This document shows, in pieces, positions 1-64,000 of a stretch of 64,000 bases of DNA (position 1 is the stretch's first letter; every line of letters starts with the position of its first letter). The notes beneath the pieces are model-generated. The model saw nothing but the letters and a program-made list of their open reading frames with translations, was not told where the DNA came from and ran no database searches. The DNA is from Candidatus Muiribacteriota bacterium (GTDB lineage: Bacteria > Muiribacteriota > Muiribacteriia > Muiribacteriales > Muiribacteriaceae). The stretch lies in NCBI GenBank assembly GCA_051747805.1, contig JBNJGP010000001.1, positions 5,281 to 69,280 of the forward strand. The letters are read 5' to 3'. Both the position numbers and the translations under genes were made by a program.

Positions 1-2901
1 CTGGAACTTTCAAAATCCCATTTCAAAGAATTATATGAATATGCTCCTATAGGTTATGTAATATATGATTTTGAGCTTAAAATAATATCTACTAACAATT
101 ATTTTAATAATTTTTTTAAAAACCATGATATTATTAAGAAAGTTATAACAGATTTTATACATCCCGAAAGTCAGGATTGCTTTTATTTTCATACTCGTTC
201 GCTTATAAAAAATTCCAGAGCCTCCTCCTGTGTTATAAAAATGAAATTAGAGAATAAAACAGTTTTATTTAAAGTTGAAAGTAACACTTTTGAAGAAAAT
301 AAAAAAAAATATATAAGAAGTGCCTTTATAGATGTAACAGTTGAAAAAGAATATGAAAAAGCACAGAATGATTTGAACAATAAATTAATTGAACAGTCAA
401 GAGACCTTTCCGAATATAAGGCGCGACTTGAATCAACAATGCTTTATGGCAATATGGCCTGGTGGCAGGTGAACTTAAAAGATGGAAGTGTGATTTTTAA
501 TAAAAATAAAACAGATATGATTGGAAGAAAGTCTGAGGATTTTACTAATTTTACTAATTTTACAGATTTACTTCATCCAGAAGATTATGAAAAAGCAATG
601 AAGGCAATGAGAGATTATATTTCGGGAGTAAAAGCATCTTATATTGTTGATTATAGAATAAAGCATGTTGATGGCGGTTACAGATGGTTTCATGATATTG
701 GGATTGGTTCTGAGTTTGACGAAAATGGACAGCCTGTTTTAATAAATGGAATTGTTATTGATATTACAGAAAATAAAAATCATGAAAGACTGATTAATTA
801 TCAGAATAAATTTTTAAAGTTAATTGCAGATATTTCTTCTGATTTTATAAATATTAACTTTGATAATATCCATGAAAAAATTAATAGAATGCTTAAAGTA
901 TGCGGGGAATTTTTTAAAGTAGACCGTTGTTATCTTCTTCAGTTTGAAAATGATGAACATATTTTTTCAAATTCTCACGAATGGGTAAATGATGGTGTTG
1001 AGCCAATGATTGATAGAATGCAGAAATTTAATATAAAAGATTTTAAATGGTGGCATAAAAAAATTCTTGAGAATGAAACAGTGTTTGTAAATGATGTTGA
1101 AAAAATGCCTGCTGAAGCTTCTTCTGAGAAAAAAGAATTTAAAAGTCAGAGTATTAAATCGCTTCTGGTAATTCCAATATACAGCAGAAAAAAATTAATG
1201 GGAGTTTTTGGTTTTGATAATGTAAAATTTAGAAGATCGTGGGAAGAAAGTGAAATTGAAAAAATGAAAGTTTTTGCCAATATTGTTTCAGACGCTTTAA
1301 AAAAATATAAAATAGAAAAAGATTTATTACTTGCTAAAAAACAGGCGGAAGTAGCAAATGTTGCCAAGTCGGACTTTCTTGCAAATATGAGTCATGAAAT
1401 CAGAACTCCTTTAAACTCTGTTATTGGTTTTACTGAGCTTTTATATGATACTGAGGTAGATTTTGAGCAGAAACAGTTTTTAAATAATGTGAAAACTTCA
1501 GCTTCATTTCTTTTAGAGCTTATAAATGATATACTTGATTTTTCTAAAATTGAGGCCGGCCATCTGGAGCTAGAAGAAACCCGCTTAAATGTTATAGAGT
1601 TATTAAAAGATATAGTTAATATTATTAAATTCAAAATACATGAAAAAGGGATTAATCTAAAGTTAGAAATAGATGAATTTGTTCCAAAGTTTATAATGAT
1701 TGATATAAACAGGCTTAAGCAGGTTTTAATTAATCTGCTTACAAACGCAGTTAAATTTACAAAAGAGGGCGAAATAACTTTGAAAATAAATTTTAATAAG
1801 AAAAATAATGAGTTTTTATTTGCGGTCTGTGATACAGGAATTGGCATAAAAAAGGAAAATATATCAAAACTTTTTAAAAAATTCAGTCAGGCAGATACTT
1901 CTACTACAAGAAATTTTGGTGGAACTGGATTAGGACTTGTTATTTCCCAAAAAATAATTCAAAAAATGAAAGGAGAAATCTGGGTAGAAAGTGAATACAA
2001 AAAGGGTAGCAGTTTTAAGTTTAAATTCAAAAAAACACCTCTTAATAATAAGGTGTTAAGCAAAAATGATATTCGCTTTCTTCAAAAACTTTTTCTTGAA
2101 GATAGCTTTGAACTGAAACAGGTAAAAACAGATAAAAAAGTTTATTATAATAAATTAAAGGTGCTTTTAGTTGAAGATGTGCTTATGAATATGAACCTTA
2201 TCAGAAGGCTGATAAAAAAAATTCTTCCTGAAGCAGAAATTATAGAAGCTTATAACGGGGTGAAAGCCTTAAATAATTATATAAAAAATCACCCTGATAT
2301 TGTTTTTATGGATATACAGCTTCCGCAAATGGACGGCCGGGAGGCTGCCAGAAAAATAAGAGAATATGAAAAAAAAAATAAAACATTGAAAACTACCATT
2401 ATAGCACTTACGGCCGGGGCTCTAAAGGAAGAAAAAGAAGAATGTCTCCAGGCTGGTATGGATGATTTTCTGACCAAACCAATTTCAGTTAAAAGGTTGA
2501 ATTATATTATATCAAAATATCTTTCAGGTTTATCCTTTAAACAAAATGAGGAACAAGATAAAAATATAAAAAACAGTCACTTTGATAAAAATGAATTTTT
2601 AACTGAGCTGGATAATGATAAAGAACTTTTTAATGAAATGATAGTTTTTGCGATGGAAGAGCTTCCAATACAAATTAATCAATTGGAAAAAAGCATATTA
2701 AATGATAATATAGAGCAGATTAAAGAGCTGGCACATAAAATAAAAGGTTCGGCATATACTATGAAATTTTATAAGCTTGGCAATATTTCGGATGAAATTT
2801 TTTTGAATTTCAACAAAGAAAAATATAAGCTTAGATTGTTGTTTGATATGTTAAAAAAAGAATACGAAGTTGTTTCTAAGTTTTTACGGGAGGAAAAGTA
2901 A
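1..2901 (+). CDS. Hybrid sensor histidine kinase/response regulator, 5' end outside window. Domains: PAS, PAS, GAF, HisKA, HATPase_c, REC, HPt.
   Basis: Frame 1 is open from nt 1 through the ATG at 241 with no stop. The translated upstream part ([26 protein letters not shown]...) is PAS-like, so the gene starts before the window. H-box HEIRTPLN; HATPase G-boxes (DTGIGI, GGTGLGL); receiver with DIQLPQMDG and TKP; C-terminal HPt-like helix (HKIKGSA). Confidence 0.85.
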
Positions 2902-4199
2902 TGGCGGCAAATGATATGAATACAATAGTTTCACTGGCAAAAAGAAGAGGCTTTATATTTCAGTCAAGTGAAATATACGGCGGATTAACTTCCTGCTGGG
3001 ATTATGGTCCATACGGAGTCCTATTAAAAAACAATGTTAAGCAGGCTTGGTGGAAAGACATGGTTTTAACACGCAAAGATATGGTTGGGCTGGATAGCTC
3101 AATATTAATGTCCCCAAAAGTGTGGGAGGCTTCCGGACATGTTGATAATTTTTCTGATCCACTTGTTGACTGTAAGAAGTGTAAGCAGAGATATCGACAG
3201 GATCATATAGAAGGCGAGGAATGTCCTTCATGTAAAGGTGAGTTAACAGAGGCAAGACAGTTTAACTTAATGTTTAAAACTTTTATGGGACCAGTTGAAG
3301 ACGCTGGAAGCACAGCTTTTTTAAGACCTGAAACAGCACAGGGAATTTTTGTAAATTTTAAAAATATAGCAACAACCTCAAGAAAGAAAGTTCCTTTTGG
3401 AATTGCTCAAATAGGTAAATCTTTCAGAAACGAAATTACTCCTGGAAATTTTACTTTTAGAACAAGGGAATTTGAGCAGATGGAGGCTGAATTTTTCTGT
3501 TATCCTGAGGAGTCAGAAAAATTTTATGATTACTGGTCAAATCAGAGATATGAATGGTACAAAAAACTTGGAATAAAAGAAGAAAACCTTCAGTTGAGAG
3601 AGCATGATAAGGATGAACTTGCCCATTATGCTTTAAGTTGTGCAGATGTAGAGTACAGGTTCCCGTTTGGTTTTTCTGAGCTTGAAGGTATTGCCAATAG
3701 AACCGACTTTGATTTAAAAAGGCATATAGAGTTTTCTGGAAAAGATTTAAGTTACGTAGACCCTAAAACAAATAAGAAGTTTGTGCCGCATGTGATTGAG
3801 CCTTCTGCCGGTGCCGACAGGGCAACTCTTGCATTTTTAATTGATGCTTATCATGAAGAAGAACATGACGGTAAAAAAAGGGTGGTGCTTAAATTTGATT
3901 CTGAGCTTGCTCCGGTAAAATTAGCAGTTTTTCCGCTTATGAAAAAGCCGCCATTAAAAGAATTGGCTCAGAAAATATTTGATGAGTCAGTAAAACACTT
4001 TTCTGCAGAGTATGATGAGGTGGGCAGTATTGGAAAAAGGTATAGAAGACAGGACGAAATAGGAACGCCATTTTGTGTTACTGTGGACTTTGATTCTCTG
4101 GAAGATAATACTGTAACAGTTAGAAATCGGGATACTATGGAACAGGAAAGGGTGGCGATAAATAAATTAAGCAAATATATTAAAGACGCCTTGAATTAA
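2901..4199 (+). CDS. glyQS: Glycine--tRNA ligase, dimeric class II (alpha2) type
   Basis: N-terminus [39 protein letters not shown] and [21 protein letters not shown] are typical of alpha2 GlyRS. The start ATG overlaps the upstream stop (TAATG). Confidence 0.9.
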
Positions 4200-4284
4200 A
4201 ATGTTATACTTTGGAAAAAATAATAGATTTCCTCTTTATTATACGTTATAATTATTAAACGACACTTTGTAAGGGGGATTAAAA

Positions 4285-5274
4285 ATGAGAAATTCAAAAA
4301 GGAACTTTATTTTTTTGATTTTACTTTTCTGTATTTTTTCACCTATGGGAAATATTCTTGTTGTAGCAGACGGGGCGTATCCGAATGATGTGAAATATTA
4401 TACAGACAGATTAAGTCAGTTTGAGTATGAGGTTATGGATTCAGAAAATGTTGATATTGATTTATTAAATAATTATAAAGCTGTTTTCTGGATTTGCGGA
4501 GATGCTTTTACCACACTTAAAAATGAGCAGAAAGATATGCTTAAACAGTATATTACAACTGACAATCAAACAGGTTTATTTATTGAGGGCGAAAGATTAA
4601 TGTATGATGCTGCATGGATAGATTATAAGTTCTTTTTCAGAAATTTCTTTAAATCTGATTTTGGCGGACATAAAACTGGAAATGTAAATTTTTCAACTCA
4701 CTGGTCAAATGTTATAACTTGGGGAATAAGAGATGATTTTTATGTAAATCTCGCGGGGAGAGACCTGGATTTTATTGATTATAGAGGAATGTCAGACAAC
4801 GAGGTGCTTTTTGAAATCAAAGAACCTAATCAGAGAGGAAGTTCTTCTAAAGTGGAAGCTGCGGGAGTAGCAATAGATAATTACAAAAATAGAGTTGCCC
4901 TTCTTTCTTTTTCACCGGCTTCTAGAAGCTTCTGGGAAATAGATTCTTCGGATTTTGTAAGAAATCTTGCAGAATGGCTTGTTTATGACATAAGAAACGT
5001 AATGTCAGAATATAATAAAATTGCCTCAAGAAGAACTGAAGAAGATTATGATGAGGCTCAAAGATATACTGAAATGGCTTTTCAGAGAATAGTTGCCGGC
5101 TTTGAAAATAATAATTATCAGGAGTTTGATTATTTAAAAAAAGCAGTAGAAAATCATCAGGTTTCAAAAGAACTCTCAGAAAAAATTTTTATGAGATTAA
5201 AGGAAAAATATACTTCATTAGAAGAATGGCAGCAGAATTTTTCAATAAAAACAAGAATAGAGTTTATGAAGTAG
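4285..5274 (+). CDS. Hypothetical exported protein (signal peptide, then flavodoxin-like/ThuA-like N-domain?)
   Basis: Hydrophobic N-terminus FIFLILLFCIFSPMG. RBS GGGGGA upstream. No recognisable catalytic motif. Confidence 0.5.
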   Translation: MRNSKRNFIFLILLFCIFSPMGNILVVADGAYPNDVKYYTDRLSQFEYEVMDSENVDIDLLNNYKAVFWICGDAFTTLKNEQKDMLKQYITTDNQTGLFIEGERLMYDAAWIDYKFFFRNFFKSDFGGHKTGNVNFSTHWSNVITWGIRDDFYVNLAGRDLDFIDYRGMSDNEVLFEIKEPNQRGSSSKVEAAGVAIDNYKNRVALLSFSPASRSFWEIDSSDFVRNLAEWLVYDIRNVMSEYNKIASRRTEEDYDEAQRYTEMAFQRIVAGFENNNYQEFDYLKKAVENHQVSKELSEKIFMRLKEKYTSLEEWQQNFSIKTRIEFMK

Positions 5275-5301
5275 AATTAATTTATTTATAAGGAGTTTTA
5301 T

Positions 5302-6630
5302 ATGTCGTATGAAGTTATAGTAATTGGTGGAAATGCTGCCGGTTTATCAGCCGCGATGGAGGCTAAAAGGCAGAATCCATCATTTAAAATAACAGTTTTT
5401 GAAAAAGGGGAGTTTATTTCCTATGGGGCCTGCGGACTACCTTATTATCTAGGTGGAATGTTAGAAAACCCTGATGATTTAATGGCAAAGCCCCCTTCCT
5501 ATTTTGAAAAAAAAGATGTAAAAGTTTATAAAAACACTCCGGTTATTGATATAAACAGCCGTGATAGAAAAATTACTGCATTATTTAACAATAAAGAACA
5601 GGAGTTTGGCTGGGATAAACTTATAATTGCAACAGGAGCCTATCCTAGAAAACTACCTTTTGAAAAAGAAAATCTTAAAAACCTGTTCCATTTTACTAAA
5701 ATAGAGCATGTTGTAAACGTAAAAAAATTTATAAACGAGAATAATGTAAAAAAAGTTATGATTATTGGTGGCGGATATATTGGTATTGAAGTTGCGGATA
5801 ATCTTGTTAAATCTGGTATAGATGTTTCAATGGTTGAGTTAAACAGGATTTTATCAGTTTTTGATAAAGATGTTTTAAAACCTGTGTACAATAAAATAAA
5901 TAATAATAAAAAATTCACTTTATATGAAGAAATAGGTATCAGCAGTTTAAATGAAGAAAATAATAAAGTTAGAAGTGTTTCTCTTTCAAATGGCGAAAAA
6001 TTACCATGTGATATGATAATTGTCAGTGCGGGTGTTATTCCCGAAACAGAGCTGGCGCAGAAGGCTGGGATAAAAATTGGTGAAACTGGTGCAATTGAGG
6101 TTAACTCAAAGGGGCAGACAAGTAATCACAATGTTTTTGCGGCCGGGGACTGTGCTGAGATTTATCATGACTTGCTTAAAAAAAATGTTTATATACCTCT
6201 TGGAACCAACGCAAACAGAGCTGGTAAAACTGTGGGCAGAAATCTTGAAGTTGCAAAAGAAGAGGTCAAAGTACTGGGAAACTCTATGCTTGAAGCTTTT
6301 GATGTTGAAATTGCCAGTGTTGGTTTAACCGAAAGTCTCGCCATAAAAAATAACTATAATTATATTGCCAGAATGTCAAGTTTTAGATTAAAACCTGGTT
6401 ATGTTTCGAATCAAAAAATTTTGATAAAATATATTATTGATAAATATTCAAAACAACTTCTGGGTGTTCAGATGGCTGGTGATGCAGAGGTTCATGGTAA
6501 AATAAACTGTGCCTCGATAATGATTAATAATAAAATGACCTTAAAAGATATTCAGAAGTTGGATTTTGGCTATCACCCTCTGCTTTCAGGACTTTGGGAT
6601 CCTCTTGTACTTATGGTCAGGAAGTTTTAA
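5302..6630 (+). CDS. FAD-dependent pyridine nucleotide-disulfide oxidoreductase, CoA-disulfide reductase / NADH oxidase family
   Basis: GxGxxG FAD site VIVIGGNAAGLSAA. Redox Cys in SYGACGLPYY, the CoADR/Nox/Npx signature. Second Rossmann IIGGGYIGIE. RBS AAGGAG. Confidence 0.8.
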   Translation: MSYEVIVIGGNAAGLSAAMEAKRQNPSFKITVFEKGEFISYGACGLPYYLGGMLENPDDLMAKPPSYFEKKDVKVYKNTPVIDINSRDRKITALFNNKEQEFGWDKLIIATGAYPRKLPFEKENLKNLFHFTKIEHVVNVKKFINENNVKKVMIIGGGYIGIEVADNLVKSGIDVSMVELNRILSVFDKDVLKPVYNKINNNKKFTLYEEIGISSLNEENNKVRSVSLSNGEKLPCDMIIVSAGVIPETELAQKAGIKIGETGAIEVNSKGQTSNHNVFAAGDCAEIYHDLLKKNVYIPLGTNANRAGKTVGRNLEVAKEEVKVLGNSMLEAFDVEIASVGLTESLAIKNNYNYIARMSSFRLKPGYVSNQKILIKYIIDKYSKQLLGVQMAGDAEVHGKINCASIMINNKMTLKDIQKLDFGYHPLLSGLWDPLVLMVRKF

Positions 6631-6677
6631 AATAGCCTCCTCTTGACTTTTCGGTTTTTTTTCGCTATTGTTTTTAT

Positions 6678-9479
6678 ATGATAAAAATAAAAGGTGCATG
6701 TGAACATAATTTAAAAAATATAGATGTAAATATTCCCAGAAACTCAATATCTGTAGTCACAGGATTATCAGGTTCTGGGAAATCTTCCTTGGCTTTTGAT
6801 ACAGTATATGCTGAGGGGCAGCGAAGATATGTTGAAAGTCTTTCTCATTATGCAAGACAGTTTCTTGGTATTATGAAAAAACCTGATGTTGAAAATATAG
6901 AGGGGCTTTCTCCGGCTATTGTCATTGAACAGAGGGGATTTGCCCATAATCCCCGTTCAACAGTAGGAACAATTACAGAAATTTATGATTATCTCCGGCT
7001 TCTTTATGCAAGAGTCGGTGATGTATTCTGTCCGTACTGTGATATAAAAATTCAAAGTCGTTATAAACAGGATATTTTAAAAGATATAAAAAAGTTCCCC
7101 GAAAATATACGTCTTATTCTTTTAGCTCCGATTATTTCTTCCAAAAAAGGGGAGCATAAGAAAATAATTGAAAAAATTCAAAAGGGTGGCTTTACTAAAA
7201 TAAAAATTGATAATGAGTATTATGATATTGAAGAAATACCTGAGCTTGACCGTCATAAAAAACATACTATTCAAATTGTAGTAGACAGAATAAAAAACAC
7301 GGCTCAGAACAAAGAAAGATTATCAAGTTCTGTAGAACTTGCCTTGAATATGGGGCACAGAACTGTTATTGTAGAAGAATACAGTACACAAAAAGAACAT
7401 TTATTTTCTGAACATTTTGCCTGTCCTGAATGCGGTTTTTCGCTTCCTGAGATAAATCCCCGTTTTTTTTCATTTAACAGCCCTTTCGGGGCCTGTCCAA
7501 AATGCGAGGGTATAGGTTTTACAAAAAGTGTGGAACCTTCATTAATTATTGATGATGAGGTTGAGATTTCCAGAAATCCTTTTATTCCCTTCAGAAACAA
7601 AAAATCGGAAGGTTACTACAATAGTATAATTTCTTCAATAATAGATGAATATAATATTCCGCCTGATACAAAGTTTAAAGACTTATCAACTTATCATAAA
7701 AATATTTTTTTGTACGGTACAGATAGAAAAATTAATCTTAAAATTAAAACAAAAAAAGCCAGATTTAACTATGAAACATACAAAAAAGTTGAGGGTTTTA
7801 TTTCCCGGTTAGAAAGAGTATATAATGATACAGACTCTGAAGGTTCAAGAAAAAAAATTGAAAAGTTCATGAATATGGATTTATGTCCTTCCTGCAACGG
7901 CGCCAGATTAAGCCGGGCAGCATTGGCTGTTAGAGTGGGGGGGATAAATATTGCAGAGTTTTCAGCCTTCTCAATTAAAAACGCTCTTAAATTTGTTCAT
8001 AAACTGAATCTTTCTAAAGAAAAGGCTTTTATTGCAAAACAGGTTTTCAGAGAGGTGAAAAACAGGCTTTTATTCCTTCAGAATGTCGGGTTGTCGTATT
8101 TGAATCTTGACAGGCTTGCTTATACACTTTCGGGCGGGGAGTATCAGCGAATAAGGCTTGCCACTCAGCTTGGAACTGGTCTTACCGGCGTGCTTTACGT
8201 TCTTGATGAGCCCTCTATTGGATTGCATCAGAAAGATAATAAAAAACTTCTTGATACACTTGAAGGACTCCGTAATCTTGGTAATACAGTGCTTGTTGTG
8301 GAACATGATGAAGAAACTATAAGAAAGGCAGATTATGTTGTTGATATGGGACCTGGAGCTGGAATTCATGGTGGTGAAGTAGTTTTTTCTGGAAATGTAA
8401 AAAAACTTTTAAAAGATAAAAAATCAATTACGGCCAAATACTTAAGACGGGAAAAACGTGTTTTTACCCAGAAGTCAGAAAGATTAGAAAGTAATAATTT
8501 TATTAAATTAAAAGGCTGCAGAGGTCATAATTTAAAAAACATAGATATAAATATTCCAGAGGGAAGATTTGTTGTGGTTGCTGGAGTATCAGGGTCTGGA
8601 AAATCAACTTTAATTAACGATACTCTATATGAGGCTTTAATGAAAAAAATTTATAAGGGTGCGCATTTTTCGCTTTCCCATAAATCTCTTGAAATTCCCC
8701 CTGATTTAAAAAAAGTTGTTATGATTGATCAGATGCCTATAGGTAAAACTCCGCGGTCTAATCCTGCTACCTATACTGGTTTGTTTACTCATATTAGAAA
8801 GATTATGACAATGACTGATGAGGCTAAGATGCGTGGATATAAAATTGGCAGATTTTCCTTTAACGTCAAAGGGGGGAGATGCGAAATATGTGAGGGGCAG
8901 GGTATAAAAAAGATTGAAATGCAGTTTCTGCCTGATGTTTATATTGAATGTGAGGAATGTAAAGGTGCCCGCTATAATGAAGAAACTCTTGAAATTAAAT
9001 ACAGGGGTAAAAATATTGCTCAGATTCTTGATATGACGGTTGAAGAGGCGCTTTATTTTTTTGAAAATCATAATGCCTTAAAAAGAAAATTAAAAACTCT
9101 TAACGATGTTGGTTTGTCTTATATGCATCTTGGACAGCCCGCAACTACCCTATCCGGTGGTGAGGCTCAGAGAGTTAAACTTTCAACCGAGCTTTCGCGG
9201 GTTTCAAGCGGAGATACTTTGTATATTTTAGACGAGCCTACTACTGGGCTTCATTTTGATGATGTCAGTAAGCTTCTTGTTGTGCTTGACAGGCTTACTG
9301 CCCGGGGAAATACTGTTGTTGTTATTGAACATAATTTAGACGTTATTAAGTTTGCAGATTATATAATTGATCTTGGTCCTGATGGTGGTGAAGGTGGTGG
9401 AGAACTTCTATATCAGGGCGGGCTTAAAGGTTTAAAGAAATGTAAAAAATCTTATACTTCTCAGGCTCTATACAAATAA
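6678..9479 (+). CDS. uvrA: Excinuclease ABC subunit A
   Basis: Two ABC ATPase modules (GLSGSGKSSL, GVSGSGKSTL), zinc-finger Cys clusters (CPECGFS..CPKCEG; CEICEGQG..CEECKG), signature LSGGEYQR / LSGGEAQR. 933 aa. Confidence 0.95.
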   Translation: MIKIKGACEHNLKNIDVNIPRNSISVVTGLSGSGKSSLAFDTVYAEGQRRYVESLSHYARQFLGIMKKPDVENIEGLSPAIVIEQRGFAHNPRSTVGTITEIYDYLRLLYARVGDVFCPYCDIKIQSRYKQDILKDIKKFPENIRLILLAPIISSKKGEHKKIIEKIQKGGFTKIKIDNEYYDIEEIPELDRHKKHTIQIVVDRIKNTAQNKERLSSSVELALNMGHRTVIVEEYSTQKEHLFSEHFACPECGFSLPEINPRFFSFNSPFGACPKCEGIGFTKSVEPSLIIDDEVEISRNPFIPFRNKKSEGYYNSIISSIIDEYNIPPDTKFKDLSTYHKNIFLYGTDRKINLKIKTKKARFNYETYKKVEGFISRLERVYNDTDSEGSRKKIEKFMNMDLCPSCNGARLSRAALAVRVGGINIAEFSAFSIKNALKFVHKLNLSKEKAFIAKQVFREVKNRLLFLQNVGLSYLNLDRLAYTLSGGEYQRIRLATQLGTGLTGVLYVLDEPSIGLHQKDNKKLLDTLEGLRNLGNTVLVVEHDEETIRKADYVVDMGPGAGIHGGEVVFSGNVKKLLKDKKSITAKYLRREKRVFTQKSERLESNNFIKLKGCRGHNLKNIDINIPEGRFVVVAGVSGSGKSTLINDTLYEALMKKIYKGAHFSLSHKSLEIPPDLKKVVMIDQMPIGKTPRSNPATYTGLFTHIRKIMTMTDEAKMRGYKIGRFSFNVKGGRCEICEGQGIKKIEMQFLPDVYIECEECKGARYNEETLEIKYRGKNIAQILDMTVEEALYFFENHNALKRKLKTLNDVGLSYMHLGQPATTLSGGEAQRVKLSTELSRVSSGDTLYILDEPTTGLHFDDVSKLLVVLDRLTARGNTVVVIEHNLDVIKFADYIIDLGPDGGEGGGELLYQGGLKGLKKCKKSYTSQALYK

Positions 9480-9599
9480 AAATTTTTTCTGGTATTTTTA
9501 GAACTTGAGTTTAGAATTGTTTTGTTGACAACTAATGTTTTTTAGTGCAGATTAGGTTAGAAGAATATTTTTTTAAAGTAGATGCGGAGGTTTATTATT

Positions 9600-9923
9600 A
9601 TGATGTTTAAATGTTCAAAATGTGATTTTATTATTGATGAAAGAAAAGTTGAAAAATGTCCCGGTTGTGGCGAGGATAATCTTATAAAATTAAATGCTGA
9701 GCAGGAAGAAAAAATTTCTAACTCAAGAGAAGAAAATGATTTGCTTATGGAGCTTTCAGGTCTTGTTTCTAATTGTATTGAAATATCGCTTGAGTTAAAC
9801 GAAATAATGGAAACAGGCTCTGATGAAAAATTAATTGAAAAAATGTTAACAAATTTTCCTGAAATAAGAGCATTAATTTATTCAAGGCTTGCCGAAAATG
9901 TAAAAAATGAAAAATGGGGTTAA
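9600..9923 (+). CDS. Small zinc-ribbon protein (CxxC-x15-CxxC) with helical C-terminal region; function unknown
   Basis: MMFKCSKCDFIIDERKVEKCPGCGE. GGAGG RBS 9 nt upstream of ATGATG at 9600. The ORF-track start at 9582 lies upstream of the RBS. Its stop overlaps the stop of the convergent gene. Confidence 0.5.
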   Translation: MMFKCSKCDFIIDERKVEKCPGCGEDNLIKLNAEQEEKISNSREENDLLMELSGLVSNCIEISLELNEIMETGSDEKLIEKMLTNFPEIRALIYSRLAENVKNEKWG

Positions 9924-10510
9924 GAGGCCTTTTTCTCAGATTTTGCCTCTTCTACATTATTACAGCAGAAAATATAAGTTGGCGGAATATTTCTTATAAC
10001 TCTTTTTACATCAATTTTATTAAAAAAAGTTTTAAAGTATTTATGTTTTGCTTTTGAATACTGTATTGTGCTGAATTTACCATTTTTATCAAGTAGCTGT
10101 ATTGACTTATTTAAAATAGTATTAGAAACATTTTCCGGCAGACAGGTATAGGGAAGAGCCGAAACAATATAATCAATACGAGGCATATCAAACTCTTTCA
10201 TATATTCATCAATGTTTTCAGCAGACCCCTGCACAATATGAAGGTTTTCAATATGACCATATTTCTTTTTCAGAAGTTTTGAAAAAGGTTCATTAATTTC
10301 TATTGTTAAAATAACAGTATCATCATTGCATTTTTTTATTAGTTCTTCTGTAAATACACCTGTACCTGGTCCATATTCAACAATATATTTAGATTTTGAA
10401 AAATCAATATCTGAAACCATTTTTCGAGCAGCATATTTTGAGCATGGCATAGCTGTTCCAACATTCACAGGATTAAAAATAGACTGTTTTATAAAAGTAA
10501 ATAATTCCAT
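9920..10510 (-). CDS. Class I SAM-dependent methyltransferase (rRNA-adenine-dimethylase-like fold; COG3963/PmtA-like size)
   Basis: SAM motif I VEYGPGTGVFTEEL, acidic motif II LTIEINE, ~196 aa. Substrate is not assignable from sequence. Confidence 0.55.
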   Translation of the reverse strand: MELFTFIKQSIFNPVNVGTAMPCSKYAARKMVSDIDFSKSKYIVEYGPGTGVFTEELIKKCNDDTVILTIEINEPFSKLLKKKYGHIENLHIVQGSAENIDEYMKEFDMPRIDYIVSALPYTCLPENVSNTILNKSIQLLDKNGKFSTIQYSKAKHKYFKTFFNKIDVKRVIRNIPPTYIFCCNNVEEAKSEKKAS

Positions 10511-10698
10511 GTATAATTGCTCCCTGAATTTAAAGTATTTTTTAATATTTTACTAAATTAACCATAAAAAGTCAATTAAAAAAATTATAGAGCCTAAATT
10601 CTTATTGAGAATTGCAGGAAAAATATATTACGTTATAAAAAAAATTATGTTATAATTAAACAGAATTAGAATATTGAATTAAGTATGGGGGAATCCTT

Positions 10699-12411
10699 AT
10701 GATTAGAAAAACTAAAATTTTCCTTTTGTTTTTACTTGTTTTTTCATTTACTTTTTTTGCATATGAGTATGATCAGGGAGTTACTGTTGAAGGAAATGAC
10801 GTTTATTTTAGATTCTGGGCGCCAGGCAAACAGACCGTATCTGTTGTTGGTGATTTTAATGACTGGGACAAAGAAGCCAACCTTTTAGAACTTGATGGTA
10901 ATGGATATTGGAAAACTCATATTCAGCTTTCAAATGGTCAATATAGATATCAATACCTGATTAATGGTGAAAAGTATATTGGTGATCCATATGCTCGTGA
11001 GGTTGACTGGGACTTTCATGGTCCTAATGCTGTTTTAAGAGTTGGAGAACCTGAATTTGAATGGACTAATGATGATTTTCACATGGCTAATCAGAACGAT
11101 TTAATAATATATGAAATGCATATAGGTGATTTTTCTCCGGAAGGTACATTTAACGGTGCCAGGGAAAGAATACCATATCTTGCAGAGCTTGGAATTAATG
11201 CTGTTAAAATAATGCCAATTAAAGAATTTCCAGGAGATATTTCATGGGGATACAATCCGGCATATTATTTTGCGCCTGAAAACGCTTATGGTACACCTAA
11301 TGAATTAAAAGCTTTGATAAATGAACTTCATAATAACGGTATAGGAGTAATTCTTGATAATGTATTTAATCACTGTTCACATGACCACCCTTTTAATCAT
11401 CTTTACAATTATCATTCAAATCCATACTTTAATAATGTTGGTAATGAATGGGGAATGCCTAACTTTGATGTCTGGGCAGATGCGACAAAAAGACATGCCC
11501 GCGATGTTGTCCATTACTGGGTGAGAGAGTTTAGAATTGACGGCTTCAGATATGATTATACAAGTGGTATTGGATATGATGGCACAGATGGTATGAGTTT
11601 TATTTCCTGGGAGGCAAGAATGGCTGGTAATGCCATGGGTAAATATATTTATCAAATTGCAGAAAATCTCCCAATGAACCCGCATATGACACATACAACT
11701 GAAATAGATGCTCAGTGGAATGATATTTTTCATCATCAGTTAAAGGCAAATCTTCGTGAGGGAAAGTATAAAGATGACTTTTACTTTGGAAATCTTAAAA
11801 GAACTATGCAGGGAATTGATTATGAACAGCTTGGTTATAATGATCACACTCAGGTAATTAATTTTACAGAAAATCATGATGAAGAGCGCGTAATATATGA
11901 GGCTATGACTAATCCTCATATTGATTATCATAAAGCTGTTAGAAAGGCAAAACTAGGCGCAGTTGCTCTATTTACTTCAGCCGGGGTGCCTATGATTTAT
12001 CATGGTCAGGAGTTTGGTATGGATAGTGCTAGAACACTTGATCCGAATAAGATTGATTGGGATAAGTTAAACGAAAGTTATCCCGGCAGTGAATTATATT
12101 CTCATTTTAGGGCACTTATAAATTTAAGGAAAAATCATATGGCTTTAAGACAGAATAATATTGAAGAGGTTTACAGATATAATAATGAAAACGTCTTAAT
12201 TTACAAAAGATGGGATAATCATGGTGATATAATAATAGTTGCTCTGAATTTCTCAGATCAGGATCAATGGGTTGATATACCTGTACCTCATGATGGAACA
12301 TGGCATGAATATTTATTTGATTATAAAGCAAACGCTTCTTCTGGAAAAATTGCCGATGAGCAAATACCGCGTTCTGGGGCTAAAATATTCAGCTTGAAAA
12401 AAACATGGTAG
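10699..12411 (+). CDS. Secreted GH13 alpha-amylase-family glycoside hydrolase with N-terminal CBM48/E-set domain
   Basis: Signal peptide. VYFRFWAPGKQTVSVVGDFNDWD (CBM48 as in branching/debranching enzymes). GH13 regions DGFRYD, ENHDE, VLDNVFNH. RBS GGGGGA. Confidence 0.8.
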   Translation: MIRKTKIFLLFLLVFSFTFFAYEYDQGVTVEGNDVYFRFWAPGKQTVSVVGDFNDWDKEANLLELDGNGYWKTHIQLSNGQYRYQYLINGEKYIGDPYAREVDWDFHGPNAVLRVGEPEFEWTNDDFHMANQNDLIIYEMHIGDFSPEGTFNGARERIPYLAELGINAVKIMPIKEFPGDISWGYNPAYYFAPENAYGTPNELKALINELHNNGIGVILDNVFNHCSHDHPFNHLYNYHSNPYFNNVGNEWGMPNFDVWADATKRHARDVVHYWVREFRIDGFRYDYTSGIGYDGTDGMSFISWEARMAGNAMGKYIYQIAENLPMNPHMTHTTEIDAQWNDIFHHQLKANLREGKYKDDFYFGNLKRTMQGIDYEQLGYNDHTQVINFTENHDEERVIYEAMTNPHIDYHKAVRKAKLGAVALFTSAGVPMIYHGQEFGMDSARTLDPNKIDWDKLNESYPGSELYSHFRALINLRKNHMALRQNNIEEVYRYNNENVLIYKRWDNHGDIIIVALNFSDQDQWVDIPVPHDGTWHEYLFDYKANASSGKIADEQIPRSGAKIFSLKKTW

Positions 12412-12467
12412 TTTGATAAAATATATTAATTAATGTATTAAATATAGTTGGCTTGGGGTATGTTTAG

Positions 12468-13277
12468 TTGTTAAAAAATAAAAAAGTTTTAGTTGTTGAC
12501 GATGAGAAAGATATTTTAAATATTATTGAGTTTTTCTTAAAAAAGCATGGTGCAAACGTGTTGAAGGCGCCTGATGCTTTTTCCGGTCTTGAATATATTT
12601 ATGATTCAGAAAATAAAATTGATATAGTTCTTCTTGATATTATGCTTCCAATACTTGATGGGTTTCAGGTGGCAAAAATTCTTAAAATGCAGAGGGATTA
12701 TAATAAACTGCCTATAATAATGCTTTCGGCCCTTGGGGAAAGTGAAAATATTAAAAAAGGGTTTCAGGTTGGTGCCGATGAATATATTGTCAAACCAGCT
12801 TCTGAAGAATTTATTGTAGATACAATTAAGAATGTTTTGAAAAAAAATGAAAAGCTTATAAACTCAGGAAGAATGTACAACATAAAATTCGAGCTTAAAA
12901 GTGATTTTTCATATATTAAAGAAATCAATGATATGGCCAAATGGATTTTCTCAAATACAGTTGCTCAGGAACAGATGGTGTCGGATTTGATTTATTCTTT
13001 GAATGAAATGTGTGCAAATGCTATTGAGCATGGAAATCGCAAACAGGTGGAAAAAAAGGTTTTTGTCGAATGTGATGTTTTTAAAAATAAAATTATTATT
13101 TCAATAAAAGATGAAGGAAAGGGATTTGATCCTGTTGATACATTAGATCGGCTTGAAAACGCCGATATGTTCAGGATGCGCGGTCGTGGAATGTTGATAA
13201 CCAGAAGTTTAATGGATGAAATTGAGTACAAGGAAAATGGAAAAAAAGTCGTAATGGTTAAAAAGTTTAATTCATAA
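12468..13277 (+). CDS. Response-regulator receiver fused to RsbW/SpoIIAB-like GHKL serine-kinase (anti-sigma factor-like) domain
   Basis: TTG start. REC: VLVVDDEKDIL...VLLDIMLPILDG...YIVKP. C-terminal HATPase_c_2: EMCANAIEHGNR (N-box), KDEGKGFD, GRGMLITRSLMDE (G-box). Confidence 0.75.
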   Translation: MLKNKKVLVVDDEKDILNIIEFFLKKHGANVLKAPDAFSGLEYIYDSENKIDIVLLDIMLPILDGFQVAKILKMQRDYNKLPIIMLSALGESENIKKGFQVGADEYIVKPASEEFIVDTIKNVLKKNEKLINSGRMYNIKFELKSDFSYIKEINDMAKWIFSNTVAQEQMVSDLIYSLNEMCANAIEHGNRKQVEKKVFVECDVFKNKIIISIKDEGKGFDPVDTLDRLENADMFRMRGRGMLITRSLMDEIEYKENGKKVVMVKKFNS

Positions 13278-13314
13278 AAAAAGGGGGCCGTTGAATTTGC
13301 CCCCCCTTTTTTTA
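13274..13314. terminator. Bidirectional rho-independent terminator between convergent genes
   Basis: AAAAAAAGGGGGCcgttgaatttGCCCCCCCTTTTTTT. GC stem flanked by an A-run and a T-run, 0-5 nt from both stop codons. Confidence 0.7.
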
Positions 13315-13322
13315 TTTCTGTT

Positions 13323-14567
13323 TTATTCTAATTCATGAACAATTAAACCGCTTCTTAATTTCGGTTCAAACCAGGTTGATTTAGGTGGCATAACTTCGTC
13401 AGCATCTGCAACATTCATTAGATCATTTATTGATGTAGGATACATTGAAAAACTTACTTTGAATTTATTATTCTTTACAATTCTTTCAAGTTCTTCAAGA
13501 CCTCTTATGCCTCCGATAAAATCAATTCTGTCGTCAGTTTTTGGATCACCAATGTTTAATACAGGTTTAAGAAGATTTTTATATAATATACTTACATCAA
13601 GTGAGTCTATTACATCAGCTTCATTAAAAGTATCTTTTATGGGGGTTAGTTTATACCATTTGTCTTCTAAAAACATTCCAAAAGTGTGTTTTTTTTCAGG
13701 TTTATATTTTTGATTTTGTTCCTCAATTGTGAAATTATTTGAAATTTCTTTAAGAAAGTCTTCGCTGCAAAGACCGTTTAAATCTTTAACTGCACGATTG
13801 TAATCCATAATATAGAGCTCATTGTGAGGAAAAATAATTGATAAAAACCAGTTATACTCTTCATTGCCTGTATGATCCGGGTTTGCCTGTCTCCTGCGGT
13901 CACCGGTTTTTGCGGCGGCAGCCGACCGGTGATGACCATCTGCAACATAAAGGGCTTCAACATCATTAAATTTTTCAATAAGTTTTTTTAGAATATCTCT
14001 GTCGTTAATTTTATAAAATTTATGCTCTATTCCATCCTCTGTTTTAATATTATATACAGGAGAATATGAATTAATCCAGGAATCAATAATGTACTGTATT
14101 TCCCGGTTTTGTTTATACGTTAAAAAAACCGGCCCTGTATTAGCGTTGACTGTGTCCACATGTTTAATTCTATCTTCTTCTTTGGCGGTTCTTGTATGCT
14201 CGTGTTTTTTTATTCTGTTTTCAAGATAATCATCTATATGACAACATACAACAAGCCCTTTCTGATATATATCTCCCATTTTTTCAGTATAAATATATAA
14301 TGAATCTTCCTTTTCCTTTATTAGAATATTATTTTTTTTTAAATTCTCATAATTTTCTTTCCCTTTTTTATAAACCTCATCTGAATATAAATCATTTCCT
14401 GCCGGTAAATCAATTTCGGGTTTTGAAACATGTAAAAAACTGTAATCATTTCCAGAAGCAATTTCTCTGGCTTCTTCGGTGTTTACAACATCATAGGGGA
14501 AAGCAGCAACTTTTTGAGCATGTTCTTCTGCCGGTCTAACGCCTTTAAATGGCTTAATTCTAATCAT
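13323..14567 (-). CDS. DUF1015-family conserved hypothetical protein
   Basis: N-terminus MIRIKPFKGVRPAEEHAQKVAAFPYDVV and ~410 aa length match the DUF1015 pattern. Internal ADGHHRSAAA motif. Confidence 0.55.
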   Translation of the reverse strand: MIRIKPFKGVRPAEEHAQKVAAFPYDVVNTEEAREIASGNDYSFLHVSKPEIDLPAGNDLYSDEVYKKGKENYENLKKNNILIKEKEDSLYIYTEKMGDIYQKGLVVCCHIDDYLENRIKKHEHTRTAKEEDRIKHVDTVNANTGPVFLTYKQNREIQYIIDSWINSYSPVYNIKTEDGIEHKFYKINDRDILKKLIEKFNDVEALYVADGHHRSAAAAKTGDRRRQANPDHTGNEEYNWFLSIIFPHNELYIMDYNRAVKDLNGLCSEDFLKEISNNFTIEEQNQKYKPEKKHTFGMFLEDKWYKLTPIKDTFNEADVIDSLDVSILYKNLLKPVLNIGDPKTDDRIDFIGGIRGLEELERIVKNNKFKVSFSMYPTSINDLMNVADADEVMPPKSTWFEPKLRSGLIVHELE

Positions 14568-14726
14568 AATAAAACCTCCCAGTCTTTTTATATTTTTGGT
14601 AAACGTTTATCTGTAATTATCTATTTAAATTTAAATTTTAAAAAAGGTCAAGTAAAAATAAAGCAATTCATAATGGAAACAGTATTTTCTGATAAATTTA
14701 GAATTGCCTGTAAAAATAGAAGTGTT

Positions 14727-16115
14727 TTAAAGTGATTCTTTTAATGATTTTAGTTTTGTTGTTTCTGGAAGATTTTTTGTAAGGTCGTCAAATATTGATG
14801 AGAAAAATTCAATTTTACCCTGTTTTTGATAAATATCATGAAGTTTTATTATATATGCCTCTTTTTCAAGAGGGGTTTTAGACAGGCTAATTAGTTTCTC
14901 AACATAAAACAGGGTTTTATTTAAATCTTTATTTTTATAAAAGTTAAAACCCATATTTAAAGTTTCAATATCATTTAAGGCAAAAACTCTTTCAAATTGA
15001 AGAGCTTTTTTAACGTCTGTTTCTTTATAAAGAGAAAGTAATGTTTCATTAATTTTATTAGAGTTAAGATAAAGCAGTTTTTTTCCTATTTTAACTGCAG
15101 TATCTAATTCCCCGCTTTTTTTTAAACCAGTTATAAGTTGTATATATTCATCTATATTATCTGCAGAATATTCACTCATTTCAAAAAATGAAGAGGCGGC
15201 CCCGGTAAAATTTTTTTCTCTTAAATTAGATTTGAACTCAAAATAGTTTTTAATAATTTCAGAGTTTATTTTACTGTAATCTATTTTGTCCTGTTTTGTT
15301 TCTTCATTTTTTAAAAAAGAAAAAACTCTGCCTTTTTTATCATTAGTTATATTATTATAAGCGAAAATATCTTTCTGTATGTTATGAAAATGAAAGTTAG
15401 ATAAAAAAATAATTGTGAGTAATATAAAAATTGAAATGATAGATATAAAAGTATATTTCTGGTTTTTTTCGATTTTTTTTATAGTTTTCAGTAAAAAATA
15501 TTTATCAGAATTTTTATTTTCAGTTTTTTGAACAGAATCAAATTCTGAAGCAACAGGGCTATCTATAAGTTCTTCAATATTTTTATGGGAATTAATAATA
15601 TTTTTAACACTTTCATAAGCGCTTTCTTTTATCTGCTGGTCATCGGAGTATAAAAACACATTAAAATCATTTGATATAATGTTGTTAATGATAAGGTAAT
15701 AAGAATTCCAGGCGTTAATTTTTATTAACTGATTACCGCTTTCGGTTAGAGGTTTTATTAAATTTAATATATCAGGATTTGAACATTTTCTGATAGATTT
15801 TAAGGTGTTCAGCTTAATATCATTATCCCGATGATATAATAATTTTTTAAGAGAATCTTTAATTTTGACAAAAGGAAGCTCGTTAATCAGGGTTATAATA
15901 AAGTTTCTAATTTCTGTGTTAAAGAGACTGAAATTTTTTAACAGATTATTTAAAGCACTGTAGTCTTCAAGAATTCTAATATATTCAAGAAACTTAATTT
16001 TATCCTGATTTGTAATATTTTCATTCTGTAAAAATTCTACAGCATTATTTTTATTTATAAAAACGTTTTTCCCCTTTTTATAAAGGAGTTTGTCGTTTAA
16101 ATATTTTTCAATCAT
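14727..16115 (-). CDS. Membrane protein: cytoplasmic HEAT/PBS-like repeats, single TM, periplasmic TPR-like helical domain
   Basis: Repeats around LKKLLYHRDNDIKLNTLKSIRKCSNPDILNLIK. TM segment YTFISIISIFILLTIIFLSNF. C-terminal half is helical-repeat-like. Start overlaps the upstream small ORF (ATGA). Confidence 0.5.
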   Translation of the reverse strand: MIEKYLNDKLLYKKGKNVFINKNNAVEFLQNENITNQDKIKFLEYIRILEDYSALNNLLKNFSLFNTEIRNFIITLINELPFVKIKDSLKKLLYHRDNDIKLNTLKSIRKCSNPDILNLIKPLTESGNQLIKINAWNSYYLIINNIISNDFNVFLYSDDQQIKESAYESVKNIINSHKNIEELIDSPVASEFDSVQKTENKNSDKYFLLKTIKKIEKNQKYTFISIISIFILLTIIFLSNFHFHNIQKDIFAYNNITNDKKGRVFSFLKNEETKQDKIDYSKINSEIIKNYFEFKSNLREKNFTGAASSFFEMSEYSADNIDEYIQLITGLKKSGELDTAVKIGKKLLYLNSNKINETLLSLYKETDVKKALQFERVFALNDIETLNMGFNFYKNKDLNKTLFYVEKLISLSKTPLEKEAYIIKLHDIYQKQGKIEFFSSIFDDLTKNLPETTKLKSLKESL

Positions 16116-16300
16116 TTTTTCTTTTTATCAGATTTTTTTTTAGGTTGATTATTGTTTTTCATTTCTTCTCTTAATTCTTCAAGAACTTTTAGATTATATT
16201 TAACCTCGTTTTTATTTATGATGTTCATATCGTTCATTTTTTTAAAAATATTGTCAAGATTTTCGGCCAGTTCATAGTTTATAAATTCTTTGTAATCCAT
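16112..16300 (-). CDS. Small (62 aa) protein with Lys-rich C-terminal tail, translationally coupled to the downstream membrane protein
   Basis: MDYKEFINYELAENLDNIFKK...KKKSDKKKK. 4-nt ATGA overlap with the next gene. Divergent from the REC-STAS gene. Confidence 0.4.
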   Translation of the reverse strand: MDYKEFINYELAENLDNIFKKMNDMNIINKNEVKYNLKVLEELREEMKNNNQPKKKSDKKKK

Positions 16301-16415
16301 ATTAAAGCTCCTTCCTGTAATTTTTTTGATTTTGTATTTTTGTTTAATCTAACATAAACTTGAAATTAAATCAATTATACGATACTCTTAAAAAAAAATT
16401 CAAGGTATTTCAAGT

Positions 16416-17786
16416 ATGATATTAAAATTAGTAGATGAATTAAAAGAAGAAGATGTTTTAGCCAAGGAAGTAACTCAGCGTGATTCAATTTTATATAAGT
16501 CTGGTAAAGTAATTTCTGAGGACGTTATAAAAAAAATAAAATCACTTGGGATTGGGTTCGTTTATATTGAAGGAAAACCCGGGAAAGATGAGTTAATAAG
16601 ACAGTATAAAATTGAGTTAGAAAATTCACTGCAGACTTCTATTTCCGATGATGAGAAAATCACTTTTTTAATTAAAGAGAAAGTTTCAGCAGAGGATATT
16701 TTTTCTTTTTATGAAAAAATTAATGATATTAATGTAAAAAAAAATTATATTGATTATTGTTTTAAGGATTTTTCAGACAATATATTTAATTTCTTTTTAA
16801 AAAAAATACGGCATGGAATTGAACCTGAAATTGTCTTATATATACTGGATTATCTGGAAAAAAACATAAAGAATATTAATGCTGAAAGTATTATCACTCT
16901 TTATAAAAATTCTAATGCTGAAGTTGTTGAAAAGGTTAAAAATATTCTAAAAAACAATTATTCATTAAGACAGCTTTATGATTTAAAAAAAAGACTTGAG
17001 CTTAAAAACGAGAAGTACGATTTTTTTGACAAAGATGTAAACTTTAACCTTATGCCTCATAAATCTTTCTGGGATATTAGAATTATGGTAGTTTCAAAAA
17101 ATACTGTTGAGCATAATATATTAAAGAGCTATCTTGAAAACCTTGAAATGAACGTAAAGTATTGCGAACCAGATAAAGCCTATGATTTAATTTCCAGTTT
17201 TGATCCTTACATTATCTTTTTTGATTTTGACAGAATTAAAAATCCTTTGAATAAATTTCTATCTGTTTCAAATGAGTTTTATAAAAAGATTTTTTTTATC
17301 ATCAGTTCGAGTGCAGATATCAAACTTTTAAAAAAAACTATGAGGGCCGGGGCAGATTATTTTTTAAAAAAGCCATACTCGCTTCCAAAAATTCAGACTT
17401 ATCTTTCAAAGGCTGTAAAAAATGGCAAGCTGATAGAGCAGCTGGATTTATCTAATAATTTGCTTAAAGTTGATATTAGATATTTTGGTTATAAAATCAA
17501 GAAATTTGACTTTTATGGTGAGTTATCTGCTATGACAACAGATGAAATTAATGAACCTGTTTTAAATAATATTCAAATTGATAAATTTTATTTTTTTGAT
17601 ATGCAAAACTTAGACAGTATTGATATGTCGGGAGTAAGATTTCTTTTAAAAGTAAAAGATGTTGTTAAACAGAAAACAGCCGAGCTGTATCTGCTGAACT
17701 GTTCAGATAAAATTCTTGAACAAATGGGAAATTACAGTAATCATGTTAATATTGTAGAATCCTGGGAAAAGGCAATATGGGTTTAA
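16416..17786 (+). CDS. Multidomain signalling protein: N-terminal helical region, receiver-like domain, C-terminal STAS (anti-sigma-factor-antagonist) domain
   Basis: REC-like: IRIMVVSKNTVEH...YIIFFDFD...YFLKKP. STAS: FFDMQNLDSIDMSGVRFLLKVKD...LYLLNCSDKILEQMG (SpoIIAA-like DxSxxxxDSSG region, here DMSG). Confidence 0.65.
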   Translation: MILKLVDELKEEDVLAKEVTQRDSILYKSGKVISEDVIKKIKSLGIGFVYIEGKPGKDELIRQYKIELENSLQTSISDDEKITFLIKEKVSAEDIFSFYEKINDINVKKNYIDYCFKDFSDNIFNFFLKKIRHGIEPEIVLYILDYLEKNIKNINAESIITLYKNSNAEVVEKVKNILKNNYSLRQLYDLKKRLELKNEKYDFFDKDVNFNLMPHKSFWDIRIMVVSKNTVEHNILKSYLENLEMNVKYCEPDKAYDLISSFDPYIIFFDFDRIKNPLNKFLSVSNEFYKKIFFIISSSADIKLLKKTMRAGADYFLKKPYSLPKIQTYLSKAVKNGKLIEQLDLSNNLLKVDIRYFGYKIKKFDFYGELSAMTTDEINEPVLNNIQIDKFYFFDMQNLDSIDMSGVRFLLKVKDVVKQKTAELYLLNCSDKILEQMGNYSNHVNIVESWEKAIWV

Positions 17787-18286
17787 TCCGGAATTTTTTA
17801 TTTAATTCTGATAAAGAGGGCTTAAAAAGAAGAAAGTCTGAAAAAATAATTAACAGACATAATAATAAAATATTAAAAAGAAATTTTAATTTTAATGCCG
17901 AAGATATCCTGATATTAATGCCGCACTGTGTTCAGTATAAACTTTGTAAAATACGTATTACTTTTAATCCTGAAAATTGTAATCACTGTGGACAATGTGA
18001 TGTTGGAAAACTGGTAAATTATTGTAAAAATAATAATCTTAAACTTGCAATTGCAACAGGCGGTACACTTGCAAGACGTATTATCAGAGAAATAAAACCT
18101 TCCGCAGTTGTTGCGGTTGCATGTCATCGCGATCTCTTATCCGGACTGAAAGAAATAAAAAAAATACCTGTTATTGGAATCTTAAATCAGATTGGAGAAG
18201 ATGGTCCCTGTGTTTCAACAGGATTTGATTTGAAAGAAATAAAAAAGGTTGTTAATTTCTTTCAGGGTTTTGACAAAAAAAATTAA
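17777..18286 (+). CDS. Cys-rich conserved hypothetical protein (DUF116-like)
   Basis: CVQYKLCKIRITFNPENCNHCGQCDVGKL...IATGGTLARRI. Overlaps the upstream gene by 10 nt. The family assignment comes from memory of the motif pattern only. Confidence 0.4.
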   Translation: MGLIRNFLFNSDKEGLKRRKSEKIINRHNNKILKRNFNFNAEDILILMPHCVQYKLCKIRITFNPENCNHCGQCDVGKLVNYCKNNNLKLAIATGGTLARRIIREIKPSAVVAVACHRDLLSGLKEIKKIPVIGILNQIGEDGPCVSTGFDLKEIKKVVNFFQGFDKKN

Positions 18287-18314
18287 AAAATATATCATTT
18301 CTTCGAGGTCAATA

Positions 18315-19283
18315 ATGAAAAAGAAAAAAGACGGAAGTATATTTACTGCTATTTTATATATTATTACATTTGTGGTTCTGGTAAGAGGCATGTTTGTCGG
18401 AACTATTTATGTTATTGAGGATTTTTTTAACGAGGGGCAGGTTCGAGTTCCGGATTTTGTAGGAATGTCTCTTAATGATGCTATGGAACTGGCCCCCAGA
18501 TATAAACTGCGTCTTGAAGTTAAGGGTGAAGCCCATGATGAGCATCTTGAAAAAAATTATATTATTAAACAGGATCCTATTAGTAATTTTTCTGTAAAAA
18601 AAGGGCGCACAATTGAGTTTATAATAAGCAAAGGGAAAAAAGAAAGTATAACTCCCAATCTCAGGGGGATTTCTGTCAGAGAAGCAGAAAGAGTAATTCT
18701 TCAGAATAACTTTTCTATTGGACGTAAAAGCTACGTTTATTCTGATGAACCAGAGGGGGTTATTGTTTCTCAACAGCCTCTGGCTGGCATAAATTATAGA
18801 GAGGGGCAGTTTATAAGTATGCTTGTTTCCAAAGGTGATAAAACTGAGTATGTAATTCTTCCCGAATTTATCGGGGGGAATTATAATAATGTCAAAGATA
18901 CAATTAGAATGATGGGGCTTGAAGTTGGAAACATAAAATACGATTTTGCAGATGAAAAAGAACCCGGCGAAATAATTGATCAACAGCCAGCTTCTGGAAC
19001 CAGACTTGAAAAAGGGGCAGAAATAAACTTGAGAGTGAACCGGAATCGAACCACCAGCCGACAGGAAACCAAGAGAAAAACGGTGAATTTTGAATATGAA
19101 ATTCCAGACGGAAGAGGAGAAAAAGAGCTTAAAGTTATATTGATTGATGACCTCGGCATCAGAGAGGTTCACAGAAGCACATACTCTCCGGAAGCAAGAG
19201 CTTCTTTTACTTTGCATGGCAGCGGAAGAATGAAAGCTTTAATTTATATAGACAATTTAAAAGTCGATGAGAGAGAATATTGA
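18315..19283 (+). CDS. Membrane-anchored PASTA-domain protein (N-terminal TM plus three PASTA repeats)
   Basis: ATG at 18315 (MKKKKDGS) followed by TM FTAILYIITFVVLV. Three repeats of the pattern VPDFVGMS..A...L / ITPNLRGIS..EA / ILPEFIGGNY..V, each ending in xSKG/RVN. Also IIDQQPASG. Confidence 0.75.
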   Translation: MKKKKDGSIFTAILYIITFVVLVRGMFVGTIYVIEDFFNEGQVRVPDFVGMSLNDAMELAPRYKLRLEVKGEAHDEHLEKNYIIKQDPISNFSVKKGRTIEFIISKGKKESITPNLRGISVREAERVILQNNFSIGRKSYVYSDEPEGVIVSQQPLAGINYREGQFISMLVSKGDKTEYVILPEFIGGNYNNVKDTIRMMGLEVGNIKYDFADEKEPGEIIDQQPASGTRLEKGAEINLRVNRNRTTSRQETKRKTVNFEYEIPDGRGEKELKVILIDDLGIREVHRSTYSPEARASFTLHGSGRMKALIYIDNLKVDEREY

Positions 19284-20323
19284 AAATAATCGGACTAGTA
19301 TTAAAACAAAAATATCAGATATTACAGAGAATTGGAGAAAATGAAAGATTTTATACTTTCAGAGGAATTAATATAAAAAATGAATCTCCAGTATTTATCA
19401 AGGTTGTAAAGCAGTCACTTCTTAAAGATAAGAAAAAAATTAAATTTTTCACAGAAGAAGTAAAATCCCTTGCAAAAATAAAACATGAAAACGTAGTAAA
19501 AGTATATGATGTTGATTTTAAAAACGGTATTTTATATGTGGTTACTGAATATATTGAGGGAAAAAGTCTTTATCAGTATATAAGCCAGAAGAAAAAATTT
19601 GATTTCTGGCAGGTTATTCAGATTGTAAATCAGCTTGCCTCTGTTTTGAAATATGCCTTTGATAAGGGAGTTAAATACAGAACTGTTAAACATTCAAATA
19701 TAATTATTACAGATGATATGAAGGTTAAAATTTTATCTTTTAACGTTCCCAGGTCAATTTTATCTCCGCTTCCTGTTAAAATAAAAGAAAACGAGGGTAT
19801 TGACCCGGATATTTTTTTTCTGGGAGTTGTTTTATATGAACTTTTCACACTTAAGTTTCCTCTCAGGGATAAGGATTTACCTGTAACAGATATTTCTATG
19901 CTGGATGAAAATCTACTTGATACAAGGTGGAATATAACATTTGCAGATATTGAGTCTCCCGAAAAAAAAGAAGGAATTGAAAAAGTGATTTATCATTCAG
20001 TTACCCGTAATATACTTGATAGATATAAAAGTATTGAGGAATTTTTAGATGATTTAAAACAATATATAGAAAAAAAAGATAGAAAAGAAAAAACAATGAA
20101 AACTGCAAGTGATGTTACAAATGAACTCGGTGTTAATGAATATGTTTTTAATAAGAGATTTAATGGAAAAAATAAAAATTATTCTAAAAAAACAAAAGAG
20201 GATAAAATATTCAATATTCCAGAGGAAGAACCGGGAGTATTAAGAAAGCAGATAATATTTTTAGTTTCTGCCTTCTCGGTAATTCTTGCGTTAATTTATT
20301 TTATTTACACGCTTCTGTTTTAA
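19280..20323 (+). CDS. Ser/Thr protein kinase-like pseudokinase with C-terminal TM anchor
   Basis: Hanks fold is recognisable (beta3 Lys in VFIKVV, helix-C Glu in EEVKSLAKIKHENVV, APE-region DIFFLGVVLYELFTLKFPL). Catalytic motifs are degenerate: Gly loop GENERF, HRD replaced by YRT (VKHSN retained), DFG replaced by SFN. C-terminal TM IIFLVSAFSVILALIYFIY. 4-nt overlap with the PASTA gene. Confidence 0.7.
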   Translation: MKIIGLVLKQKYQILQRIGENERFYTFRGINIKNESPVFIKVVKQSLLKDKKKIKFFTEEVKSLAKIKHENVVKVYDVDFKNGILYVVTEYIEGKSLYQYISQKKKFDFWQVIQIVNQLASVLKYAFDKGVKYRTVKHSNIIITDDMKVKILSFNVPRSILSPLPVKIKENEGIDPDIFFLGVVLYELFTLKFPLRDKDLPVTDISMLDENLLDTRWNITFADIESPEKKEGIEKVIYHSVTRNILDRYKSIEEFLDDLKQYIEKKDRKEKTMKTASDVTNELGVNEYVFNKRFNGKNKNYSKKTKEDKIFNIPEEEPGVLRKQIIFLVSAFSVILALIYFIYTLLF

Positions 20324-20334
20324 GGGAGATTATT

Positions 20335-20973
20335 ATGTTAGTAGCACCATCAATATTATCTTCAGATTTTAATATACTTGGTGAAGAGGTTAATAATGTA
20401 AAAGAAGCTGGTGCCGACTGGATTCACGTTGATGTGATGGACGGGCATTATGTTCCTAATATTACAATTGGTCCAGTAGTAATTAAAAATTTGAAAAAAA
20501 TATCAGAAAATCTTATTCTGGATTGTCATTTAATGATAACCAATCCTGATAAATATATAGAATCTTTTGTTGAGGCCGGAGCCGATATTATAACTGTACA
20601 TTCAGAAACCTGCCCTCACCTTAATAAAACTCTGAATTATATAAAAGAACTCGGGATAAAGGCCGGAGTAACATACAATCCTGCCACTTCCATGAATAAT
20701 TTAAAATATATAAAAGATATTGTTGATGTTGTGCTTATAATGTCGGTTAATCCAGGTTTTTCAGGACAGAAATTTATACCATCATCATTAGAAAAAATTA
20801 AAGAGGTTAGACAAATCTGCCCTCCTCATGTAAAAATACAGGTTGACGGGGGAATTAATAATAAAAATATTGCTGATATAAAAAAAGCCGGTGCAGATGT
20901 TGTGGTTGCCGGGTCTTATATTTTTGGTTCAGATAATTACAGAGAAAAAATAGAGAGTTTAAAAAGAGGATAG
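20335..20973 (+). CDS. rpe: Ribulose-phosphate 3-epimerase
   Basis: MLVAPSILSSDFNILGEEV...HVDVMDGHYVPNITIGP...VDGG are Rpe hallmarks. RBS AAGGGAG. Confidence 0.9.
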   Translation: MLVAPSILSSDFNILGEEVNNVKEAGADWIHVDVMDGHYVPNITIGPVVIKNLKKISENLILDCHLMITNPDKYIESFVEAGADIITVHSETCPHLNKTLNYIKELGIKAGVTYNPATSMNNLKYIKDIVDVVLIMSVNPGFSGQKFIPSSLEKIKEVRQICPPHVKIQVDGGINNKNIADIKKAGADVVVAGSYIFGSDNYREKIESLKRG

Positions 20974-20977
20974 TAAA

Positions 20978-21958
20978 ATGGCAGAATTAAGGAAGGATCC
21001 AGTTTCACAAAGATGGATTATTATATCTGACAAGGAGTTAAATCCTGAAGATTATCTTTATAACGAGGCTAAGAATTCCAACAACACAGAAAATTGTCCT
21101 TTCTGCGATAAAAATTCACATATGATTGAAAAGGAGATTTTAAGAACATCATATAATAATCGATGGGCTGCAAGAATTGTAAATAATAAATTTCCTGCCC
21201 TGATTTCTGAGGTAGAGCTTGAAAAAGAGGCGGACGGTGTTTATGATAAAATGAGTGGTTACGGCTATCATGAGGTTATAATTGACAGTTATGAACATTT
21301 TGTCCCGTTTCACAAGACAAGTCCCGAAAAGATAGAAAAAGTTCTTGAGGCCATGGTAAAAAGGTACAGAGAATTAAAAAAAGATAAGAATTTAAAATAT
21401 GTACTTTTTTTTAAAAATTACGGAGCTTCTGCGGGGGCTTCACTTTCCCATTCACATGCACAGCTTGTTGCTACGCCTGTTGTTCCAAAAATCGTAATGA
21501 ACGAGCTTCTTTTTTCAAAAAAATATTTTAATTATAAAGAAAGATGTTTATTCTGCGATTTAATTAATCAGGAAAAAAAAGATAAAGAGAGATTAATAAC
21601 TTTTAATCAGGATTTTTATGCGTTTGTTCCCTATGCTCCAAGATTTCCTTTTGAAACATGGATTTTACCTGAACTTCATAATTCCAGCTTTGGAAATATA
21701 AAAAATTGTGAATTGAAAAATTTAGCTGTTATAATTAAAGAATGTATTAACAGATTAGAAAAAGTTTTTAAAAACCTTCCTTTTAATTTTGTAATACATA
21801 CAGCTCCTTTTGAAAATAATTGTGGGGATTACTATCACTGGCATATTGAGATTATGCCCCGGCTGACAAAGGTGGCCGGTTTTGAATGGGGCTCGGGGTT
21901 TTATGTAAATGAAACAAGCCCTGAAAAAGCTGCCGGGATTTTAAGAGAGGCATTTTAG
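20978..21958 (+). CDS. GalT-like (HIT superfamily) hexose-1-phosphate nucleotidyltransferase, paralog 1
   Basis: Zn-site CPFCDKNSH. HIT-type HSHAQ histidine motif (SLSHSHAQLV). C-terminal HWHIEIMPRLTKVAGFEWGSGFYVN, conserved with paralog 2. Confidence 0.75.
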   Translation: MAELRKDPVSQRWIIISDKELNPEDYLYNEAKNSNNTENCPFCDKNSHMIEKEILRTSYNNRWAARIVNNKFPALISEVELEKEADGVYDKMSGYGYHEVIIDSYEHFVPFHKTSPEKIEKVLEAMVKRYRELKKDKNLKYVLFFKNYGASAGASLSHSHAQLVATPVVPKIVMNELLFSKKYFNYKERCLFCDLINQEKKDKERLITFNQDFYAFVPYAPRFPFETWILPELHNSSFGNIKNCELKNLAVIIKECINRLEKVFKNLPFNFVIHTAPFENNCGDYYHWHIEIMPRLTKVAGFEWGSGFYVNETSPEKAAGILREAF

Positions 21959-21975
21959 GAATAACTGGAGGTCTT

Positions 21976-23409
21976 ATGAATATTACCCATATTTGTTCAG
22001 AGTTAAATCCTTTTATAAAAACTGGTGGACTGGCCGATGTTACGGGGTCACTGCCAAAAGCTCAGGCTAAGTCTAAAAATGAAATAAACATTATTGTACC
22101 ACTTTATAAAGATATAATAGAAAATTATTCTCTGGATTACTATGCTGACTTTCCAATGGAAACGCCCCTGGGGCTTAAAACAGTTATTGTTAAAAAAACT
22201 AAAATTAAAAGAAAGTTGACAGTTTATTTTATAGGTGAACACTCCTATTTTTATAGAGATAAAATCTATGGTGATTATGAAGATAATCCGCAGCGTTTTG
22301 CATTTTTTTCAAAGGCGGCACTTAACTTTCTGGAAAAATATAATAATATTCCAGATGTTGTTCACTGTCATGACTGGCAGACCGGACTTGTATCTCTTTA
22401 TGCCCGGGGGAATAATAAATTTAAAAACACGGTTTTTGGTTATACTATTCATAATATAGCATTTCAGGGCTTATTTGATTTTACTGATTTATACTCTCTT
22501 GAGCTGAACTCCTATTATTTTACACCCGATAAGCTTGAATTCTTTGGAAAAGGGAGTTTTTTAAAAGCTGGTATTATTTATTCAGATTTTGTAAACACAG
22601 TAAGTCCAACTTATAGAGACGAAACCTTTACCCCAGAATATGGTTTTGGTCTTCAGGGGCTTCTTGAATGGAAGCGTAAGGATTATTATGGTGTTATAAA
22701 TGGAATAGATAAGGATGAATGGAATCCTCTCAAAGATAATAAAATATTTAATAACTACTCATATTTAAAAATTGCCGAAAAAGAACCTAATAAAAAAGAA
22801 CTTTTAAAAAAGGTAAATCTTCCCTTTAAAAAGGACAGGGCCCTATTTGTTTCAATAACTAGACTGGCGGATCAGAAAGGGATAGACCTTATTATTAATT
22901 CTGCCTCAAACATCGTGAAAAAAGGTCATTATCTCATAATTCTTGGAAGTGGGGACACTTTTTATGAAGAGCTTCTAAAAGAGTTTGAAAAAAAATTCCC
23001 TCAGAATATAAGGGTATTTCTTAGATATGATTTTGAACTTGCGCATCAGCTTTATGCTGGCGGTGATTTTTTTCTTATGCCCTCAAAATTTGAGCCCTGT
23101 GGTTTAAGTCAGCTAATATCAATGAGATATGGAAACATTCCTGTTGTAAGAAAAACAGGAGGGCTTGCTGATACTGTAGATGATTGGAGCGAAAAAGAAA
23201 AAAAGGCGACGGGATTTGTTTTCAGAAACTTTGACTCTGATTCTTTTAATTATACGATAAACAGGGCGCTTGATGTTTTTAAAAAAGAAAAAGATTTTAA
23301 AAGTTTAATTAAAAATTGTATGAAGCAGAATTTTTCATGGGATGAAACAGCCAAAACTTATAAGAAACTGTATGAAAAATATACAAAAAAAAATCCGGAG
23401 AAATATTAA
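21976..23409 (+). CDS. glgA: Glycogen/starch synthase (GT5, NDP-glucose dependent)
   Basis: N-terminal KTGGLADV motif, HCHDWQTGL, C-terminal GGLADTV. RBS GGAGG. Confidence 0.9.
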   Translation: MNITHICSELNPFIKTGGLADVTGSLPKAQAKSKNEINIIVPLYKDIIENYSLDYYADFPMETPLGLKTVIVKKTKIKRKLTVYFIGEHSYFYRDKIYGDYEDNPQRFAFFSKAALNFLEKYNNIPDVVHCHDWQTGLVSLYARGNNKFKNTVFGYTIHNIAFQGLFDFTDLYSLELNSYYFTPDKLEFFGKGSFLKAGIIYSDFVNTVSPTYRDETFTPEYGFGLQGLLEWKRKDYYGVINGIDKDEWNPLKDNKIFNNYSYLKIAEKEPNKKELLKKVNLPFKKDRALFVSITRLADQKGIDLIINSASNIVKKGHYLIILGSGDTFYEELLKEFEKKFPQNIRVFLRYDFELAHQLYAGGDFFLMPSKFEPCGLSQLISMRYGNIPVVRKTGGLADTVDDWSEKEKKATGFVFRNFDSDSFNYTINRALDVFKKEKDFKSLIKNCMKQNFSWDETAKTYKKLYEKYTKKNPEKY

Positions 23410-23411
23410 CA

Positions 23412-24422
23412 ATGAGAGATTACAGAAAAGACCCAATTACACGACGCTGGGTAATAATATCTTCTGATAGAAGCAAGAGACCAAGAGATTTTGGTCATGT
23501 AACAGATATTACTGATGACAAAAACTGCCCTTTCTGCGAAGGAAACGAAGATATGACTCCTCCTGAAATTTTTGCACTCCGGGAAAATGGCGAAGAAAAC
23601 GGCCCAGGGTGGAAGGCAAGAGTAATTCCTGACAAATATTCCATTCTTGAAAATAGAGGAGATGTTAAAAAAAAGGGCCATGGTATATATGATAGCATGA
23701 GTGCCACAGGATTTCATGAACTTATAATAGAAACGCCTAATCATATGGGAAGTCTTGCAAATTTAAGTTTTGATGAAATAAAAACCTATTTAAAGGTGTT
23801 AAAAACAAGAATGGGGGAACTTAAAAACGATTATAGAATACAGTATATACTTGCCGTTAAAAATTATGGATCTGAGGCAGGGGCCAAGTTTAAACATTCA
23901 CATTCACATTCTCATATTGTTGGCCTGCCTATTGTTCCAAAAAGAGTTAAAGAAGAGATTGACGGAGCAAAAGAATATTACAGCTTCCGGGAAAGATGTG
24001 TATTCTGTGATATTGCCGCCCAGGAACTTGCTGAAAACGAAAGAATAATATTAAATAATGAGGATTTTATATCATTATGTACATATGCGGCCCGGTTTCC
24101 ATATGAAACACATATTTATCCTAAAAAACATATTTCATCCTTTGAGGATACGCCTGAGGAAATGTTTGATAATCTGGCCCGTATTTTAAAAAAAACTATT
24201 TTATCTTTATGTAAGGTTATTGATACATTAGCCTATAATATAGTTATTCATACTAAACCAGTTAACCAGGTTGTGCCTGTTTTATATCACTGGCATATTG
24301 AAATAATGCCTAGAGTAACAAAAGTTGCAGGGTTTGAATGGGGTTCAGGTTTTTATATTAATTCTGTTCTTCCTGAAGATGCTGCAAAGTTAATGAAAGA
24401 AAAAATTAATGAGGGGGTTTAA
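23412..24422 (+). CDS. GalT-like (HIT superfamily) hexose-1-phosphate nucleotidyltransferase, paralog 2
   Basis: CPFCEGNEDM, FKHSHSHSHIVGLP, HWHIEIMPRVTKVAGFEWGSGFYIN. Same architecture as 20978..21958. Confidence 0.75.
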   Translation: MRDYRKDPITRRWVIISSDRSKRPRDFGHVTDITDDKNCPFCEGNEDMTPPEIFALRENGEENGPGWKARVIPDKYSILENRGDVKKKGHGIYDSMSATGFHELIIETPNHMGSLANLSFDEIKTYLKVLKTRMGELKNDYRIQYILAVKNYGSEAGAKFKHSHSHSHIVGLPIVPKRVKEEIDGAKEYYSFRERCVFCDIAAQELAENERIILNNEDFISLCTYAARFPYETHIYPKKHISSFEDTPEEMFDNLARILKKTILSLCKVIDTLAYNIVIHTKPVNQVVPVLYHWHIEIMPRVTKVAGFEWGSGFYINSVLPEDAAKLMKEKINEGV

Positions 24423-25835
24423 ATGAAATTTTATAATGATGGATGGTATGGTAAAATTTCAGATGATTTTATTTATTCTAATATTAAAACCCTGGCCAAA
24501 GCTATTGCTAAATACATAATTTCTCATGATCTTGCTAAAAAAAAGGTGATAATTGGTTATGATAGCCGTTTCTTATCGTATGAGCACGCTCAGCTTGTAG
24601 CAGAGGTGCTAATGGGTAATAAACTTGACTGCTGTATTTCCGATAGAGATGTTCCTTCTGTTTTTACTGCGGCAACTTTGAAAAGTTATAAAGGGGCCTC
24701 TGCTGTTCATATTACCGGGCAGAATCAGAAGTATTTTAACAATGGGCTGCTTTTTTTCCCCGAATATGCCGGTCCTCCTTTCAGCCATATTTCAATGGAA
24801 ATTGAAAGAAATATCAGATTGATTAAAGACCTTGATGAAGAAATCGAAATAAAAGGTTTTCAAAAGGGAATTGCCGTAAACTCTCTTCAGGCAATTGATT
24901 TTTACTCAGAATATGCAAAATGTGTTAACAGAATAATTGATTTAAAGAAATTTAAGGATAGTGATTTAAAGATTGTAGTTGATTATATGAATGGCAGTAT
25001 GAGGCATTTTTTAAATAAATTAGTACCAAGAGGGGTTGAATGGATAGAATTAAATCATACATTTAATCCTTATTTTAATGGAATAAAGCCTGACCCTGTT
25101 TCAGGTAAGCTGGAATTTCTTGTAGAAAACATTAAAAATACTGAGGCTGATTTTGGTGTGGCTTTTGATTCTGACGGTGGAAATATATGTTTTATTGATT
25201 CAAATGGACAAAAAATCCATAGGGATATTCTCCTTGGAATTGTTCTTGAATATATTATTAAAAACAAAACTAAAAATGGAATTGTGGTTAAAACAAATTC
25301 AACTACCTCATTAGTGGATGAAGTTTGTCAGAAAAATGGAGTTGAAATAGAAGAAACATATTCTGGATTCAGGCATATTGTTGAAAGATTAATTAAAAAC
25401 AAGGTGATTCTCGGAGCTGATAATTCTGGTGGTATAACAAGTTCTGATCATGTTCCCGTTAAAGATTCAGTTCTTTTTCTTCTTTATATAATTGAAATAA
25501 TGAGTCTGAAGAAGAAATCCCTGACTGAACTGGTTGAGGAATTCAATAGCGAGTATGGACAATTTTATTCAAAATGTTTTGAAATAAAACATAATTCAGA
25601 AGAGGAAAAGCTTAGAATAATTAGTAAATTAAAAAAATTCAGTGATTCTTTCAGAGAAGAAGATATAAAAGATATTTATCAAACAGATGGTTTAAAAATG
25701 ATATTTAAAGATAAAAGCTGGTTTTACATTAGAATTCACTCTGCGGCATTAAAATCTGAGGTTATTATTGAAAGTCAGGATAAAAATATTACAGAAAAAC
25801 TTCAGAATAAAATAAATAAAATCTTAAAAGATTAA
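24423..25835 (+). CDS. Alpha-D-phosphohexomutase superfamily protein (PGM/PMM-like), divergent active-site loops
   Basis: Domain II metal loop AFDSDGGNICFID (cf. DGDGDR). Domain III ADNSGGITSSDHVPVKD (cf. GEESFGTGSDHIREKDG). The catalytic phosphoserine loop (T/SASHNP) is not recognisable; the closest is GASAVHITGQN. Confidence 0.6.
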   Translation: MKFYNDGWYGKISDDFIYSNIKTLAKAIAKYIISHDLAKKKVIIGYDSRFLSYEHAQLVAEVLMGNKLDCCISDRDVPSVFTAATLKSYKGASAVHITGQNQKYFNNGLLFFPEYAGPPFSHISMEIERNIRLIKDLDEEIEIKGFQKGIAVNSLQAIDFYSEYAKCVNRIIDLKKFKDSDLKIVVDYMNGSMRHFLNKLVPRGVEWIELNHTFNPYFNGIKPDPVSGKLEFLVENIKNTEADFGVAFDSDGGNICFIDSNGQKIHRDILLGIVLEYIIKNKTKNGIVVKTNSTTSLVDEVCQKNGVEIEETYSGFRHIVERLIKNKVILGADNSGGITSSDHVPVKDSVLFLLYIIEIMSLKKKSLTELVEEFNSEYGQFYSKCFEIKHNSEEEKLRIISKLKKFSDSFREEDIKDIYQTDGLKMIFKDKSWFYIRIHSAALKSEVIIESQDKNITEKLQNKINKILKD

Positions 25836-25846
25836 GGGGATTTTTT

Positions 25847-26389
25847 ATGCATATCAGGAAAAATTATTTTGTTGATAAGGGTTTTCAGACTGAAATTATA
25901 TTTGCTCTGCTTTTTTTAACTTTTTTTATTATTTTCATAACTTTTTTTAATCTGTATTTTTTTGTAGAGTATTTTACTTTAAACGTTCTTGAACCTGAAG
26001 AGTATAAGCAGTTTACACTTCTTTTATCAAAAGCCTGGACGCTTTTGAGTGATAAAATATTTTTTTTGCTTTTTATTGACTTTTTGATAATTGTGTTTGT
26101 TGGATTATTTCTATCTCATCAGATAGCAGGACCTGGTTTTAAATTAAAAAAATCCATAAATAAAATTGCAGATGGCAACTTAAACTTTAAAGTAAAGCTG
26201 AGGCAGGGAGATAAGTTCGTATCAATGGCTGAAAGTTTAAATTATTTAATTGAAAAATATCAGAACAGGTTTAAATCATTAAAATTTTATACTGCAAAAC
26301 TTAAAGACTCAATTATTGAGAAAAAGGACAAAGAGGCCCTGGAAAATCTTGGGGAAATTGAAAAAAATATGGATGAAATAAATTTTTAA
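25847..26389 (+). CDS. Small membrane protein with two TM helices and a HAMP-like domain, no output domain
   Basis: TM1 IIFALLFLTFFIIFITFF and TM2 FFLLFIDFLIIVFVGLFL, followed by the HAMP-like sequence LSHQIAGPGFKLKKSINKIADGNLNFKV. Ends at 180 aa. RBS AAGGGGA. Confidence 0.45.
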   Translation: MHIRKNYFVDKGFQTEIIFALLFLTFFIIFITFFNLYFFVEYFTLNVLEPEEYKQFTLLLSKAWTLLSDKIFFLLFIDFLIIVFVGLFLSHQIAGPGFKLKKSINKIADGNLNFKVKLRQGDKFVSMAESLNYLIEKYQNRFKSLKFYTAKLKDSIIEKKDKEALENLGEIEKNMDEINF

Positions 26390-26391
26390 TA

Positions 26392-26985
26392 ATGATTTTA
26401 GGTATTTGTGGAAAAATTGGCAGTGGAAAAACATTGTTGTCTGAATTTTTTAAAAATAATCAAAACAGTTATATAATTAACTGCGACAAACTGGCCTCAG
26501 AGTTAATTAACGATAAACAGGAAATTCTTGAATTAATTTCAAAAAATTTCGGCTCCAAACTGATTATAAATAATCAGCTGAATAAAAAAATGATGAGAAA
26601 AATTGTCTTCAATGATAAAAAAAGTCTTTATAAACTTAATCAGATAGTTCATCCCTTTCTTTTTAATGAAGTGAAAAATATTTTAAATATAGAAGAGCTT
26701 AAATCTGAATACAGTTATATAGTTGTAGAGGCTGCTGTTTTATATGAAGCTTCTTTATATAAGCTTGTTGATAAAATTATATGGGTGAGTGCAAAGCTGC
26801 ATAATATACTTCAGAGAGTAAGTTTAAGGGATAAAGATAAAAGAAAAAATATTGAAAATATATACAAAATTCAAAAATCATATAATGAAGTGCAACCAGA
26901 GCCTGATATAGTTATAGAAAATAATAAAACAGTCAATGAATTTAAAAAAAAAGCAGGGAGTCTTGTTGCCTCCCTTAATAAATAA
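26392..26985 (+). CDS. coaE: Dephospho-CoA kinase
   Basis: P-loop ILGICGKIGSGKT at the N-terminus, ~197 aa, CoaE-like layout (HP motif in IVHPFL). Confidence 0.75.
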   Translation: MILGICGKIGSGKTLLSEFFKNNQNSYIINCDKLASELINDKQEILELISKNFGSKLIINNQLNKKMMRKIVFNDKKSLYKLNQIVHPFLFNEVKNILNIEELKSEYSYIVVEAAVLYEASLYKLVDKIIWVSAKLHNILQRVSLRDKDKRKNIENIYKIQKSYNEVQPEPDIVIENNKTVNEFKKKAGSLVASLNK

Positions 26986-27116
26986 CTTGAGTTTAGCAAA
27001 AAATAGAAATTTTAACCTGTCAGCAATTCTCAATGAAAATAGAGAAAATCCTTGATTTGATGGGGTCAGGCCGAGCCCAAATTTAAGCCAGCAGAGGTCG
27101 GCCTGACCACTCAAGT
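26986..27116. repeat. Intergenic repeat element copy A (TIR-bearing MITE-like / structured-RNA-like family); internally deleted and inserted relative to copy C
   Basis: Shares its first 29 nt (cttgagtttagcaaaaaatagaaatttta) exactly with the element at 40791. Contains an 11-bp perfect hairpin GGTCAGGCCGA/TCGGCCTGACC. Ends in ACTCAAGT, matching the right TIR of copy C. Fills the whole gap between convergent coaE and the dehydrogenase gene. Confidence 0.6.
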
Positions 27117-27125
27117 TTAAATTTA

Positions 27126-28037
27126 CTATATAAAGTCTTTAATAATTGAAACTATTTCATCACCAACACGCCCCTGTGCTTCTTTTGTCTGTGCTCCAAC
27201 ATGAGGAGAGGCCACAAGAACTTTTTCGTGGTTAACAAGGTCAGAATTATCTGTTGGTTCTTTTTCATAAACATCAATTCCTGCTCCGGCAATTTCATCA
27301 TTATTTAAAGCATTAAGCAGAGATTTTTCACAAACTACACCACCGCGGGCACAGTTAATAAGAAATGAAGTGTTTTTCATTTTTTTAAGCTCATCTTCGG
27401 CAATTACAGGTTCGCCTGTAAAAGGAACGTGAAGTGAGATAAAGTCGGCGTATGATAAAACAGCTTCTTTATCTTTGAAATCAATGTATGAGGGAAGATT
27501 ATCGACTTTGAAAACATCACAGGCAACTACTTTCATACCAACAGCATTAGCAACTTTCGCAAGCTGTTGTCCTATTCGTCCAATTCCTATAATTCCAAGG
27601 GTTTTTCCGGCTAGTTCAAACCCTTTGAATTTTTTCTTTTCCCATTTACCTTCTTTCATTGAAGTGGTTGAATTATAGAGATTTCTTGCAATTGTAAACA
27701 TCATGGCAATTGCTAATTCTGCAACTGCAGCTGAGCTTGCACTTGGAGTATTTGTAACTTTAATTCCTAATTCTCTAGCTCTATCAAGGTCAATATTATC
27801 AAGCCCAACACCACCTCTGATAATAAGTTTCATATTTTGAGCTTTTTCAAGAATTTCTGCTCTCATTTTTGTGGCAGAACGTACAACTGCGATATTATAC
27901 TCTGGTACAACTTCTTTTAACTCATCAGGATTCATACCTGTTTTAACAGTAACATCCAAACCTGAAATGTTTTTTAATGCTTCAAGACATGAATCGGCAA
28001 CCGGATCACAAATTAACGCTTTCATAAAGCCTCCCAT
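27126..28037 (-). CDS. D-isomer-specific 2-hydroxyacid dehydrogenase family (phosphoglycerate dehydrogenase/hydroxypyruvate reductase-like), NAD-binding
   Basis: GIIGIGRIGQQLAKVANAVGMKVVACD (NAD Rossmann). Catalytic region NCARGGVV..E..L and HVGAQTKEA (His/Glu pair). Confidence 0.8.
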   Translation of the reverse strand: MGGFMKALICDPVADSCLEALKNISGLDVTVKTGMNPDELKEVVPEYNIAVVRSATKMRAEILEKAQNMKLIIRGGVGLDNIDLDRARELGIKVTNTPSASSAAVAELAIAMMFTIARNLYNSTTSMKEGKWEKKKFKGFELAGKTLGIIGIGRIGQQLAKVANAVGMKVVACDVFKVDNLPSYIDFKDKEAVLSYADFISLHVPFTGEPVIAEDELKKMKNTSFLINCARGGVVCEKSLLNALNNDEIAGAGIDVYEKEPTDNSDLVNHEKVLVASPHVGAQTKEAQGRVGDEIVSIIKDFI

Positions 28038-28214
28038 TTTTTTTATTTAATCAGATTTTGATTAAATAAAATTATAACATTCCTTTTTTTTTATTCAACA
28101 AAAAAACATTACTTTCCGATTAAGTTATGAGGTCCTGACAAAGGTTTTACAATTAAAATTGATATTATATAGAGCATATTAGAATTGCCCATAATAAATC
28201 AGGAGGAATAGTTT

Positions 28215-28352
28215 ATGAGACATTGTAATGAATGCGGAAATGAAATGCAGGAGTTTTTTGAATGGAAATTTGAATATGGATTAAAAAAGAAACAAATTGT
28301 TAAATGCGAAAATTGTGGGGAAAAAATCACAATGGGACTTGTTGAATTATAA
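28215..28352 (+). CDS. 45-aa zinc-ribbon miniprotein (CxxC-x21-CxxC), absent from the ORF track
   Basis: AGGAGG RBS 8 nt upstream of the ATG. MRHCNECGNEMQEFFEWKFEYGLKKKQIVKCENCGEKITMGLVEL. Ends 23 nt before the next gene's RBS. Confidence 0.45.
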   Translation: MRHCNECGNEMQEFFEWKFEYGLKKKQIVKCENCGEKITMGLVEL

Positions 28353-28375
28353 TTTTTTAAAAAAAAGGAGCTATT

Positions 28376-29605
28376 ATGGGAAAGAACAGATTTTTATTAA
28401 TTACTTTTATACTTTTATATATATATACGGGTTATGCTAATACTTTTAACCGGCTTGACGAGAGGATGAGTGGCTTTGAACTTATGTATGGTGTTGAGTC
28501 TTATGAGAATGAATTTGGGGATTTTCAAAATTATTTTAAACTTCAGTTTTTTCCGGAATTTCAAATTAGACCAGAGACCAGATTAGTGCTGGATCTATCA
28601 TTTATATATGATACAGATGGGAATATCTTGCTTGATCATTATTCTGGAAGTGGTGATATCCTTGAAAAAATACATTTTATTGAGCATGATGACGGGTTTA
28701 GAAATAAAATGAGAATAGGATATCTGGATAATGTTACATTTGGAAATGGTTCCATAATGAATAACTATACAAATATGGGACGTTTCCCGGAAGAAAGAAA
28801 GTTAACGGGACTTTATGCTAATTTTGAAAACTCTCATGATGACGGCTGGGAAGTGGTTTTTAATGATTTAAAAAAACTTTCAATGGCTGGTGTTAGAAAA
28901 TATATTGTTCCTCTTGATGATGTAGAAATCGGCGGCAGTTATTTTATAGACCGACGTCCTTCTGCTAGCAATAACGGTGACTCTGTTCGAGTTTATGGAC
29001 TTGATTATATAACCCCGGTTTATTTAGGGTTTTCAAGAAAAGTTTTTTTGTATCAGGATTTAACTAGAATAAAAGGAACAGGTTCATGTTATACAACTGG
29101 TGCAAAAATTGGCAACGGAGATGGCTTTGGGGCGCAGGTAGAGATTAAAAGTTATTCAGGAAATTTTATACCACATTATTTTGACTCCCTTTATGAAGTG
29201 GAAAAACAGAGGAAATATAATGAACTTAAGTCTGGACAGAATAATGGACGGGTCAGAAGTCTGAATGTTCAGACAAACTATAATATGGGGCGTCATTTAG
29301 AAGGGAAACTGTTGTATGAAATGTACGATGTTTCTGATATTAATCCTAAATTAGGTGTTCAACTTTCAATGGATGGTATGTTTCTTCCTGAAGGTTTGCA
29401 GTTTGAATGGACATATTTAAACAAAGATGCAGATTTTTCTAATATAAATCAAAATAAAAATTCAAAAGATGTATATATAAACACAAAGTTATCCTATAGG
29501 GCGCCTTTTGGTGTTGAGTTAGAGTTAAACAGAAAAAGAACGGTAAGCCAGAGTGGAAATGCTGAGTATGTTACATCATTCATGACTGGTTTCAGGTTTA
29601 GATGA
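28376..29605 (+). CDS. Secreted beta-strand-rich protein (outer-membrane beta-barrel-like), function unknown
   Basis: Signal peptide FLLITFILLYIYTGYA. Alternating hydrophobic pattern throughout. RBS AAGGAG. Confidence 0.5.
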   Translation: MGKNRFLLITFILLYIYTGYANTFNRLDERMSGFELMYGVESYENEFGDFQNYFKLQFFPEFQIRPETRLVLDLSFIYDTDGNILLDHYSGSGDILEKIHFIEHDDGFRNKMRIGYLDNVTFGNGSIMNNYTNMGRFPEERKLTGLYANFENSHDDGWEVVFNDLKKLSMAGVRKYIVPLDDVEIGGSYFIDRRPSASNNGDSVRVYGLDYITPVYLGFSRKVFLYQDLTRIKGTGSCYTTGAKIGNGDGFGAQVEIKSYSGNFIPHYFDSLYEVEKQRKYNELKSGQNNGRVRSLNVQTNYNMGRHLEGKLLYEMYDVSDINPKLGVQLSMDGMFLPEGLQFEWTYLNKDADFSNINQNKNSKDVYINTKLSYRAPFGVELELNRKRTVSQSGNAEYVTSFMTGFRFR

Positions 29606-29952
29606 GTTTGTTTTTAAGAAGTTTAAAAGTTTCCAGAAAAAATAATATACCGTTTATATTTTTTATAATTTCGTATAATCATTTAAAAAAGGTGTTAAAA
29701 AAAATACCGTTAAAATCTATTGATTCAATTATAAGTGAAGAAAATATTATTATTACTGTCGATAAAAAAATGAAAAAAAAAGGTTCTATTAAGGGGAATA
29801 AAATAAAAGTTAAATATGAAAAAAATAATTTAGAATATGAAGAGGTGCTTTTTCATGAATTGTTTCATTATTTTGAAAATAAATTTAATATACAGAAAAA
29901 TCAAATAATTTCAGAAACTGCGGCAAGAATTTTTTCAAGTCTATATTCATAA
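29602..29952 (+). CDS. Small protein with HExxH (HELFH) motif, possible minimal zinc metallopeptidase-like; translationally coupled to upstream gene
   Basis: EEVLFHELFHYFENKF. ATGA overlap with the upstream stop. Confidence 0.4.
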   Translation: MSLFLRSLKVSRKNNIPFIFFIISYNHLKKVLKKIPLKSIDSIISEENIIITVDKKMKKKGSIKGNKIKVKYEKNNLEYEEVLFHELFHYFENKFNIQKNQIISETAARIFSSLYS

Positions 29953-30025
29953 TAATGCTTAGAAACATAACGGGGTCTGTGCCGAGCCTGAATTTAAGCT
30001 TACAGAGGTCGGCCTGACCACTCGC
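29953..30025. repeat. Intergenic repeat element copy B (core module only, no 29-nt left module)
   Basis: cggggtctgtgccgagcctgaatttaagcttacagaggtcggcctgaccactc aligns to the cores of copies A and C (GGGG.C.TGTGCCGA ... AATT ... GAGGTCGGCCTGACCAC). Confidence 0.5.
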
Positions 30026-30097
30026 TTTATATTAAAATTTTTTGGACAGTATAAAAAGATTATGTTAAATTATAAAAAAGTTTCTGGAGGAAATTCA

Positions 30098-30625
30098 GTG
30101 TATAAAGTTTGTTATTATGGTAATCCAGTATTAAGAAAAGAAAGTAAGGATGTTGAGGTTAATGAAGAAAATCTTAAACTGGCCTATAAAATGCTTGAAG
30201 TAATGAAAAAATATAAAGGAATAGGTTTAGCTGCTCCTCAAATCGGAATATCAAAAAAAATTTTTGTTGCTCAGCTTGCCGAAGAAGAAGACCCATTAAT
30301 TATTTTTAATTTAAAAATACTTGAATATTCTGAAGAAAAAAATGTGATGGAAGAGGGGTGTCTTTCTCTCCCGGGAATATATGAACAGGTAACAAGACCT
30401 GAAAAAGTTAAAGTTAGTTTTCTTGATAAAGAGGGAAAAGAGCATATAAAGGTAGTTGATAAAGTTCTTGCCAGAGTATTTCAGCATGAGGGAGACCATT
30501 TATATGGAAAACTTTTTATAGATTATCTTTCTCTTATTAAAAAGAATTTATTAAAGAAGAAGTTAAATAAAATTAAAAAAGGTATTATTCCAGAAGAGTT
30601 TCTTCCGGAGGAAGACCTAAAATGA
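30098..30625 (+). CDS. def: Peptide deformylase
   Basis: GIGLAAPQIG, EGCLSLPG, HEGDHL(Y) are the three Def motifs. GTG at 30098 preceded by GGAGG fits the Def N-terminus better than the ORF-track ATG at 30062. Confidence 0.85.
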   Translation: MYKVCYYGNPVLRKESKDVEVNEENLKLAYKMLEVMKKYKGIGLAAPQIGISKKIFVAQLAEEEDPLIIFNLKILEYSEEKNVMEEGCLSLPGIYEQVTRPEKVKVSFLDKEGKEHIKVVDKVLARVFQHEGDHLYGKLFIDYLSLIKKNLLKKKLNKIKKGIIPEEFLPEEDLK

Positions 30626-31560
30626 AAATTGTTTTTATGGGAACGCCGGAATATTGTCTTCCCGCGCTCAGGTCAGTTTTTAAAAAACATGAGCTGGCAC
30701 TGATTGTAACTCAACCTGATAAAAAATCAAACCGCGGTCACAAGGTTCATTTTAATCCAGTTAAAAAATTTGCATGTAAAAATAATATTACCTGTGTTCA
30801 GCCGGAAAAAATAAAAAAAAATTCAGATTTAGTTAACACACTGAAAAAAATAGCTCCAGAGGTTATTCTTGTTATAGCTTATGGAAAAATACTCCCCTCA
30901 TCAATACTTAATATTCCATCTTGCGGGTGTGTAAATATTCATGGTTCTCTTCTGCCAGAGTTAAGAGGGGCGGCTCCAATACAGTATGCTATTATGAGAG
31001 GATATGAAAAAACCGGTGTAACCTCGATTTTAATGAACTCTAAAATGGATGAAGGTAATATGCTTGTGAAAAAGGAGTGTGAAGTAAAAAAAGATGATAA
31101 TGCCGGAACTCTTCACGATAGATTATCAATTCTTTCTGCCGATTGTGCGCTTGAAACTCTTGATAATATAGAGAAAAATACGGTTAACCCTCTGCCTCAG
31201 AATCATGCTATGGCAACCTATACAAAAATAATTAAAAAATCTGATGGAATAATAAACTGGGGAATGAACGCCAGAAACATTTATAATCATTTCAGGGCAA
31301 TGATACCCTGGCCCGGTGCTCAGACCTATATGAAGAAAAAGTATATTAAAATTTTAGATATGGAAATAATTAACAAAGACATTAAATATAAAGAGGCCGG
31401 AAAAATAATTAAAGCTGATAAAAATGGGCTGGAAGTAGCTTCCGGGGAGGGCTCCCTTATAATAAAAAAACTTCAGCTACCGGGAAAAAAACCTGCTGAG
31501 GCAGGTCTGCTTCTTAATGGATATAAATGGTTAGGAAAAGGAAATACGTTTGATTTTTGA
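30622..31560 (+). CDS. fmt: Methionyl-tRNA formyltransferase
   Basis: MKIVFMGTPEYCLPAL N-terminus, HGSLLP, formyltransferase core plus C-terminal domain. Overlaps the def stop, giving the classic def-fmt pair. Confidence 0.9.
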   Translation: MKIVFMGTPEYCLPALRSVFKKHELALIVTQPDKKSNRGHKVHFNPVKKFACKNNITCVQPEKIKKNSDLVNTLKKIAPEVILVIAYGKILPSSILNIPSCGCVNIHGSLLPELRGAAPIQYAIMRGYEKTGVTSILMNSKMDEGNMLVKKECEVKKDDNAGTLHDRLSILSADCALETLDNIEKNTVNPLPQNHAMATYTKIIKKSDGIINWGMNARNIYNHFRAMIPWPGAQTYMKKKYIKILDMEIINKDIKYKEAGKIIKADKNGLEVASGEGSLIIKKLQLPGKKPAEAGLLLNGYKWLGKGNTFDF

Positions 31561-31611
31561 CTTTATAAAAATATAGGTTTATAATTACCTACAAGAAAAT
31601 TAAGGAGGAAT

Positions 31612-31914
31612 ATGATGGGTTTAGATACTTTACAATTGATACTGCTTGTGGTTCATACACTTGTTGCGATTTCAATAATTGTTTTTGTTCTTATGCAGGC
31701 TGACAAAGGAGAAGGTTTATCAGGAGCTTTCGGTGGCGGAGCCGCTCAAACTATGTTTGGTGCAAAAGGAAGTCTTGATTTTTTTGGAAAGATGACAACA
31801 ATACTTGCGATAATCTTTATATTAACCTCAATAACTTTAACATATATATCAAGCAGAGATTATGGAACTTCGCCAAGTATTAATCCTAATGATGCTCAGC
31901 AGCAAGATGCTTAA
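31612..31914 (+). CDS. secG: Preprotein translocase subunit SecG
   Basis: Two TM helices with LMQADKGEGLSGAFGGGA between them. RBS AGGAGG. Confidence 0.85.
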   Translation: MMGLDTLQLILLVVHTLVAISIIVFVLMQADKGEGLSGAFGGGAAQTMFGAKGSLDFFGKMTTILAIIFILTSITLTYISSRDYGTSPSINPNDAQQQDA

Positions 31915-31935
31915 AAATAGTTAGAGGAGAAATAA

Positions 31936-34521
31936 ATGAAAAAATTTTTTTTATTGTTACTTATATTAGGTTTTTTTTTATCAGTTAATGCTTTTGAAGG
32001 GCAAGAGAAAATAGTTGAGCTTGAAAATGGATTAACTGTTGTTTTAAAAGAAACACATATAGTTCCAATGGTTTCAATGCAGGCCTGGGTAAGAGCAGGT
32101 TCTATTCATGAAGGAGATTTGTTTGGAACAGGTATAGCGCATTATTTTGAGCATATGCTTTTCAAAGGAACCAAAAGAAGAGGACCAGGTGAAATACCTC
32201 AGGAAATTCACAGGGCGGGTGGCTCAGATTTTAATGCTTATACAACTTTTGACAGAACCGTATATCATTTTACAATATTAAATGAATATACTGATACTGG
32301 TCTTGATGTGCTGGCAGATATGTTCAGGAACTCGGTTTTTGATGAAGAAGAGGCCAATAAAGAATCAAAAGTTATTTTAAAAGAAATTAATCAGTCGGTA
32401 GATGAGCCCGATTCAAACCTTTACTGGCGTCTTATGAAGACAGCTTATCAGAAACATCCATTTAGAAATCCAATATTAGGATATGAAGAACTGTTTAAAA
32501 CGCTTGAGCGTGAGGATGTTGACAAGTTTTATAAAACTTTTTATTCTCCCTCAAATGTTGTTCTTTCATTAGTTGGAAGTTTTCAAATGGACGAAATGGT
32601 AGATAAAGTTAGACATTATTTTGGTGACTGGGAAAGACAGATTGTACCACCTTCTGTAATTCCTGAAGAGTCAAAACAGAATAATTTCAGGTTTGTTGAG
32701 TATGAAGATGATGTAAATAACTCAAGACTTTTTATGGGATATCAGAGTGTTGATATGTATGATGATGATGCCTATGCTCTTGACTGTCTTGGCTCAATAT
32801 TGGGCTCAGGCAACACATCAAGATTATATAAAAGACTTGTTGAAGAGGATAGAATTGCTCATACAGCTGTTGCAGGTTCATGGACACCAAAATATCCTGG
32901 AATCTTTCAGGTAAGAGCAACTTTTGATGTTGAAAATTATACAAAAGTACGTTTTGCAATTCAGGATGAAATAAATCGTTTCAAATATGAAAAAGTAACA
33001 TCTGAGGAACTTGAAAGAGTTAAAAACAATGTACTTTCAGCAACTGTTTATAACAGAGAAACTATTAGTCAGCAGGCAGACGGTCTTGCCTACAGCTATT
33101 TTTATACAGGAACCCTTAACTCCGATCAGCGTTATATTGATGGAATTAACAGAGTTACTGCTGAAGATATTAAGAGAGTTGCTCAGAAGTATCTTAATAT
33201 GAATAATTTATCTATGATTCATATGAAACCACAGACTGAAAAAACTGAAATTAAAAGAGAAAAGACTAAAACAGCCCATCCAGATGTTGAGCTTAAAAAG
33301 CTTGATAATGGTATTAAAGTTATTTTAATGGAAGATTCAAAACTTCCAATGGTTTCTGTAAACGCCGGTTTTTTTGGAGGACTTATTGTTGAGGATGAAG
33401 AGAAACACGGTATAAGTAAACTCGCAACCTCATTGTTAACAGAAGGGACAAAATCATACTCTAAAGAAGAAATTCGTGATATTGTAACTCAAACAGGCTC
33501 CTCAATAAATGCCAGCTCTGGAAATAATTCAATGTTTGTTTCTGCCAAAACTTTAACAGATAATCTTGATAAAATATGGGATGTTTATACAAGTATTATT
33601 TCAGAAAGTAAATTCAGCGATGAGGATTTTGGGCTTGTTAGAGATAGGGCGCTTGCTACAATAAGGCAGAATAAGGAAGATATTAATCACATTAATAATA
33701 TTCTTTCCCGCTCAAAAACTTTTGACAACCATCCTTATAGATTTGATCAGCAAGGAACCGTTGACAGTATTTCCGCGATTAGTGCTGATGATGTAAGGGA
33801 GTTTATTTCAACACATATTGTACCTGATAATATGACTATTGCCGTAGTGGGTGATTTTAGAAGCGAAGATATGTTTAAAAGAATTAACAGCACACTTGGA
33901 AGAATGCCTGACACCGGTTATGAACTGAAAGAAATACCCAAACCCTCATCTATAATAGGTCAGAATAAGTATGTTGAACATATGCCCGAAAGAAGACAGA
34001 GTATTGTCAGAATGTCATTCAGGGGAGTTGATTTTAATAATGATGACAAATATGTTCTTTCTGTAATAAGTAATATTTTAAGCGGATTAGGAAGCAGACT
34101 GTTTGAGAATCTAAGAAGCAAACATTCTCTTGCCTACAGTGTTTATGCTTATCCGTGGAATGGAATAAATACCGGAGCTTTTATTTTCTATATTGCAACT
34201 ATACCCGAAAAAAGAGATTTTGCTCTGGAACTTATGAAAGAAGAAATAGAGAAACTTCAGAATGAGCCTGTTTCTTCGCTTGAGCTTGAAAGGGCAATTA
34301 ATCGTTTAATTGGACAGGATTCATCTGATATACAGGAAACATTGGGCATGGCGCAAAGTTTTGTTCTTGATGAAATGTACGGAATTGGCTATCAGGAAAC
34401 TTTTGAATTTGCCGAAAAAATCAGACAAATATCAAAAGAAGATATTATGCGTGTGGCAAATAAGTATTTTGATTTGAATAATTATGTGATTGGGGTTGTA
34501 GAACCACCAGGAAACAAGTAA
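31936..34521 (+). CDS. Secreted tandem M16 (pitrilysin-family) zinc peptidase
   Basis: Signal peptide. Inverted zincin HxxEH motif HYFEHMLFKGT. Two M16 active/inactive-type module pairs, ~861 aa. Confidence 0.85.
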   Translation: MKKFFLLLLILGFFLSVNAFEGQEKIVELENGLTVVLKETHIVPMVSMQAWVRAGSIHEGDLFGTGIAHYFEHMLFKGTKRRGPGEIPQEIHRAGGSDFNAYTTFDRTVYHFTILNEYTDTGLDVLADMFRNSVFDEEEANKESKVILKEINQSVDEPDSNLYWRLMKTAYQKHPFRNPILGYEELFKTLEREDVDKFYKTFYSPSNVVLSLVGSFQMDEMVDKVRHYFGDWERQIVPPSVIPEESKQNNFRFVEYEDDVNNSRLFMGYQSVDMYDDDAYALDCLGSILGSGNTSRLYKRLVEEDRIAHTAVAGSWTPKYPGIFQVRATFDVENYTKVRFAIQDEINRFKYEKVTSEELERVKNNVLSATVYNRETISQQADGLAYSYFYTGTLNSDQRYIDGINRVTAEDIKRVAQKYLNMNNLSMIHMKPQTEKTEIKREKTKTAHPDVELKKLDNGIKVILMEDSKLPMVSVNAGFFGGLIVEDEEKHGISKLATSLLTEGTKSYSKEEIRDIVTQTGSSINASSGNNSMFVSAKTLTDNLDKIWDVYTSIISESKFSDEDFGLVRDRALATIRQNKEDINHINNILSRSKTFDNHPYRFDQQGTVDSISAISADDVREFISTHIVPDNMTIAVVGDFRSEDMFKRINSTLGRMPDTGYELKEIPKPSSIIGQNKYVEHMPERRQSIVRMSFRGVDFNNDDKYVLSVISNILSGLGSRLFENLRSKHSLAYSVYAYPWNGINTGAFIFYIATIPEKRDFALELMKEEIEKLQNEPVSSLELERAINRLIGQDSSDIQETLGMAQSFVLDEMYGIGYQETFEFAEKIRQISKEDIMRVANKYFDLNNYVIGVVEPPGNK

Positions 34522-34564
34522 TCTGAAACTGATAAATAAGATAGTAGTTTAATAAAAATAAAAA

Positions 34565-34592
34565 GGGCAGACGGAAAGTCTGCTCTTTTTTT
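34565..34592 (+). terminator. Rho-independent terminator after the M16 peptidase gene
   Basis: GGGCAGACggaaaGTCTGCTC followed by TTTTTTT. Confidence 0.65.
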
Positions 34593-34678
34593 AAATTGAA
34601 TTGCATGGTTTTTTGCAACATTTCTTAAAAAAATGTGGTAACCTGACAAATAAAGGACTGATTGATAGAGGATATTAT

Positions 34679-35983
34679 ATGAAATACTACGTTGATATAG
34701 AAAAAAGACTTCAAAATTCAAATGATTATTCCTTATGTGACGAGGTTATTCCTGAAAGGGTTTATTATCCAGATAATGCAGGGGAAGTTTCGGAAATAAT
34801 TAAACAGGCCTTAAAAGAGGATAAAAAAATTTCGCCCAGAGGTGGCGGCTCTGGTGTTAATGGTGGCTGTATTCCTCAAAACAAACAGGACTGGGTTATT
34901 AATACCGGGGATATGAATAATTATGAAATTTTTGCAACAGATTTTATGGCCTGGGCAGAGCCCGGTGTAATAACACTTGACTTTCAGAATGCCTGTGAAA
35001 AAAAGGGGTTTTGTTTTCCGCCGGATCCTTCAAGTGCAGATATTTCTACAATAGGGGGAAATATTGCATGCGGTGCAGGTGGAATGAGAGGATTTAAATA
35101 TGGAACTATAAGGGATTATGTACTTCAAATTGAATTTGTGGACGGTCTTGGCAACATACACCTAACAGGCACAGAAACTTTAAAACGTTCGGCCGGCTAT
35201 AATCTAACAAATCTGCTGGTTGGGGCAGAGGGAACTCTTGGAATAGTAACTGGAGCACTTTTAAAGCTTATACCGCTACCTGAATATAAAAAATCTGTTT
35301 TTCTTCAGTTTACTGATTATCAGAAAATGCTTGATTTTTTTCTTCAAATCATGAATTCCGGGATTGTTCCTTCAAATGCAGAACTCATGGATACAAATAC
35401 TTTAAAGGTTGTTAATAAGAATTTAAAAGAAGTTGAGCTCACTCAAAAATGTGCATTATTAATTGAAGTTGATGGTGCCTCCAAGGATTATGTGGATTAT
35501 CAGTTTAATTCAATTGTTTCAAAAGCCTCAAAAAACCAGGTTATATTTGGTGAGAAGCTTGAAAAAATATGGGAAGAGAGAAAAAAGCTTAGAATTAATT
35601 TAGAAAAAATCAAACCTAATGTTTTTAGCGAGGATTTTGTATTAAAATACTCAAAAATCCCAGGGTTTCTTACGTTTTCAGAGCAGTTGTGTAACAGAAA
35701 AGGCGTTTTTTTCTGTAATTTTGGACATATAATTGATGGAAATATTCATTTTTCTGTAGTTTATGATTCAAAAGAAGAAAAAGATAAGGTTGAAAGTATA
35801 ATTCATGAGCTTGCAGAATATGTAATCCAAAATAAGGGAACTATATCAGGAGAGCATGGGATAGGAAAATATAAAACCGACTTGCTTCAAAGAGAAATTG
35901 GAAATCAGGGAATTTTTTTTAAAAAGATAAAAGAAATTTTTGATCCATTAAAAATTCTTAATCCGGGAAAAATTATTAAATGA
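34679..35983 (+). CDS. FAD-linked oxidase (GlcD / D-lactate dehydrogenase family)
   Basis: FAD-binding PCMH region SPRGGGSGVNGG. GlcD-like C-terminal domain (GTISGEHGIG). The ATG at 34679 follows the terminator and a GAGGA RBS; the ORF-track start at 34601 lies inside the terminator. Confidence 0.8.
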   Translation: MKYYVDIEKRLQNSNDYSLCDEVIPERVYYPDNAGEVSEIIKQALKEDKKISPRGGGSGVNGGCIPQNKQDWVINTGDMNNYEIFATDFMAWAEPGVITLDFQNACEKKGFCFPPDPSSADISTIGGNIACGAGGMRGFKYGTIRDYVLQIEFVDGLGNIHLTGTETLKRSAGYNLTNLLVGAEGTLGIVTGALLKLIPLPEYKKSVFLQFTDYQKMLDFFLQIMNSGIVPSNAELMDTNTLKVVNKNLKEVELTQKCALLIEVDGASKDYVDYQFNSIVSKASKNQVIFGEKLEKIWEERKKLRINLEKIKPNVFSEDFVLKYSKIPGFLTFSEQLCNRKGVFFCNFGHIIDGNIHFSVVYDSKEEKDKVESIIHELAEYVIQNKGTISGEHGIGKYKTDLLQREIGNQGIFFKKIKEIFDPLKILNPGKIIK

Positions 35984-37290
35984 AAAAAAATTGTTTAATA
36001 ATAATATTTTTATTACTAAGCTTATCATTATATTCTGTAGAAATTTCAATATTTTTTACAAATGATACTCATGGTAGAATATTACCAGAAAAACTGCTGC
36101 GCAATTTATATCAAAGTGAAAATTATACAATAGGTGGAGCGGCATATCTGGCAAATGCTAAAAAGAAATATCAGAAAGAGGCCCCTTTAAATTTTTTAAT
36201 GGATGCCGGAGATATTTTTGAGGGAGCATATATTACAGATAAATTTCTTGGAAAACCGCAAGTTGAAATAATGAATCAAATGGGGGTGGATGTTTTTATA
36301 CCCGGAAATCATGATTTTGCTTTTGGGCTGGATAAACTTATTGAATATACAGAAGCCTCCTCTTTTAAAACAGTTTGCACTAATCTTGTAAATAAAAATT
36401 ATGACCATATCTTTAAACCATATTTAATACTTAAAAAAGAAAATATAAAAATTGGAGTACTTGCTTTCTTAACAATGAGTACACCGCGGTCTGATAACTA
36501 TACGGTAATTAATCCCTATGAAATTGCTTCTTACTGGAAAAATAAACTTGAAAAAAAGGGGGTTGATTTAATAGTTTTTTTAAATCATATGGGTTTTGAT
36601 GAAGATAAAAAAATGGCTGCTCGTTTTTCGCCTGATATTATTATAAGCAGTCACTCCCATATTAAGCTGGATAAACCTTATTATATCGGAGATACATTAA
36701 TAGCACAGGCTGGAGCTTATTATAGAAATCTTGGACACATAAAACTTGAGTTTGAAAAAAATAACCTTAAAAACAGAGAATATAAAGTTTATGATATAAA
36801 TTCACAAAAATACTCAAAAGATAAGGAAATACAAAAAATTATTGATAAATACGCGCAGGAAGTTAACCCAAAGATGCAGGAGCTTATTGGAATATTACCA
36901 GAAAATTTTAAAAGAAATGGCGGTGTAAATTCAAAATTGTATAAATTTTTATCAAATGCTTTAATAAAGGAAAAAAAAGTGGATATCGCTCATTTAAACA
37001 CAACGGGAATCAGGGCAGATTTAAAAAAAGGGGAAGTTTTAAGAAGGGATGTATATAATGTGCTTCCTTTTGGCAACAGGGCGGTTGTTGCCAAAATAAA
37101 AGGGGAAAATCTGACTGAAGATAATTATATTCACGTTCCTTTCAAATTAGAAAACAAAAAAATATATAAAGTTCTTACAAATTCGTTTATTGCCGGATTA
37201 TCACATTCATTTAAAAATTCTTGCGAAAAAGAAGTTCTTGATGAAGAAGTAAGAGAAATTATTGTGAATTATATTAGAAAAAACTATTAA
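35980..37290 (+). CDS. Secreted 5'-nucleotidase/UDP-sugar hydrolase family metallophosphoesterase
   Basis: Signal peptide. Calcineurin-like motifs DTHG, DAGD, GNHDF, then C-terminal 5'-nucleotidase domain. Confidence 0.7.
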   Translation: MKKNCLIIIFLLLSLSLYSVEISIFFTNDTHGRILPEKLLRNLYQSENYTIGGAAYLANAKKKYQKEAPLNFLMDAGDIFEGAYITDKFLGKPQVEIMNQMGVDVFIPGNHDFAFGLDKLIEYTEASSFKTVCTNLVNKNYDHIFKPYLILKKENIKIGVLAFLTMSTPRSDNYTVINPYEIASYWKNKLEKKGVDLIVFLNHMGFDEDKKMAARFSPDIIISSHSHIKLDKPYYIGDTLIAQAGAYYRNLGHIKLEFEKNNLKNREYKVYDINSQKYSKDKEIQKIIDKYAQEVNPKMQELIGILPENFKRNGGVNSKLYKFLSNALIKEKKVDIAHLNTTGIRADLKKGEVLRRDVYNVLPFGNRAVVAKIKGENLTEDNYIHVPFKLENKKIYKVLTNSFIAGLSHSFKNSCEKEVLDEEVREIIVNYIRKNY

Positions 37291-37640
37291 TTTTTTTCTT
37301 TTATATCATTATTCTCATTAAGAAGAACAATTTTTGGTTTATGTTTTAAAAGGTCGGCGGGTTTAACAAGACTATAGGAAACAATAATTATAATATCGCC
37401 TTTGGTACCAAGTCTGGCTGCAGCTCCATTTAAACCTATAGTTTTGCTGCCTGCCGGAGCCTCGATAGCATAAGTTTCAAACCTTTGCCCATTGGTAATA
37501 TTGTAAATATGGACTTTTTCATTTGGAAGAATATCGGCTGCCGCTAGAAGCTCAGTATCAACTGCGCAACTTCCTTCATAAGTTAAATCACATTCAGTAA
37601 CTCTTGCTCTATGAATTTTTCCACTTAGCATAAATTTCAT
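37287..37640 (-). CDS. panD: Aspartate 1-decarboxylase
   Basis: MKFMLSGKIHRARVTECDLTYEGSC. The G-S self-cleavage site in YEGSCA is typical of PanD. 117 aa. Confidence 0.9.
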   Translation of the reverse strand: MKFMLSGKIHRARVTECDLTYEGSCAVDTELLAAADILPNEKVHIYNITNGQRFETYAIEAPAGSKTIGLNGAAARLGTKGDIIIIVSYSLVKPADLLKHKPKIVLLNENNDIKEKN

Positions 37641-37644
37641 ACTT

Positions 37645-38403
37645 TTATTTTACCTCAAACCATAATTTTTTAACTTTTATATTATTGTTGAATCTATAAA
37701 AGCTGAACTGATTATAAATATTAATCAGTTCATCTACTGTATAGTCTAAATTCTTATTATTGTCAACTATAGAAGATAATTTATTAAAAAAAGAAGAAAC
37801 AAGAGAATAATACTCCTGAAGAGAATAATCATCAGCGTTATTTTTAAGAGATTTTATATAGAATTCAATATCATCCTCTCTGCTTGAATAATATTCCGCG
37901 ACTCCTTCTAAATCATTATCATTTAAAAGTGTGGAAAATTCCTTCATTAAATGGGTTTCAACATTATAGAAAGTATCGCCAAATATTGTTTCAAACTCAA
38001 CCTGTGCGTATTGAAGCTGTTTTTTAGCATCTGAAAAGTTTTTATTTGTAAATTGAGTAACACCCTGTCCAATAAAATCACTTATTGAACTGATTTTACG
38101 GAGCCAGTTCTTATCAACTTCAGCTGGAACGGCAATATCATCCTCTTCTTCTGTAACTTCAATCCAAGCTTCATAATGATAATATAAATCCATCCACTTA
38201 GTAAGAAGCGCCCGAAACTCACGTGAAGAGTGTGCTCCGAAGTTTTCAAGAAGTTCTTCAAAATGAATATCTATTTCATCTATCATTTTATCAAATTTCT
38301 GCCGGACTTCTTCGGGCGAGGTATTAACAAGGTCATAAACCGGGCAGGTTAAAATAACAAAAGAAAAACATAATATAAAAAGGCAAATTGTGATTTTTTT
38401 CAT
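37645..38403 (-). CDS. Hypothetical exported alpha-helical protein
   Basis: Signal peptide ITICLFILCFSFVILTCPV. No motif recognised. Confidence 0.5.
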   Translation of the reverse strand: MKKITICLFILCFSFVILTCPVYDLVNTSPEEVRQKFDKMIDEIDIHFEELLENFGAHSSREFRALLTKWMDLYYHYEAWIEVTEEEDDIAVPAEVDKNWLRKISSISDFIGQGVTQFTNKNFSDAKKQLQYAQVEFETIFGDTFYNVETHLMKEFSTLLNDNDLEGVAEYYSSREDDIEFYIKSLKNNADDYSLQEYYSLVSSFFNKLSSIVDNNKNLDYTVDELINIYNQFSFYRFNNNIKVKKLWFEVK

Positions 38404-38462
38404 TTAATATCCTCCTGATATATTACATTATAACATAAAAATATGTTTCATAAAAAACTTGA

Positions 38463-38490
38463 TTGAAAAATACTATGTTTCTGATATAAT
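38463..38490 (+). promoter_or_regulatory. Sigma70-like promoter (TTGAAA-N16-TATAAT) ending 7 nt upstream of the rSAM ATG; possible leaderless transcript
   Basis: ttgaaaaatactatgtttctgatataat, then cttttttATG at 38498. No Shine-Dalgarno sequence between the -10 and the ATG. Confidence 0.35.
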
Positions 38491-38497
38491 CTTTTTT

Positions 38498-40231
38498 ATG
38501 GAAAAAAAAGACCCGCTTCTACGTGAAATTGCCAATCCGGCTCGTTATTTCCCCTGTGAGTTTGGGAATGCAAAAAAGAGTTTCAAAAACTCAGAACTCA
38601 AGGTTTGTATTTCCTATCCAGATGCTTATGAAGTTGGAATGTCAAATCTTGGTCTTCGAATTCTTTACAGCATTGCAAATTCCGTTCAGAAAGTTGTATG
38701 CGATAGAATTTTTGCTCCTTTTCCAGATATGGCAGAACTTTATAGAAGTAAAAAATTTGATTTTGTTTCAATCGAGCATAAAAAACCTTTAAAAGACTTT
38801 GATATAGTAGGATTTTCCTTTCAATATGAGTTATTATACACAAATTTTTTAAATATATTAGATTTATCAGATATACCACCAGAAAAGGATAAAAGAGAAG
38901 AAGAAACACCGTTAATAATTGCCGGTGGTCCCGCAATGATGAACCCTGCAATTATGATGGAATTTGCCGATTTTATTTTTATTGGCGAGGCCGAAGAGAG
39001 CTTTAATAAGTTTCTGAAAAAGGTAAAAAAACTAAAGAAAGAAGGTAATAATAAAATAGAAATTATTTCAAAAATTAAAAACGAAGATGGAATACTGAAC
39101 TGTCATTTTCCGCAAAAAACTAAAAGAACTTATATAAAAGATTTGAATTTTGCTCCCTTTCCTGATAACTGGATTGTTCCAGTAAATTCTATTGTTCATG
39201 ATAGAATTTTCCTTGAAATAATGAGAGGCTGTGTTCATGGTTGTCGATTCTGTCAGGCCGGCTATATTTACCGTCCCATAAGATATAAAAATTTTCAAAC
39301 ACTTAAAAAACAATCAAAACAGCTACTTGAAAAAACGGGTTATGATGAAATTTCTCTTATCTCTCTCTCTACTGGAGACTATCCTGATATTAAAAAAATA
39401 TCAGAATATATTGCAGATAACTGGAGTAATAAAAAAGTTTCTCTGAGTCTTCCCTCGCTTCATGTAAATAGTAAAACTCTTGATATTTTACAAAATGTTT
39501 TAAAAGTAAAAAAAACAGGATTAACTTTTGCCTGTGAGGCAGGAGCTCAAAGCCTGCGTAATAAAATTAATAAAAAAATTTCAAATACTGAGCTTATTGA
39601 AAAAGTAACAGAAGTTTTTAAAAAAGGCTGGCTGACTATTAAATTATATTTTATGATTGGGCTTCCTTTTGAAAAAGAAGATGATTTAATTGAAACAGTA
39701 AAACTTATTTCAGAATGTTCTAAAATTGCAAGAAATTATGGCGGAAAAAGGGCTAAAATTAATGTGGCATTTTCTACTTTTATACCAAAACCGTTTACTC
39801 CTTTTCAGTGGTCAGAGATGTTATCACTAGAAGAGATAAATAATAAACTCAATTTTCTTAGAAAAAATTTAAATCAAAAAAATGTAAGATTAAAATACAA
39901 CAGTCCGAATTTATCTGTTATTGAGGGTATTTTTTCCCGGGGAGACAGTGAACTTTCAGAGGTGCTTCTTGAGGCTTACAGGCTTGGTGCCCTTTTTGAT
40001 GGCTGGTCGGAGTGGTTTAAGTATGAAATTTGGAAACAGGCTTTTGAAAATAAAAATATTAACATGGAAAAATATCTGAAAAAAATTCCTGTGAATCAGG
40101 AACTTCCATGGGATATTGTTGATAATACAGTTAATAAGGAATTTTTTATTAATGAGCTTCAAAAAGCAGAAAAAGAAGAAAAAACACAGGATTGTAAAAT
40201 CGGCCTTTGTAAAAAATGCGGGGTTTGTTAG
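38498..40231 (+). CDS. Radical SAM protein with N-terminal B12-binding-like domain (TIGR03960-type, uncharacterised)
   Basis: N-terminus LLREIANPARYFPCEFGN matches the family N-terminus. rSAM cluster CVHGCRFCQAG. The ORF-track TTG start at 38459 lies inside the promoter; ATG at 38498 is preferred. Confidence 0.8.
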   Translation: MEKKDPLLREIANPARYFPCEFGNAKKSFKNSELKVCISYPDAYEVGMSNLGLRILYSIANSVQKVVCDRIFAPFPDMAELYRSKKFDFVSIEHKKPLKDFDIVGFSFQYELLYTNFLNILDLSDIPPEKDKREEETPLIIAGGPAMMNPAIMMEFADFIFIGEAEESFNKFLKKVKKLKKEGNNKIEIISKIKNEDGILNCHFPQKTKRTYIKDLNFAPFPDNWIVPVNSIVHDRIFLEIMRGCVHGCRFCQAGYIYRPIRYKNFQTLKKQSKQLLEKTGYDEISLISLSTGDYPDIKKISEYIADNWSNKKVSLSLPSLHVNSKTLDILQNVLKVKKTGLTFACEAGAQSLRNKINKKISNTELIEKVTEVFKKGWLTIKLYFMIGLPFEKEDDLIETVKLISECSKIARNYGGKRAKINVAFSTFIPKPFTPFQWSEMLSLEEINNKLNFLRKNLNQKNVRLKYNSPNLSVIEGIFSRGDSELSEVLLEAYRLGALFDGWSEWFKYEIWKQAFENKNINMEKYLKKIPVNQELPWDIVDNTVNKEFFINELQKAEKEEKTQDCKIGLCKKCGVC

Positions 40232-40762
40232 ATGAGTTATAGAGGAATTACAGGATTTAAGGTGAAAAACGATTTTAAATTTGTGTCTCATCTTGATACT
40301 GTAAAAATGTTTGAAAGGCTGCTTAGAAAATATAATGTTTCACTTATATACAGTGCTGGTTTCAGCCCGCATCCCAAAATATCTATTCCTGTTCCACGTC
40401 CTGTAGGAGTTGAAAGCAGGGCAGAATATGTTGAATTTTTATATGAAGACGGTGATATAGAATTTTTTAAAGACGTTTTTGATAGTAATTTAATAGAAGT
40501 TTTTTATATTAAACAATATTTTTTGAATACTCCCTCTCTTTCAAAAAGGATTAAAAATATTGATTATTTTTTTTCGGATTTTGATTATGAAAAAATTAAT
40601 TCAGAAATTTTAAAAAACTTCAGAGGAATAAATAACTGGAAATTTTTAGATAATATTTTTAAAATAAGTACAGGCAGGGATTTTTCTTTATCTAAATTCA
40701 GCAGAGAATACTGTTTTAAAAAAGTAAAAAGAAAAGTTAATATTAAAAAAATTGATGATTAA
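40232..40762 (+). CDS. Radical-SAM-linked protein (TIGR03936/DUF2344 type)
   Basis: FVSHLDTVKMFERLLRK...GFSPHPKISIPVPRPVGVES matches the ISHLD...GFNPRPK...PLGVES pattern of this family. Starts 1 nt after the rSAM stop. Confidence 0.75.
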   Translation: MSYRGITGFKVKNDFKFVSHLDTVKMFERLLRKYNVSLIYSAGFSPHPKISIPVPRPVGVESRAEYVEFLYEDGDIEFFKDVFDSNLIEVFYIKQYFLNTPSLSKRIKNIDYFFSDFDYEKINSEILKNFRGINNWKFLDNIFKISTGRDFSLSKFSREYCFKKVKRKVNIKKIDD

Positions 40763-40789
40763 TAAAATAAGCAGGCTGGTTATTCAGTA

Positions 40790-40939
40790 ACTTGAGTTTA
40801 GCAAAAAATAGAAATTTTACCCCGTAGACACTTAAAAAGCTTGATTTCACGGGGGGGCTGTGCCGACATCAAATTCTGATAAGAATTTGTGTAGGCCTGA
40901 CCACAAAAGCCTTTTAAGAAAATTTGCTAAACTCAAGTC
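40790..40939. repeat. Intergenic repeat element copy C, most complete, with 16-nt terminal inverted repeats
   Basis: Left TIR cttgagtttagcaaaa (40791-40806) and right TIR ttttgctaaactcaag (ttgctaaactcaag at 40925-40938; the window shows 'atttgctaaactcaag'). Internal CCCCGT...ACGGGG stem. Core gggggggctgtgccgac...aatt...taggcctgaccac is shared with copies A and B. Confidence 0.6.
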
Positions 40940-40962
40940 AGTAATTATAATGGAGTTTTAAT

Positions 40963-42468
40963 ATGAGTAAAAAGATTTTGGTTAATAATGATGAGGATCA
41001 GATAAGAATTGCTATAACAGAAGAAGATAAATTTGTAGAATATTATGAAGAAAATGCCGATTCTGCAAGAATTGCCGGAAATATATACAAGGGAAGGGTT
41101 AGAAATATTCTTCCTGGTATGCAATCGGCCTTTATAGATGTGGGGCTTGAAAAAGATGTTTTTTTGCATATAAATGATGTTTATTTTGAAGAGGAAGAAC
41201 AAACCGGTCTTATTGATGAAGTTATAGATGAAGATAGAAGTAAATCAGAAGAAACTCTTCAGGAAAAGGGAATTTTTATTGAAAATCTTCTATCAAAAGG
41301 GCAGGAAATAATAGTTCAGATTATAAAAGAACCTATTGGAAATAAGGGTCCCCGCGGAACCACGCTCATAACCCTGCCAGGACGTTACATTGTCTTAATG
41401 CCTAATCAAAAACATATTGGTGTATCAAGAAGAATTCAGGACGAAGATGAAAAAGAAAGGCTGAAAGAAATTGGACATAAAATATGCCCTGAAAATATGG
41501 GAATAATTATGCGTACGGTTTCAAAAGGGAAGAGTTTTAATGACTTTGAAGAGGACATTACATTTTTACTTAAGCTATGGTCTAAAATTGATAAAAAAAT
41601 CCAACAGGCCTCAACTCCCGAGCTTATTTATTCAGATCTTGAGCCTGTTTTAAAAATGGTAAGAGACCTTTTTTCAGATAATGTTGAGGAACTGTTAGTT
41701 GACACAAAAATCGATTTTGATCGTATAAATGATTTTTTTGATTTTCTTCCAGAAAAAATGCTTAAAAGAATAAATTATTATTGTGAAGTCTCTCCGATAT
41801 TTGAAAAGTTTGGAATTGAAAGAGAAATATCCAGGCTTTTAAATAAAAATGTTGGGCTTAAATGTGGGGGATATATAGTAATTGAAAAAACAGAAGCTTT
41901 AACGGCTATTGATGTGAATACTGGTAGCTTTGTCGGAAAAACTTCTGATCTTGAAAAAACTGTTTTCAGAACGAACATGGAGGCGGCTAAAGAAATTTCA
42001 AGACAGCTTCGACTGAGAGATATAGGCGGCATAATAATATTGGATTTTATTGATATGCTGAGAGAAGAAAATAAAAAACTGGTGGTTGAAGAACTTAAAA
42101 AAGAATGTGAAAAAGATAAAATGCCAATAACCATATGTGATTTAAGTGAGTTTGGTCTTGTAGAGATGACAAGAAAACGTGTAAGAAAATCACTTCTTGG
42201 TCAGGTAACCCAGCCCTGTTCATACTGCAAGGGAAAAGGTTTTGTATTATCTCCTCAGGAAATAAGTAGTAAGGTTAGACGGGAAATTAGAAGGCATGCA
42301 AGAAAAATCACTAAAAACAATATTCTTGTCTCTGTTCATCCTGAAGTTGGTTTTTATTTAATTGGCGAAGACGAAAAAAATCTTTCAAGAATGGAAGCCG
42401 AGACTCAGAAAAAAATATATATCAGAACAGAAAAAGATTTTCATATTGAAAATTTTGTTATTTCTTAA
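40963..42468 (+). CDS. rng: Ribonuclease G / RNase E-family endoribonuclease
   Basis: S1 domain GNIYKGRVRNILPGMQSAFIDVG. DNase-I-like and Zn-link regions (CxxC: CSYCKGKG). ~500 aa, Rng-sized. TATAAT and GGAG precede the ATG. Confidence 0.85.
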   Translation: MSKKILVNNDEDQIRIAITEEDKFVEYYEENADSARIAGNIYKGRVRNILPGMQSAFIDVGLEKDVFLHINDVYFEEEEQTGLIDEVIDEDRSKSEETLQEKGIFIENLLSKGQEIIVQIIKEPIGNKGPRGTTLITLPGRYIVLMPNQKHIGVSRRIQDEDEKERLKEIGHKICPENMGIIMRTVSKGKSFNDFEEDITFLLKLWSKIDKKIQQASTPELIYSDLEPVLKMVRDLFSDNVEELLVDTKIDFDRINDFFDFLPEKMLKRINYYCEVSPIFEKFGIEREISRLLNKNVGLKCGGYIVIEKTEALTAIDVNTGSFVGKTSDLEKTVFRTNMEAAKEISRQLRLRDIGGIIILDFIDMLREENKKLVVEELKKECEKDKMPITICDLSEFGLVEMTRKRVRKSLLGQVTQPCSYCKGKGFVLSPQEISSKVRREIRRHARKITKNNILVSVHPEVGFYLIGEDEKNLSRMEAETQKKIYIRTEKDFHIENFVIS

Positions 42469-42510
42469 TTTCTACTTGTCAATATTGGCTTTTTCGCTTA
42501 AAATTAAATT

Positions 42511-44265
42511 ATGAAAAAAATTTTATATATTTTATTTATATTTTTATTTCTAAATTTTGTATTTGCATCTACTTCTTTTGAGATACAATATAATAATTTT
42601 GTTCAGACTTTTACAAATGGATGGAGTGCAAGCTTTTCACAGGAAGAGGAAAAGTTAATTTATTTAATTTTATCTGAAAAGAAATATATAGAAAAATTTT
42701 TAAATAAAATTAAAAAAAGAGACGAACAGGACCTGTTACCTTTTTATAATATACTTAAAGTAATTTCTGAAAAAGAAAAAATAGATTTTATTCAAAATTC
42801 TGACCCTGATAACAATTTGATTAAAATAGATAATTTATTAAAAAAAATACGTTCAAATGAAAATATAGTTGAACAAAATGTTGATACTATTACGGCGATA
42901 GAATCTATGTACACTGCTTATACCACCGGGAACACCCGGGAGGGCGATAAAAATCTTACCACCCTTTATATAAATGCCTTTCAGGAGTATATTGATGGTG
43001 AAATTTCGCCTCAGGATATAGATTATATACGTGAGGTCGCTGATAATTATTTTTATTATGGCACCCCTCTTCCAGATTATAGGCTAATAGAGGATTCTGC
43101 TGAAGTTTATTCTTATAAAACTGATAATTTTATTATAAAATATCATATGACAGGTCCGCATCAGGTTTATAAACCTGATATGGATGAAAATGACAGCGGG
43201 ATACCAGATTATGTTGAAAAGACAGGAGAGTTTTTTGAAGAAGGGCTGGAGTTTATAGTTGAGGAATTACAGATGAAACAACCTGCCACTGTTCCAGAGC
43301 TGGAAATAAGAATAGCTGATTTAAATGGTTATGGTGCCACGGTTCCATATATGGAATTTAAAGGGGACAATCGCTGTTATATTATAATTGATAATAATTT
43401 TGAGGGTGAGATTTATAATACAAAGGGCATTGATGCTCTTTCTGTAACAGCTGTCCATGAACTTTTTCATGCAACTCAGGCAATGTATGGTTTGTTTGAT
43501 AATTCCGAACTTTCCCGGAAAATGTGGTTTACAGAGGGGACAGCAGTCTGGATTGAAAATCAGATTTTTCCTGAGGTTAAAGATTATATAAACTATGTTA
43601 ACGATGGAGGTAATCTATATTTTATAGAGCCGAATTTTGGAATAAACGAACTTTTCCCTTCAAACTCATATACTGGAGTTTTATGGTTTAATTTTCTAAC
43701 TGAAAATTTTATTTTTGATAATCAGCTTAAAAAAGGTTATTTAAATAATGAAACTCATATTATAAAGACTTTATGGGAGACTGTACATAATAATAATGTT
43801 GGAGGTCTTGAGGCTCATAAAATAGTTTTTGACAAAAAGATCAAAAATATTTTTTCTGATTTTAATACTGGCAGGTATACTCAGGAAATATGGGAGCATA
43901 ATGAATTGTTTGAAGAAGAACTGTTTTTAATCTCTGAAGTTAAACAATATCCATATGAGAGGGAGTTTATTTCATTTGAAACCCCCCATGCTTTCGGGGC
44001 AAACTATATGAAGTTTGAACCTGCAGATGACGATAGAGGCACATTAATGTTGAATTATAACTCTATTGATGCCCAGAGAGGGCTTCCTGCTGTTATTTTA
44101 ATTAAAAAGGATAATAATTTTAAAACTATTAAAAAAAATAATAAAGATAAATGGGAATTTAAAGTCCAAAATTTCGGGGATGAAATAAAAGAAGTGGTGC
44201 TGATAATTTATAATACAGAAAAAGAAAACGAGAACAATCCCTATATAATTCGGGCAGATTATTGA
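42511..44265 (+). CDS. Secreted putative gluzincin-type zinc metallopeptidase (HExxH ... E)
   Basis: Signal peptide. HELFHATQAMYG, with a downstream WFTEGTAVW as a candidate third ligand 21 residues after the second His. Confidence 0.5.
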   Translation: MKKILYILFIFLFLNFVFASTSFEIQYNNFVQTFTNGWSASFSQEEEKLIYLILSEKKYIEKFLNKIKKRDEQDLLPFYNILKVISEKEKIDFIQNSDPDNNLIKIDNLLKKIRSNENIVEQNVDTITAIESMYTAYTTGNTREGDKNLTTLYINAFQEYIDGEISPQDIDYIREVADNYFYYGTPLPDYRLIEDSAEVYSYKTDNFIIKYHMTGPHQVYKPDMDENDSGIPDYVEKTGEFFEEGLEFIVEELQMKQPATVPELEIRIADLNGYGATVPYMEFKGDNRCYIIIDNNFEGEIYNTKGIDALSVTAVHELFHATQAMYGLFDNSELSRKMWFTEGTAVWIENQIFPEVKDYINYVNDGGNLYFIEPNFGINELFPSNSYTGVLWFNFLTENFIFDNQLKKGYLNNETHIIKTLWETVHNNNVGGLEAHKIVFDKKIKNIFSDFNTGRYTQEIWEHNELFEEELFLISEVKQYPYEREFISFETPHAFGANYMKFEPADDDRGTLMLNYNSIDAQRGLPAVILIKKDNNFKTIKKNNKDKWEFKVQNFGDEIKEVVLIIYNTEKENENNPYIIRADY

Positions 44266-45503
44266 TTTTCCATTATAATACTCATAGAATATTTTCCATC
44301 ATCGATTTCAAGGTCAACAATATAATAATCCTTATATAGTTTTGGAATATTTGTATCAACTGCTGTCATAATATAATTCCCCTGTGGTATATCAGAAAAA
44401 CTGAACCAGCCGTCTTCCTCGCTTTTTGAAACAAATGGTATATACTCGCCCGTGACCTCATTATAAAGCCTTAAAGTAATATTTATTTCAGGGAGCAGAT
44501 TATCCTCGTCTGAAATAACAATTCCTGTTATATTTGAAGTTTCATTTACGGTATGTGGTTTTGGAGTTAACATAACATCGAAGGTATTTTCTCCTTCAGT
44601 TAAATCTAAAGTCTTTGTGAAATCATAATAATTTCCTGACGGATCAATAAAGGTGACAGTTCTCTGACCTGCAGGAATATTGTTGATTTTATAATATGAT
44701 TTTAAAGTATCATCATTTCCATCACCAGATTCATCCATTCCGGAACTGACAGCCGGATATCCGCTGACTTTTACAATAATATCTGTTAGCAGGGCATTTG
44801 TAATTTCATCCCTTACTACCCCTGACAGTGAGCTGACCTCGGTTAATGAACCGCTGTTTTTATCAAGATTAATATTATAATCTGTATGATTTTCTTCTAA
44901 TTCAATTATAGTTGAATATCTTAAGATGGCTCCTGTATAAATTTTCATAAAATGGTTGCCGGGTGCTAAATCAGAAAATGAAAAGTAGCCGTTTGTATTA
45001 GAAAATGTATTTTCGTCACCTATCTGTATTCTGACACGGGATTCAGGATTTCCGTTTTCGGTTACAAGGCCAGAAAGCGAGGCTGTGATTCTATTTAATC
45101 CAAAATCAGTTTTTATATTTTCGCCAGAAGGAAAAGCTATTTCTTCCTCAAGAGTGTCATAAGTGTCGGCCTCAACTTTTACAGTTTCTTTTGGCACTTC
45201 TTCTGCGTCAGGAAATAATATTTTATTTATACTGTAATAACCATTAATATCAGTATAGGTTATTGTATAATCTTCTAACATAACTTTTGCCCCAATAACA
45301 GGCTTTTGAGTATTTCTATCTAAAACATGACCAGATATAGATGAGGGTTTATATACTACAGGAGAGGGAGAATCGTCTTCAGAAACTGGTTGATTAAAAA
45401 AACTCTCTGAAAGAGTACCAGAATCCGAAGATGTACATCCGAATAAAAATAATTGTAATAATAAAATTCCAGTTATCATCCATACAATTTTTTTTGTCTT
45501 CAT
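44259..45503 (-). CDS. Lipoprotein with four carboxypeptidase-regulatory-like (CarbopepD_reg) beta-sandwich repeats
   Basis: Lipobox LFLFGC. Four repeats of the form ISGHVLD...GAKV, LSGLVTENG..VRIQ, LSGVVRDE..IIVKV, ITGIVISDE..INITL. Confidence 0.55.
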   Translation of the reverse strand: MKTKKIVWMITGILLLQLFLFGCTSSDSGTLSESFFNQPVSEDDSPSPVVYKPSSISGHVLDRNTQKPVIGAKVMLEDYTITYTDINGYYSINKILFPDAEEVPKETVKVEADTYDTLEEEIAFPSGENIKTDFGLNRITASLSGLVTENGNPESRVRIQIGDENTFSNTNGYFSFSDLAPGNHFMKIYTGAILRYSTIIELEENHTDYNINLDKNSGSLTEVSSLSGVVRDEITNALLTDIIVKVSGYPAVSSGMDESGDGNDDTLKSYYKINNIPAGQRTVTFIDPSGNYYDFTKTLDLTEGENTFDVMLTPKPHTVNETSNITGIVISDEDNLLPEINITLRLYNEVTGEYIPFVSKSEEDGWFSFSDIPQGNYIMTAVDTNIPKLYKDYYIVDLEIDDGKYSMSIIMENQ

Positions 45504-46111
45504 TAAATTATATCCTTTTTCTGAGCAAGATATAAAACTTCATTAATAGAATTTCTAATCGTTCGCTGCATTAAGTATTTTTTTAAAGTAACCATACCAA
45601 AAAGGCGGTTTCTGGTTTCTCTTTCAACAGAGAATGAGTCCACTATTTTCTTTTGATTAACACAGTAAAATTGTGTGTCCATTTTCACGCTCCCTGTAAT
45701 TGACGTGTTAAGAGCAGGTTCAAGCAAAGCAAGTCCCAGACGTACACCTCTATGGGCATCGTAATCATATACAGAAGTATAAATAACAATGTCTGCATCA
45801 GATTCCAGGGCAATTTCATGAATATTATCCAACTCAATTGGATTGCCTGGCTTCAGATTATTTTTTTGAAGGTATAAATCCAGATAAAAAGGAGTTGTTG
45901 TAACAAAACCAAGCTTAATTAAGGATTTTTCCATAAATTTCATGTAATAAGAGATAACAGACTCATGACCCTCCTGACTAACTTCGGGATAAATAACAAG
46001 AATTCTTTGTCCGGTATTATACTCAAACTGTGTAAAGCCTGTAATAAAAATTAAAATCGAACAAGTTAAAAATGCAAATAAAAAAATAAAGTTTAATCGT
46101 CTGAAATCCAT
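45503..46111 (-). CDS. Membrane-anchored hypothetical protein
   Basis: N-terminal TM FIFLFAFLTCSILIFITGF. No motif recognised. Confidence 0.5.
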   Translation of the reverse strand: MDFRRLNFIFLFAFLTCSILIFITGFTQFEYNTGQRILVIYPEVSQEGHESVISYYMKFMEKSLIKLGFVTTTPFYLDLYLQKNNLKPGNPIELDNIHEIALESDADIVIYTSVYDYDAHRGVRLGLALLEPALNTSITGSVKMDTQFYCVNQKKIVDSFSVERETRNRLFGMVTLKKYLMQRTIRNSINEVLYLAQKKDII

Positions 46112-46493
46112 TGTTTAAAAGCCTTTGCTATTTTTTTAACAGTTTCCTCGTCAGGATTTTCTGGAAGATTTAATTTCTCAAGAGGATTTTCTTTTTTTAT
46201 ATTGATTTTATCATTTTTTCCCTTTTTTTTATTGACTGTAATTTTTTTGTCATTATCTTTTTTTTTAGCCATATAACCCCCAGGTTAGAGATTTCATCAC
46301 TGATAAATCACAGTTTATAAACATCCTTATATATATATCGGTTATTTTGGTTGATTTTCTAAAGTGATTTATTTAGAATTACGTTATTGTTGATTATGAG
46401 CAAATTGACTCAACTCAGATTTATTAAAATTATAATAATTTTTTAAGCTAGACTTGGTTGTTAGAATTAATAATTTTTTTTCAGGGAGCTAAT

Positions 46494-48050
46494 ATGGAAA
46501 AGGGTACTGCAGAAAAGATTTCAGAGTTTAAAAAAAGAACAGAAAAAATCAAAGAGGGCGGTGGTCCAAAAAGAGCTGAAAAACAGCATGAAAAAGGTAA
46601 AAAAACCGCACGTGAAAGACTTGATATTTTATTTGACCCAGAAAGTTTTCAAGAGCTGTTTATGTTTTCAAAACATCGATGTAACACTCTTGGTATGGAA
46701 AAAAAGGACCTGCCGGCGGACGGTGTTGTAACAGGATGTGGACAGGTCGAGGGAAAAAATATTTATGCTTTTTCTCAGGACTTTACCGTAGCCGGAGGTT
46801 CATCTGGCGAAATACATGAGAAAAAAATATGCGAAGTGATGGATATGGCCTTAAAATGCGGCACCCCGTTTATAGGCGTTAATGACGGCGCTGGCGCACG
46901 CATTCAGGAGGGAGTTGATTCTCTATCGGGTTATGGTCAGATTTTCTATCGAAATACCCTTTTATCTGGAGTTGTTCCTCAGATTTCAATAATAGCCGGT
47001 CCATGCGCAGGTGGTGCCGCGTATTCACCTGCTCTGACTGACTTTATTATAATGGTTAAAAACTCTGCTCAAATGTTTATTACAGGCCCAAACGTTATTA
47101 AAACTGTAACCGGGGAAAATATTTCTTCTGAGAAGCTTGGCGGTGCTATGGCACATGCTAAAAAATCTGGTGTCTGTCATCTGGTTGCAGAAGATGATGA
47201 TCATGCACTTTTTTTAACAAAAAAATTATTATCTTATTTACCGTCTAATAATCTTGAAGAACCACCAGAGTATGAGATGAAAGAAGAAGTCGAGGATGTT
47301 GATGAGAGTCTGAACACTATAGTTCCTGATGATTCAAGACAGCCTTATGATATGCGTAATATTATTAAAAAATCAGTTGACCCTGAAAGTTTTTTTGAAA
47401 TACAGGAATTTTTTGCTCCGAATATGATAATCGGATTTGCCAGATTAAATGGAAAAAGTATTGGAATAGTTGGTAATCAGCCTAATCATCTGGCCGGTGT
47501 TCTGGATATAGATTCATCTGATAAATCCTCCCGTTTTATACGTTTTTGTAACTGTTTTAACATTCCAATAGTAACATTTGTTGATGTGCCGGGGTTTTTA
47601 CCTGGAGTTGCCCAGGAGCATGGTGGTATTATCAGGCATGGTGCAAAAATGCTTTTTGCATATTCTGCTACTATTGTTCCAAAATTAACAGTTATTGTCA
47701 GAAAAGCTTATGGAGGAGCCTATCTTGCTATGTGCAGTAAAGATATGGGAGCAGACAGGGTACTGGCCTGGCCAACTGGCGAAATAGCCGTTATGGGTGC
47801 TGAAGGGGCTGCCAGCATAATTTATCGAAAAGAAATAGAAAAAGCAGTAGATAAACAGGCAGAAACTCAAAAGCGTATTAAAGAGTATAAAGAAAATTTT
47901 GCAAATCCATATGCAGCTGCCTCAAGAAATTATATTGATGAGATAATCGAACCAGCTTATACTCGCAAACATCTTATCAGAGCTTTGGAGGCAATATTTT
48001 CAAAAAGAGACGTAAGACCGCCAAAAAAACACGGAAATATGCCGTTTTAG
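46494..48050 (+). CDS. Carboxyltransferase subunit of a Na+-translocating biotin decarboxylase (methylmalonyl-CoA decarboxylase alpha-like / propionyl-CoA carboxylase beta family)
   Basis: N-terminus MEKGTAEKISEFKKRTEKIKEGGG...RERLDILFDPESF and paired crotonase-like CT domains. ATG at 46494 has an AGGGAG RBS; the ORF-track start at 46458 lies upstream of the RBS. Confidence 0.85.
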   Translation: MEKGTAEKISEFKKRTEKIKEGGGPKRAEKQHEKGKKTARERLDILFDPESFQELFMFSKHRCNTLGMEKKDLPADGVVTGCGQVEGKNIYAFSQDFTVAGGSSGEIHEKKICEVMDMALKCGTPFIGVNDGAGARIQEGVDSLSGYGQIFYRNTLLSGVVPQISIIAGPCAGGAAYSPALTDFIIMVKNSAQMFITGPNVIKTVTGENISSEKLGGAMAHAKKSGVCHLVAEDDDHALFLTKKLLSYLPSNNLEEPPEYEMKEEVEDVDESLNTIVPDDSRQPYDMRNIIKKSVDPESFFEIQEFFAPNMIIGFARLNGKSIGIVGNQPNHLAGVLDIDSSDKSSRFIRFCNCFNIPIVTFVDVPGFLPGVAQEHGGIIRHGAKMLFAYSATIVPKLTVIVRKAYGGAYLAMCSKDMGADRVLAWPTGEIAVMGAEGAASIIYRKEIEKAVDKQAETQKRIKEYKENFANPYAAASRNYIDEIIEPAYTRKHLIRALEAIFSKRDVRPPKKHGNMPF

Positions 48051-48060
48051 AGGAGAAAAT

Positions 48061-48456
48061 ATGAGCAGCGAATTAATTTTAAAAGGATTATCGGTTAGTG
48101 TAACTGGTGTTGTGGTTGTATTTTCAATACTTATTTTAATTTCAGTTGTTATTTATTTATTGCAGTTTTTAAACCCGGAACTCCGTAAAAATAAGGTAAA
48201 AGCCTCTCTCAATGAGTCAGAAACTGAATCTAACAAACAAGTTTCAGATGAGGAAGTTAAGGAAGAAGAAATTATAGCTGTAATATCGGCGGCTGTCAGT
48301 GTGCTTTTTTCTGGAAGAAATTTCAGCATAAAATCTGTTAGAGAAGCTAAAAATAATTTGCAGCTAAAGCATAAAAATCTTAACATGTGGGGAAAATACG
48401 GAAGAATGAACGTTATGACCACCCATCAAAATTTTGGAAAAGGCAGGTTACGATAA
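48061..48456 (+). CDS. OadG-family small membrane subunit (gamma/delta) of Na+-translocating decarboxylase
   Basis: MSSELILKGLSVSVTGVVVVFSILILISVVIYLL single TM, OadG-like. RBS GGAGAA. Confidence 0.7.
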   Translation: MSSELILKGLSVSVTGVVVVFSILILISVVIYLLQFLNPELRKNKVKASLNESETESNKQVSDEEVKEEEIIAVISAAVSVLFSGRNFSIKSVREAKNNLQLKHKNLNMWGKYGRMNVMTTHQNFGKGRLR

Positions 48457-48806
48457 TGGAAAAATTAAAAGTAAAAGTCAATGGCAAGGTTTATGATGTT
48501 GAGGTTGAATTTGAAGGGGGCGCTCCAAGAGAGGCTCGACCTGCATCAGACAAATCTAAAACATCTGTAACAGAATCTAGCACACCTGCTTCAAACGGAG
48601 AAGGAATTTCATCACCAATTGCTGGTGTAGTAAAAGAAGTTAAAGTTAAAAAAGGAGAAAGTGTAAAAGAAAATCAGGTTGTTGCAGTACTTGAGGCAAT
48701 GAAAATGAACACAAATGTTGTGGCAGAAACATCAGGTACAGTTAAAAATATAAAAGTGAACTCAGGCGACTCTGTTACACAAGGACAAGTTCTTATTGAA
48801 TTATAA
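48456..48806 (+). CDS. Biotin carboxyl carrier protein subunit of Na+-translocating decarboxylase
   Basis: Biotinyl domain with EAMKM motif (VAVLEAMKMNTNVVAETSGTV). ATG overlaps the upstream stop (TAATG). The ORF-track GTG start at 48387 overlaps the preceding gene. Confidence 0.8.
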   Translation: MEKLKVKVNGKVYDVEVEFEGGAPREARPASDKSKTSVTESSTPASNGEGISSPIAGVVKEVKVKKGESVKENQVVAVLEAMKMNTNVVAETSGTVKNIKVNSGDSVTQGQVLIEL

Positions 48807-48826
48807 TAATTTTTAAGAGGTATAAT

Positions 48827-49966
48827 ATGTCAGAAATATTTGAAATGTTGTTAGAATTTTTTAGAAACAGCGGGTTTACTCAGCTTGACCCTCTTCAGAT
48901 TATAATGGTACTTGTAGGATTTTTACTGATATATCTTGGTATAAAAAAAGAGTTTGAACCTATGCTGCTGATACCAATTGGTTTTGGAGCAGTTATTATT
49001 AACCTGCCTGGTGTAACTTTGATGAATCCTCCGGTAGGTGATCAGGCCGGCGGTCTATTCTATTATATTTATCAGGGCGTAAAGCTTGAAATTTTCCCGC
49101 CTATTATTTTTATGGGGGTGGGCGCCCTTACAGATTTTTCGCCTTTAATTGCTCATCCAAAAACTTTTTTGCTTGGTGCTGCGGCTCAGATTGGTATTTT
49201 TTTAACTTTTTTTGGTTCAATTCTACTTGGATTTACCGGACAGCAGGCAGCTTCTATCGGTATAATTGGTGGGGCAGACGGACCTACAGCAATATTTACA
49301 ACCTCCAGACTGGCACCTGAGCTTATTGGCCCTATTGCTGTTGCAGCATACTCCTATATGGCTTTAGTCCCTTTAATTCAGCCTCCTATTATGAAACTGC
49401 TTACAACAAAAAAAGAAAGAAATATTGTTATGAAAAACCTGAGGGAAGTTTCAAAGGCTGAAAGGGTTATATTTCCGATTGCAGCAATGCTTGTTTGTAT
49501 ATTTTTTGTTCCTGCCTCGGCTCCGTTAATAGCAATGCTCATGTTTGGAAATCTTCTGCGCGAATCGGGTGTTGTCGAGAGACTTTCGAGTGCTGCTCAA
49601 AATGAAATTATTAATATAACAACTATCTTTCTTGGTCTTTCGGTGGGTGTTACAATGACTGCCCACAGTTTTTTGAGAATGGAAACAATGAAAATTATAA
49701 TAATGGGAATGGTGGCTTTTGGACTTTCTACATTTGTAGGAGTTGTTTTTGGAAAAATAATGTGTTTCTTCACAAAAGGAAAAATAAATCCTCTTATAGG
49801 AGCGGCTGGTGTTTCTGCCGTGCCGATGGCAGCTCGTGTTGTGCATAAAGTTGCCTCAGATGAGAATCCCAGAAATTTTCTTCTAATGCACGCAATGGGA
49901 CCTAATGTTGCGGGTGTGATAGGTTCGGCTGTGGCTGCCGGGATTTTAATGTCTATATTTGGATAA
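48827..49966 (+). CDS. Beta subunit (Na+ pump, OadB/MmdB/GcdB family) of Na+-translocating decarboxylase
   Basis: Polytopic membrane protein with GGADGPTAIF and conserved Asp/Ser-rich helices typical of OadB. Confidence 0.85.
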   Translation: MSEIFEMLLEFFRNSGFTQLDPLQIIMVLVGFLLIYLGIKKEFEPMLLIPIGFGAVIINLPGVTLMNPPVGDQAGGLFYYIYQGVKLEIFPPIIFMGVGALTDFSPLIAHPKTFLLGAAAQIGIFLTFFGSILLGFTGQQAASIGIIGGADGPTAIFTTSRLAPELIGPIAVAAYSYMALVPLIQPPIMKLLTTKKERNIVMKNLREVSKAERVIFPIAAMLVCIFFVPASAPLIAMLMFGNLLRESGVVERLSSAAQNEIINITTIFLGLSVGVTMTAHSFLRMETMKIIIMGMVAFGLSTFVGVVFGKIMCFFTKGKINPLIGAAGVSAVPMAARVVHKVASDENPRNFLLMHAMGPNVAGVIGSAVAAGILMSIFG

Positions 49967-49978
49967 ATAAAAAAAATT

Positions 49979-50644
49979 ATGAAACTTAAAATTAAAATAT
50001 TTTATATATTTTCGGTAATAGTATTAACTTTTTCTACAGGGTGTGTTTTTGATATTGAAGACGAAGAAACAAATTGGGTTTCGGGCTGGCATAATGAAAT
50101 CAGATGTACTTCGTTTAAGATTGAAGGAGGTTCTGCCTGGGGTGAAACAAAAGAAACTGTAAATCCATTTTTTGCCGCACTGCCATTTAATAATAGAACA
50201 TATAAAATTTATCATGAAAAAGGGTATGAAACCGCTTTCCCGTTTTCACCCGCTACCTTGAGACAGGAAGTTAAGAATCAGTGGATTGAGATTTATTATG
50301 GTGGAAAAACTGTTTTTGTTCAGTGGCAAGATGTTGGTCCCTGGTTTGTCGAAGATTATGAATATGTTTTTGATACATCTGCTGCTATCAGGCCCAGGGC
50401 CGAAAGTTTTATTGGAGAGAAAGTTGACCGTTTTGGAACCTATTCTCAGCAGGGTTTTGTAGAACCAGGCATATCAAAAAGCATTTGTAATGGGGCTGGA
50501 ATAGATATAAGTCCTGAGGCAATGGAATATTTAACCGGTGAAAAAATGAATCATGTGAAGGTTAGATGGAGGTTCGCCCTTGCCGAAGAGGCACTGCTTT
50601 CTGATCCTCTCAAATTACGCTGGGCTAAAAAAATTAATGAATAA
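49979..50644 (+). CDS. Lipoprotein with RlpA/3D-like double-psi beta-barrel domain (tentative)
   Basis: Lipobox LTFSTGC. IYYGGKTVFVQWQDVGPWF resembles the VxVxNxxNGKSVxVRVNDRGPF core of DPBB domains. Confidence 0.4.
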   Translation: MKLKIKIFYIFSVIVLTFSTGCVFDIEDEETNWVSGWHNEIRCTSFKIEGGSAWGETKETVNPFFAALPFNNRTYKIYHEKGYETAFPFSPATLRQEVKNQWIEIYYGGKTVFVQWQDVGPWFVEDYEYVFDTSAAIRPRAESFIGEKVDRFGTYSQQGFVEPGISKSICNGAGIDISPEAMEYLTGEKMNHVKVRWRFALAEEALLSDPLKLRWAKKINE

Positions 50645-50668
50645 AATTGATTTCAAAAAGGATTAAAA

Positions 50669-51715
50669 ATGATTTTTACTGTTGATATTGGAACAGGAAC
50701 ACAAGATATTATGCTTTATGATTCAGAAGAACGTTTTAAAGAAAATTTAATAAAAATGATTTTTCCATCCTATTCGCTTAAATTTTTTAAAAGAGTAAAA
50801 AGTTTGAAAGGTGATATATTTGTCAGCGGAATGCCTATTGGAGGCGGTCCTTTTAAAAAAGCTCTAAAAAAGCATCTGGAAAAAGGATATAAAGTTGCCC
50901 TGACGCCTCTTGCCGCAAAAACTGTTAGAGATTCAAAAGAAGAAGTCCTTTCAAAGGGATTTGAGATTTTAGAGAAAAATCCAGGTTATGCTAATGAAAT
51001 TTGTCTTGGAGAATTTGATATTGATTTTTATCAAAAAATCTTTGATTATTTTGATAAAAAATGGGACAAAATAGATAAAATTGCAATAGCCTGTCAGGAC
51101 CATGGATTCAGGGATTTAAAAGGGACAGAAAGAGAGTTCAGGCTTGATTTTTTTCAAAAAAGTCTTAAAAAAAATTCTGATGTAAGGTCTTTTTTATATC
51201 ATGGTGATAATATTCCGGATACCTTTATCAGAATGAATTCAATTGCAGAACACATACGGAATCAGGGTTTTAAAAAAGATATTTTTCTTATGGATACTGT
51301 TTTTGCTGCATGTATTGGTGTAACTGAGTCAGAAAGTTTTGATAATTCAAAATTTAATCTTATTTTAAATTTCGGTAATAGTCATACACTTGGAATAATT
51401 ATTAAAGAATACAAGATTTATGCGCTTTTTGAACATCATACAAGATTTTTAAATAAAAAAGTCAAATTAGAAGAACTTATAAATAAATTTATAGAAAAAA
51501 ATCTCAACTCAAAAGAAGTTATGACACAGGAAGGACATGGTGCAATCTATATGTGTAAAGATTTTGACTATGTAAATAATATTTATGTTACCGGTCCACG
51601 CCGGGAAATAGCTCATACAATAAAAAAAGCTTTTATAAAGGCTTCGCCTTGGGGTGATATGATGATTACTGGAAATATTGGACTTATAAAGGCGGTTTCT
51701 TTTTTTTGTAATTAA
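50669..51715 (+). CDS. ASKHA-superfamily-like protein (DUF1786-like), function unknown
   Basis: N-terminus MIFTVDIGTGTQDIMLYD is the phosphate-1-like DxGxGT motif seen in DUF1786. Confidence 0.4.
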   Translation: MIFTVDIGTGTQDIMLYDSEERFKENLIKMIFPSYSLKFFKRVKSLKGDIFVSGMPIGGGPFKKALKKHLEKGYKVALTPLAAKTVRDSKEEVLSKGFEILEKNPGYANEICLGEFDIDFYQKIFDYFDKKWDKIDKIAIACQDHGFRDLKGTEREFRLDFFQKSLKKNSDVRSFLYHGDNIPDTFIRMNSIAEHIRNQGFKKDIFLMDTVFAACIGVTESESFDNSKFNLILNFGNSHTLGIIIKEYKIYALFEHHTRFLNKKVKLEELINKFIEKNLNSKEVMTQEGHGAIYMCKDFDYVNNIYVTGPRREIAHTIKKAFIKASPWGDMMITGNIGLIKAVSFFCN

Positions 51716-51834
51716 AAGGAAAGTGTTATATAATATTTCATTAGATTTTACTCAACAAATTGAATAAGAGTTTGTAAAAAAACTTTAAATAATTACACTT
51801 TTGTTATTAATCTGATTTTAGTCAGGGAGGAATT

Positions 51835-53181
51835 TTGCATTGTAATAAAATAATAATTCTGATAGTAATTCTATTTCAAATGATTTTTATAACTCCTGCA
51901 GAACAAAATAAAGATATAATTGATGAAATTTTTGGCGATGAGCTTGAACGTCAGGAGATGGAGGAAAAAAAAGAAAGTCCGGAATTTTTTATTGAGCTGG
52001 CCAATGAGCAGAAACAAGAAGGAAACTATCGTCAGGCTGCTGATTTATTTAAAAGAGCCTCTGATTTAGACCCGTCAGCTCCGGGAATACGTGCCCAAAG
52101 ATTTAAAATGGAAGCTCTGGCCTATATTAATGAGTACATTTTTGTTATTTATCTTACCGCTTTTATTGTTATTTTTTCTATAATAATGAAAATAGCCTCA
52201 AGTATTTCTAAAAATTCCGACAAAAGAGTAGAAGATAGAAAGAAAAAAGATATAAAAAAATTAAAAGATGCGTTTATGGCAGGTAAATATGATAATGCTA
52301 TAAAAAAAGGTCGTGATATTTTAGAAAAAACTTATGTGTTGTCTATACCTGATAAATTCAATATTTACACTATTTTATCCAAAGCTTATTATAGGAAAAA
52401 AGTTTTTGTTTCTGCTAAAAAATATGCGTACGATGCCCTGAAATTAAAAAGTGCAGCTCCTGAACTGCACGATATTTTATGTAATATTTTTCTGTCTCAG
52501 CGGGAAATGTCTCCAAGGGCCATAAAAGAATACGAAAGAGCCCTTAAAAAGAAACCTAATGATACTAAACTTCTTAAAATCCTTTTTGAATACTATTATG
52601 CTAAAAAAGAGTTATCAGATAATGCTGTGGCAATTTATAATAAAATTTTAAAGTTTTTTCCTGATAAAATTGAAGCCTACGATATGTTATGTCTGCGAGG
52701 CATCAGAAAAAAAGATTTATCCGAAGGGATAATTCCAATTTACGAAACAGTAATAGACCAGCTCAGACCCCATGATATTTCTTTAAAAAATATTTTGCTG
52801 AAAGCATATTTTAATAACAGTAAATATAAAAAGGCTAATAAACTCGTTCGGGAACTTATAGTTCTTCCTGAGTTTATTGAGGATAGAGAAATGCATAAAA
52901 TATTATTTAAAACTTCACAGGCTTTAAATAAATTTGATGAAATGAATAATCTCTATAATGAATTAAAAGAGAAATATCCGGATTCAAAAAGTCTTGCAAA
53001 TATTTATGAGGAGACAAGTTCCAGGCATGAAGATTATCAACTTGAAGAAAAAATTAAAAATAACAAAGATAAAAATCAATCAACTATTAATAAAGGAATA
53101 AAAATATGTACAGTATGTGCACATATAAATGTTCAGGATGCAAAGTTCTGCGAAAAATGCAAAAAGCCTCTAAATATTTAA
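51835..53181 (+). CDS. TPR-repeat membrane protein with C-terminal zinc ribbon
   Basis: TTG start with GGGAGG RBS. N-terminal hydrophobic segment, second TM YIFVIYLTAFIVIFSIIM, then TPR-like helices. C-terminal CTVCAHINVQDAKFCEKCKK. Confidence 0.5.
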   Translation: MHCNKIIILIVILFQMIFITPAEQNKDIIDEIFGDELERQEMEEKKESPEFFIELANEQKQEGNYRQAADLFKRASDLDPSAPGIRAQRFKMEALAYINEYIFVIYLTAFIVIFSIIMKIASSISKNSDKRVEDRKKKDIKKLKDAFMAGKYDNAIKKGRDILEKTYVLSIPDKFNIYTILSKAYYRKKVFVSAKKYAYDALKLKSAAPELHDILCNIFLSQREMSPRAIKEYERALKKKPNDTKLLKILFEYYYAKKELSDNAVAIYNKILKFFPDKIEAYDMLCLRGIRKKDLSEGIIPIYETVIDQLRPHDISLKNILLKAYFNNSKYKKANKLVRELIVLPEFIEDREMHKILFKTSQALNKFDEMNNLYNELKEKYPDSKSLANIYEETSSRHEDYQLEEKIKNNKDKNQSTINKGIKICTVCAHINVQDAKFCEKCKKPLNI

Positions 53182-55679
53182 TTGTTTTTGCATTAATATT
53201 AATTTTTAGCACAGTTTGCTTGGCAGAGAATTTTGAGGATATTCTAAGACAGGGTATTTTATACTTTAATTCAGGTGACTTTAACCGGGCCCTGGATAAC
53301 TTTAAACATGCAGTCAGCATTAAAGAGGATGATTTAAATGCCAGGTATAATCTGGCTGTTACTTATTTTAAGCTTGGAGAATATTCTGAGGCTCTCAAAG
53401 AAACTAATATGATTTTGCAGATATATCCCACTGATGAAGCCACACTGGAACTATTATCTCAGATTAAAAATCAGACTGTTGAAAAGTTAGAGGGCAGAAT
53501 TGAAAGTTTCCCTTATGAGGAAAAATGGTATTTAGATCTCGGAAGAATTTATTTTTTAACTCAGAATTATAATAAAGCTTTTGATATTGTTAATAAAGGT
53601 ATTGAAAATATTTCTGAATCAGCCAAACTTTTTGAGCTTAGAGCAGAAATTTTTCAGAAGCAGGGGGATTTTGATGAGGCTATGCAGGATATAGAAAAGG
53701 CTTTCAGTCTTGCGCCAGATGATCCGTTTATTTTTGAAAAAATGAAGGATATTGTAAAAGAACGCTCTAAATTTGGCGCTTCTTCCGGTTCAGATGATGG
53801 AGAAGAGGTTTCAGAAGTTGGTGATTATGCTGAAAAGTTTTTTGTCCAGGCAAATAACTATTTCAGGGCTAAAAGATGGGAAGAGGCAGAAGAGGCCATA
53901 AAAAAGGCTCTGCGTATTTCTCCTAATAATGCAACATATCAGAGCAGGCTGGAAGAAATAGAAAATGCCAGAAAAAGCTCTGAAAGAGCATCCGAGCTAT
54001 ATTCAGACGGAAGGCAGGAATATCGACTGGGCAGATATTTGCGTGCTGTTTCTACTATAGAGGAGGCACTTTCAATAACTCCCAACGAAATAAATTATAT
54101 AGAGGCCAGTCTTATTATTGTAGAATCTTATAAAGCCCTTAAAAACTATGAAAAAATGATTGAATACTGTTATAAAATTCTTCAGCAGGATAGAAATAAC
54201 TTTCAAATATGGTTATATCTTGCTGATGGTTATTATTTAACTGGAAATTACGAAAATGCTTATGAATACTTTAATAAAATAAAAGAAGATTTTGGAGATT
54301 ATCTTAAATCATATCCTTCTATAAATGAAAATATAAACCGGAGACTCAGGAACATACGTTTATCACGAATGGGACCCATGCTTAGACAGCTTGCGCTGGG
54401 GGGCCTTTTAATACTGGCTCTTGGTATAGTTGTATTTTATTCTCCATTTGTTAAAAAACATCGTAATTATAAAAAGGCAAGAGAAAGTTTTGCTAAAAAA
54501 TCATGGTCTGAGGTTGTAGAATATCTTGAACCTGTTTTAAATTATAAATATGGTCATTTTAAAAAGGTTGAAATATATAAAATGCTTATTTCCGCCTATA
54601 TTTATTTAAGAGATCTTGATAAGGCAGATGAGCTTCTTAAAGAGGGAATGAAAGTTGCTGGTAACAGCGAAGATTTTATAAAATTTTATGCAATGATTGC
54701 GCTAAAAAGAAATGAGTTTACCCCAGAAGCCCTTTATGCCTATAAAGTATATTATAATATTGATAAAACAAATATTAAGCTTTTGAAAATGATTGTAAAA
54801 TATTTATGGGCTAGAAACAGAAATCTCGATTTTAAGCCAGTAATTGACCTTTTTGAGCAGGATAAAATCCCGATTTTAGAAAAAGTTTTCAAAGTAGATA
54901 AAGACAATGTTGAGGTTGTTAATTTACTGGCAGATGAATATGAAAAAAAACAGATTTTTAATAAACAGGCTATTAAAGTTTTTGAAAAGCTGCTTGAGTT
55001 TAATTTTGAAAATATTAAAGTTCATCTACTGCTCGGAAAAGCTTATGTTGCAACCGGAAAGTATGAGGCGGCAGTTAAAGAGGCTAAGTTTATTTTCAGA
55101 CGGGATATAAATAACTCAGAGGCTCATGATATTTTTAAGAAAAGTTATATTGCCCAGGGAAATTATGATCAGCTCTTAATTGAGTATGAGAACCTTCTGC
55201 AAATTGATCCGGGAAATATGTTAATTATAGATTCAATAAAAGATTTAAGAAAAATGAGGGCTAATTATAACGAGGATGTAGAAGAACAGAATCCACAAAA
55301 AGAACCCAGTAATATTTTTAAACATGCCCAGCAACTTTTTAATGAAGGTAAAATAAACGAAAGTATTACTTTGTTTTCTCAGCTTTTTGAAGAGTCGTTC
55401 AAGAAAAAAGAAACAGGTTTTTATTTGACATATGCCTACTTAAAGAAGGATTTACTGGATTTGGCCTATAAACAGTATAAACAATCGGATTTTGACGAGG
55501 AAATTCTGCCTAAAAAAATGAAAGAGCTTATTTACAAGCTGGGCCTTAAATTTGAAGATACCGCTCAATATTCAAAGGCTCTGGAAATGTTTGATAAAAT
55601 ATGTAAAGTAGATATTTCCTATAAAGATGTATTTGAGCGATATGAAAATATTGCCTTAAACCTTGAAGAAACTGGTTAG
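53157..55679 (+). CDS. Large TPR-repeat protein with signal peptide and an internal TM segment
   Basis: MQKASKYLIVFALILIFSTVCLA signal. Many TPR units (e.g. ALDNFKHAVSIKEDDLNARYNLAVTYFKLGEY). Mid-protein TM LALGGLLILALGIVVFY. The start is ambiguous (53106 or 53157) and overlaps the upstream gene by 25-76 nt. Confidence 0.55.
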   Translation: MQKASKYLIVFALILIFSTVCLAENFEDILRQGILYFNSGDFNRALDNFKHAVSIKEDDLNARYNLAVTYFKLGEYSEALKETNMILQIYPTDEATLELLSQIKNQTVEKLEGRIESFPYEEKWYLDLGRIYFLTQNYNKAFDIVNKGIENISESAKLFELRAEIFQKQGDFDEAMQDIEKAFSLAPDDPFIFEKMKDIVKERSKFGASSGSDDGEEVSEVGDYAEKFFVQANNYFRAKRWEEAEEAIKKALRISPNNATYQSRLEEIENARKSSERASELYSDGRQEYRLGRYLRAVSTIEEALSITPNEINYIEASLIIVESYKALKNYEKMIEYCYKILQQDRNNFQIWLYLADGYYLTGNYENAYEYFNKIKEDFGDYLKSYPSINENINRRLRNIRLSRMGPMLRQLALGGLLILALGIVVFYSPFVKKHRNYKKARESFAKKSWSEVVEYLEPVLNYKYGHFKKVEIYKMLISAYIYLRDLDKADELLKEGMKVAGNSEDFIKFYAMIALKRNEFTPEALYAYKVYYNIDKTNIKLLKMIVKYLWARNRNLDFKPVIDLFEQDKIPILEKVFKVDKDNVEVVNLLADEYEKKQIFNKQAIKVFEKLLEFNFENIKVHLLLGKAYVATGKYEAAVKEAKFIFRRDINNSEAHDIFKKSYIAQGNYDQLLIEYENLLQIDPGNMLIIDSIKDLRKMRANYNEDVEEQNPQKEPSNIFKHAQQLFNEGKINESITLFSQLFEESFKKKETGFYLTYAYLKKDLLDLAYKQYKQSDFDEEILPKKMKELIYKLGLKFEDTAQYSKALEMFDKICKVDISYKDVFERYENIALNLEETG

Positions 55680-55686
55680 ATTTTTT

Positions 55687-56613
55687 ATGAAAAAATTTTT
55701 ATTATTTTTAAATATTATATTTTTAAATATATTTATTTTCGGTTTTGAACTTAACGGAACTGTTTTTGATGAAAAACTGCTTCCGATTGAAGGGGCTCAG
55801 ATTAAAACAAGTATTTCGCAAGGTACGTTCTCCTCGTCTGAGGGAAGTTTTTTTCTAGAAGAGCTACCCCCTGAATTTGAGCTTGAAGTATCAAAAGAAG
55901 GTTTTGAAACCTATAATAGAACTGTTAATCTTGTGGATGATTCTACATTTTCAATTATGCTAAAGAAAAATAATAAAAAAACAGTGACTGTTTCAAACCC
56001 TCAACTTTCTACACAGAGTTTATATGGATTAGGCGGAGGATTTAATCTTATTTATCCATATATATTAAATGAAGAAAGCAGTATGTTTACCTATTCCTAT
56101 TTTAGTTTAAGCGGTAGAGATGAAAATGATGAAAAAGTCAGACGTAACAGTAACAGCCTGAAGTATTTAAAAGCTTTTGAAGAAAATATTGAGCTGGCTT
56201 TTTCAATAATTATTTCTGAAGACGAGGAATTTGAAGTGCTTAATGAAGAGAATATTGTTTCTATGAAATATAAATTTGTTGAACTTCCTTTAAGTTTCTT
56301 TGCCTTTAATAGAGGCGGTAACACCTCAATTGGAGTTTCAAATGAATATATTATTGAAGATAATCTTTATAGTATAACTAATTTATATTATAATTTATCT
56401 TCGAATGATTTCATAGTAGATAACGGGCTGTTGTTTATAAAAGAAAATCGCAGAATATGTCTGGAATTGTTAAGAAACAGTAATAATAAACTAACTACTT
56501 ATGTAATAAACTATGATATAGAATTTGAAGATTATACGTTTTCACTGTATCATGGAAATAATAGAGACCTTGATTATCAATACACAGGAATTTCAGCTGG
56601 GTTTATTTTTTAA
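55687..56613 (+). CDS. Small outer-membrane beta-barrel protein with N-terminal CarbopepD_reg-like domain
   Basis: Signal peptide. LNGTVFDEKLLPIEGAQIKTS. The C-terminus ...YQYTGISAGFIF ends in Phe, the OMP beta-barrel signature. Confidence 0.5.
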   Translation: MKKFLLFLNIIFLNIFIFGFELNGTVFDEKLLPIEGAQIKTSISQGTFSSSEGSFFLEELPPEFELEVSKEGFETYNRTVNLVDDSTFSIMLKKNNKKTVTVSNPQLSTQSLYGLGGGFNLIYPYILNEESSMFTYSYFSLSGRDENDEKVRRNSNSLKYLKAFEENIELAFSIIISEDEEFEVLNEENIVSMKYKFVELPLSFFAFNRGGNTSIGVSNEYIIEDNLYSITNLYYNLSSNDFIVDNGLLFIKENRRICLELLRNSNNKLTTYVINYDIEFEDYTFSLYHGNNRDLDYQYTGISAGFIF

Positions 56614-56741
56614 ATTAGAGCTGGGGTTCGGTTTTAGTAACATTGACCTTTTTTGTGATTTTTGGGGGGCAGAATTTTAGAAATAATTGTTTTTTTAAGT
56701 GCCTCTCGGGAACAAATACCTTGAAAAAAGGGGAATTTTTT

Positions 56742-57290
56742 ATGAACAGAGAGATTAAAAACAAAATTCTGGATATTGCTTATAAATCTATTTTACATTT
56801 TATTGAAAATAAGGAATTAATTTCTGATTCCCAGCTGAAAATTGATGAAATTAAGGAGCTCAAAGATAAAAGAGGAGCTTTTGTTCTGCTTAAAGATAAA
56901 GAAAGTGATGAGCTTATAGCTTATGAGTATAATATTAATTCTAAAAGGTCTCTATATTTAAACATAAGAGACTTAGCTGTAAAATGTATAAAAAGAGATT
57001 TTAAAGATATTTTGTCCACAGTCGTGGAGCTGAATAAAATTAAGTTTCAAATTATACTTCCTTATAATCTTAAAGCCTGTAGAAAAAAAGAAAATATTGA
57101 AAAATCCAGCCAGGGTATATGTATTCAGTATATGAATAAAACCGCCGCAACTGTTCCTTTTTTAATTAATAAAAAAGAAAAATTAGATAATATACTACAA
57201 AATCTTTGTATTGAGGCAGAACTGCAAAAAGATTTTTATTTGAATGATAATCTTATTTTGTTTACTTTTGATATATTAAATATTTCATGA
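56742..57290 (+). CDS. Hypothetical cytoplasmic protein
   Basis: ATG at 56742 with AAAGGGGAA RBS; the ORF-track start at 56643 lies upstream of the RBS. Stop overlaps the start of the histidine-kinase gene. Confidence 0.45.
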   Translation: MNREIKNKILDIAYKSILHFIENKELISDSQLKIDEIKELKDKRGAFVLLKDKESDELIAYEYNINSKRSLYLNIRDLAVKCIKRDFKDILSTVVELNKIKFQIILPYNLKACRKKENIEKSSQGICIQYMNKTAATVPFLINKKEKLDNILQNLCIEAELQKDFYLNDNLILFTFDILNIS

Positions 57291-58663
57291 AAACCCGATT
57301 AACTAATAAATTAATTTTAACATACTCAATTTTTTTAATTATAATTCTTATAATATCTATTTTTACATATATTAAGTTGAACGAAATAAATAGTATTTTC
57401 CATTCAGCCATTAGAGAATATGAGTTGATTTTAAGAATAAACCGAGTAAAAATTGAATACTTTGAAGATAATAATCTTCATTTAAAAAATGATGAGGAAA
57501 TCAAAGATTTAAATATTGAGCTAAGAGAAATTCGAGAAATGCTGGAAAAAGTTTTAGAAGAAAATGAAATGTTTAATGTTCCTGATTTAACACTTCCTGG
57601 AACCCAAAATTATAATGAGAGAGTGTTAACTTTTATAAATCATTCTGAAAACACTCTGAGAAATCTTTATGAAATAAATATGCAGGAGGTTCAGGTAGCA
57701 AGAAATACTCTTATGGTTTTTGTTTCTTTTACTTTTATATTTGGAATTTTTCTTACCTTTTATTTTTCCCTCACTATTTCACGTCCAATAAATAATCTTT
57801 TAAAGGCGGTAAGGAAGTCAGAAGGTGATAAAATAACGAAAGTTGATAATAAGCTAATGGGAGGGGATGAGTTTGAACTCTTAAACAACGAGTTTAACCA
57901 GCTTTTAAAAAAAGTAAATAATTCCAAAAAAGAACTTTCGCGTATGAATGAAAATTTAGAGATTAAATTAAAGAAAAAAGCAGAAGAAATTAATGAAATT
58001 AACAAGAGAATGTATCATCATCAAAAGCTCTCTGCGCTTGGAAGGCTTGTGTCTGGAATAGCCCATGAAATAAAAAATCCCCTCAATGTTATGTTAAATA
58101 TTCTTCCTGATATTAAAACCGAGGATAAAGAAACTGTCGCTGTATTAAGAAAACAGATAAACCGGATAAATGTCCTCGTATCAGGATTTCTGGATTATGC
58201 AAGATATGAAAAATACTCCATTAAAAAGTTTGATTTTATAAACAGTCTCCAATCTGTTGTTTCTTTTTTTCAGAGGGCCAATAAAAATATTAATGTTATT
58301 ATGGATAATAAAACTGGAAACGATATTATTATTAATGGGGACGAAAACAGACTGGAACAGGCTTTTTTAAATTTACTTGTAAATTCAAAAGAAAGTATGC
58401 AAAATAATATAGAACCTGAAATTACAGTTGAAATTAAATGTATTAAAAATAAAGTTCAAATCAAATTCAGAGACAATGGTATTGGAATTCAAAAGTCAAA
58501 TATACAAAAAGTCTTTGAACCATTTTTTACCACTAAAAAAGAAGGGAATGGTCTTGGACTGGCAATTGTTTATAATATTATAAAATTTCATAAAGGAAGT
58601 ATTGAAATTGACAGCAGGAGGGGGGAATATACGGAGTTTACAATTTGCCTTAATATTGATTAA
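57287..58663 (+). CDS. Membrane sensor histidine kinase (HAMP-HisKA-HATPase_c), NtrB/AtoS-like
   Basis: Two TM segments, HAMP, H-box HEIKNPLN, N-box NLLVNSKE, G-boxes DNGIGI and GNGLGLAIV. Confidence 0.85.
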   Translation: MKTRLTNKLILTYSIFLIIILIISIFTYIKLNEINSIFHSAIREYELILRINRVKIEYFEDNNLHLKNDEEIKDLNIELREIREMLEKVLEENEMFNVPDLTLPGTQNYNERVLTFINHSENTLRNLYEINMQEVQVARNTLMVFVSFTFIFGIFLTFYFSLTISRPINNLLKAVRKSEGDKITKVDNKLMGGDEFELLNNEFNQLLKKVNNSKKELSRMNENLEIKLKKKAEEINEINKRMYHHQKLSALGRLVSGIAHEIKNPLNVMLNILPDIKTEDKETVAVLRKQINRINVLVSGFLDYARYEKYSIKKFDFINSLQSVVSFFQRANKNINVIMDNKTGNDIIINGDENRLEQAFLNLLVNSKESMQNNIEPEITVEIKCIKNKVQIKFRDNGIGIQKSNIQKVFEPFFTTKKEGNGLGLAIVYNIIKFHKGSIEIDSRRGEYTEFTICLNID

Positions 58664-58706
58664 TGGATTTAAACATAAATAGAAAAACAAAGAAAGGAAT
58701 TAAATT

Positions 58707-60053
58707 ATGAATGAAAAATTATTAATTTTAGAGGATGAAAACGAGGTTCTTTTTGCGCTGGAAAAGAATTTAAAAAAAGATTTTGATATTGAAATTGCAA
58801 CAGACCTGGAAATGTTTCATGAAAAAATAAACTATTTTAATCCAGAAGTGCTTTTGATGGATGTAAGATTGCCTGATGGGAACGCCATTGATTACATAAA
58901 AAAAGAAAAATTAAATAAAAAGAATTCCCTAATTTTTTTAATGAGCGGTTACGCTGAGGAAGAATATGTTATTGAGGGTTCCAAGCTGGAAATTTCAGGT
59001 TTTTTTAAAAAGCCTGTTCCTTATAATGAAATAAAATATATAATCAGAAAAAATATAAAAGAAAAAAATATAAAAGATGCTAATAAAATTTTGACAAGTA
59101 AGTTTGGAACTGAAATTATATGTAAAAGTCCGAAGATGGAAAAAACTCTGGAGGATGCTGTTACATTTGCACAGACAAATCAACCAGTTCTGATTACTGG
59201 GGAAACAGGTTCAGGAAAGCAGGTAATGGCCAACTTTATACATATTCATTCTAAGAGAAACAACAATACTTTTTTAGATATAAACTGTGCGGCTATTTCA
59301 GAGACATTGCTTGAATCTCAGCTTTTTGGCCATAAAAAGGGGGCTTTCACCGATGCGAAATCTGATTTTAAAGGTTTCTTTGAGCTTACTGATGGAGGCA
59401 CTTTATTTTTAGATGAAATTTCAGAAATGCGGCCGGAACTTCAAGCTAAACTTTTAAAAGTTGTTGAAAATCATGAAATTCTTCCGATTGGTGCAAATAA
59501 ACCTAAAAAAGTAGATGTTAGATTAATAACCGCAACAAATAGACCAATAGTACAGTATATAGAAAAAGGAAAATTCCGACAGGATTTATTTTATAGACTT
59601 AATGTTTTAAATATAAATATTCCGCCTCTTAGAAAACGTAAAGAAGATATACCCCTTCTTATTAAAAATTTTGTAAAAGAAGCTTCTAAAAAATTAAACA
59701 GGAGGGTTGAAGTTATTCCTGATAAAACTATGAAGAAATATATAGATTATGAATGGCCAGGTAATGTAAGAGAGTTAAAAAATGTAATATACCGCGCTGT
59801 TTTACTCTCAAGTGGAGAAGAACTTGAGGGGGATTTTTTTGTTGCGGGTAAAACAGCGAATAATTTTCAAAGCTATGAAATACCAGAGGAAGGAATAGAG
59901 TTAGAAAAAATTGTAATGGAACTTGAAAAGAATTATATTAAAAAGGCCCTGTATAAAACTGGAGGCTCTCAGAGCCAGGCTGCAAAGCTTCTGGGGATAA
60001 CCCGTGATATGTTAAGATATCGAATAAAAAACTATAAGATTACTTGCAAATAA
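58707..60053 (+). CDS. Sigma-54-dependent response regulator (NtrC family: REC-AAA+-HTH)
   Basis: REC LLMDVRLPDGNA. Walker A GETGSGKQ. ESQLFGHKKGAFTDA (GAFTGA motif variant). C-terminal HTH QSQAAKLLGITRDMLRYRIK. Confidence 0.9.
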   Translation: MNEKLLILEDENEVLFALEKNLKKDFDIEIATDLEMFHEKINYFNPEVLLMDVRLPDGNAIDYIKKEKLNKKNSLIFLMSGYAEEEYVIEGSKLEISGFFKKPVPYNEIKYIIRKNIKEKNIKDANKILTSKFGTEIICKSPKMEKTLEDAVTFAQTNQPVLITGETGSGKQVMANFIHIHSKRNNNTFLDINCAAISETLLESQLFGHKKGAFTDAKSDFKGFFELTDGGTLFLDEISEMRPELQAKLLKVVENHEILPIGANKPKKVDVRLITATNRPIVQYIEKGKFRQDLFYRLNVLNINIPPLRKRKEDIPLLIKNFVKEASKKLNRRVEVIPDKTMKKYIDYEWPGNVRELKNVIYRAVLLSSGEELEGDFFVAGKTANNFQSYEIPEEGIELEKIVMELEKNYIKKALYKTGGSQSQAAKLLGITRDMLRYRIKNYKITCK

Positions 60054-60098
60054 AAAAATTTACTGGTAATATTAATAAGATTTATTTAGGAGGCGAAC

Positions 60099-60389
60099 AT
60101 GGAATTTTTCAAGAAGTTATTTGGTTTAATGGTAAAACTTGGTTTTTTCCTAGTTGCATTAGGAGGGCTTTTTGTTTTTGGTTTAATTGCTTATGCTTAT
60201 GTTATGGATAAACTTGAAGAGGACGATGAGGAGGATTTTGATTTAGACGAAGATTTTGATGATGAAGATGAAGATGACTTTGAAGACGAGGAATCCGTAG
60301 AAGAAAGCGATGAATTTGATGATTTTGAAGAAGAAGAAAAGGCAGAAATTCATGATTTAAATGAGGATGAAAACAAAACTGAAAATTAA
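60099..60389 (+). CDS. Small membrane protein with extremely acidic (D/E-rich) C-terminal tail
   Basis: GGAGG RBS. TM LGFFLVALGGLFVFGLIAYAYV, then ~55 residues that are >60% Asp/Glu. Confidence 0.5.
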   Translation: MEFFKKLFGLMVKLGFFLVALGGLFVFGLIAYAYVMDKLEEDDEEDFDLDEDFDDEDEDDFEDEESVEESDEFDDFEEEEKAEIHDLNEDENKTEN

Positions 60390-60855
60390 ACAAGTTAATA
60401 TTAACGATAAGGAAAGTTTAAAAGAAATTTTAAAAATTGAAAAAGAGGCTTTTGGAAAAGGAGCTTTGCACTCCTGGGTGCTGGCTCCTTTTGTTATTTC
60501 ACAGGAAGTTTTTATTTTAACTGAAAAAGATAAAACGGTTGGTTGTGCAATTTTATTAAATGATTTTTCAAAAGAAACTTTTTTCTTTTTTTCCTTTGCA
60601 CTCTTAAAAAAATATCGTGGCAAGGGACTGGGTAAATATTTTTTTGGAAGAGTAATAAATAAAATATTTCAAAAATATAATGAACTTAATTACTTAAAAT
60701 TAACTGTTGATCCTGAAAAACAAGTTAATTTAAAATTATTTAAAAAAGTTGGTTTTGAAGAAAAAAAATTTTTAGAAGATTTTTATTCAGAAAATGAAAA
60801 TAGAATTTTAATGGAAATTTCAAGAAAGAGGTTTTATGAAGGCAATACTTTTTGA
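60361..60855 (+). CDS. GNAT-family N-acetyltransferase
   Basis: Acetyl-CoA motif A region KKYRGKGLGKYFFGRVINK (R/Q-x-x-G-x-G/A). Confidence 0.6.
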   Translation: MRMKTKLKIKQVNINDKESLKEILKIEKEAFGKGALHSWVLAPFVISQEVFILTEKDKTVGCAILLNDFSKETFFFFSFALLKKYRGKGLGKYFFGRVINKIFQKYNELNYLKLTVDPEKQVNLKLFKKVGFEEKKFLEDFYSENENRILMEISRKRFYEGNTF

Positions 60856-61504
60856 TATTGATGGCACTTTGATAAACTGTAATAAGGCTGGAAGAATAGC
60901 TGTTAGAAAAACATTTCTGGATCTTTACCATATTGATATAGAAAAAGAAAATATTGATTTTACTGGTAAAACTGATTTTTTAATTTACAGTCTGATAAAA
61001 AAAAGATTTGGCCTGAAAATATCAGATTATGATCAAATTATGATTACCTATATAAGTTATTTGGGACAAACAATAAAAGAAACTAAAGGATTTACATTAC
61101 CGGGGGTTTATGAACTGATAAGAACTCTCGCCCGGGATTCAGAGCTGGTGCTTGGTCTTTTAAGCGGGAATATTTATGATGGGGCAAGAATTAAACTGGA
61201 TTATTTTGACCTTTTTGATTATTTCCCCTTTGGAATATTTGGAAACAGCTCTCATGACAGGAATACTCTGGCTGATTTTGCCCTTAGAAGACTTAAACAT
61301 TTATATAATGACGATTTTAAGGGAGAAGATATTGTTGTAGTTGGAGATACAAAATTTGATATTATCTGTGGCAAATATATTGGCGCTAGAACAATTGGAG
61401 TTTTAACAGGTAAAACCTCAGAAGATGTTTTTAAAGAATATGAGGCAGATTATATTATCGAAGATCTTTCAAATCCGTCTCATTTCCTAAGTATAATAAA
61501 ATAA
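60836..61504 (+). CDS. HAD-superfamily hydrolase (phosphoglycolate phosphatase-like)
   Basis: Motif I MKAILFDIDGTLI, motif II LSGN, motif IV VVVGDTKFDI. Confidence 0.8.
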   Translation: MKAILFDIDGTLINCNKAGRIAVRKTFLDLYHIDIEKENIDFTGKTDFLIYSLIKKRFGLKISDYDQIMITYISYLGQTIKETKGFTLPGVYELIRTLARDSELVLGLLSGNIYDGARIKLDYFDLFDYFPFGIFGNSSHDRNTLADFALRRLKHLYNDDFKGEDIVVVGDTKFDIICGKYIGARTIGVLTGKTSEDVFKEYEADYIIEDLSNPSHFLSIIK

Positions 61505-61517
61505 CAAATTCTATGTA

Positions 61518-61538
61518 GGGCGCCCCTTTAGGGCACCC
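61518..61538. terminator. Possible hairpin between convergent HAD gene and ileS (weak; no T-run)
   Basis: GGCGCCCctttaGGGCACC. The 7-bp stem has one mismatch. Confidence 0.25.
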
Positions 61539-61575
61539 ATAATTTATTAAGGAAACAATATTTTTACCTCAGCGT

Positions 61576-64000
61576 TTAATTTACCTTAAGAGCAAGTTTT
61601 ACATTTTTACCATTAATATTCCATTCCATATAATCTAAAGAATCATCTTTTTCAAAAATAATTTTATTACATAAAGTTTCGGATTTCAGATAATCTTCAA
61701 AGTTTTCAACAGCCTTTTCTAACTCACTGTCTGAGTCAACAAATAAGAGAATTCTATCCATTACGTTAAATTCATTTGACTTTCTCATATTCTGAACTTT
61801 ATTAACAAGCTCTCTTACAAAACCTTCCTCAAGAAGCTCGGGAGTTATGTGGGTATTTAAGGCCACAAAAACCCCGCTTTCAGTAATAACAGAAAAATCT
61901 TTTTTCCCGTGACTTAGAATATTAACATCCTCATGGGACAGACTGACTTCTGAAGATTCAATATTAATTATAACCTGCTCCTCGTTTTGAAGCAGTTTTT
62001 TAGCAATGGAATTTTTAATTTCTTCGTTCATATTGGCAAGATACTCTTTTATTTTATTGACAAGTTTCCCATATTTTGGACCAAGAGTTTTAAAGTTAGG
62101 TTTTAATTCAAAATTAACAAATCTGGAATTATCTTCAGCAAAATTTACATCTTTAATATTTAATTCTTCCTGTATAAGATAAAGAGTTTTATGAAGGTTT
62201 TGTTCTACCGACTTGTTTAAACCACCTACAGTAAGCTCCGAAAGAGGCTGTCTGTTTTTTATTTTACTATCGTTTCTTGCGGCTCTGCCCATTGAAACAA
62301 TTTTAATAGTATTTTCCATTAACTCCTCAAGCTCTGAATCAATAAGCTCTCTGTTTCCTTCAGGATAATCATCCATATGAACGCTTAAAGGAGCGTTTTC
62401 GTCTATTTCCACTACAAGGTTCTGATAAATATCTTCAGATATAAAAGGAACAAAAGGAGCACATAATTTGGAGAGCTCGGTTAAAACAGTATAAAGGGTA
62501 TTATAGGCAGAAATTTTATCTTCATTGAATTCAGAAGCCCAGAATCTTCGTCTCGAGCGTCTTAGATACCAGTTTGAAAGATTGTCCACAAACTCCTGTA
62601 TTGCGCGTGTTGCCTTTGTAACATCATATTTTTCCATATATTCATTAACTTCAACAGCCACTCTGTTATAATAGGAAAGAATCCACTTATCAAGCAGGGG
62701 AAGTTCTCTGCCGGTTTTAAATTTATTCGGGTTGTAACCATCGATATTTGCATATAAAACAAAAAATGAGTAGGTGTTTTTTAAAGTACCCAGAAACTTC
62801 TGAATAGTTTCTGTAACAGCCTCAGGATAAAAAGCTTTCGGGGTCCAGGCAGGAGAACAGGAATAAAAATACCATCTTATAGCGTCAGCTCCCTGCTTGT
62901 TAAAAATATCCCAGGTATCAACTGTGTTTCCTTTTGATTTTGACATTTTATAACCATCTTTACCAAGAACATGTGCAGTTACCAGACAGTTTTTATAGGC
63001 GGGTTTATCATAAAGCAGGGTAGAGGTCGCAAGAAGTGAATAAAACCAGCCGCGTGTCTGATCAATTCCTTCACTTATAAATTCAGCCGGCATTGATTTT
63101 TCGAACTCTTCTTTGTTTTCAAAAGGATAATGAAGCTGTGCAGTGTGCATACAACCAGAATCAAACCAGCAGTCAATTACCTCAGAAACTCTTTTCATCT
63201 TTGAGTTACATTGTGGGCATTTTAAATATACATCATCAACATAAGGTTTATGAAGTTCAATATCATCAGGGCAGTTAATGGCTTTAGACTTCAGCTCTTC
63301 AATACTTCCAACTGAAACTTTATGCCCGCATTTATTATTTTCACAAATCCATATATTCAGAGGTGTTCCCCAGTATCTTTCGCGGGAAATTGCCCAGTCA
63401 ATGACATTTTCGAGGAAGTTTCCAAATCTTCCTTTTTGAATATAATCAGGTATCCAGTTTATCTGATCGTTATTTTTTAAAAGTCTGTCTCTTATTTCCG
63501 AGGTTTTTATAAACCAGGATTCTCTTGCAAAATAAAGCAGTGGGGAATCGCATCGCCAGCAGAACGGGTATGTATGCTCCACTTTCCTTGATTTATATAG
63601 TTGATTTCTTTTTTTTAGCACATACAGGATTTCAGGGTCCGCGTCTTTAACAAACATTCCTTTAAAATCAATAATATTTTCTTCAAACTTTCCTTCAAGA
63701 GAAACTGGCTGAAAAAAACCAAGATTGTTTTCAACTCCAATTTTATTATCATCTTCACCAAATGCTGGTGCAATATGAACAATACCAGTTCCATCTTCCA
63801 TACTTACAAAATCAGCATGAACTACCTCAAAGCCTTTTTTTCCTTCCTGAAGCTCACAATATTCAAAAAGCTGCTGGTATTTTTTGCCTACTATAGCTTT
63901 TCCATCAAATTCCTGAATAATTTTATAATCTTCTTCAATTACCTCCAGCCTTTTTTTAGCAAGAATAAGTTCGCCTTTTTCTGTTTGTATTCGGACATAT
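61576..64000 (-). CDS. ileS: Isoleucine--tRNA ligase, C-terminal ~800 codons; N-terminal part lies beyond the window end
   Basis: DGTGIVHIAPAFGEDD, KMSKS motif (KMSKSKGN), and anticodon-binding/C-terminal domain. The minus-strand frame stays open from the track's Met at 63801 to nt 64000 (..KKGFEVVHADFVSMEDGTG..), so the true start is outside the window. Confidence 0.9.
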   Translation of the reverse strand, partial: YVRIQTEKGELILAKKRLEVIEEDYKIIQEFDGKAIVGKKYQQLFEYCELQEGKKGFEVVHADFVSMEDGTGIVHIAPAFGEDDNKIGVENNLGFFQPVSLEGKFEENIIDFKGMFVKDADPEILYVLKKRNQLYKSRKVEHTYPFCWRCDSPLLYFARESWFIKTSEIRDRLLKNNDQINWIPDYIQKGRFGNFLENVIDWAISRERYWGTPLNIWICENNKCGHKVSVGSIEELKSKAINCPDDIELHKPYVDDVYLKCPQCNSKMKRVSEVIDCWFDSGCMHTAQLHYPFENKEEFEKSMPAEFISEGIDQTRGWFYSLLATSTLLYDKPAYKNCLVTAHVLGKDGYKMSKSKGNTVDTWDIFNKQGADAIRWYFYSCSPAWTPKAFYPEAVTETIQKFLGTLKNTYSFFVLYANIDGYNPNKFKTGRELPLLDKWILSYYNRVAVEVNEYMEKYDVTKATRAIQEFVDNLSNWYLRRSRRRFWASEFNEDKISAYNTLYTVLTELSKLCAPFVPFISEDIYQNLVVEIDENAPLSVHMDDYPEGNRELIDSELEELMENTIKIVSMGRAARNDSKIKNRQPLSELTVGGLNKSVEQNLHKTLYLIQEELNIKDVNFAEDNSRFVNFELKPNFKTLGPKYGKLVNKIKEYLANMNEEIKNSIAKKLLQNEEQVIINIESSEVSLSHEDVNILSHGKKDFSVITESGVFVALNTHITPELLEEGFVRELVNKVQNMRKSNEFNVMDRILLFVDSDSELEKAVENFEDYLKSETLCNKIIFEKDDSLDYMEWNINGKNVKLALKVN

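Follow-up and report, generated by a model that had tools for sequence, protein, structure and literature searches.

GalT-like paralogs flanking a glycogen synthase gene in Candidatus Muiribacteriota are closest to a plant ADP-glucose phosphorylase

In a Candidatus Muiribacteriota MAG, a compact operon on the + strand carries two genes annotated "galactose-1-phosphate uridylyltransferase", one on either side of a glycogen synthase gene (glgA). Judged by their sequences, the products of both genes, here called paralogs A and B, are nearest to the Arabidopsis ADP-glucose phosphorylase At5g18200, and not to the GalT of the Leloir pathway. Our preferred reading, to which we give a probability of about 0.6, is that both are double-HIT transferases of the At5g18200 type, with paralog A acting as a buffer or drain for ADP-glucose, paralog B being an altered derivative, and the phosphoglucomutase (PGM)-like protein encoded next to B serving as a regulatory or scaffold protein. 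The locus is best regarded as pointing to an accessory, unstudied step in bacterial glycogen metabolism.

Organisation of the locus

The operon was examined within a 64-kb window, that is, the whole stretch of DNA that was analysed. It comprises rpe, for ribulose-phosphate 3-epimerase (20335..20973; TIGR01163, 304 bits against a cutoff of 212.6), paralog A (20978..21958; 326 aa), glgA (21976..23409; 477 aa), paralog B (23412..24422; 336 aa) and the PGM-like gene (24423..25835), separated by gaps of 4, 17, 2 and 0 nt, the last start codon directly abutting the stop codon of B. The co-directional string continues after 11 nt with a gene for a small membrane protein that includes a HAMP-like segment (25847..26389) and, a further 2 nt on, ends with coaE (26392..26985), both conserved in relatives. 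The operon region is AT-rich. A first-pass annotation, made from the sequence alone, had set A and B on either side of glgA in an operon of rpe, galT-like, glgA, galT-like and pgm-like genes; the open reading frames lie exactly there and in that order, but the last gene has lost the signature loops of a phosphoglucomutase.

The glgA product belongs with the GT5 glycogen synthases of the ADP-glucose type (TIGR02095, 529.5 bits against a cutoff of 328.45). It has the Pfam domains Glyco_transf_5 and Glycos_transf_1 and the motifs KTGGL and EPCGL, and aligns with E. coli GlgA along its full length at 34% identity. The sole further glucan gene in the window encodes a TreZ-, GlgB- or GlgX-like alpha-glucan-active enzyme with GH13 and CBM48 domains (10699..12411, + strand), which falls under every equivalog cutoff. 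Neither Pfam searches of every open reading frame of at least 150 aa nor tblastn with E. coli GlgC, GalU, GalK, GalM and GlgP found any of the corresponding genes in the 64 kb, so that the lack of glgC noted on first inspection holds across the window.

Gene order, including rpe, is conserved in Muiribacteriota relatives. The rpe gene is unlikely to be a member of the glycogen module, since it is missing from all 80 of the other family loci sampled, whether linked to glgA or not. It follows the PASTA/Ser-Thr-kinase genes, as in Firmicutes (compare the Bacillus prkC-rpe operon), and is more probably part of that upstream housekeeping cluster.

Affinities of the two GalT-like proteins

Both proteins match the Pfam families GalP_UDP_transf and GalP_UDP_tr_C above cutoff, corresponding to two fused HIT-like half-domains. 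Equivalents of the five Zn-site and nucleophile residues of E. coli GalT (EcGalT C52, C55, H115, H164 and H166) are all present in A and B, and are invariant or nearly so among 237 sequences (C55 in 230 of the 237). The best matches in the PDB are 1Z84 and 2H39, which, with 1ZWJ, are structures of Arabidopsis thaliana At5g18200 (EC 2.7.7.36; McCoy et al. 2006). E-values to these are about 5e-64 for A (4.7e-64 to 1Z84) and 6e-60 for B, as against 1e-36 for Pyrobaculum GalT (PaGalT), and 1e-23 to 2e-23 (A) or 1e-19 (B) for EcGalT.

Other comparisons agree. Identity is 23–25% to EcGalT (25% for A), 35% to At5g18200 and 50% to the mainstream, glgA-linked bacterial family. Of 121 family-conserved columns, 84 are common with At5g18200, 59 with PaGalT and 47 with EcGalT; 28 are common to At5g18200 only, and five to the two UDP enzymes only. 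A neighbour-joining (NJ) tree with 200 bootstraps, an analysis that had been proposed for the two paralogs at the outset, splits the family plus At5g18200 from EcGalT and PaGalT. The link first suggested, to the ADP-glucose phosphorylases within the GalT branch of the HIT superfamily, is thus borne out by sequence, fold match and tree alike. Scores against the GalT models are low: the PRK11720 equivalog cutoff of 448 is not reached (A 140.8, B 122.6 bits), while the TIGR00209 galT cutoff of 102.1 is passed marginally (A 117.4, B 107.7 bits).

At5g18200 resembles the bacterial proteins in length, in its two half-HIT domains, in its CxxC/His Zn site and second CxxC and, as in A, in its HSHxQ motif. 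It differs in being a plant cytosolic enzyme without operon context, and in having R, F and Q at the second-site residues, where the bacterial proteins keep Glu, His and His. The nucleotide-contact positions of EcGalT, N77, D78, V108 and L54, give a mixed picture. N77 and V108 are common to all groups, and the L54 position is F in the family, At5g18200 and PaGalT. At the D78 position, the family has Lys, which is nearer to the Arg of PaGalT than to the Leu of At5g18200, and nucleotide specificity is therefore unreadable from sequence.

Paralog A and its divergent partner

Paralog A carries the zinc-knuckle motif CPFC (aa 40–43; nt 21095–21106), HSHAQLV (aa 158–164; nt 21449–21469), a second CxxC motif, CLFC (nt 21545–21556), HWHIE (nt 21836–21850) and the hexose loop GFEWG (nt 21878–21892). 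All catalytic residues are kept, among them the ligands of the Zn, the nucleophilic His and the equivalents of EcGalT Ser161 and Gln168. Where A departs from family-conserved sites, it does so in the TPPE loop that follows the Zn knuckle. A can be classed among the orthodox proteins of the At5g18200-type family, which is ADP-glucose phosphorylase-like.

Paralog B (KFKHSHSHSHIV) has CPFC at aa 39–42, a second CxFC, HWHIE and GFEWG, and, with a 2-aa insertion, the HIT-type motif HSHSHIV (aa 164–170; nt 23901–23921). The zinc knuckle and the HxHxH/Q histidine motif that had been recognised in both proteins are therefore present. B retains the ligands of the Zn, the nucleophilic His and the GFEWG loop. 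Its divergence from family-conserved sites falls in the catalytic core, with four swaps at active-site positions that are invariant elsewhere (EcGalT equivalents): Asn77 to Asp, Val108 to Leu, Ser161 to Lys and Gln168 to His. Ser161 and Gln168 are required or important for GalT catalysis. These swaps are fixed in all five B copies and occur in none of 233 other sequences. The change of Gln to His, which also sets B apart from At5g18200, as does the Lys for Ser, yields the canonical HIT motif HxHxH.

Paralog B is confined to Muiribacteriota; only three other clusters reach 70% identity or above to it among 5.8 billion proteins, and another B copy (L092) is 70% identical and has the same motif. 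Within the lineage, B is more conserved than A (70–76% against 61–68% identity). Its predicted model is confident (pLDDT 87), with a low-confidence stretch at residues 306–311, exactly at the GFEWG loop. The best fold matches are 1Z84, 1ZWJ and 2H39 (E ~1e-30, TM 0.82–0.91), followed by GalTs at 1e-24; the model matches 1Z84, 6K5Z and 1HXP along its whole length, whereas canonical HIT proteins give weak matches to single halves. An intact reading frame, a confident model and conservation above that of A rule out a decaying pseudogene. B is thus a Muiribacteriota-specific, strongly constrained derivative whose active site has been remodelled, and the initial treatment of A and B as equivalent has to be abandoned.

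Origin of the duplication

BLASTP puts the identity of A and B at 43% (E = 4e-98), a likeness far above chance. Each forms a monophyletic clade in 200 of 200 NJ bootstraps, and at least four diverged Muiribacteriota lineages still carry both copies, in keeping with the old duplication first proposed. They are sisters in only 10 of 200 bootstraps and neither is as near to the other as it is to the mainstream family, which, with the 43% identity, excludes a recent tandem duplication.

The nearly identical C-terminal tails had been seen as a feature of the pair. The likeness itself is real (24 of 27 residues), but the tail does not vary anywhere in the family, being its hexose-binding loop signature, and is not special to these paralogs. 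Different codons encode 11 of the 24 identical residues, and the third codon positions are 54% identical. Synonymous divergence and family-wide invariance together indicate protein-level constraint on a family signature, and rule against gene conversion.

The PGM-like gene

The product of the gene downstream of B matches PGM/PMM domains I–III only, without a Pfam domain IV match, and its best NCBIfam score, 170 bits, falls short of the cutoff of 439. In alignments to 1WQA and 1TUO, the catalytic TASHNP loop is replaced by ITGQNQK, and the Mg loop DxDxDR, sugar loop GEES and phosphate loop SGTEP by DSDGGN, ADNSGG and RIHSAAL, respectively. All four signature loops are lost in seven of seven Muiribacteriota orthologs, which have Q, K, N, T, G, S and G at the phosphoserine position, and are kept in 16 genuine PGMs, all with TASHNP. 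Because of this consistent loss, the protein is predicted to be a catalytically dead pseudo-enzyme; it does not qualify as the phosphoglucomutase of the first-pass annotation, nor as a supplier of glucose-1-phosphate (Glc-1-P). No such partner was seen outside Muiribacteriota.

Genomic context across bacteria

The bacterial family to which A and B belong spans at least 600 species and thousands of metagenomic clusters, uniformly annotated as Leloir GalT. Linkage to glgA recurs across phyla, and adjacency to galK was never seen in the loci sampled. Of 80 reference loci, 18 have glgA directly adjoining the family gene; these come from Nitrospirota, Thermodesulfobacteriota, Ignavibacteria, Zixibacteria and Nitrospinota, and the same adjacency is seen in Thermosipho and all Muiribacteriota lineages sampled. 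Neither galK nor galM is adjacent in any of the 80, and no glgC, galU or other NTP-transferase lies within 10 kb. Genes resembling GH57 glucanotransferases are adjacent in five loci. None of the 80 has a second family copy, the gene being single wherever else it was sampled; the second copy, the HxHxH variant and the pseudo-PGM were seen in Muiribacteriota alone.

Directly upstream of the GalT-like gene and glgA, Ignavibacteria and Zixibacteria have a gene for a putative sugar nucleotidyltransferase (PF13562), so that the GalT-like enzyme there would accompany a pyrophosphorylase and not replace it. Thermosipho africanus TCF52B has the glgA-GalT-like pair, its uncharacterised 'GalT' (P0076) being ~50% identical to A and B each. 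It encodes GlgC too, a gene present in every one of the 42 Thermotogae genomes surveyed (PMC6629080, Table 1). This coexistence implies that the family is not a simple GlgC replacement. In the remaining 62 of the 80 loci, glgA is not nearby, and members with and without this linkage do not form separate clades, so that a distinct glgA-linked subfamily is not supported and the role of the family may be broader than glycogen.

Possible roles and alternative explanations

By homology, catalysis by paralog A would go through a covalent His-NMP intermediate at the second His of HSHAQ, with ADP-glucose plus Pi and ADP plus Glc-1-P being interconverted. Being co-transcribed with an ADP-glucose-type GlgA, it would draw on the same substrate pool, and its likeliest role would be to buffer or drain that pool. 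Unused ADP-glucose could be returned to Glc-1-P and ADP without loss of the phosphoanhydride, thereby setting GlgA flux. The equilibrium of the plant ADP-glucose phosphorylase is reported to favour phosphorolysis (Keq about 5–40 in that direction), although the reaction is reversible. Supply of ADP-glucose is consequently the less likely direction, and A would be expected to make it from ADP and Glc-1-P only where the ratio of Glc-1-P to Pi is high. Paralog B, given its four changed nucleotide- or phosphate-contacting residues, probably has an altered nucleotide or acceptor specificity, or works together with A as a modified subunit. It probably co-evolved with the adjacent pseudo-PGM, which is probably a hexose-phosphate-binding regulatory or scaffold protein. 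Several points count against this reading: identity to At5g18200 is just about 35%, the family has Lys at the D78 position, both proteins pass the TIGR00209 galT cutoff, 62 of the 80 loci lack a nearby glgA, no assayed member of the bacterial family turned up in the searchable literature, and the reading gives no reason for co-transcribing a drain with the synthase.

Alternatively, A and/or B could support glycogen synthesis independent of GlgC, converting ADP and Glc-1-P to ADP-glucose and Pi to feed GlgA, with ADP acting catalytically and no ATP spent. The tight operon with glgA, the reversibility of the plant reaction and the absence of glgC, galU and other NTP-transferases from the 64 kb, as from the 10-kb surroundings of the 80 loci, would fit. 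However, glgC is often unlinked from glgA, which makes its absence from the window weakly informative, and the co-occurrence with GlgC in Thermosipho and with the PF13562 gene elsewhere tells against this proposal. So does the equilibrium; the net reaction would amount to reversed glycogen phosphorylase, unfavourable at cellular Pi, and the operon offers no active PGM for Glc-1-P supply. We regard it as unlikely. A bolder version, in which Muiribacteriota run a GlgC-less glycogen cycle, is more doubtful again: A would supply ADP-glucose to GlgA or, with GlgA reversed, form an ADP-dependent two-enzyme glycogen phosphorylase, and B with the pseudo-PGM would be a new catalytic or regulatory module setting direction, for example through a second nucleotide-glucose or hexose-phosphate sensing.

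Intermediate in probability between these two is an obligate A/B heterodimer, with B regulatory or half-active and the pseudo-PGM possibly a sugar-phosphate sensor. Class I GalT and At5g18200 are dimers in which the C-terminal loop of the partner completes the active sites. The GFEWG loop is intact in both copies, the low-confidence residues of the B model are those expected of a partner-dependent loop, A and B have diverged at different sites, and B and the pseudo-PGM are abutting and both lineage-specific. On the other hand, A and B are not sister clades, and the nucleophile His, Zn site and high constraint of B fit an active enzyme equally well. Least probable is that A and B are duplicated Leloir UDP-glucose:galactose-1-phosphate uridylyltransferases that neighbour glgA by accident. 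Their marginal TIGR00209 scores, the common fold and the full set of GalT catalytic and Zn residues in A are what this reading would predict; the PRK11720 scores, the gradient of identities, the adjacency of glgA but never of galK or galM, and the lack of Ser161 and Gln168 equivalents in B are not. The closest characterised homolog, moreover, is reported to be an ADP-glucose phosphorylase in function, and not a GalT (PMC6329318).

Relation to known systems and significance

Class I GalTs (E. coli 1HXP/1HXQ, human GALT and Pyrobaculum PaGalT, 6K5Z) belong to the same branch and share fold, Zn ligands and the His-x-His nucleophile with A and B, for which ping-pong chemistry is expected; they differ in their low identity (23–29%) and separate clade, and the bacterial proteins lack their Leloir neighbours galK and galM. 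The HSHSHIV of B matches the canonical HxHxHxx of Hint, Fhit and the mycobacterial Ap4A phosphorylase Rv2613c, but the likeness is one of motif alone, B being a fused, Zn-containing double-HIT protein with a hexose loop. Functional analogies can be drawn with GlgC/GlgD, a catalytic and a degenerate paralog paired in a glycogen operon, and with E. coli AspP, an ADP-sugar pyrophosphatase that limits glycogen synthesis by removing ADP-glucose, although the folds and chemistries of these proteins are unrelated to those of A and B.

What appears to be new here, at the level of sequence, is the set of active-site swaps in B, the loop loss of the pseudo-PGM, the residue retention of A and the recognition of the tails as a family-wide hexose loop. 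If the assignment is true, galactose catabolism has been mis-called in metabolic reconstructions of many phyla, and an ADP-glucose turnover step has been missed, with possible control of glycogen flux, as a phosphorolytic counterpart of AspP. The Muiribacteriota locus is a natural experiment, bringing together in one operon an orthodox copy, a copy that has gone back to the canonical HIT motif and a catalytically dead PGM, each of them under constraint. The plant enzyme converts ADP-glucose to ADP and Glc-1-P with a Km of 7 µM (PMC4136846) and has no known physiological role (PMC11066809), so the bacterial operon context offers a testable hypothesis for it as well. No characterised bacterial glgA-linked GalT-like enzyme was found in the searchable literature, where many mentions of 'ADP-glucose phosphorylase' are misnamed AGPase/GlgC, as was confirmed for two of them.

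Organisation of the operon around glgA

Eleven genes between positions 16416 and 26985 are transcribed in one direction (+), with intergenic gaps of −38 to +17 nt; the window has a G+C content of about 31% and derives from a Candidatus Muiribacteriota MAG. They encode, in order, a STAS-domain protein, a DUF116 protein, a PASTA protein, a Ser/Thr kinase, Rpe, GalT-like paralog A, GlgA, GalT-like paralog B, a PGM-fold protein, a small membrane protein, and CoaE. Paralogs A (20978–21958, +) and B (23412–24422, +) each carry both GalT Pfam domains and are 100% identical to existing NCBI protein entries. They bracket glgA (21976–23409, +), whose product reaches 529 bits against TIGR02095, the model for the ADP-glucose type, and the start codon of the PGM-fold gene (24423–25835, +) abuts the stop codon of B. 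The two paralogs share 43% identity (E = 4e-98), and the GalT motifs listed for them in the first-pass annotation were all found at the expected places.

The order rpe–A–glgA–B–PGM-like is kept in several independently assembled Muiribacteriota lineages (loci L003–L007 and L092). The complete string, from the STAS gene to coaE, is present in L003, L004, and L006, while L092, where it lies at a contig end, has everything except a recognisable STAS gene. The block of STAS, DUF116, triple-PASTA, Ser/Thr kinase, and rpe genes (16416–20973, +) has the same order in the diverged loci L003, L004, and L006, is nearly complete in L092, and runs into the glycogen genes without a break. It is possible that the kinase is coupled to glycogen metabolism as a regulator.

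Gene A contains, at its 3' end and upstream of glgA, a hairpin resembling a terminator (CCGGCTGACAAAGGTGGCCGG, then TTTT; 21859–21889, +). The hairpin lies within the codons of the conserved PRLTKVAGF tail, some 80 nt ahead of the gene's stop codon. It could be a chance occurrence or an internal attenuator. Two antisense open reading frames, one over the PASTA gene (18354–19217, −, 287 aa) and one over paralog B (23406–23744, −, 112 aa), have low-complexity translations typical of an AT-rich frame and are probably spurious.

Relationship to ADP-glucose phosphorylase and GalT

Paralogs A and B each have over 7,000 matches at E ≤ 1e-10, with about 50% BLASTP identity to a widespread bacterial family. 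Its members occur in Acidobacteriota, Nitrospirota, Thermodesulfobacteriota, Thermotogota, Omnitrophota, KSB1, Latescibacteria, Methylomirabilis, and others. With one exception (‘HIT domain-containing protein’), their source-given names are GalT or UDPglucose-hexose-1-P uridylyltransferase. A and B score far below the cutoff of the GalT equivalog PRK11720 (141 and 123 bits, respectively; cutoff 448) and barely above that of TIGR00209 (117 and 108 bits; cutoff 102), and it is because the latter is marginally passed that they receive the name GalT automatically.

The closest characterised relative of both paralogs by sequence, and of B also by fold model, is the Arabidopsis protein At5g18200. 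This protein is reported to be an ADP-glucose phosphorylase and not a GalT (PMC6329318). It converts ADP-glucose and phosphate to ADP and Glc-1-P (Km 7 uM; PMC4136846), and its biological role has been stated to be unknown (PMC11066809). Its structures (1Z84/2H39) were the best solved-structure matches of A (E = 5e-64) and B (6e-60), followed by the archaeal Pyrobaculum enzyme PaGalT (6K5Z) at about 1e-36 and Escherichia coli GalT (EcGalT) at 1e-23 (A) and 1e-19 (B). BLASTP identities are about 35% to At5g18200, 28–29% to PaGalT, and 23–25% to EcGalT. In an alignment of 237 sequences, 121 columns are conserved in at least 90% of the bacterial family; At5g18200 has 84 of these in common with the family, PaGalT 59, and EcGalT 47. 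Columns common to At5g18200 alone number 28, and those common to the two UDP enzymes alone number five. A neighbour-joining (NJ) tree splits the family plus At5g18200 from the two GalTs, and 1Z84/1ZWJ/2H39 are the best structural matches (E ~1e-30, TM 0.82–0.91) of an AlphaFold model of B (pLDDT 87.3, pTM 0.88), ahead of the GalTs at about 1e-24. Tree, identity, and structure matches all group the paralogs with At5g18200, in keeping with the earlier suggestion of a link to ADP-glucose phosphorylases.

Divergence of the two paralogs

A and B differ and are not equivalent copies. A-type and B-type sequences each form their own clade in 200/200 NJ bootstraps, and the two clades are sisters in only 10 of 200 replicates; the distance from A or B to the rest of the family is about 0.8, and from A to B 0.95. 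Paralog A keeps all family-invariant residues, those that bind Zn and those of the HSHxQ motif and hexose loop among them, and its specific changes lie in a TPPE loop past the Zn knuckle. In B, four positions that are invariant in EcGalT, PaGalT, At5g18200, 219 other family proteins, and clade A are replaced in all five known copies: Asn77→Asp, Val108→Leu, Ser161→Lys, and Gln168→His (EcGalT numbering). The Ser161 replacement stands irrespective of gap placement. The uridine pocket of EcGalT is lined by Asn77 and Val108, and Ser161 is essential to the enzyme; Gln168 is the counterpart of human Gln188, where the classic galactosaemia mutation lies. A two-residue insertion in B yields KF(K/S)HSHSHSH(I)(V/L)G, which is the canonical HIT motif HxHxH-phi-phi.

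Decay of B is ruled out by its retained Zn site, nucleophile His, and GFEWG loop, and by a within-lineage identity higher than that of A (70–76% versus 61–68%). A search of 5.8 billion proteins gave just three other clusters that match B at 70% identity or more, and the next stand at about 50%. Paralog B is restricted to the Muiribacteriota lineage.

The first-pass annotation had singled out the near-identical C-terminal tails of A and B. These are indeed present, but they are not peculiar to this pair: YHWHIEIMPRxTKVAGFEWGSGFY is a signature of the family, invariant in the alignments and chosen automatically by the scan as its search pattern. The tail aligns with the EcGalT segment holding Tyr316 and Glu317, which enters the active site of the partner subunit and binds the hexose there. 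Different codons are used at 11 of the 24 residues that A and B have in common, so the tails reflect purifying selection and not gene conversion.

A conserved PGM-fold pseudo-enzyme

The gene directly after B had been labelled pgm-like, but its product does not hold up as a phosphoglucomutase when compared with 1TUO, 1WQA, and 16 genuine PGMs. The protein has PGM/PMM domains I–III only, reaches a best NCBIfam score of 170 bits against a cutoff of 439, and is named a hypothetical protein by NCBI. In place of the catalytic Ser loop TASHNP it has ITGQNQK, in place of the Mg loop DxDxDR it has DSDGGN, in place of the sugar loop GEES it has ADNSGG, and in place of the phosphate loop SGTEP it has RIHSAAL. 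All four loops are missing in 7/7 Muiribacteriota orthologs (48–100% identical), with a variable residue at the Ser position, and are kept in 16/16 genuine PGMs. The orthologs (proteins P0233–P0239; for example L003:11010–12422, L006:11009–12421, and L092:7527–8939) are full-length and always lie directly downstream of B. The family is confined to Muiribacteriota, the next matches being at most 28% identical, and from its sequence the protein looks like a conserved pseudo-enzyme.

Genomic neighbourhood of the bacterial family

A scan of reference genomes gave at least 600 family matches. In 18 of 80 reference loci, the GalT-like gene has a GT5 glgA close by on the same strand, directly downstream of it in 17 of the 18; these loci belong to Nitrospirota, Thermodesulfobacteriota, Ignavibacteria, Zixibacteria, and Nitrospinota. 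In Thermosipho africanus TCF52B, the GalT-like gene is 15 nt downstream of glgA. Linked and unlinked members are intermixed in the phylogeny and therefore constitute one orthologous family. No galK, galM, glgC, or second GalT-like copy was found within 10 kb in any of the 80 loci.

The alpha-glucan context is strengthened by a GH57 alpha-amylase/4-alpha-glucanotransferase-type gene (~715 aa) directly upstream of the GalT-like gene in five loci (L022, L023, L035, L052, and L059), in three of which glgA follows. In one Ignavibacteria and one Zixibacteria MAG (L061:~3600–4930 and L070:~2050–3340), the GalT-like–glgA pair is directly preceded by a gene for a PF13562 (NTP_transf_4) protein of about 425 aa, which also has a region resembling a left-handed beta-helix. 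This protein is a candidate for a sugar-1-P nucleotidyltransferase, other than GlgC, that would serve glycogen synthesis.

Possible role in glycogen metabolism

Paralog A, by way of a His-AMP intermediate, would interconvert ADP-glucose + Pi and ADP + Glc-1-P, and would act on the substrate pool of GlgA. McCoy et al. (2006) reportedly found that the equilibrium favours phosphorolysis, with a constant near 5 in the absence of Mg and near 40 at 1 mM Mg. If these values hold, A and GlgA together would have the net stoichiometry of a glycogen phosphorylase, and synthesis from ADP and Glc-1-P would require Glc-1-P to be unusually abundant relative to Pi.

The operon had been noted to lack a GlgC/GalU-type pyrophosphorylase, and this extends to the whole 64 kb: glgC, galU, galK, galM, and glgP were all absent by Pfam scan of every open reading frame of at least 150 aa and by tblastn with E. 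coli proteins. Across the family as a whole, these proteins do not seem to stand in for GlgC. Thermosipho africanus TCF52B, which carries the glgA–GalT-like pair, also encodes GlgC (PMC6629080, Table 1), and a putative nucleotidyltransferase is co-operonic with the GalT-like–glgA pair in two phyla. The family therefore appears to assist the classical pathway, buffering or salvaging ADP-glucose in a step that preserves the sugar phosphate. B and the pseudo-PGM are most plausibly an addition specific to this lineage, in which either the specificity has changed or the two act as regulatory partners.

This kind of enzyme is already known and its fold is ordinary. No characterised member of the bacterial family and no description of its linkage to glgA was found in the searchable literature. 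The new elements are that a mis-annotated family is repeatedly coupled to glgA and that, in Muiribacteriota, it brackets glgA in an arrangement with an HxHxH derivative and a dead PGM.

Other genes in the window

The window has just one more glucan gene, encoding a GH13 + CBM48 enzyme (10699–12411, +) that falls under every equivalog cutoff (best NCBIfam score TreZ, 265 bits, cutoff 539; GlgB, 173 bits); branching, debranching, and trehalose-forming roles are all candidates. Four large open reading frames (13323–14567, −; 14727–16115, −; 42511–44265, +; 28376–29605, +) have DUF1015 only or no Pfam match. At 46458–49966 (+), genes for a carboxyltransferase (PF01039, 663 bits) and for the beta subunit of a Na+-transporting decarboxylase (OAD_beta, 536 bits) suggest that methylmalonyl-CoA or oxaloacetate is decarboxylated by an enzyme that pumps sodium, which would fit an anaerobe living by fermentation.

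Follow-up and report, generated by a model that had tools for sequence, protein, structure and literature searches.

Correia elements (CREE/NEMIS) of Neisseria are non-coding MITEs some 100-155 bp in length, whose terminal inverted repeats (TIRs) measure 26 bp and whose target duplication is TA. They are intergenic, occur as full-length and internally deleted variants, form long RNA hairpins and can supply terminators, RNA-processing sites and outward promoters. A second type of element, the REP, is an imperfect palindrome of 20-40 bp with a short loop, which is extragenic and is located between convergent or unidirectional ORFs, as set out in PMC3733652. On comparison, Correia-type MITEs and REP/BIME elements appear to be the closest kinds to the sequence that concerns us here, a composite element (copy A) in the gap between coaE and a convergent dehydrogenase gene, within a 64-kb stretch of Muiribacteriota DNA that we refer to as the window. 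The CoaE, M16 peptidase and PGM-like proteins encoded there each match a protein of a metagenome-assembled Candidatus Muiribacteriota bacterium at 100% identity. We consider it likely, with a probability of roughly 0.7, that copy A belongs to a small MITE-like family, non-coding and non-autonomous, which has a REP-like core and is restricted to some Muiribacteriota, and that it is a composite member of this family in a state of decay.

The family resembles the Correia elements in being non-coding, in its similar size, in possessing, in its full form, terminal inverted repeats and a short duplication, in lying between genes and in occurring in full and reduced forms. A promoter-like sequence across the right end of a second copy in the window, copy C, also recalls their outward promoters. 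There is, however, no sequence similarity between the two, the TIRs are of 15-16 bp rather than 26 bp, the duplication is of 5-7 bp rather than TA, the central GC-rich palindrome is also found solo, and the hosts are uncultured Muiribacteriota. With REP, REPIN and BIME sequences, as PMC3733652 and PMC2817692 describe them, the family shares a GC-rich extragenic palindrome that lies downstream of ORFs and often between convergent genes, conserved arms around a more variable centre, a mosaic arrangement with other short modules, and proposed roles in termination and mRNA stabilisation. It departs from the REPs described there in its dimensions (a stem of 11-13 bp, a loop of 18-26 nt and 45-50 nt in total), which place it outside the strict limits of size and loop, and in having no clear GTAG/CGTC tag. 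Unlike those of a REP doublet, the individual arms are not themselves palindromic, and no RAYT (REP-associated tyrosine transposase) was seen in the 64-kb window. Finally, copy A has the convergent gap and the stable GC stem of a canonical bidirectional intrinsic terminator, but it differs from one in its 23-nt loop, in lacking flanking A and T tracts and in having a sequence that is repeated at unrelated loci.

Table 1. Positions in the window of the three repeat copies, their parts and the neighbouring features
Feature	Position	Strand	Remarks
coaE (dephospho-CoA kinase)	26392..26985	+	stop codon abuts copy A
Copy A, whole composite element	26986..27116	+	131 nt; left terminal module, leader, GC-rich hairpin core, right-end stub
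Copy A, left terminal module	26986..27014	+	29/29 identical to copy C 40791-40819
Copy A, terminal inverted repeat CTTGAGTTTAGCAAA in left module	26986-27000	+	
Copy A, leader segment TCAGCAATTCTCAATGAAAATAGAGAAAATCCTTGATTTGAT	27020..27061	+	the "insertion" of the preliminary description plus the rejoining stretch; collinear with L285 77-120
Copy A, core unit	27055..27122	+	limits set by covariance model R2, 77.2 bits
Copy A, left arm GGTCAGGCCGA	27064..27074	+	perfect 11-bp stem
Copy A, loop GCCCAAATTTAAGCCAGCAGAGG	27075..27097	+	23 nt
Copy A, right arm TCGGCCTGACC	27098..27108	+	exact reverse complement of left arm
Copy A, right-end stub ACTCAAGT	27109..27116	+	matches outer 8 nt of copy C right terminal repeat
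D-2-hydroxyacid dehydrogenase	27126..28037	-	convergent with coaE; stop 9 nt past copy A
Copy B, core only	29965..30033	+	hairpin 29974-30019 with tail CACTCGCTTT; neighbours are a 116-aa ORF and def
Copy C, complete element	40791..40937	+	147 bp; TIRs and core variant
Copy C, left TIR CTTGAGTTTAGCAAA	40791-40805		pairs 15/15 with right TIR
Copy C, right TIR TTTGCTAAACTCAAG	40923-40937		pairs 15/15 with left TIR
Copy C, core variant	40846-40916	+	53 bits with R2
Left flanking direct repeat TCAGTAA of copy C	40784..40790		putative target-site duplication
Right flanking direct repeat TCAGTAA of copy C	40938..40944		flush with element end
Solitary terminal-repeat match AACTTGAGTTTAG	9502..9514	+	13 nt exact; 102-nt intergenic gap 9480-9581 after uvrA

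Copy A opens with CTTGAG at 26986, directly after the TAA of coaE (26983-26985), and on its other side 9 nt (27117-27125) separate it from the minus-strand dehydrogenase ORF, which with its stop extends to 27126. This is where a preliminary description of the DNA had placed it, and the sequence and the ORF list agree with that placement. Both flanking genes are recognized by Pfam (CoaE, E=2e-33; 2-Hacid_dh_C, E=1e-49), and the sole ORF that overlaps copy A is a spurious antisense one of 78 aa. The left module had been described as identical to that of copy C, and the identity is indeed exact; it ends at 29 nt, with a different base at position 30 (0 matches in 100 shuffles), and the alignment of the two left ends scores 32 compared with a shuffle mean of 8.7. 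The perfect 11-bp hairpin core that was reported is present as well, with exactly complementary arms and 8 G-C pairs in a window whose GC content is about 31%, although the loop, given as 22 nt, proves to be one nucleotide longer. The 11-mer GGTCAGGCCGA, at no more than one mismatch, has four matches in the window compared with 0.11 expected, and all of these lie in repeat copies. Folding on both strands had been proposed as a check, and it yields a stable hairpin either way. The core folds with -29.2 kcal/mol on the plus strand and -28.4 on the minus strand (z about -4), the whole element has z values of -3.4 and -3.6, and the 45-nt stem-loop alone gives -22.7 and -24.5 kcal/mol. When the core is read on the minus strand, its R2 score falls from 77.2 to 15.4 bits, and its orientation can therefore be defined.

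The right end of copy A is less complete, and is short of copy C by about 28 nt. The terminal repeats of copy A consist only of CTTGAGT/ACTCAAG, 7-8 nt, a part of which belongs to the core tail. The preliminary description had matched ccactcaagt at this end to the right TIR of copy C. This match stands for AAGT, which is specific to the TIR, but CCACTC is also found in two core-only copies, copy B and a metagenomic copy, L118, in both of which the ACTC of the stub likewise falls within the core tail. The flanks read TAAATAA on the left and TTTAAAT on the right, that is, without a target duplication. Because this duplication is missing and little more than a stub is left of the right end, we regard copy A as decayed, and it is probably no longer able to move.

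Repeat finding, BLAST and two covariance models, R1 and R2, agree on three copies in the 64-kb window, and these are its only strong matches to R2, with 77, 79 and 53 bits for A, B and C. R2 was trained on copy C, which it scores at 53 bits; R1, which was not, gives this copy 15.6 bits (E=0.04). The proposal that copy A belongs to a dispersed repeat is borne out by shared boundaries, with a common left terminus, with A, B and C all found by R2, and with cores elsewhere in the Muiribacteriota. The left module is common to two of the three window copies, A and C. Judged by its sequence, copy C is a complete miniature transposon, and the full element in this form comprises an AT-rich leader, the GC-rich hairpin core and an AT-rich tail. 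The duplication at its ends shortens to CAGTA when 16 bp are assigned to the TIR. The gap between the DUF2344 and RNase G genes that contains copy C measures 200 nt here compared with 43 nt in a syntenic relative, L282, in which the site is an operon-like junction. Subtraction of the 147-nt element and of one 7-nt repeat from the 200 nt leaves 46 nt, close to this value of 43. A short distance ahead of the RNase G start (40963), at 40924-40951, is the promoter-like TTGCTA-16-TATAAT (10/12), with its -35 within the right terminal repeat and its -10 in the flanking DNA; AT-rich DNA often yields matches of this kind (shuffle mean 1.2). It could be a hybrid promoter made by the insertion.

The idea that copy B has a degenerate left module reaching into the 116-aa ORF was rejected, since the alignment scores 12 compared with a shuffle mean of 11.4. 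Beyond copy B, at 30043-30100, we note a promoter-like TGGACA-17-TAAATT, followed by GGAGG and a GTG at about 30098, and def may start at this GTG rather than at the ATG at 30062. The solitary match after uvrA may be the remnant terminus of a lost copy. Pfam searches of all sizeable ORFs in the window found only housekeeping genes and no transposase, the Y1 and RAYT types included.

To look beyond the window, 126 kb of non-redundant sequence from other Muiribacteriota was searched, drawn from the surroundings of M16 peptidase and PGM homologues. In L279 and L280 a core, which scores 62 bits with R1 in L279, follows directly on the canonical terminator of an M16 gene whose product is 57% identical to that of the window. 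L285, with a PGM that is 56% identical, has two cores, one in its own coaE/dehydrogenase gap and one at 122-170 (L285-122). Model searches found no cores in about 87 kb of five other lineages (L281-L284, L287-L289), among them Ca. Muirbacterium halophilum. The presence of cores in L279/L280 and L285 and their absence from these lineages indicate that the family is patchy within the phylum, and its sites appear for the most part not to be orthologous. A metagenome scan with the hairpin pattern gave, among the matches listed, only one real copy, L118 (metagenome Ga0265293, GC 0.30), the rest being mostly GC-rich chance matches. The L118 core is 89.6% identical to copy B over 67 nt and has the same ends (GGGGTC...CACTCGCTTT). 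The GC-rich hairpin core thus found, solo or reframed, in two or three other Muiribacteriota lineages appears to be the most widespread module of the family. All seven distinct copies are extragenic, three of them in convergent gaps and the remainder downstream of genes.

Among 185,579 genomes the terminal 19-mer gave 42 single chance matches in unrelated taxa, none of which extends past the pattern. Scans of viral contigs and BLAST against phages and plasmids returned nothing related to the family, and the five viral matches to the 18-mer all fall within unrelated phage sequence. As far as these searches and those of Rfam reach, nothing like the family is on record. The Muiribacteriota are known here only from metagenome assemblies, and the family accounts for odd intergenic sequence in them and probably for some contig breaks (L279, L280). 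Two independent assemblies of the same organism, from ENA and Logan (L279, 12646-12819; L280, 9831-9905), end about 20-120 nt past the core copy, about 120 nt in the case of L279, as would be expected of assemblers breaking at a repeat if it is multi-copy. In L118 a 1.3-kb non-coding region (4354-5624) lies downstream of a tmRNA gene (4005-4354), which is the only feature there that Rfam recognizes. The region is built of two units that partly repeat each other and abound in short, perfect hairpins. Compared with its neighbour, the unit that bears the core carries a block of 421-428 nt between 7-nt direct repeats, TAAGAGC, and this block also contains rearranged neighbouring sequence.

The leader of copy A provides a view of how the family is put together. 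Of 289 loci, three contain AGCAATTCTCAATG, namely copy A, L285 (with its duplicate L286) and L118. The full left terminus TCAGCAATTCTCAATGAA, at 27020-27037 in copy A, recurs in these same three contexts. In L285/L286 AGCAATTCTCAATG is situated just upstream of the second L285 core, and in L118 the first 18 nt of the leader stand alone, directly 3' of the tmRNA gene. Copy A and L285 are collinear from the terminus through the leader (…GAAAAT.A.AGAAAAT.CT.G.TTTG…) to the core, and copy C is without the first part of the leader. This collinearity implies that the leader of copy A is ancestral and has been lost from copy C, so that the stretch of about 30 nt first taken for an insertion in copy A is better read as a loss from copy C. 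The L285 copy has an inverted repeat of its own, AATTCTCAAT/ATTGAGAATT. The family as a whole appears to be modular, with nested palindromes, and most copies seem to have been cut down to the GC-rich core.

The core consensus is GGGGTC.G.GCCG ... CGGCC.GACC[A/C]C. In an alignment of the seven distinct copies, a 15-pair stem has standard pairs in 82.5% of its cells, a figure that falls to 23-57% when the partners are slid. Covariation among these seven copies is not significant; there are three double changes, a number equalled or exceeded in 81-119 of 500 shuffles. The combination of high pairing and no significant covariation indicates that the hairpin is kept by conservation of both arms. 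The loop is similar in A, B, L118, L279 and the copy in the L285 gap; in C and L285-122 its place is taken by an inner AT-rich hairpin of 8 bp. Rfam gave no match at gathering thresholds anywhere in the window, and around copy A only two matches at E<=10, both at chance level (E 2.6 and 4.4), while a search of the window for tRNA and tmRNA genes with ARAGORN came back empty. A reading of GGGGTC...CCAC as SRP-RNA or tmRNA-like was set aside, as it has no support from Rfam. Integron attC sites, dif/Xer sites and uptake-sequence pairs were also rejected; their defining motifs are absent from the arms, and the 11-mer is confined to the repeat copies.

It had been suggested that copy A doubles as a bidirectional terminator, and here the evidence is divided. 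In its favor, the orthologous gap holds either the same hairpin or canonical terminators. A homologous hairpin, GGGGTCAGGCCGC-N22-GCGGCCAGACCCC, fills the coaE(+)/2-Hacid_dh(-) gap of L285, which is 64 nt in length. R1, not having been trained on this hairpin, scores it at 29.7 bits; R2 gives it 60 bits on the minus strand compared with 24 on the other, and it is therefore inverted relative to copy A. In L287 and L288 the gap carries textbook bidirectional terminators (A-tract/hairpin/T-tract), and L282 has the same terminator after its dehydrogenase gene. Against the suggestion, the 23-nt loop lies outside the 3-8 nt of the short loops of intrinsic terminators, although the GC stem conforms to them; no U-tract adjoins the stem, the plus strand continuing with ACUCAAGUUUAAAUUU and the minus strand with CCAUCAAAUCAAGGAUUUU, and a terminator consensus scan did not call copy A. 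The window supplies an internal standard for terminators in this genome, in the form of a bidirectional one in another convergent gap (13278-13322, AAAAAGGGGGG…CCCCCCCTTTTTTT, with an A-tract, a G/C stem and a T-tract) and a second canonical one at 34560-34595, and copy A is unlike both. Moreover, the L279 and L285-122 copies adjoin canonical terminators rather than replacing them, which suggests that the family accumulates in permissive 3' regions and is not needed as a terminator. Because copy A is the only hairpin in its gap and takes the place of the canonical terminator of the outgroups, its most likely present role is to provide both convergent transcripts with their 3'-end hairpin, by exaptation and not as its primary nature. 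It could cause pausing or termination of both, or it could shield them from 3' exonucleases.

How much of this might instead be explained by function at gene ends depends on the following arguments. The core might be a portable 3'-end module, a mobile terminator or RNA-stability hairpin, that, in the coaE/dehydrogenase gap of one lineage, took the place of an ancestral bidirectional terminator of the canonical kind. Such a module would act without a U-tract, for example by blocking exonucleases or through a protein that recognizes its conserved arms or its loop, and conservation of the core across lineages with 56-57% protein identity would then reflect host function; we think this unlikely. 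A version without mobility, in which the hairpin is a host terminator or 3'-end hairpin inherited from an ancestor shared with the L285 organism and the copies are alike through selection on a lineage-specific, possibly factor-dependent terminator, would account for the fact that the orthologous gap is filled by the hairpin in the two closest lineages and by canonical bidirectional terminators in outgroups. Every copy is at a gene 3' end, the core orientation has a U-rich tail (CUCGCUUU(U) in B and L118, CUCGUUUU in L285), and a promoter-like site comes between copy B and def, all of which would suit inheritance. However, the terminators of unrelated genes are not normally 80-90% identical with their loops included, ordinary terminators with short loops and T-runs do exist in this genome, and the copies in the window and L285 gaps are oppositely oriented. 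In addition, the termini of A and C are of the transposon type, and C is bordered by a target duplication; its orthologous site in L282 is empty and forms an operon-like junction of 43 nt. We judge that descent of a terminator is a quite improbable explanation.

A distinctly unlikely alternative is that the core is a REP-type element, moved alone as single-stranded DNA by a RAYT-like HUH/Y1 enzyme, and that the TIR-bounded form (C and A) is a different transposon that captured one. Solo cores (B, L118, L279 and the L285 gap) do outnumber framed ones, a GC-rich palindrome in a 31% GC genome is in keeping with this idea, and the locations, extragenic and between convergent or unidirectional ORFs, are those given for REPs in PMC3733652. 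The bottom strand opens with G-T-G-G in A, B, L118 and C, and GTGG heads appear among the Pseudomonas REPs in PMC2817692. But the L285 copies have GGGG as their head and L279 has CTGG, and the last two bases of the head are paired; the stem-loop of 45-50 nt, with a loop of 18-26 nt, exceeds the 20-40 bp and short loops of REPs in PMC3733652, and the 64-kb window contains no Y1 transposase. The core might also be a structured non-coding RNA or protein-binding RNA motif, a 3'-UTR element or small RNA with a functional conserved loop of 18-23 nt. The loop is partly conserved across lineages (xCCyrAAT.TWAAryyAGCArAG), the model tells the strands apart (77 vs 15 bits for A, 60 vs 24 for the L285 gap), and one U-G pair is compatible only with the plus reading. 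These features have to be set against an unrelated inner hairpin in place of the loop in C and L285-122, covariation no higher than in controls, no Rfam family even at E<=10 and no promoter-like site upstream of copy A, and we regard this possibility as very improbable indeed.

If copy A is, as we prefer, a decayed member of a mobile family, the copies would owe their spread to a transposase from another part of the genome, and the TIRs and duplication of copy C suggest a cut-and-paste enzyme of the DDE type. The solo cores could be deletion remnants, or might have been moved separately by a RAYT-like enzyme. Some observations run contrary to this reading. The arms are conserved across lineages in which PGM and the M16 peptidase are only 56-57% identical, which could indicate a function at the level of the host rather than selfish spread, and the occupation of the same gap in the window and in L285 could reflect descent rather than insertion. 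The comparison of empty sites also differs between copies, since the orthologous gaps of copy A contain a terminator in L287 and L288 and a solo core in L285, and a short empty site was found for C (L282).

These results extend known MITE and REP biology to a new lineage and do not overturn current understanding. A single convergent gap that carries either a canonical two-way terminator or a repeat hairpin amounts to a small natural experiment on whether a mobile palindrome can assume the duty of a terminator. With respect to expression, copy C appears to have inserted in an operon-like junction, to which it would bring a promoter-like -35 element.

Two further features of the window may be recorded. 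The 375-nt gap between fmt and the M16 peptidase gene (31561-31935), without an ORF in the 110-aa list, corresponds by synteny to secG, which encodes 96-104 aa in L279, L281-L283 and L288. Two galactose-1-phosphate uridylyltransferase-like (HIT/DUF4921) genes, paralogues of each other, lie at 20978-21958 and 23412-24422 on either side of a gene for a glycogen/starch synthase; they contain stretches of DNA, 2452 nt apart, that are 72-79% identical, and the arrangement is kept in L285, L287 and L289.

Follow-up and report, generated by a model that had tools for sequence, protein, structure and literature searches.

Three related repeats (copies A, B and C) are located within 14 kb of a 64-kb stretch of Muiribacteriota DNA, which is referred to as the window. 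They form a real family, as originally predicted, and this family is low-copy and mosaic: one member (C) shows every hallmark of a MITE insertion, and a hairpin module has been conserved in more than one genus. We consider it probable that the family represents non-autonomous, MITE-like mobile DNA that exists in few copies, contains a REP-like hairpin module and is passively transcribed within operons. The copies and their associated features are listed in Table 1.

Table 1. Coordinates of the repeat copies and of their associated features in the 64-kb window
Feature	Coordinates	Strand	Remarks
TAAAT, possible left target duplication of A	26979..26983	.	weak; pairs with 27118-27122
Copy A	26985..27117	+	~133 bp; left arm identical to that of C, B-like core
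Left arm of A	26985..27014	+	30/30 identical to C 40790-40819
18-mer TCAGCAATTCTCAATGAA inside A	27020..27037	+	matches L111 4358-4375
Core hairpin of A	27060..27112	+	perfect 11-bp stem GGTCAGGCCGA/TCGGCCTGACC
TAAAT, possible right target duplication of A	27118..27122	.	weak; pairs with 26979-26983
Copy B, solo core hairpin without terminal repeats	29960..30028	+	69 bp
CAGTA direct repeat, left of C	40785..40789	.	target-site-duplication-like
Copy C, full-length element	40790..40938	+	149 bp
Left terminal inverted repeat of C, ACTTGAGTTTAGCAAA	40790..40805	+	perfect complement of 40923-40938
Internal hairpin of C, CCCCGT-N23-ACGGGG	40820..40854	+	arms 40820-40825 and 40849-40854
GC-rich core hairpin, C variant	40851..40904	+	G-run, CTGTGCCGA ... 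TAGGCCTGACCAC
Right terminal inverted repeat of C, TTTGCTAAACTCAAGT	40923..40938	+	pairs with 40790-40805
Promoter-like TTGCTA-16 nt-TATAAT	40924..40951	+	10/12 consensus match, half in the right repeat of C
CAGTA direct repeat, right of C	40939..40943	.	abuts the right inverted repeat

Copy C is located between an ORF with a DUF2344 assignment (stop at 40762) and rng (start at 40963). Its length of 149 bp and its non-coding nature agree with the original prediction; no start-to-stop frame fits into the element, and three of the six frames are interrupted by stop codons across the core. The terminal inverted repeats had been described as perfect over 16 nt. This holds true, but the register was off by one base: the right-hand string given at that time (TTTTGCTAAACTCAAG) is absent from the window, which reads ATTTGCTAAACTCAAG (A where a T had been given). 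This perfect inverted repeat is unique in the window when a length of at least 16 nt and a span of up to 400 nt are considered, and none was obtained in 40 simulated windows (first-order Markov). Both ends of the element are directly abutted by CAGTA, a direct repeat resembling a target-site duplication that had been missed before. Identical 5-mers at this spacing occur at 0.25% of the window positions, which corresponds to an empirical P of ~0.0025. Owing to the terminal A and T of the element, the duplication can be read as being up to 7 nt long (TCAGTAA). The predicted internal CCCCGT/ACGGGG stem was found, and the core hairpin of C has its own CAAATTC/GAATTTG extension. The element folds strongly, both as RNA (-50.6 kcal/mol, z = -6.3 against shuffles) and as DNA (z = -7.1 against shuffles). 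Prokaryotic MITEs are shorter than 500 bp, non-coding, and have terminal inverted repeats of ~4-30 bp and flanking direct repeats; their targets are AT-rich intergenic regions, and they form a stable stem-loop when transcribed (PMC10969869). Structurally, copy C corresponds to a prokaryotic MITE as defined there.

The insertion site of C was compared to the corresponding loci from four relatives that belong to four different lineages (L108, L109, L116 and L117). The distance between the DUF2344 ORF and rng is -4 (overlap), 43, -4 (overlap) and ~0 nt, respectively. In the three relatives in which they overlap or abut, the two genes are presumably co-transcribed. The 200-nt spacer in the window is thus the exception, and the excess is accounted for by element C. 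Upon removal of the element and one CAGTA, the spacer is reduced to 46 nt, and the empty site would read ...GGTTATTCAGTAATTATAATGG.... The four relatives without such a spacer suggest an insertion at C, even though they represent distant lineages (65-74% nucleotide identity) rather than strains of one species. The RNase G encoded in the window is 100% identical to a protein from a Candidatus Muiribacteriota MAG; the next RNase G proteins, among the loci of which the four relatives were chosen, reach only 63-71% identity to it. The MAG from which the window derives holds the proteins MGM0606813.1 and MGM0608038.1.

It had been proposed that the right end of C contributes promoter sequence to rng. 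The TTGCTA is indeed found 16 nt before the TATAAT ahead of rng (40924-40951). A supply of the rng promoter by the element is, however, not supported beyond chance, with 7 such matches in 700 nt versus 3.2 expected. In addition, the -10 hexamer directly abuts the GGAG of the ribosome-binding site (40952-40955; the ATG of rng is at 40963), so that a transcript starting from there would lack this site.

Copy A is homologous to C along its whole length (nhmmer E 2e-8 to 4e-9). It shares with C the core and an exactly identical left arm, which extends over 30 nt rather than the 29 nt counted originally. In the remaining part of the alignment, which has 52 gap columns, 67% of the 85 aligned nt are identical. 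For an arm that had diverged to the same 67% identity, a complete match over all 30 nt would be expected with a P of ~6e-6. An intact end next to a decayed interior would fit a transposase-binding terminus; alternatively, it may result from conversion between the copies. From the right end of A, 7-8 nt are kept (AACTTGAG/CTCAAGTT, closing the element). The TAAAT pair that flanks A requires a terminal repeat that is one base longer than in C, and it may be a chance match, as the flanks are AT-rich. If the site is reconstructed on the basis of TAAAT, CoaE would end with LNKFTI, with an 8-nt overlap between its gene and the convergent dehydrogenase gene. Such a reconstruction is coherent; other convergent gene pairs in this compact window overlap likewise. 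Directly before copy A, within the last codons of coaE, there is a hairpin (GGGAG-N9-CTCCC, 26956-26974), for which Rfam returned only a meaningless 8-bit match.

Copy B had been described as consisting only of the core, and no terminal repeats were detected at this copy. It starts 8 nt past the stop codon of a small ORF (29602-29952), and no target duplication was found at this copy. The small ORF codes for 116 residues, contains an HExxH motif (HELFH), has no family match and overlaps the upstream 409-residue ORF by 4 nt. That upstream ORF (28376-29605) was considered as a hidden transposase but was rejected; it has a signal peptide, a beta-barrel-like sequence and no family match.

The cores of A and B are 88% identical over 43 nt. 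The core is present in all three copies, as had been stated: its end (GGCCTGACCAC) occurs exactly three times on the + strand of the window, while 0.15 occurrences are expected by chance at up to one mismatch. BLAST and sensitive profile searches did not reveal any copy in the window beyond A, B and C. A 12-nt terminal repeat remnant had been reported near 9512. This is a match of 12-13 nt (9502-9514) at chance level (BLAST E ~0.4), and the terminal repeat pattern with three mismatches yields 6 matches in the window versus 5.6 expected by chance. All three copies are intergenic, as confirmed by a check against the window ORFs. The attribution as MITE-like is supported for C (terminal inverted repeats, CAGTA, no ORF, relatives without the spacer). 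The conditions that had been named for a refutation of the original prediction turned out in its favor: there is a target-site duplication, another genome contains a further copy, and no known RNA or tRNA was matched. A uniform three-copy family with terminal inverted repeats is, in contrast, contradicted by A, which has lost most of its right end, and by B, which is devoid of terminal repeats.

The core module comprises ~50-60 nt and has the structure GGTC-x-GCCGA ... TCGGC-CT-GACC. The stem consists of 11 bp (alternatively, 4 + 5 bp around an internal loop) and is closed by a loop of 23-27 nt; the unit as a whole has ~50 nt. A pattern was derived from the positions common to all three cores and was used to search all JGI metagenome contigs. 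This exact-pattern search resulted in one true relative (L111, 30% GC), so that a further copy exists beyond the window, in another Muiribacteriota genome. The five other matches were rejected as chance (GC-rich, probably coding DNA). L111 represents contig Ga0265293_10009500, the acetate kinase of which is exactly that of the Muiribacteriota MAG GCA_964483065.1. The same assembly also harbors L117. A more relaxed pattern (GGGGN{3,6}GCCGAN{20,32}GGCCTGACCAC) matched at least 107 loci in genome contigs, nearly all of them in GC-rich genomes; those listed were taken as chance. Matches in viral contigs to the core, the left end and the 18-mer also appear to be due to chance (unrelated phage sequence, mostly coding by eye); this includes the occurrence of TCAGCAATTCTCAATGAA in five viral contigs. 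A BLAST comparison of the elements to plasmid and phage collections returned no match. The option that the core is a small ORF was rejected, because the frame that is open in A, B and L111 lacks a start codon and is closed in C. A six-frame chimeric core peptide, compared to a set of 5.8 billion proteins for the detection of spurious ORFs, had no match either.

Copy B and L111 (5061-5120) are 92-93% identical over ~60 nt. For comparison, genes from the window and from the L111 genome show a nucleotide identity of 74% (rng) and 67% (radical-SAM). With respect to its core, B is 90% identical to L111, but only 75% to A and 54% to C. As B is closer to the core from L111 than to A and C from its own genome, neutral vertical descent cannot generate this pattern. 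Either a recent movement between lineages or a constraint on the sequence may be responsible and, in either case, the location has changed. The core in L111 is located between the tmRNA gene (165 bits) and a helicase/methylase island. This site is non-orthologous to the window, where the neighbors of copy B are the small HExxH ORF and def. In L111, the core is part of another perfect 17-nt inverted repeat (AAAAACATTAAACTGTT, 4990-5225), with arms unrelated to those of C and A. A clear target duplication was not found around this inverted repeat. Covariation between the closing helices of C and L111 was considered and rejected, because the arms outside the core turned out to be non-homologous in a profile search. 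Thus, C and L111 are two different elements with the same core.

It may be that the ~60-nt hairpin is by itself a functional, sequence-constrained module specific to the Muiribacteriota, either the recognition hairpin, with unusually large loops, of an undescribed HUH-type system for the mobilization of single-stranded DNA or a conserved RNA element of untranslated regions. In both cases, it would be a module that keeps 92% identity across genera and repeatedly becomes part of longer palindromes; we assign only a small chance to this.

The region on the tmRNA side of L111 has several features of its own. Downstream of the tmRNA gene, 1.27 kb (4355-5623) are devoid of any ORF longer than 78 aa. 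This region contains direct repeats of ~263 nt (4414-4653 and 4677-4914, 83-90% identical, with a partial third at 5238-5306), each of which has several short hairpins. The genes beyond these repeats code for an SNF2 helicase, a large N6/N4 DNA methylase and a ResIII helicase and are reminiscent of a defence island. Two further assemblies of the locus break off inside the tmRNA or shortly behind it; one of the contigs (L127) stops exactly at the first repeat.

The features of the core also allow for an alternative explanation. The core might be a REP-type hairpin of single-stranded DNA that is cut and copied by a RAYT or an IS200/IS605-type HUH tyrosine transposase, with the outer repeats being palindromic targets. 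REPs are GC-rich palindromes of 20-40 bp with a stem of 5-13 bp, a loop of 2-20 nt and an unpaired tag at one end (GTAG or CGTC, with GTGG as a reported variant of GTAG). They are extragenic, are located just downstream of coding regions, and in several families are nested in longer palindromes (PMC3733652). Similarly, the core forms an imperfect palindrome that is rich in GC, against a genomic background of 30% GC. It is extragenic and positioned just past stop codons; it stands alone in B and is nested in C/A and in L111, where the long inverted repeats around it are unrelated to each other. GTGG-TCAGGCCGA is read on the minus strand of each of the four copies, with the GTGG at the foot of the stem, and the three copies from the window all point in the same direction with respect to the leading strand. 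However, the loop (23-27 nt) and the length (~50 nt) exceed the REP norms, and the putative GTGG tag has its GG within the stem, while the described tag is unpaired. The copy number is apparently low, the window does not encode a RAYT, and an orientation bias cannot be established from three copies. Moreover, this explanation leaves unaccounted for both the 5-bp duplication of C and its perfect terminal repeats, features that indicate a DDE-type event. We thus consider a REP-type origin unlikely.

The original prediction had offered structured RNA as the other option besides a MITE. According to this option, the copies would be RNA genes or cis elements that form a three-way junction (closing helix, 5' hairpin, conserved core hairpin) in the untranslated regions of the neighboring genes, e.g., as a target or stabilizer of an RNase upstream of rng. 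The predicted folds are strong, not only for C but also for A (z = -3.9 against shuffles), and the counterpart in A of the CCCCGT/ACGGGG stem of C is, according to the alignment, still paired on the + strand by means of G-U pairs. Between genera, the core retains 92% identity, as compared to ~70% for genes. C and L111 have the same architecture despite unrelated closing-helix sequences, and the location of B and C inside probable operons means that they are probably transcribed. Against this, both strands of C fold about equally well, as is expected of any palindromic DNA, and the fold of L111 is no better than shuffles (z = -1.5). The pairs of the core stem are invariant across A, B, C and L111, with a compensatory change in only one of nine, so that covariation is uninformative either way. 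Rfam 15 yielded no gathering-level match in the window and nothing relevant on any copy at E up to 10, and ARAGORN called no tRNA, in line with the statement that no known RNA family was recognized. There is no promoter-like site directly upstream of B, and no terminator-like site was called at A, B or C; a T-run after the stem is missing in each copy, the tails being CACTCAAG, CACTCGCT and CACAAAAG. The neighboring genes are functionally unrelated (coaE, the small HExxH ORF, DUF2344/rng), and such a spacer before rng is missing in four of four relatives. Taken together, the RNA half of the original prediction is not supported, and we regard this option as quite improbable. A potential IHF site in C (CATCAAATTCTGA) was discarded, as it does not fit the consensus WATCAANNNNTTR (by eye only).

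According to a further alternative, the repeats arose without transposition, by local segmental duplication or as scars of recombination, for example as attachment-site leftovers of an integrative island such as the one next to the tmRNA gene of L111. This would be consistent with the occurrence of three copies within 14 kb and with the mosaic structure of the family, where an arm is common to A and C and the core is common to A, B and L111. In addition, the exact 18-mer from A is found in L111, 3 nt past the CCA end of the tmRNA (BLAST E 3e-5), at the edge of the helicase/methylase island. However, three points within 14 kb of a 64-kb region are not unusual (P ~0.12 by our own estimate). The flanks of the copies have nothing in common, so that no segment larger than the element was duplicated. 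The perfect terminal repeats of C with the abutting duplication are unlike the products of site-specific recombination, the window contains neither an integrase nor, according to ARAGORN, a tRNA or tmRNA, and the core is present in another genus at an unrelated site. This alternative is thus very unlikely.

The gene context in the window is inconspicuous. Pfam and NCBIfam assignments for ~50 window ORFs revealed only housekeeping genes (hisS-like, uvrA, glycogen genes, coaE, def, fmt, secG, panD and rng, as well as genes for oxaloacetate decarboxylase and two-component systems). Transposases, integrases, reverse transcriptases and RAYTs are absent from this set, and thus the elements are considered non-autonomous. 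In nearly all 2-kb bins the GC skew is positive, and the + strand encodes 45 of the 55 ORFs. Therefore, the window is located on one replichore, with the + strand as the leading strand. Two additional observations relate to other parts of the window. Paralogous GalT/HIT-like (DUF4921-type) genes (20978-21958 and 23412-24422) flank the glycogen synthase gene; they have DNA stretches with 72-79% identity at a spacing of 2452 nt. An apparent non-coding gap of 1.4 kb was rejected, as it is coding: it contains an ORF of 448 residues (51835-53181) that has a TTG start codon and a 75-nt overlap with the next gene (a TPR protein).

For the MITE-like family that we favor, the following scenario is suggested by the anatomy of the copies. 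A transposase of the DDE type, with its gene elsewhere in the genome, would bind the 16-bp inverted ends. The 149-bp element C would have been inserted at a staggered cut at CAGTA between DUF2344 and rng, thereby duplicating 5 bp. Copy A would be a decayed or rearranged relative which has lost most of its right end. The core module, which occurs alone (B) and also in a different inverted-repeat element from another Muiribacteriota genus, would be either a REP-like unit that spreads on its own or a strongly conserved one. B and C are located between co-directional genes and A between convergent gene ends, so that passive transcription as part of mRNAs is most likely. Copies carried on an mRNA would fold into very stable stem-loops, and if mRNA stability or processing were affected, or rng uncoupled from DUF2344, this would be a by-product. 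Several observations count against a MITE. The number of copies is small (3 in the 64-kb window and 4 in the ~200 kb of Muiribacteriota-like DNA that were surveyed), full terminal repeats and a clean duplication are restricted to a single copy (C), the "empty sites" are from relatives at 65-74% nucleotide identity and not from strains of the same species, and the exact 18-mer from A is found at the tmRNA flank in L111.

Most likely, the family is ordinary selfish DNA in a little-studied phylum. A full-text literature search for the names of the phylum returned only 8 publications, none of which names it in title or abstract, and mobile DNA from Muiribacteriota appears to be undescribed so far. 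A MITE-like family would be a small entry to a catalogue of mobile DNA from this phylum, and strain typing in metagenomes might make use of it as a marker. The DUF2344-rng pair was split by copy C, and a very stable hairpin ahead of the gene for RNase G could alter rng expression. Between genera, conservation of the core far exceeds that of the surrounding genes, and the sites at which it is found are unrelated. It may have been kept intact either by recent transfer or by a sequence-specific partner.

Compared to known systems, SPRITE and terminator-like repeats, as well as intrinsic terminators, are similar in having a GC-rich hairpin right after stop codons. They differ with respect to the T-run, which does not follow the stem in any copy, and to the terminator-like sites, none of which was called. 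In addition, C is located between genes that overlap and are presumably co-transcribed in three of four relatives. Palindrome-associated transposable elements (PATEs) from the IS200/IS605 family share with the repeats that they are short non-coding hairpin derivatives, possibly with a strand-orientation bias. The ends of IS200/IS605 elements are devoid of terminal inverted repeats, and their insertion does not lead to a target duplication. An IS200/IS605-derived element is thus excluded for C, which has both. The core resembles REPs and REPINs, as it is a GC-rich, imperfect and extragenic palindrome downstream of genes, occurs alone or nested, and has GTGG on the minus strand of four copies, its GG being part of the stem. 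REPs and REPINs are associated with a RAYT gene and occur in tens to thousands of copies. In contrast, there are no dimers or clusters of the core, no RAYT in the window and apparently few copies. Despite the resemblance, the core is not filed as a REP because of its loop, its size and its partly paired tag.

Correia/NEMIS (Neisseria), ERIC/IRU (enterobacteria) and RUP (Streptococcus pneumoniae) are bacterial MITEs. The Correia element duplicates TA upon insertion, while 5 bp (CAGTA) are duplicated at C. The family also differs from these MITEs in its apparently low copy number (3 in 64 kb, only one of them intact) and in that its interior GC-rich hairpin is also found without the ends. Otherwise, the likeness extends to a length of 100-200 bp without an ORF, to terminal inverted repeats with a short flanking direct repeat, to an AT-rich intergenic site near gene ends, to a very stable predicted stem-loop in the transcript and to a possible promoter-like hexamer at one end (PMC10969869).
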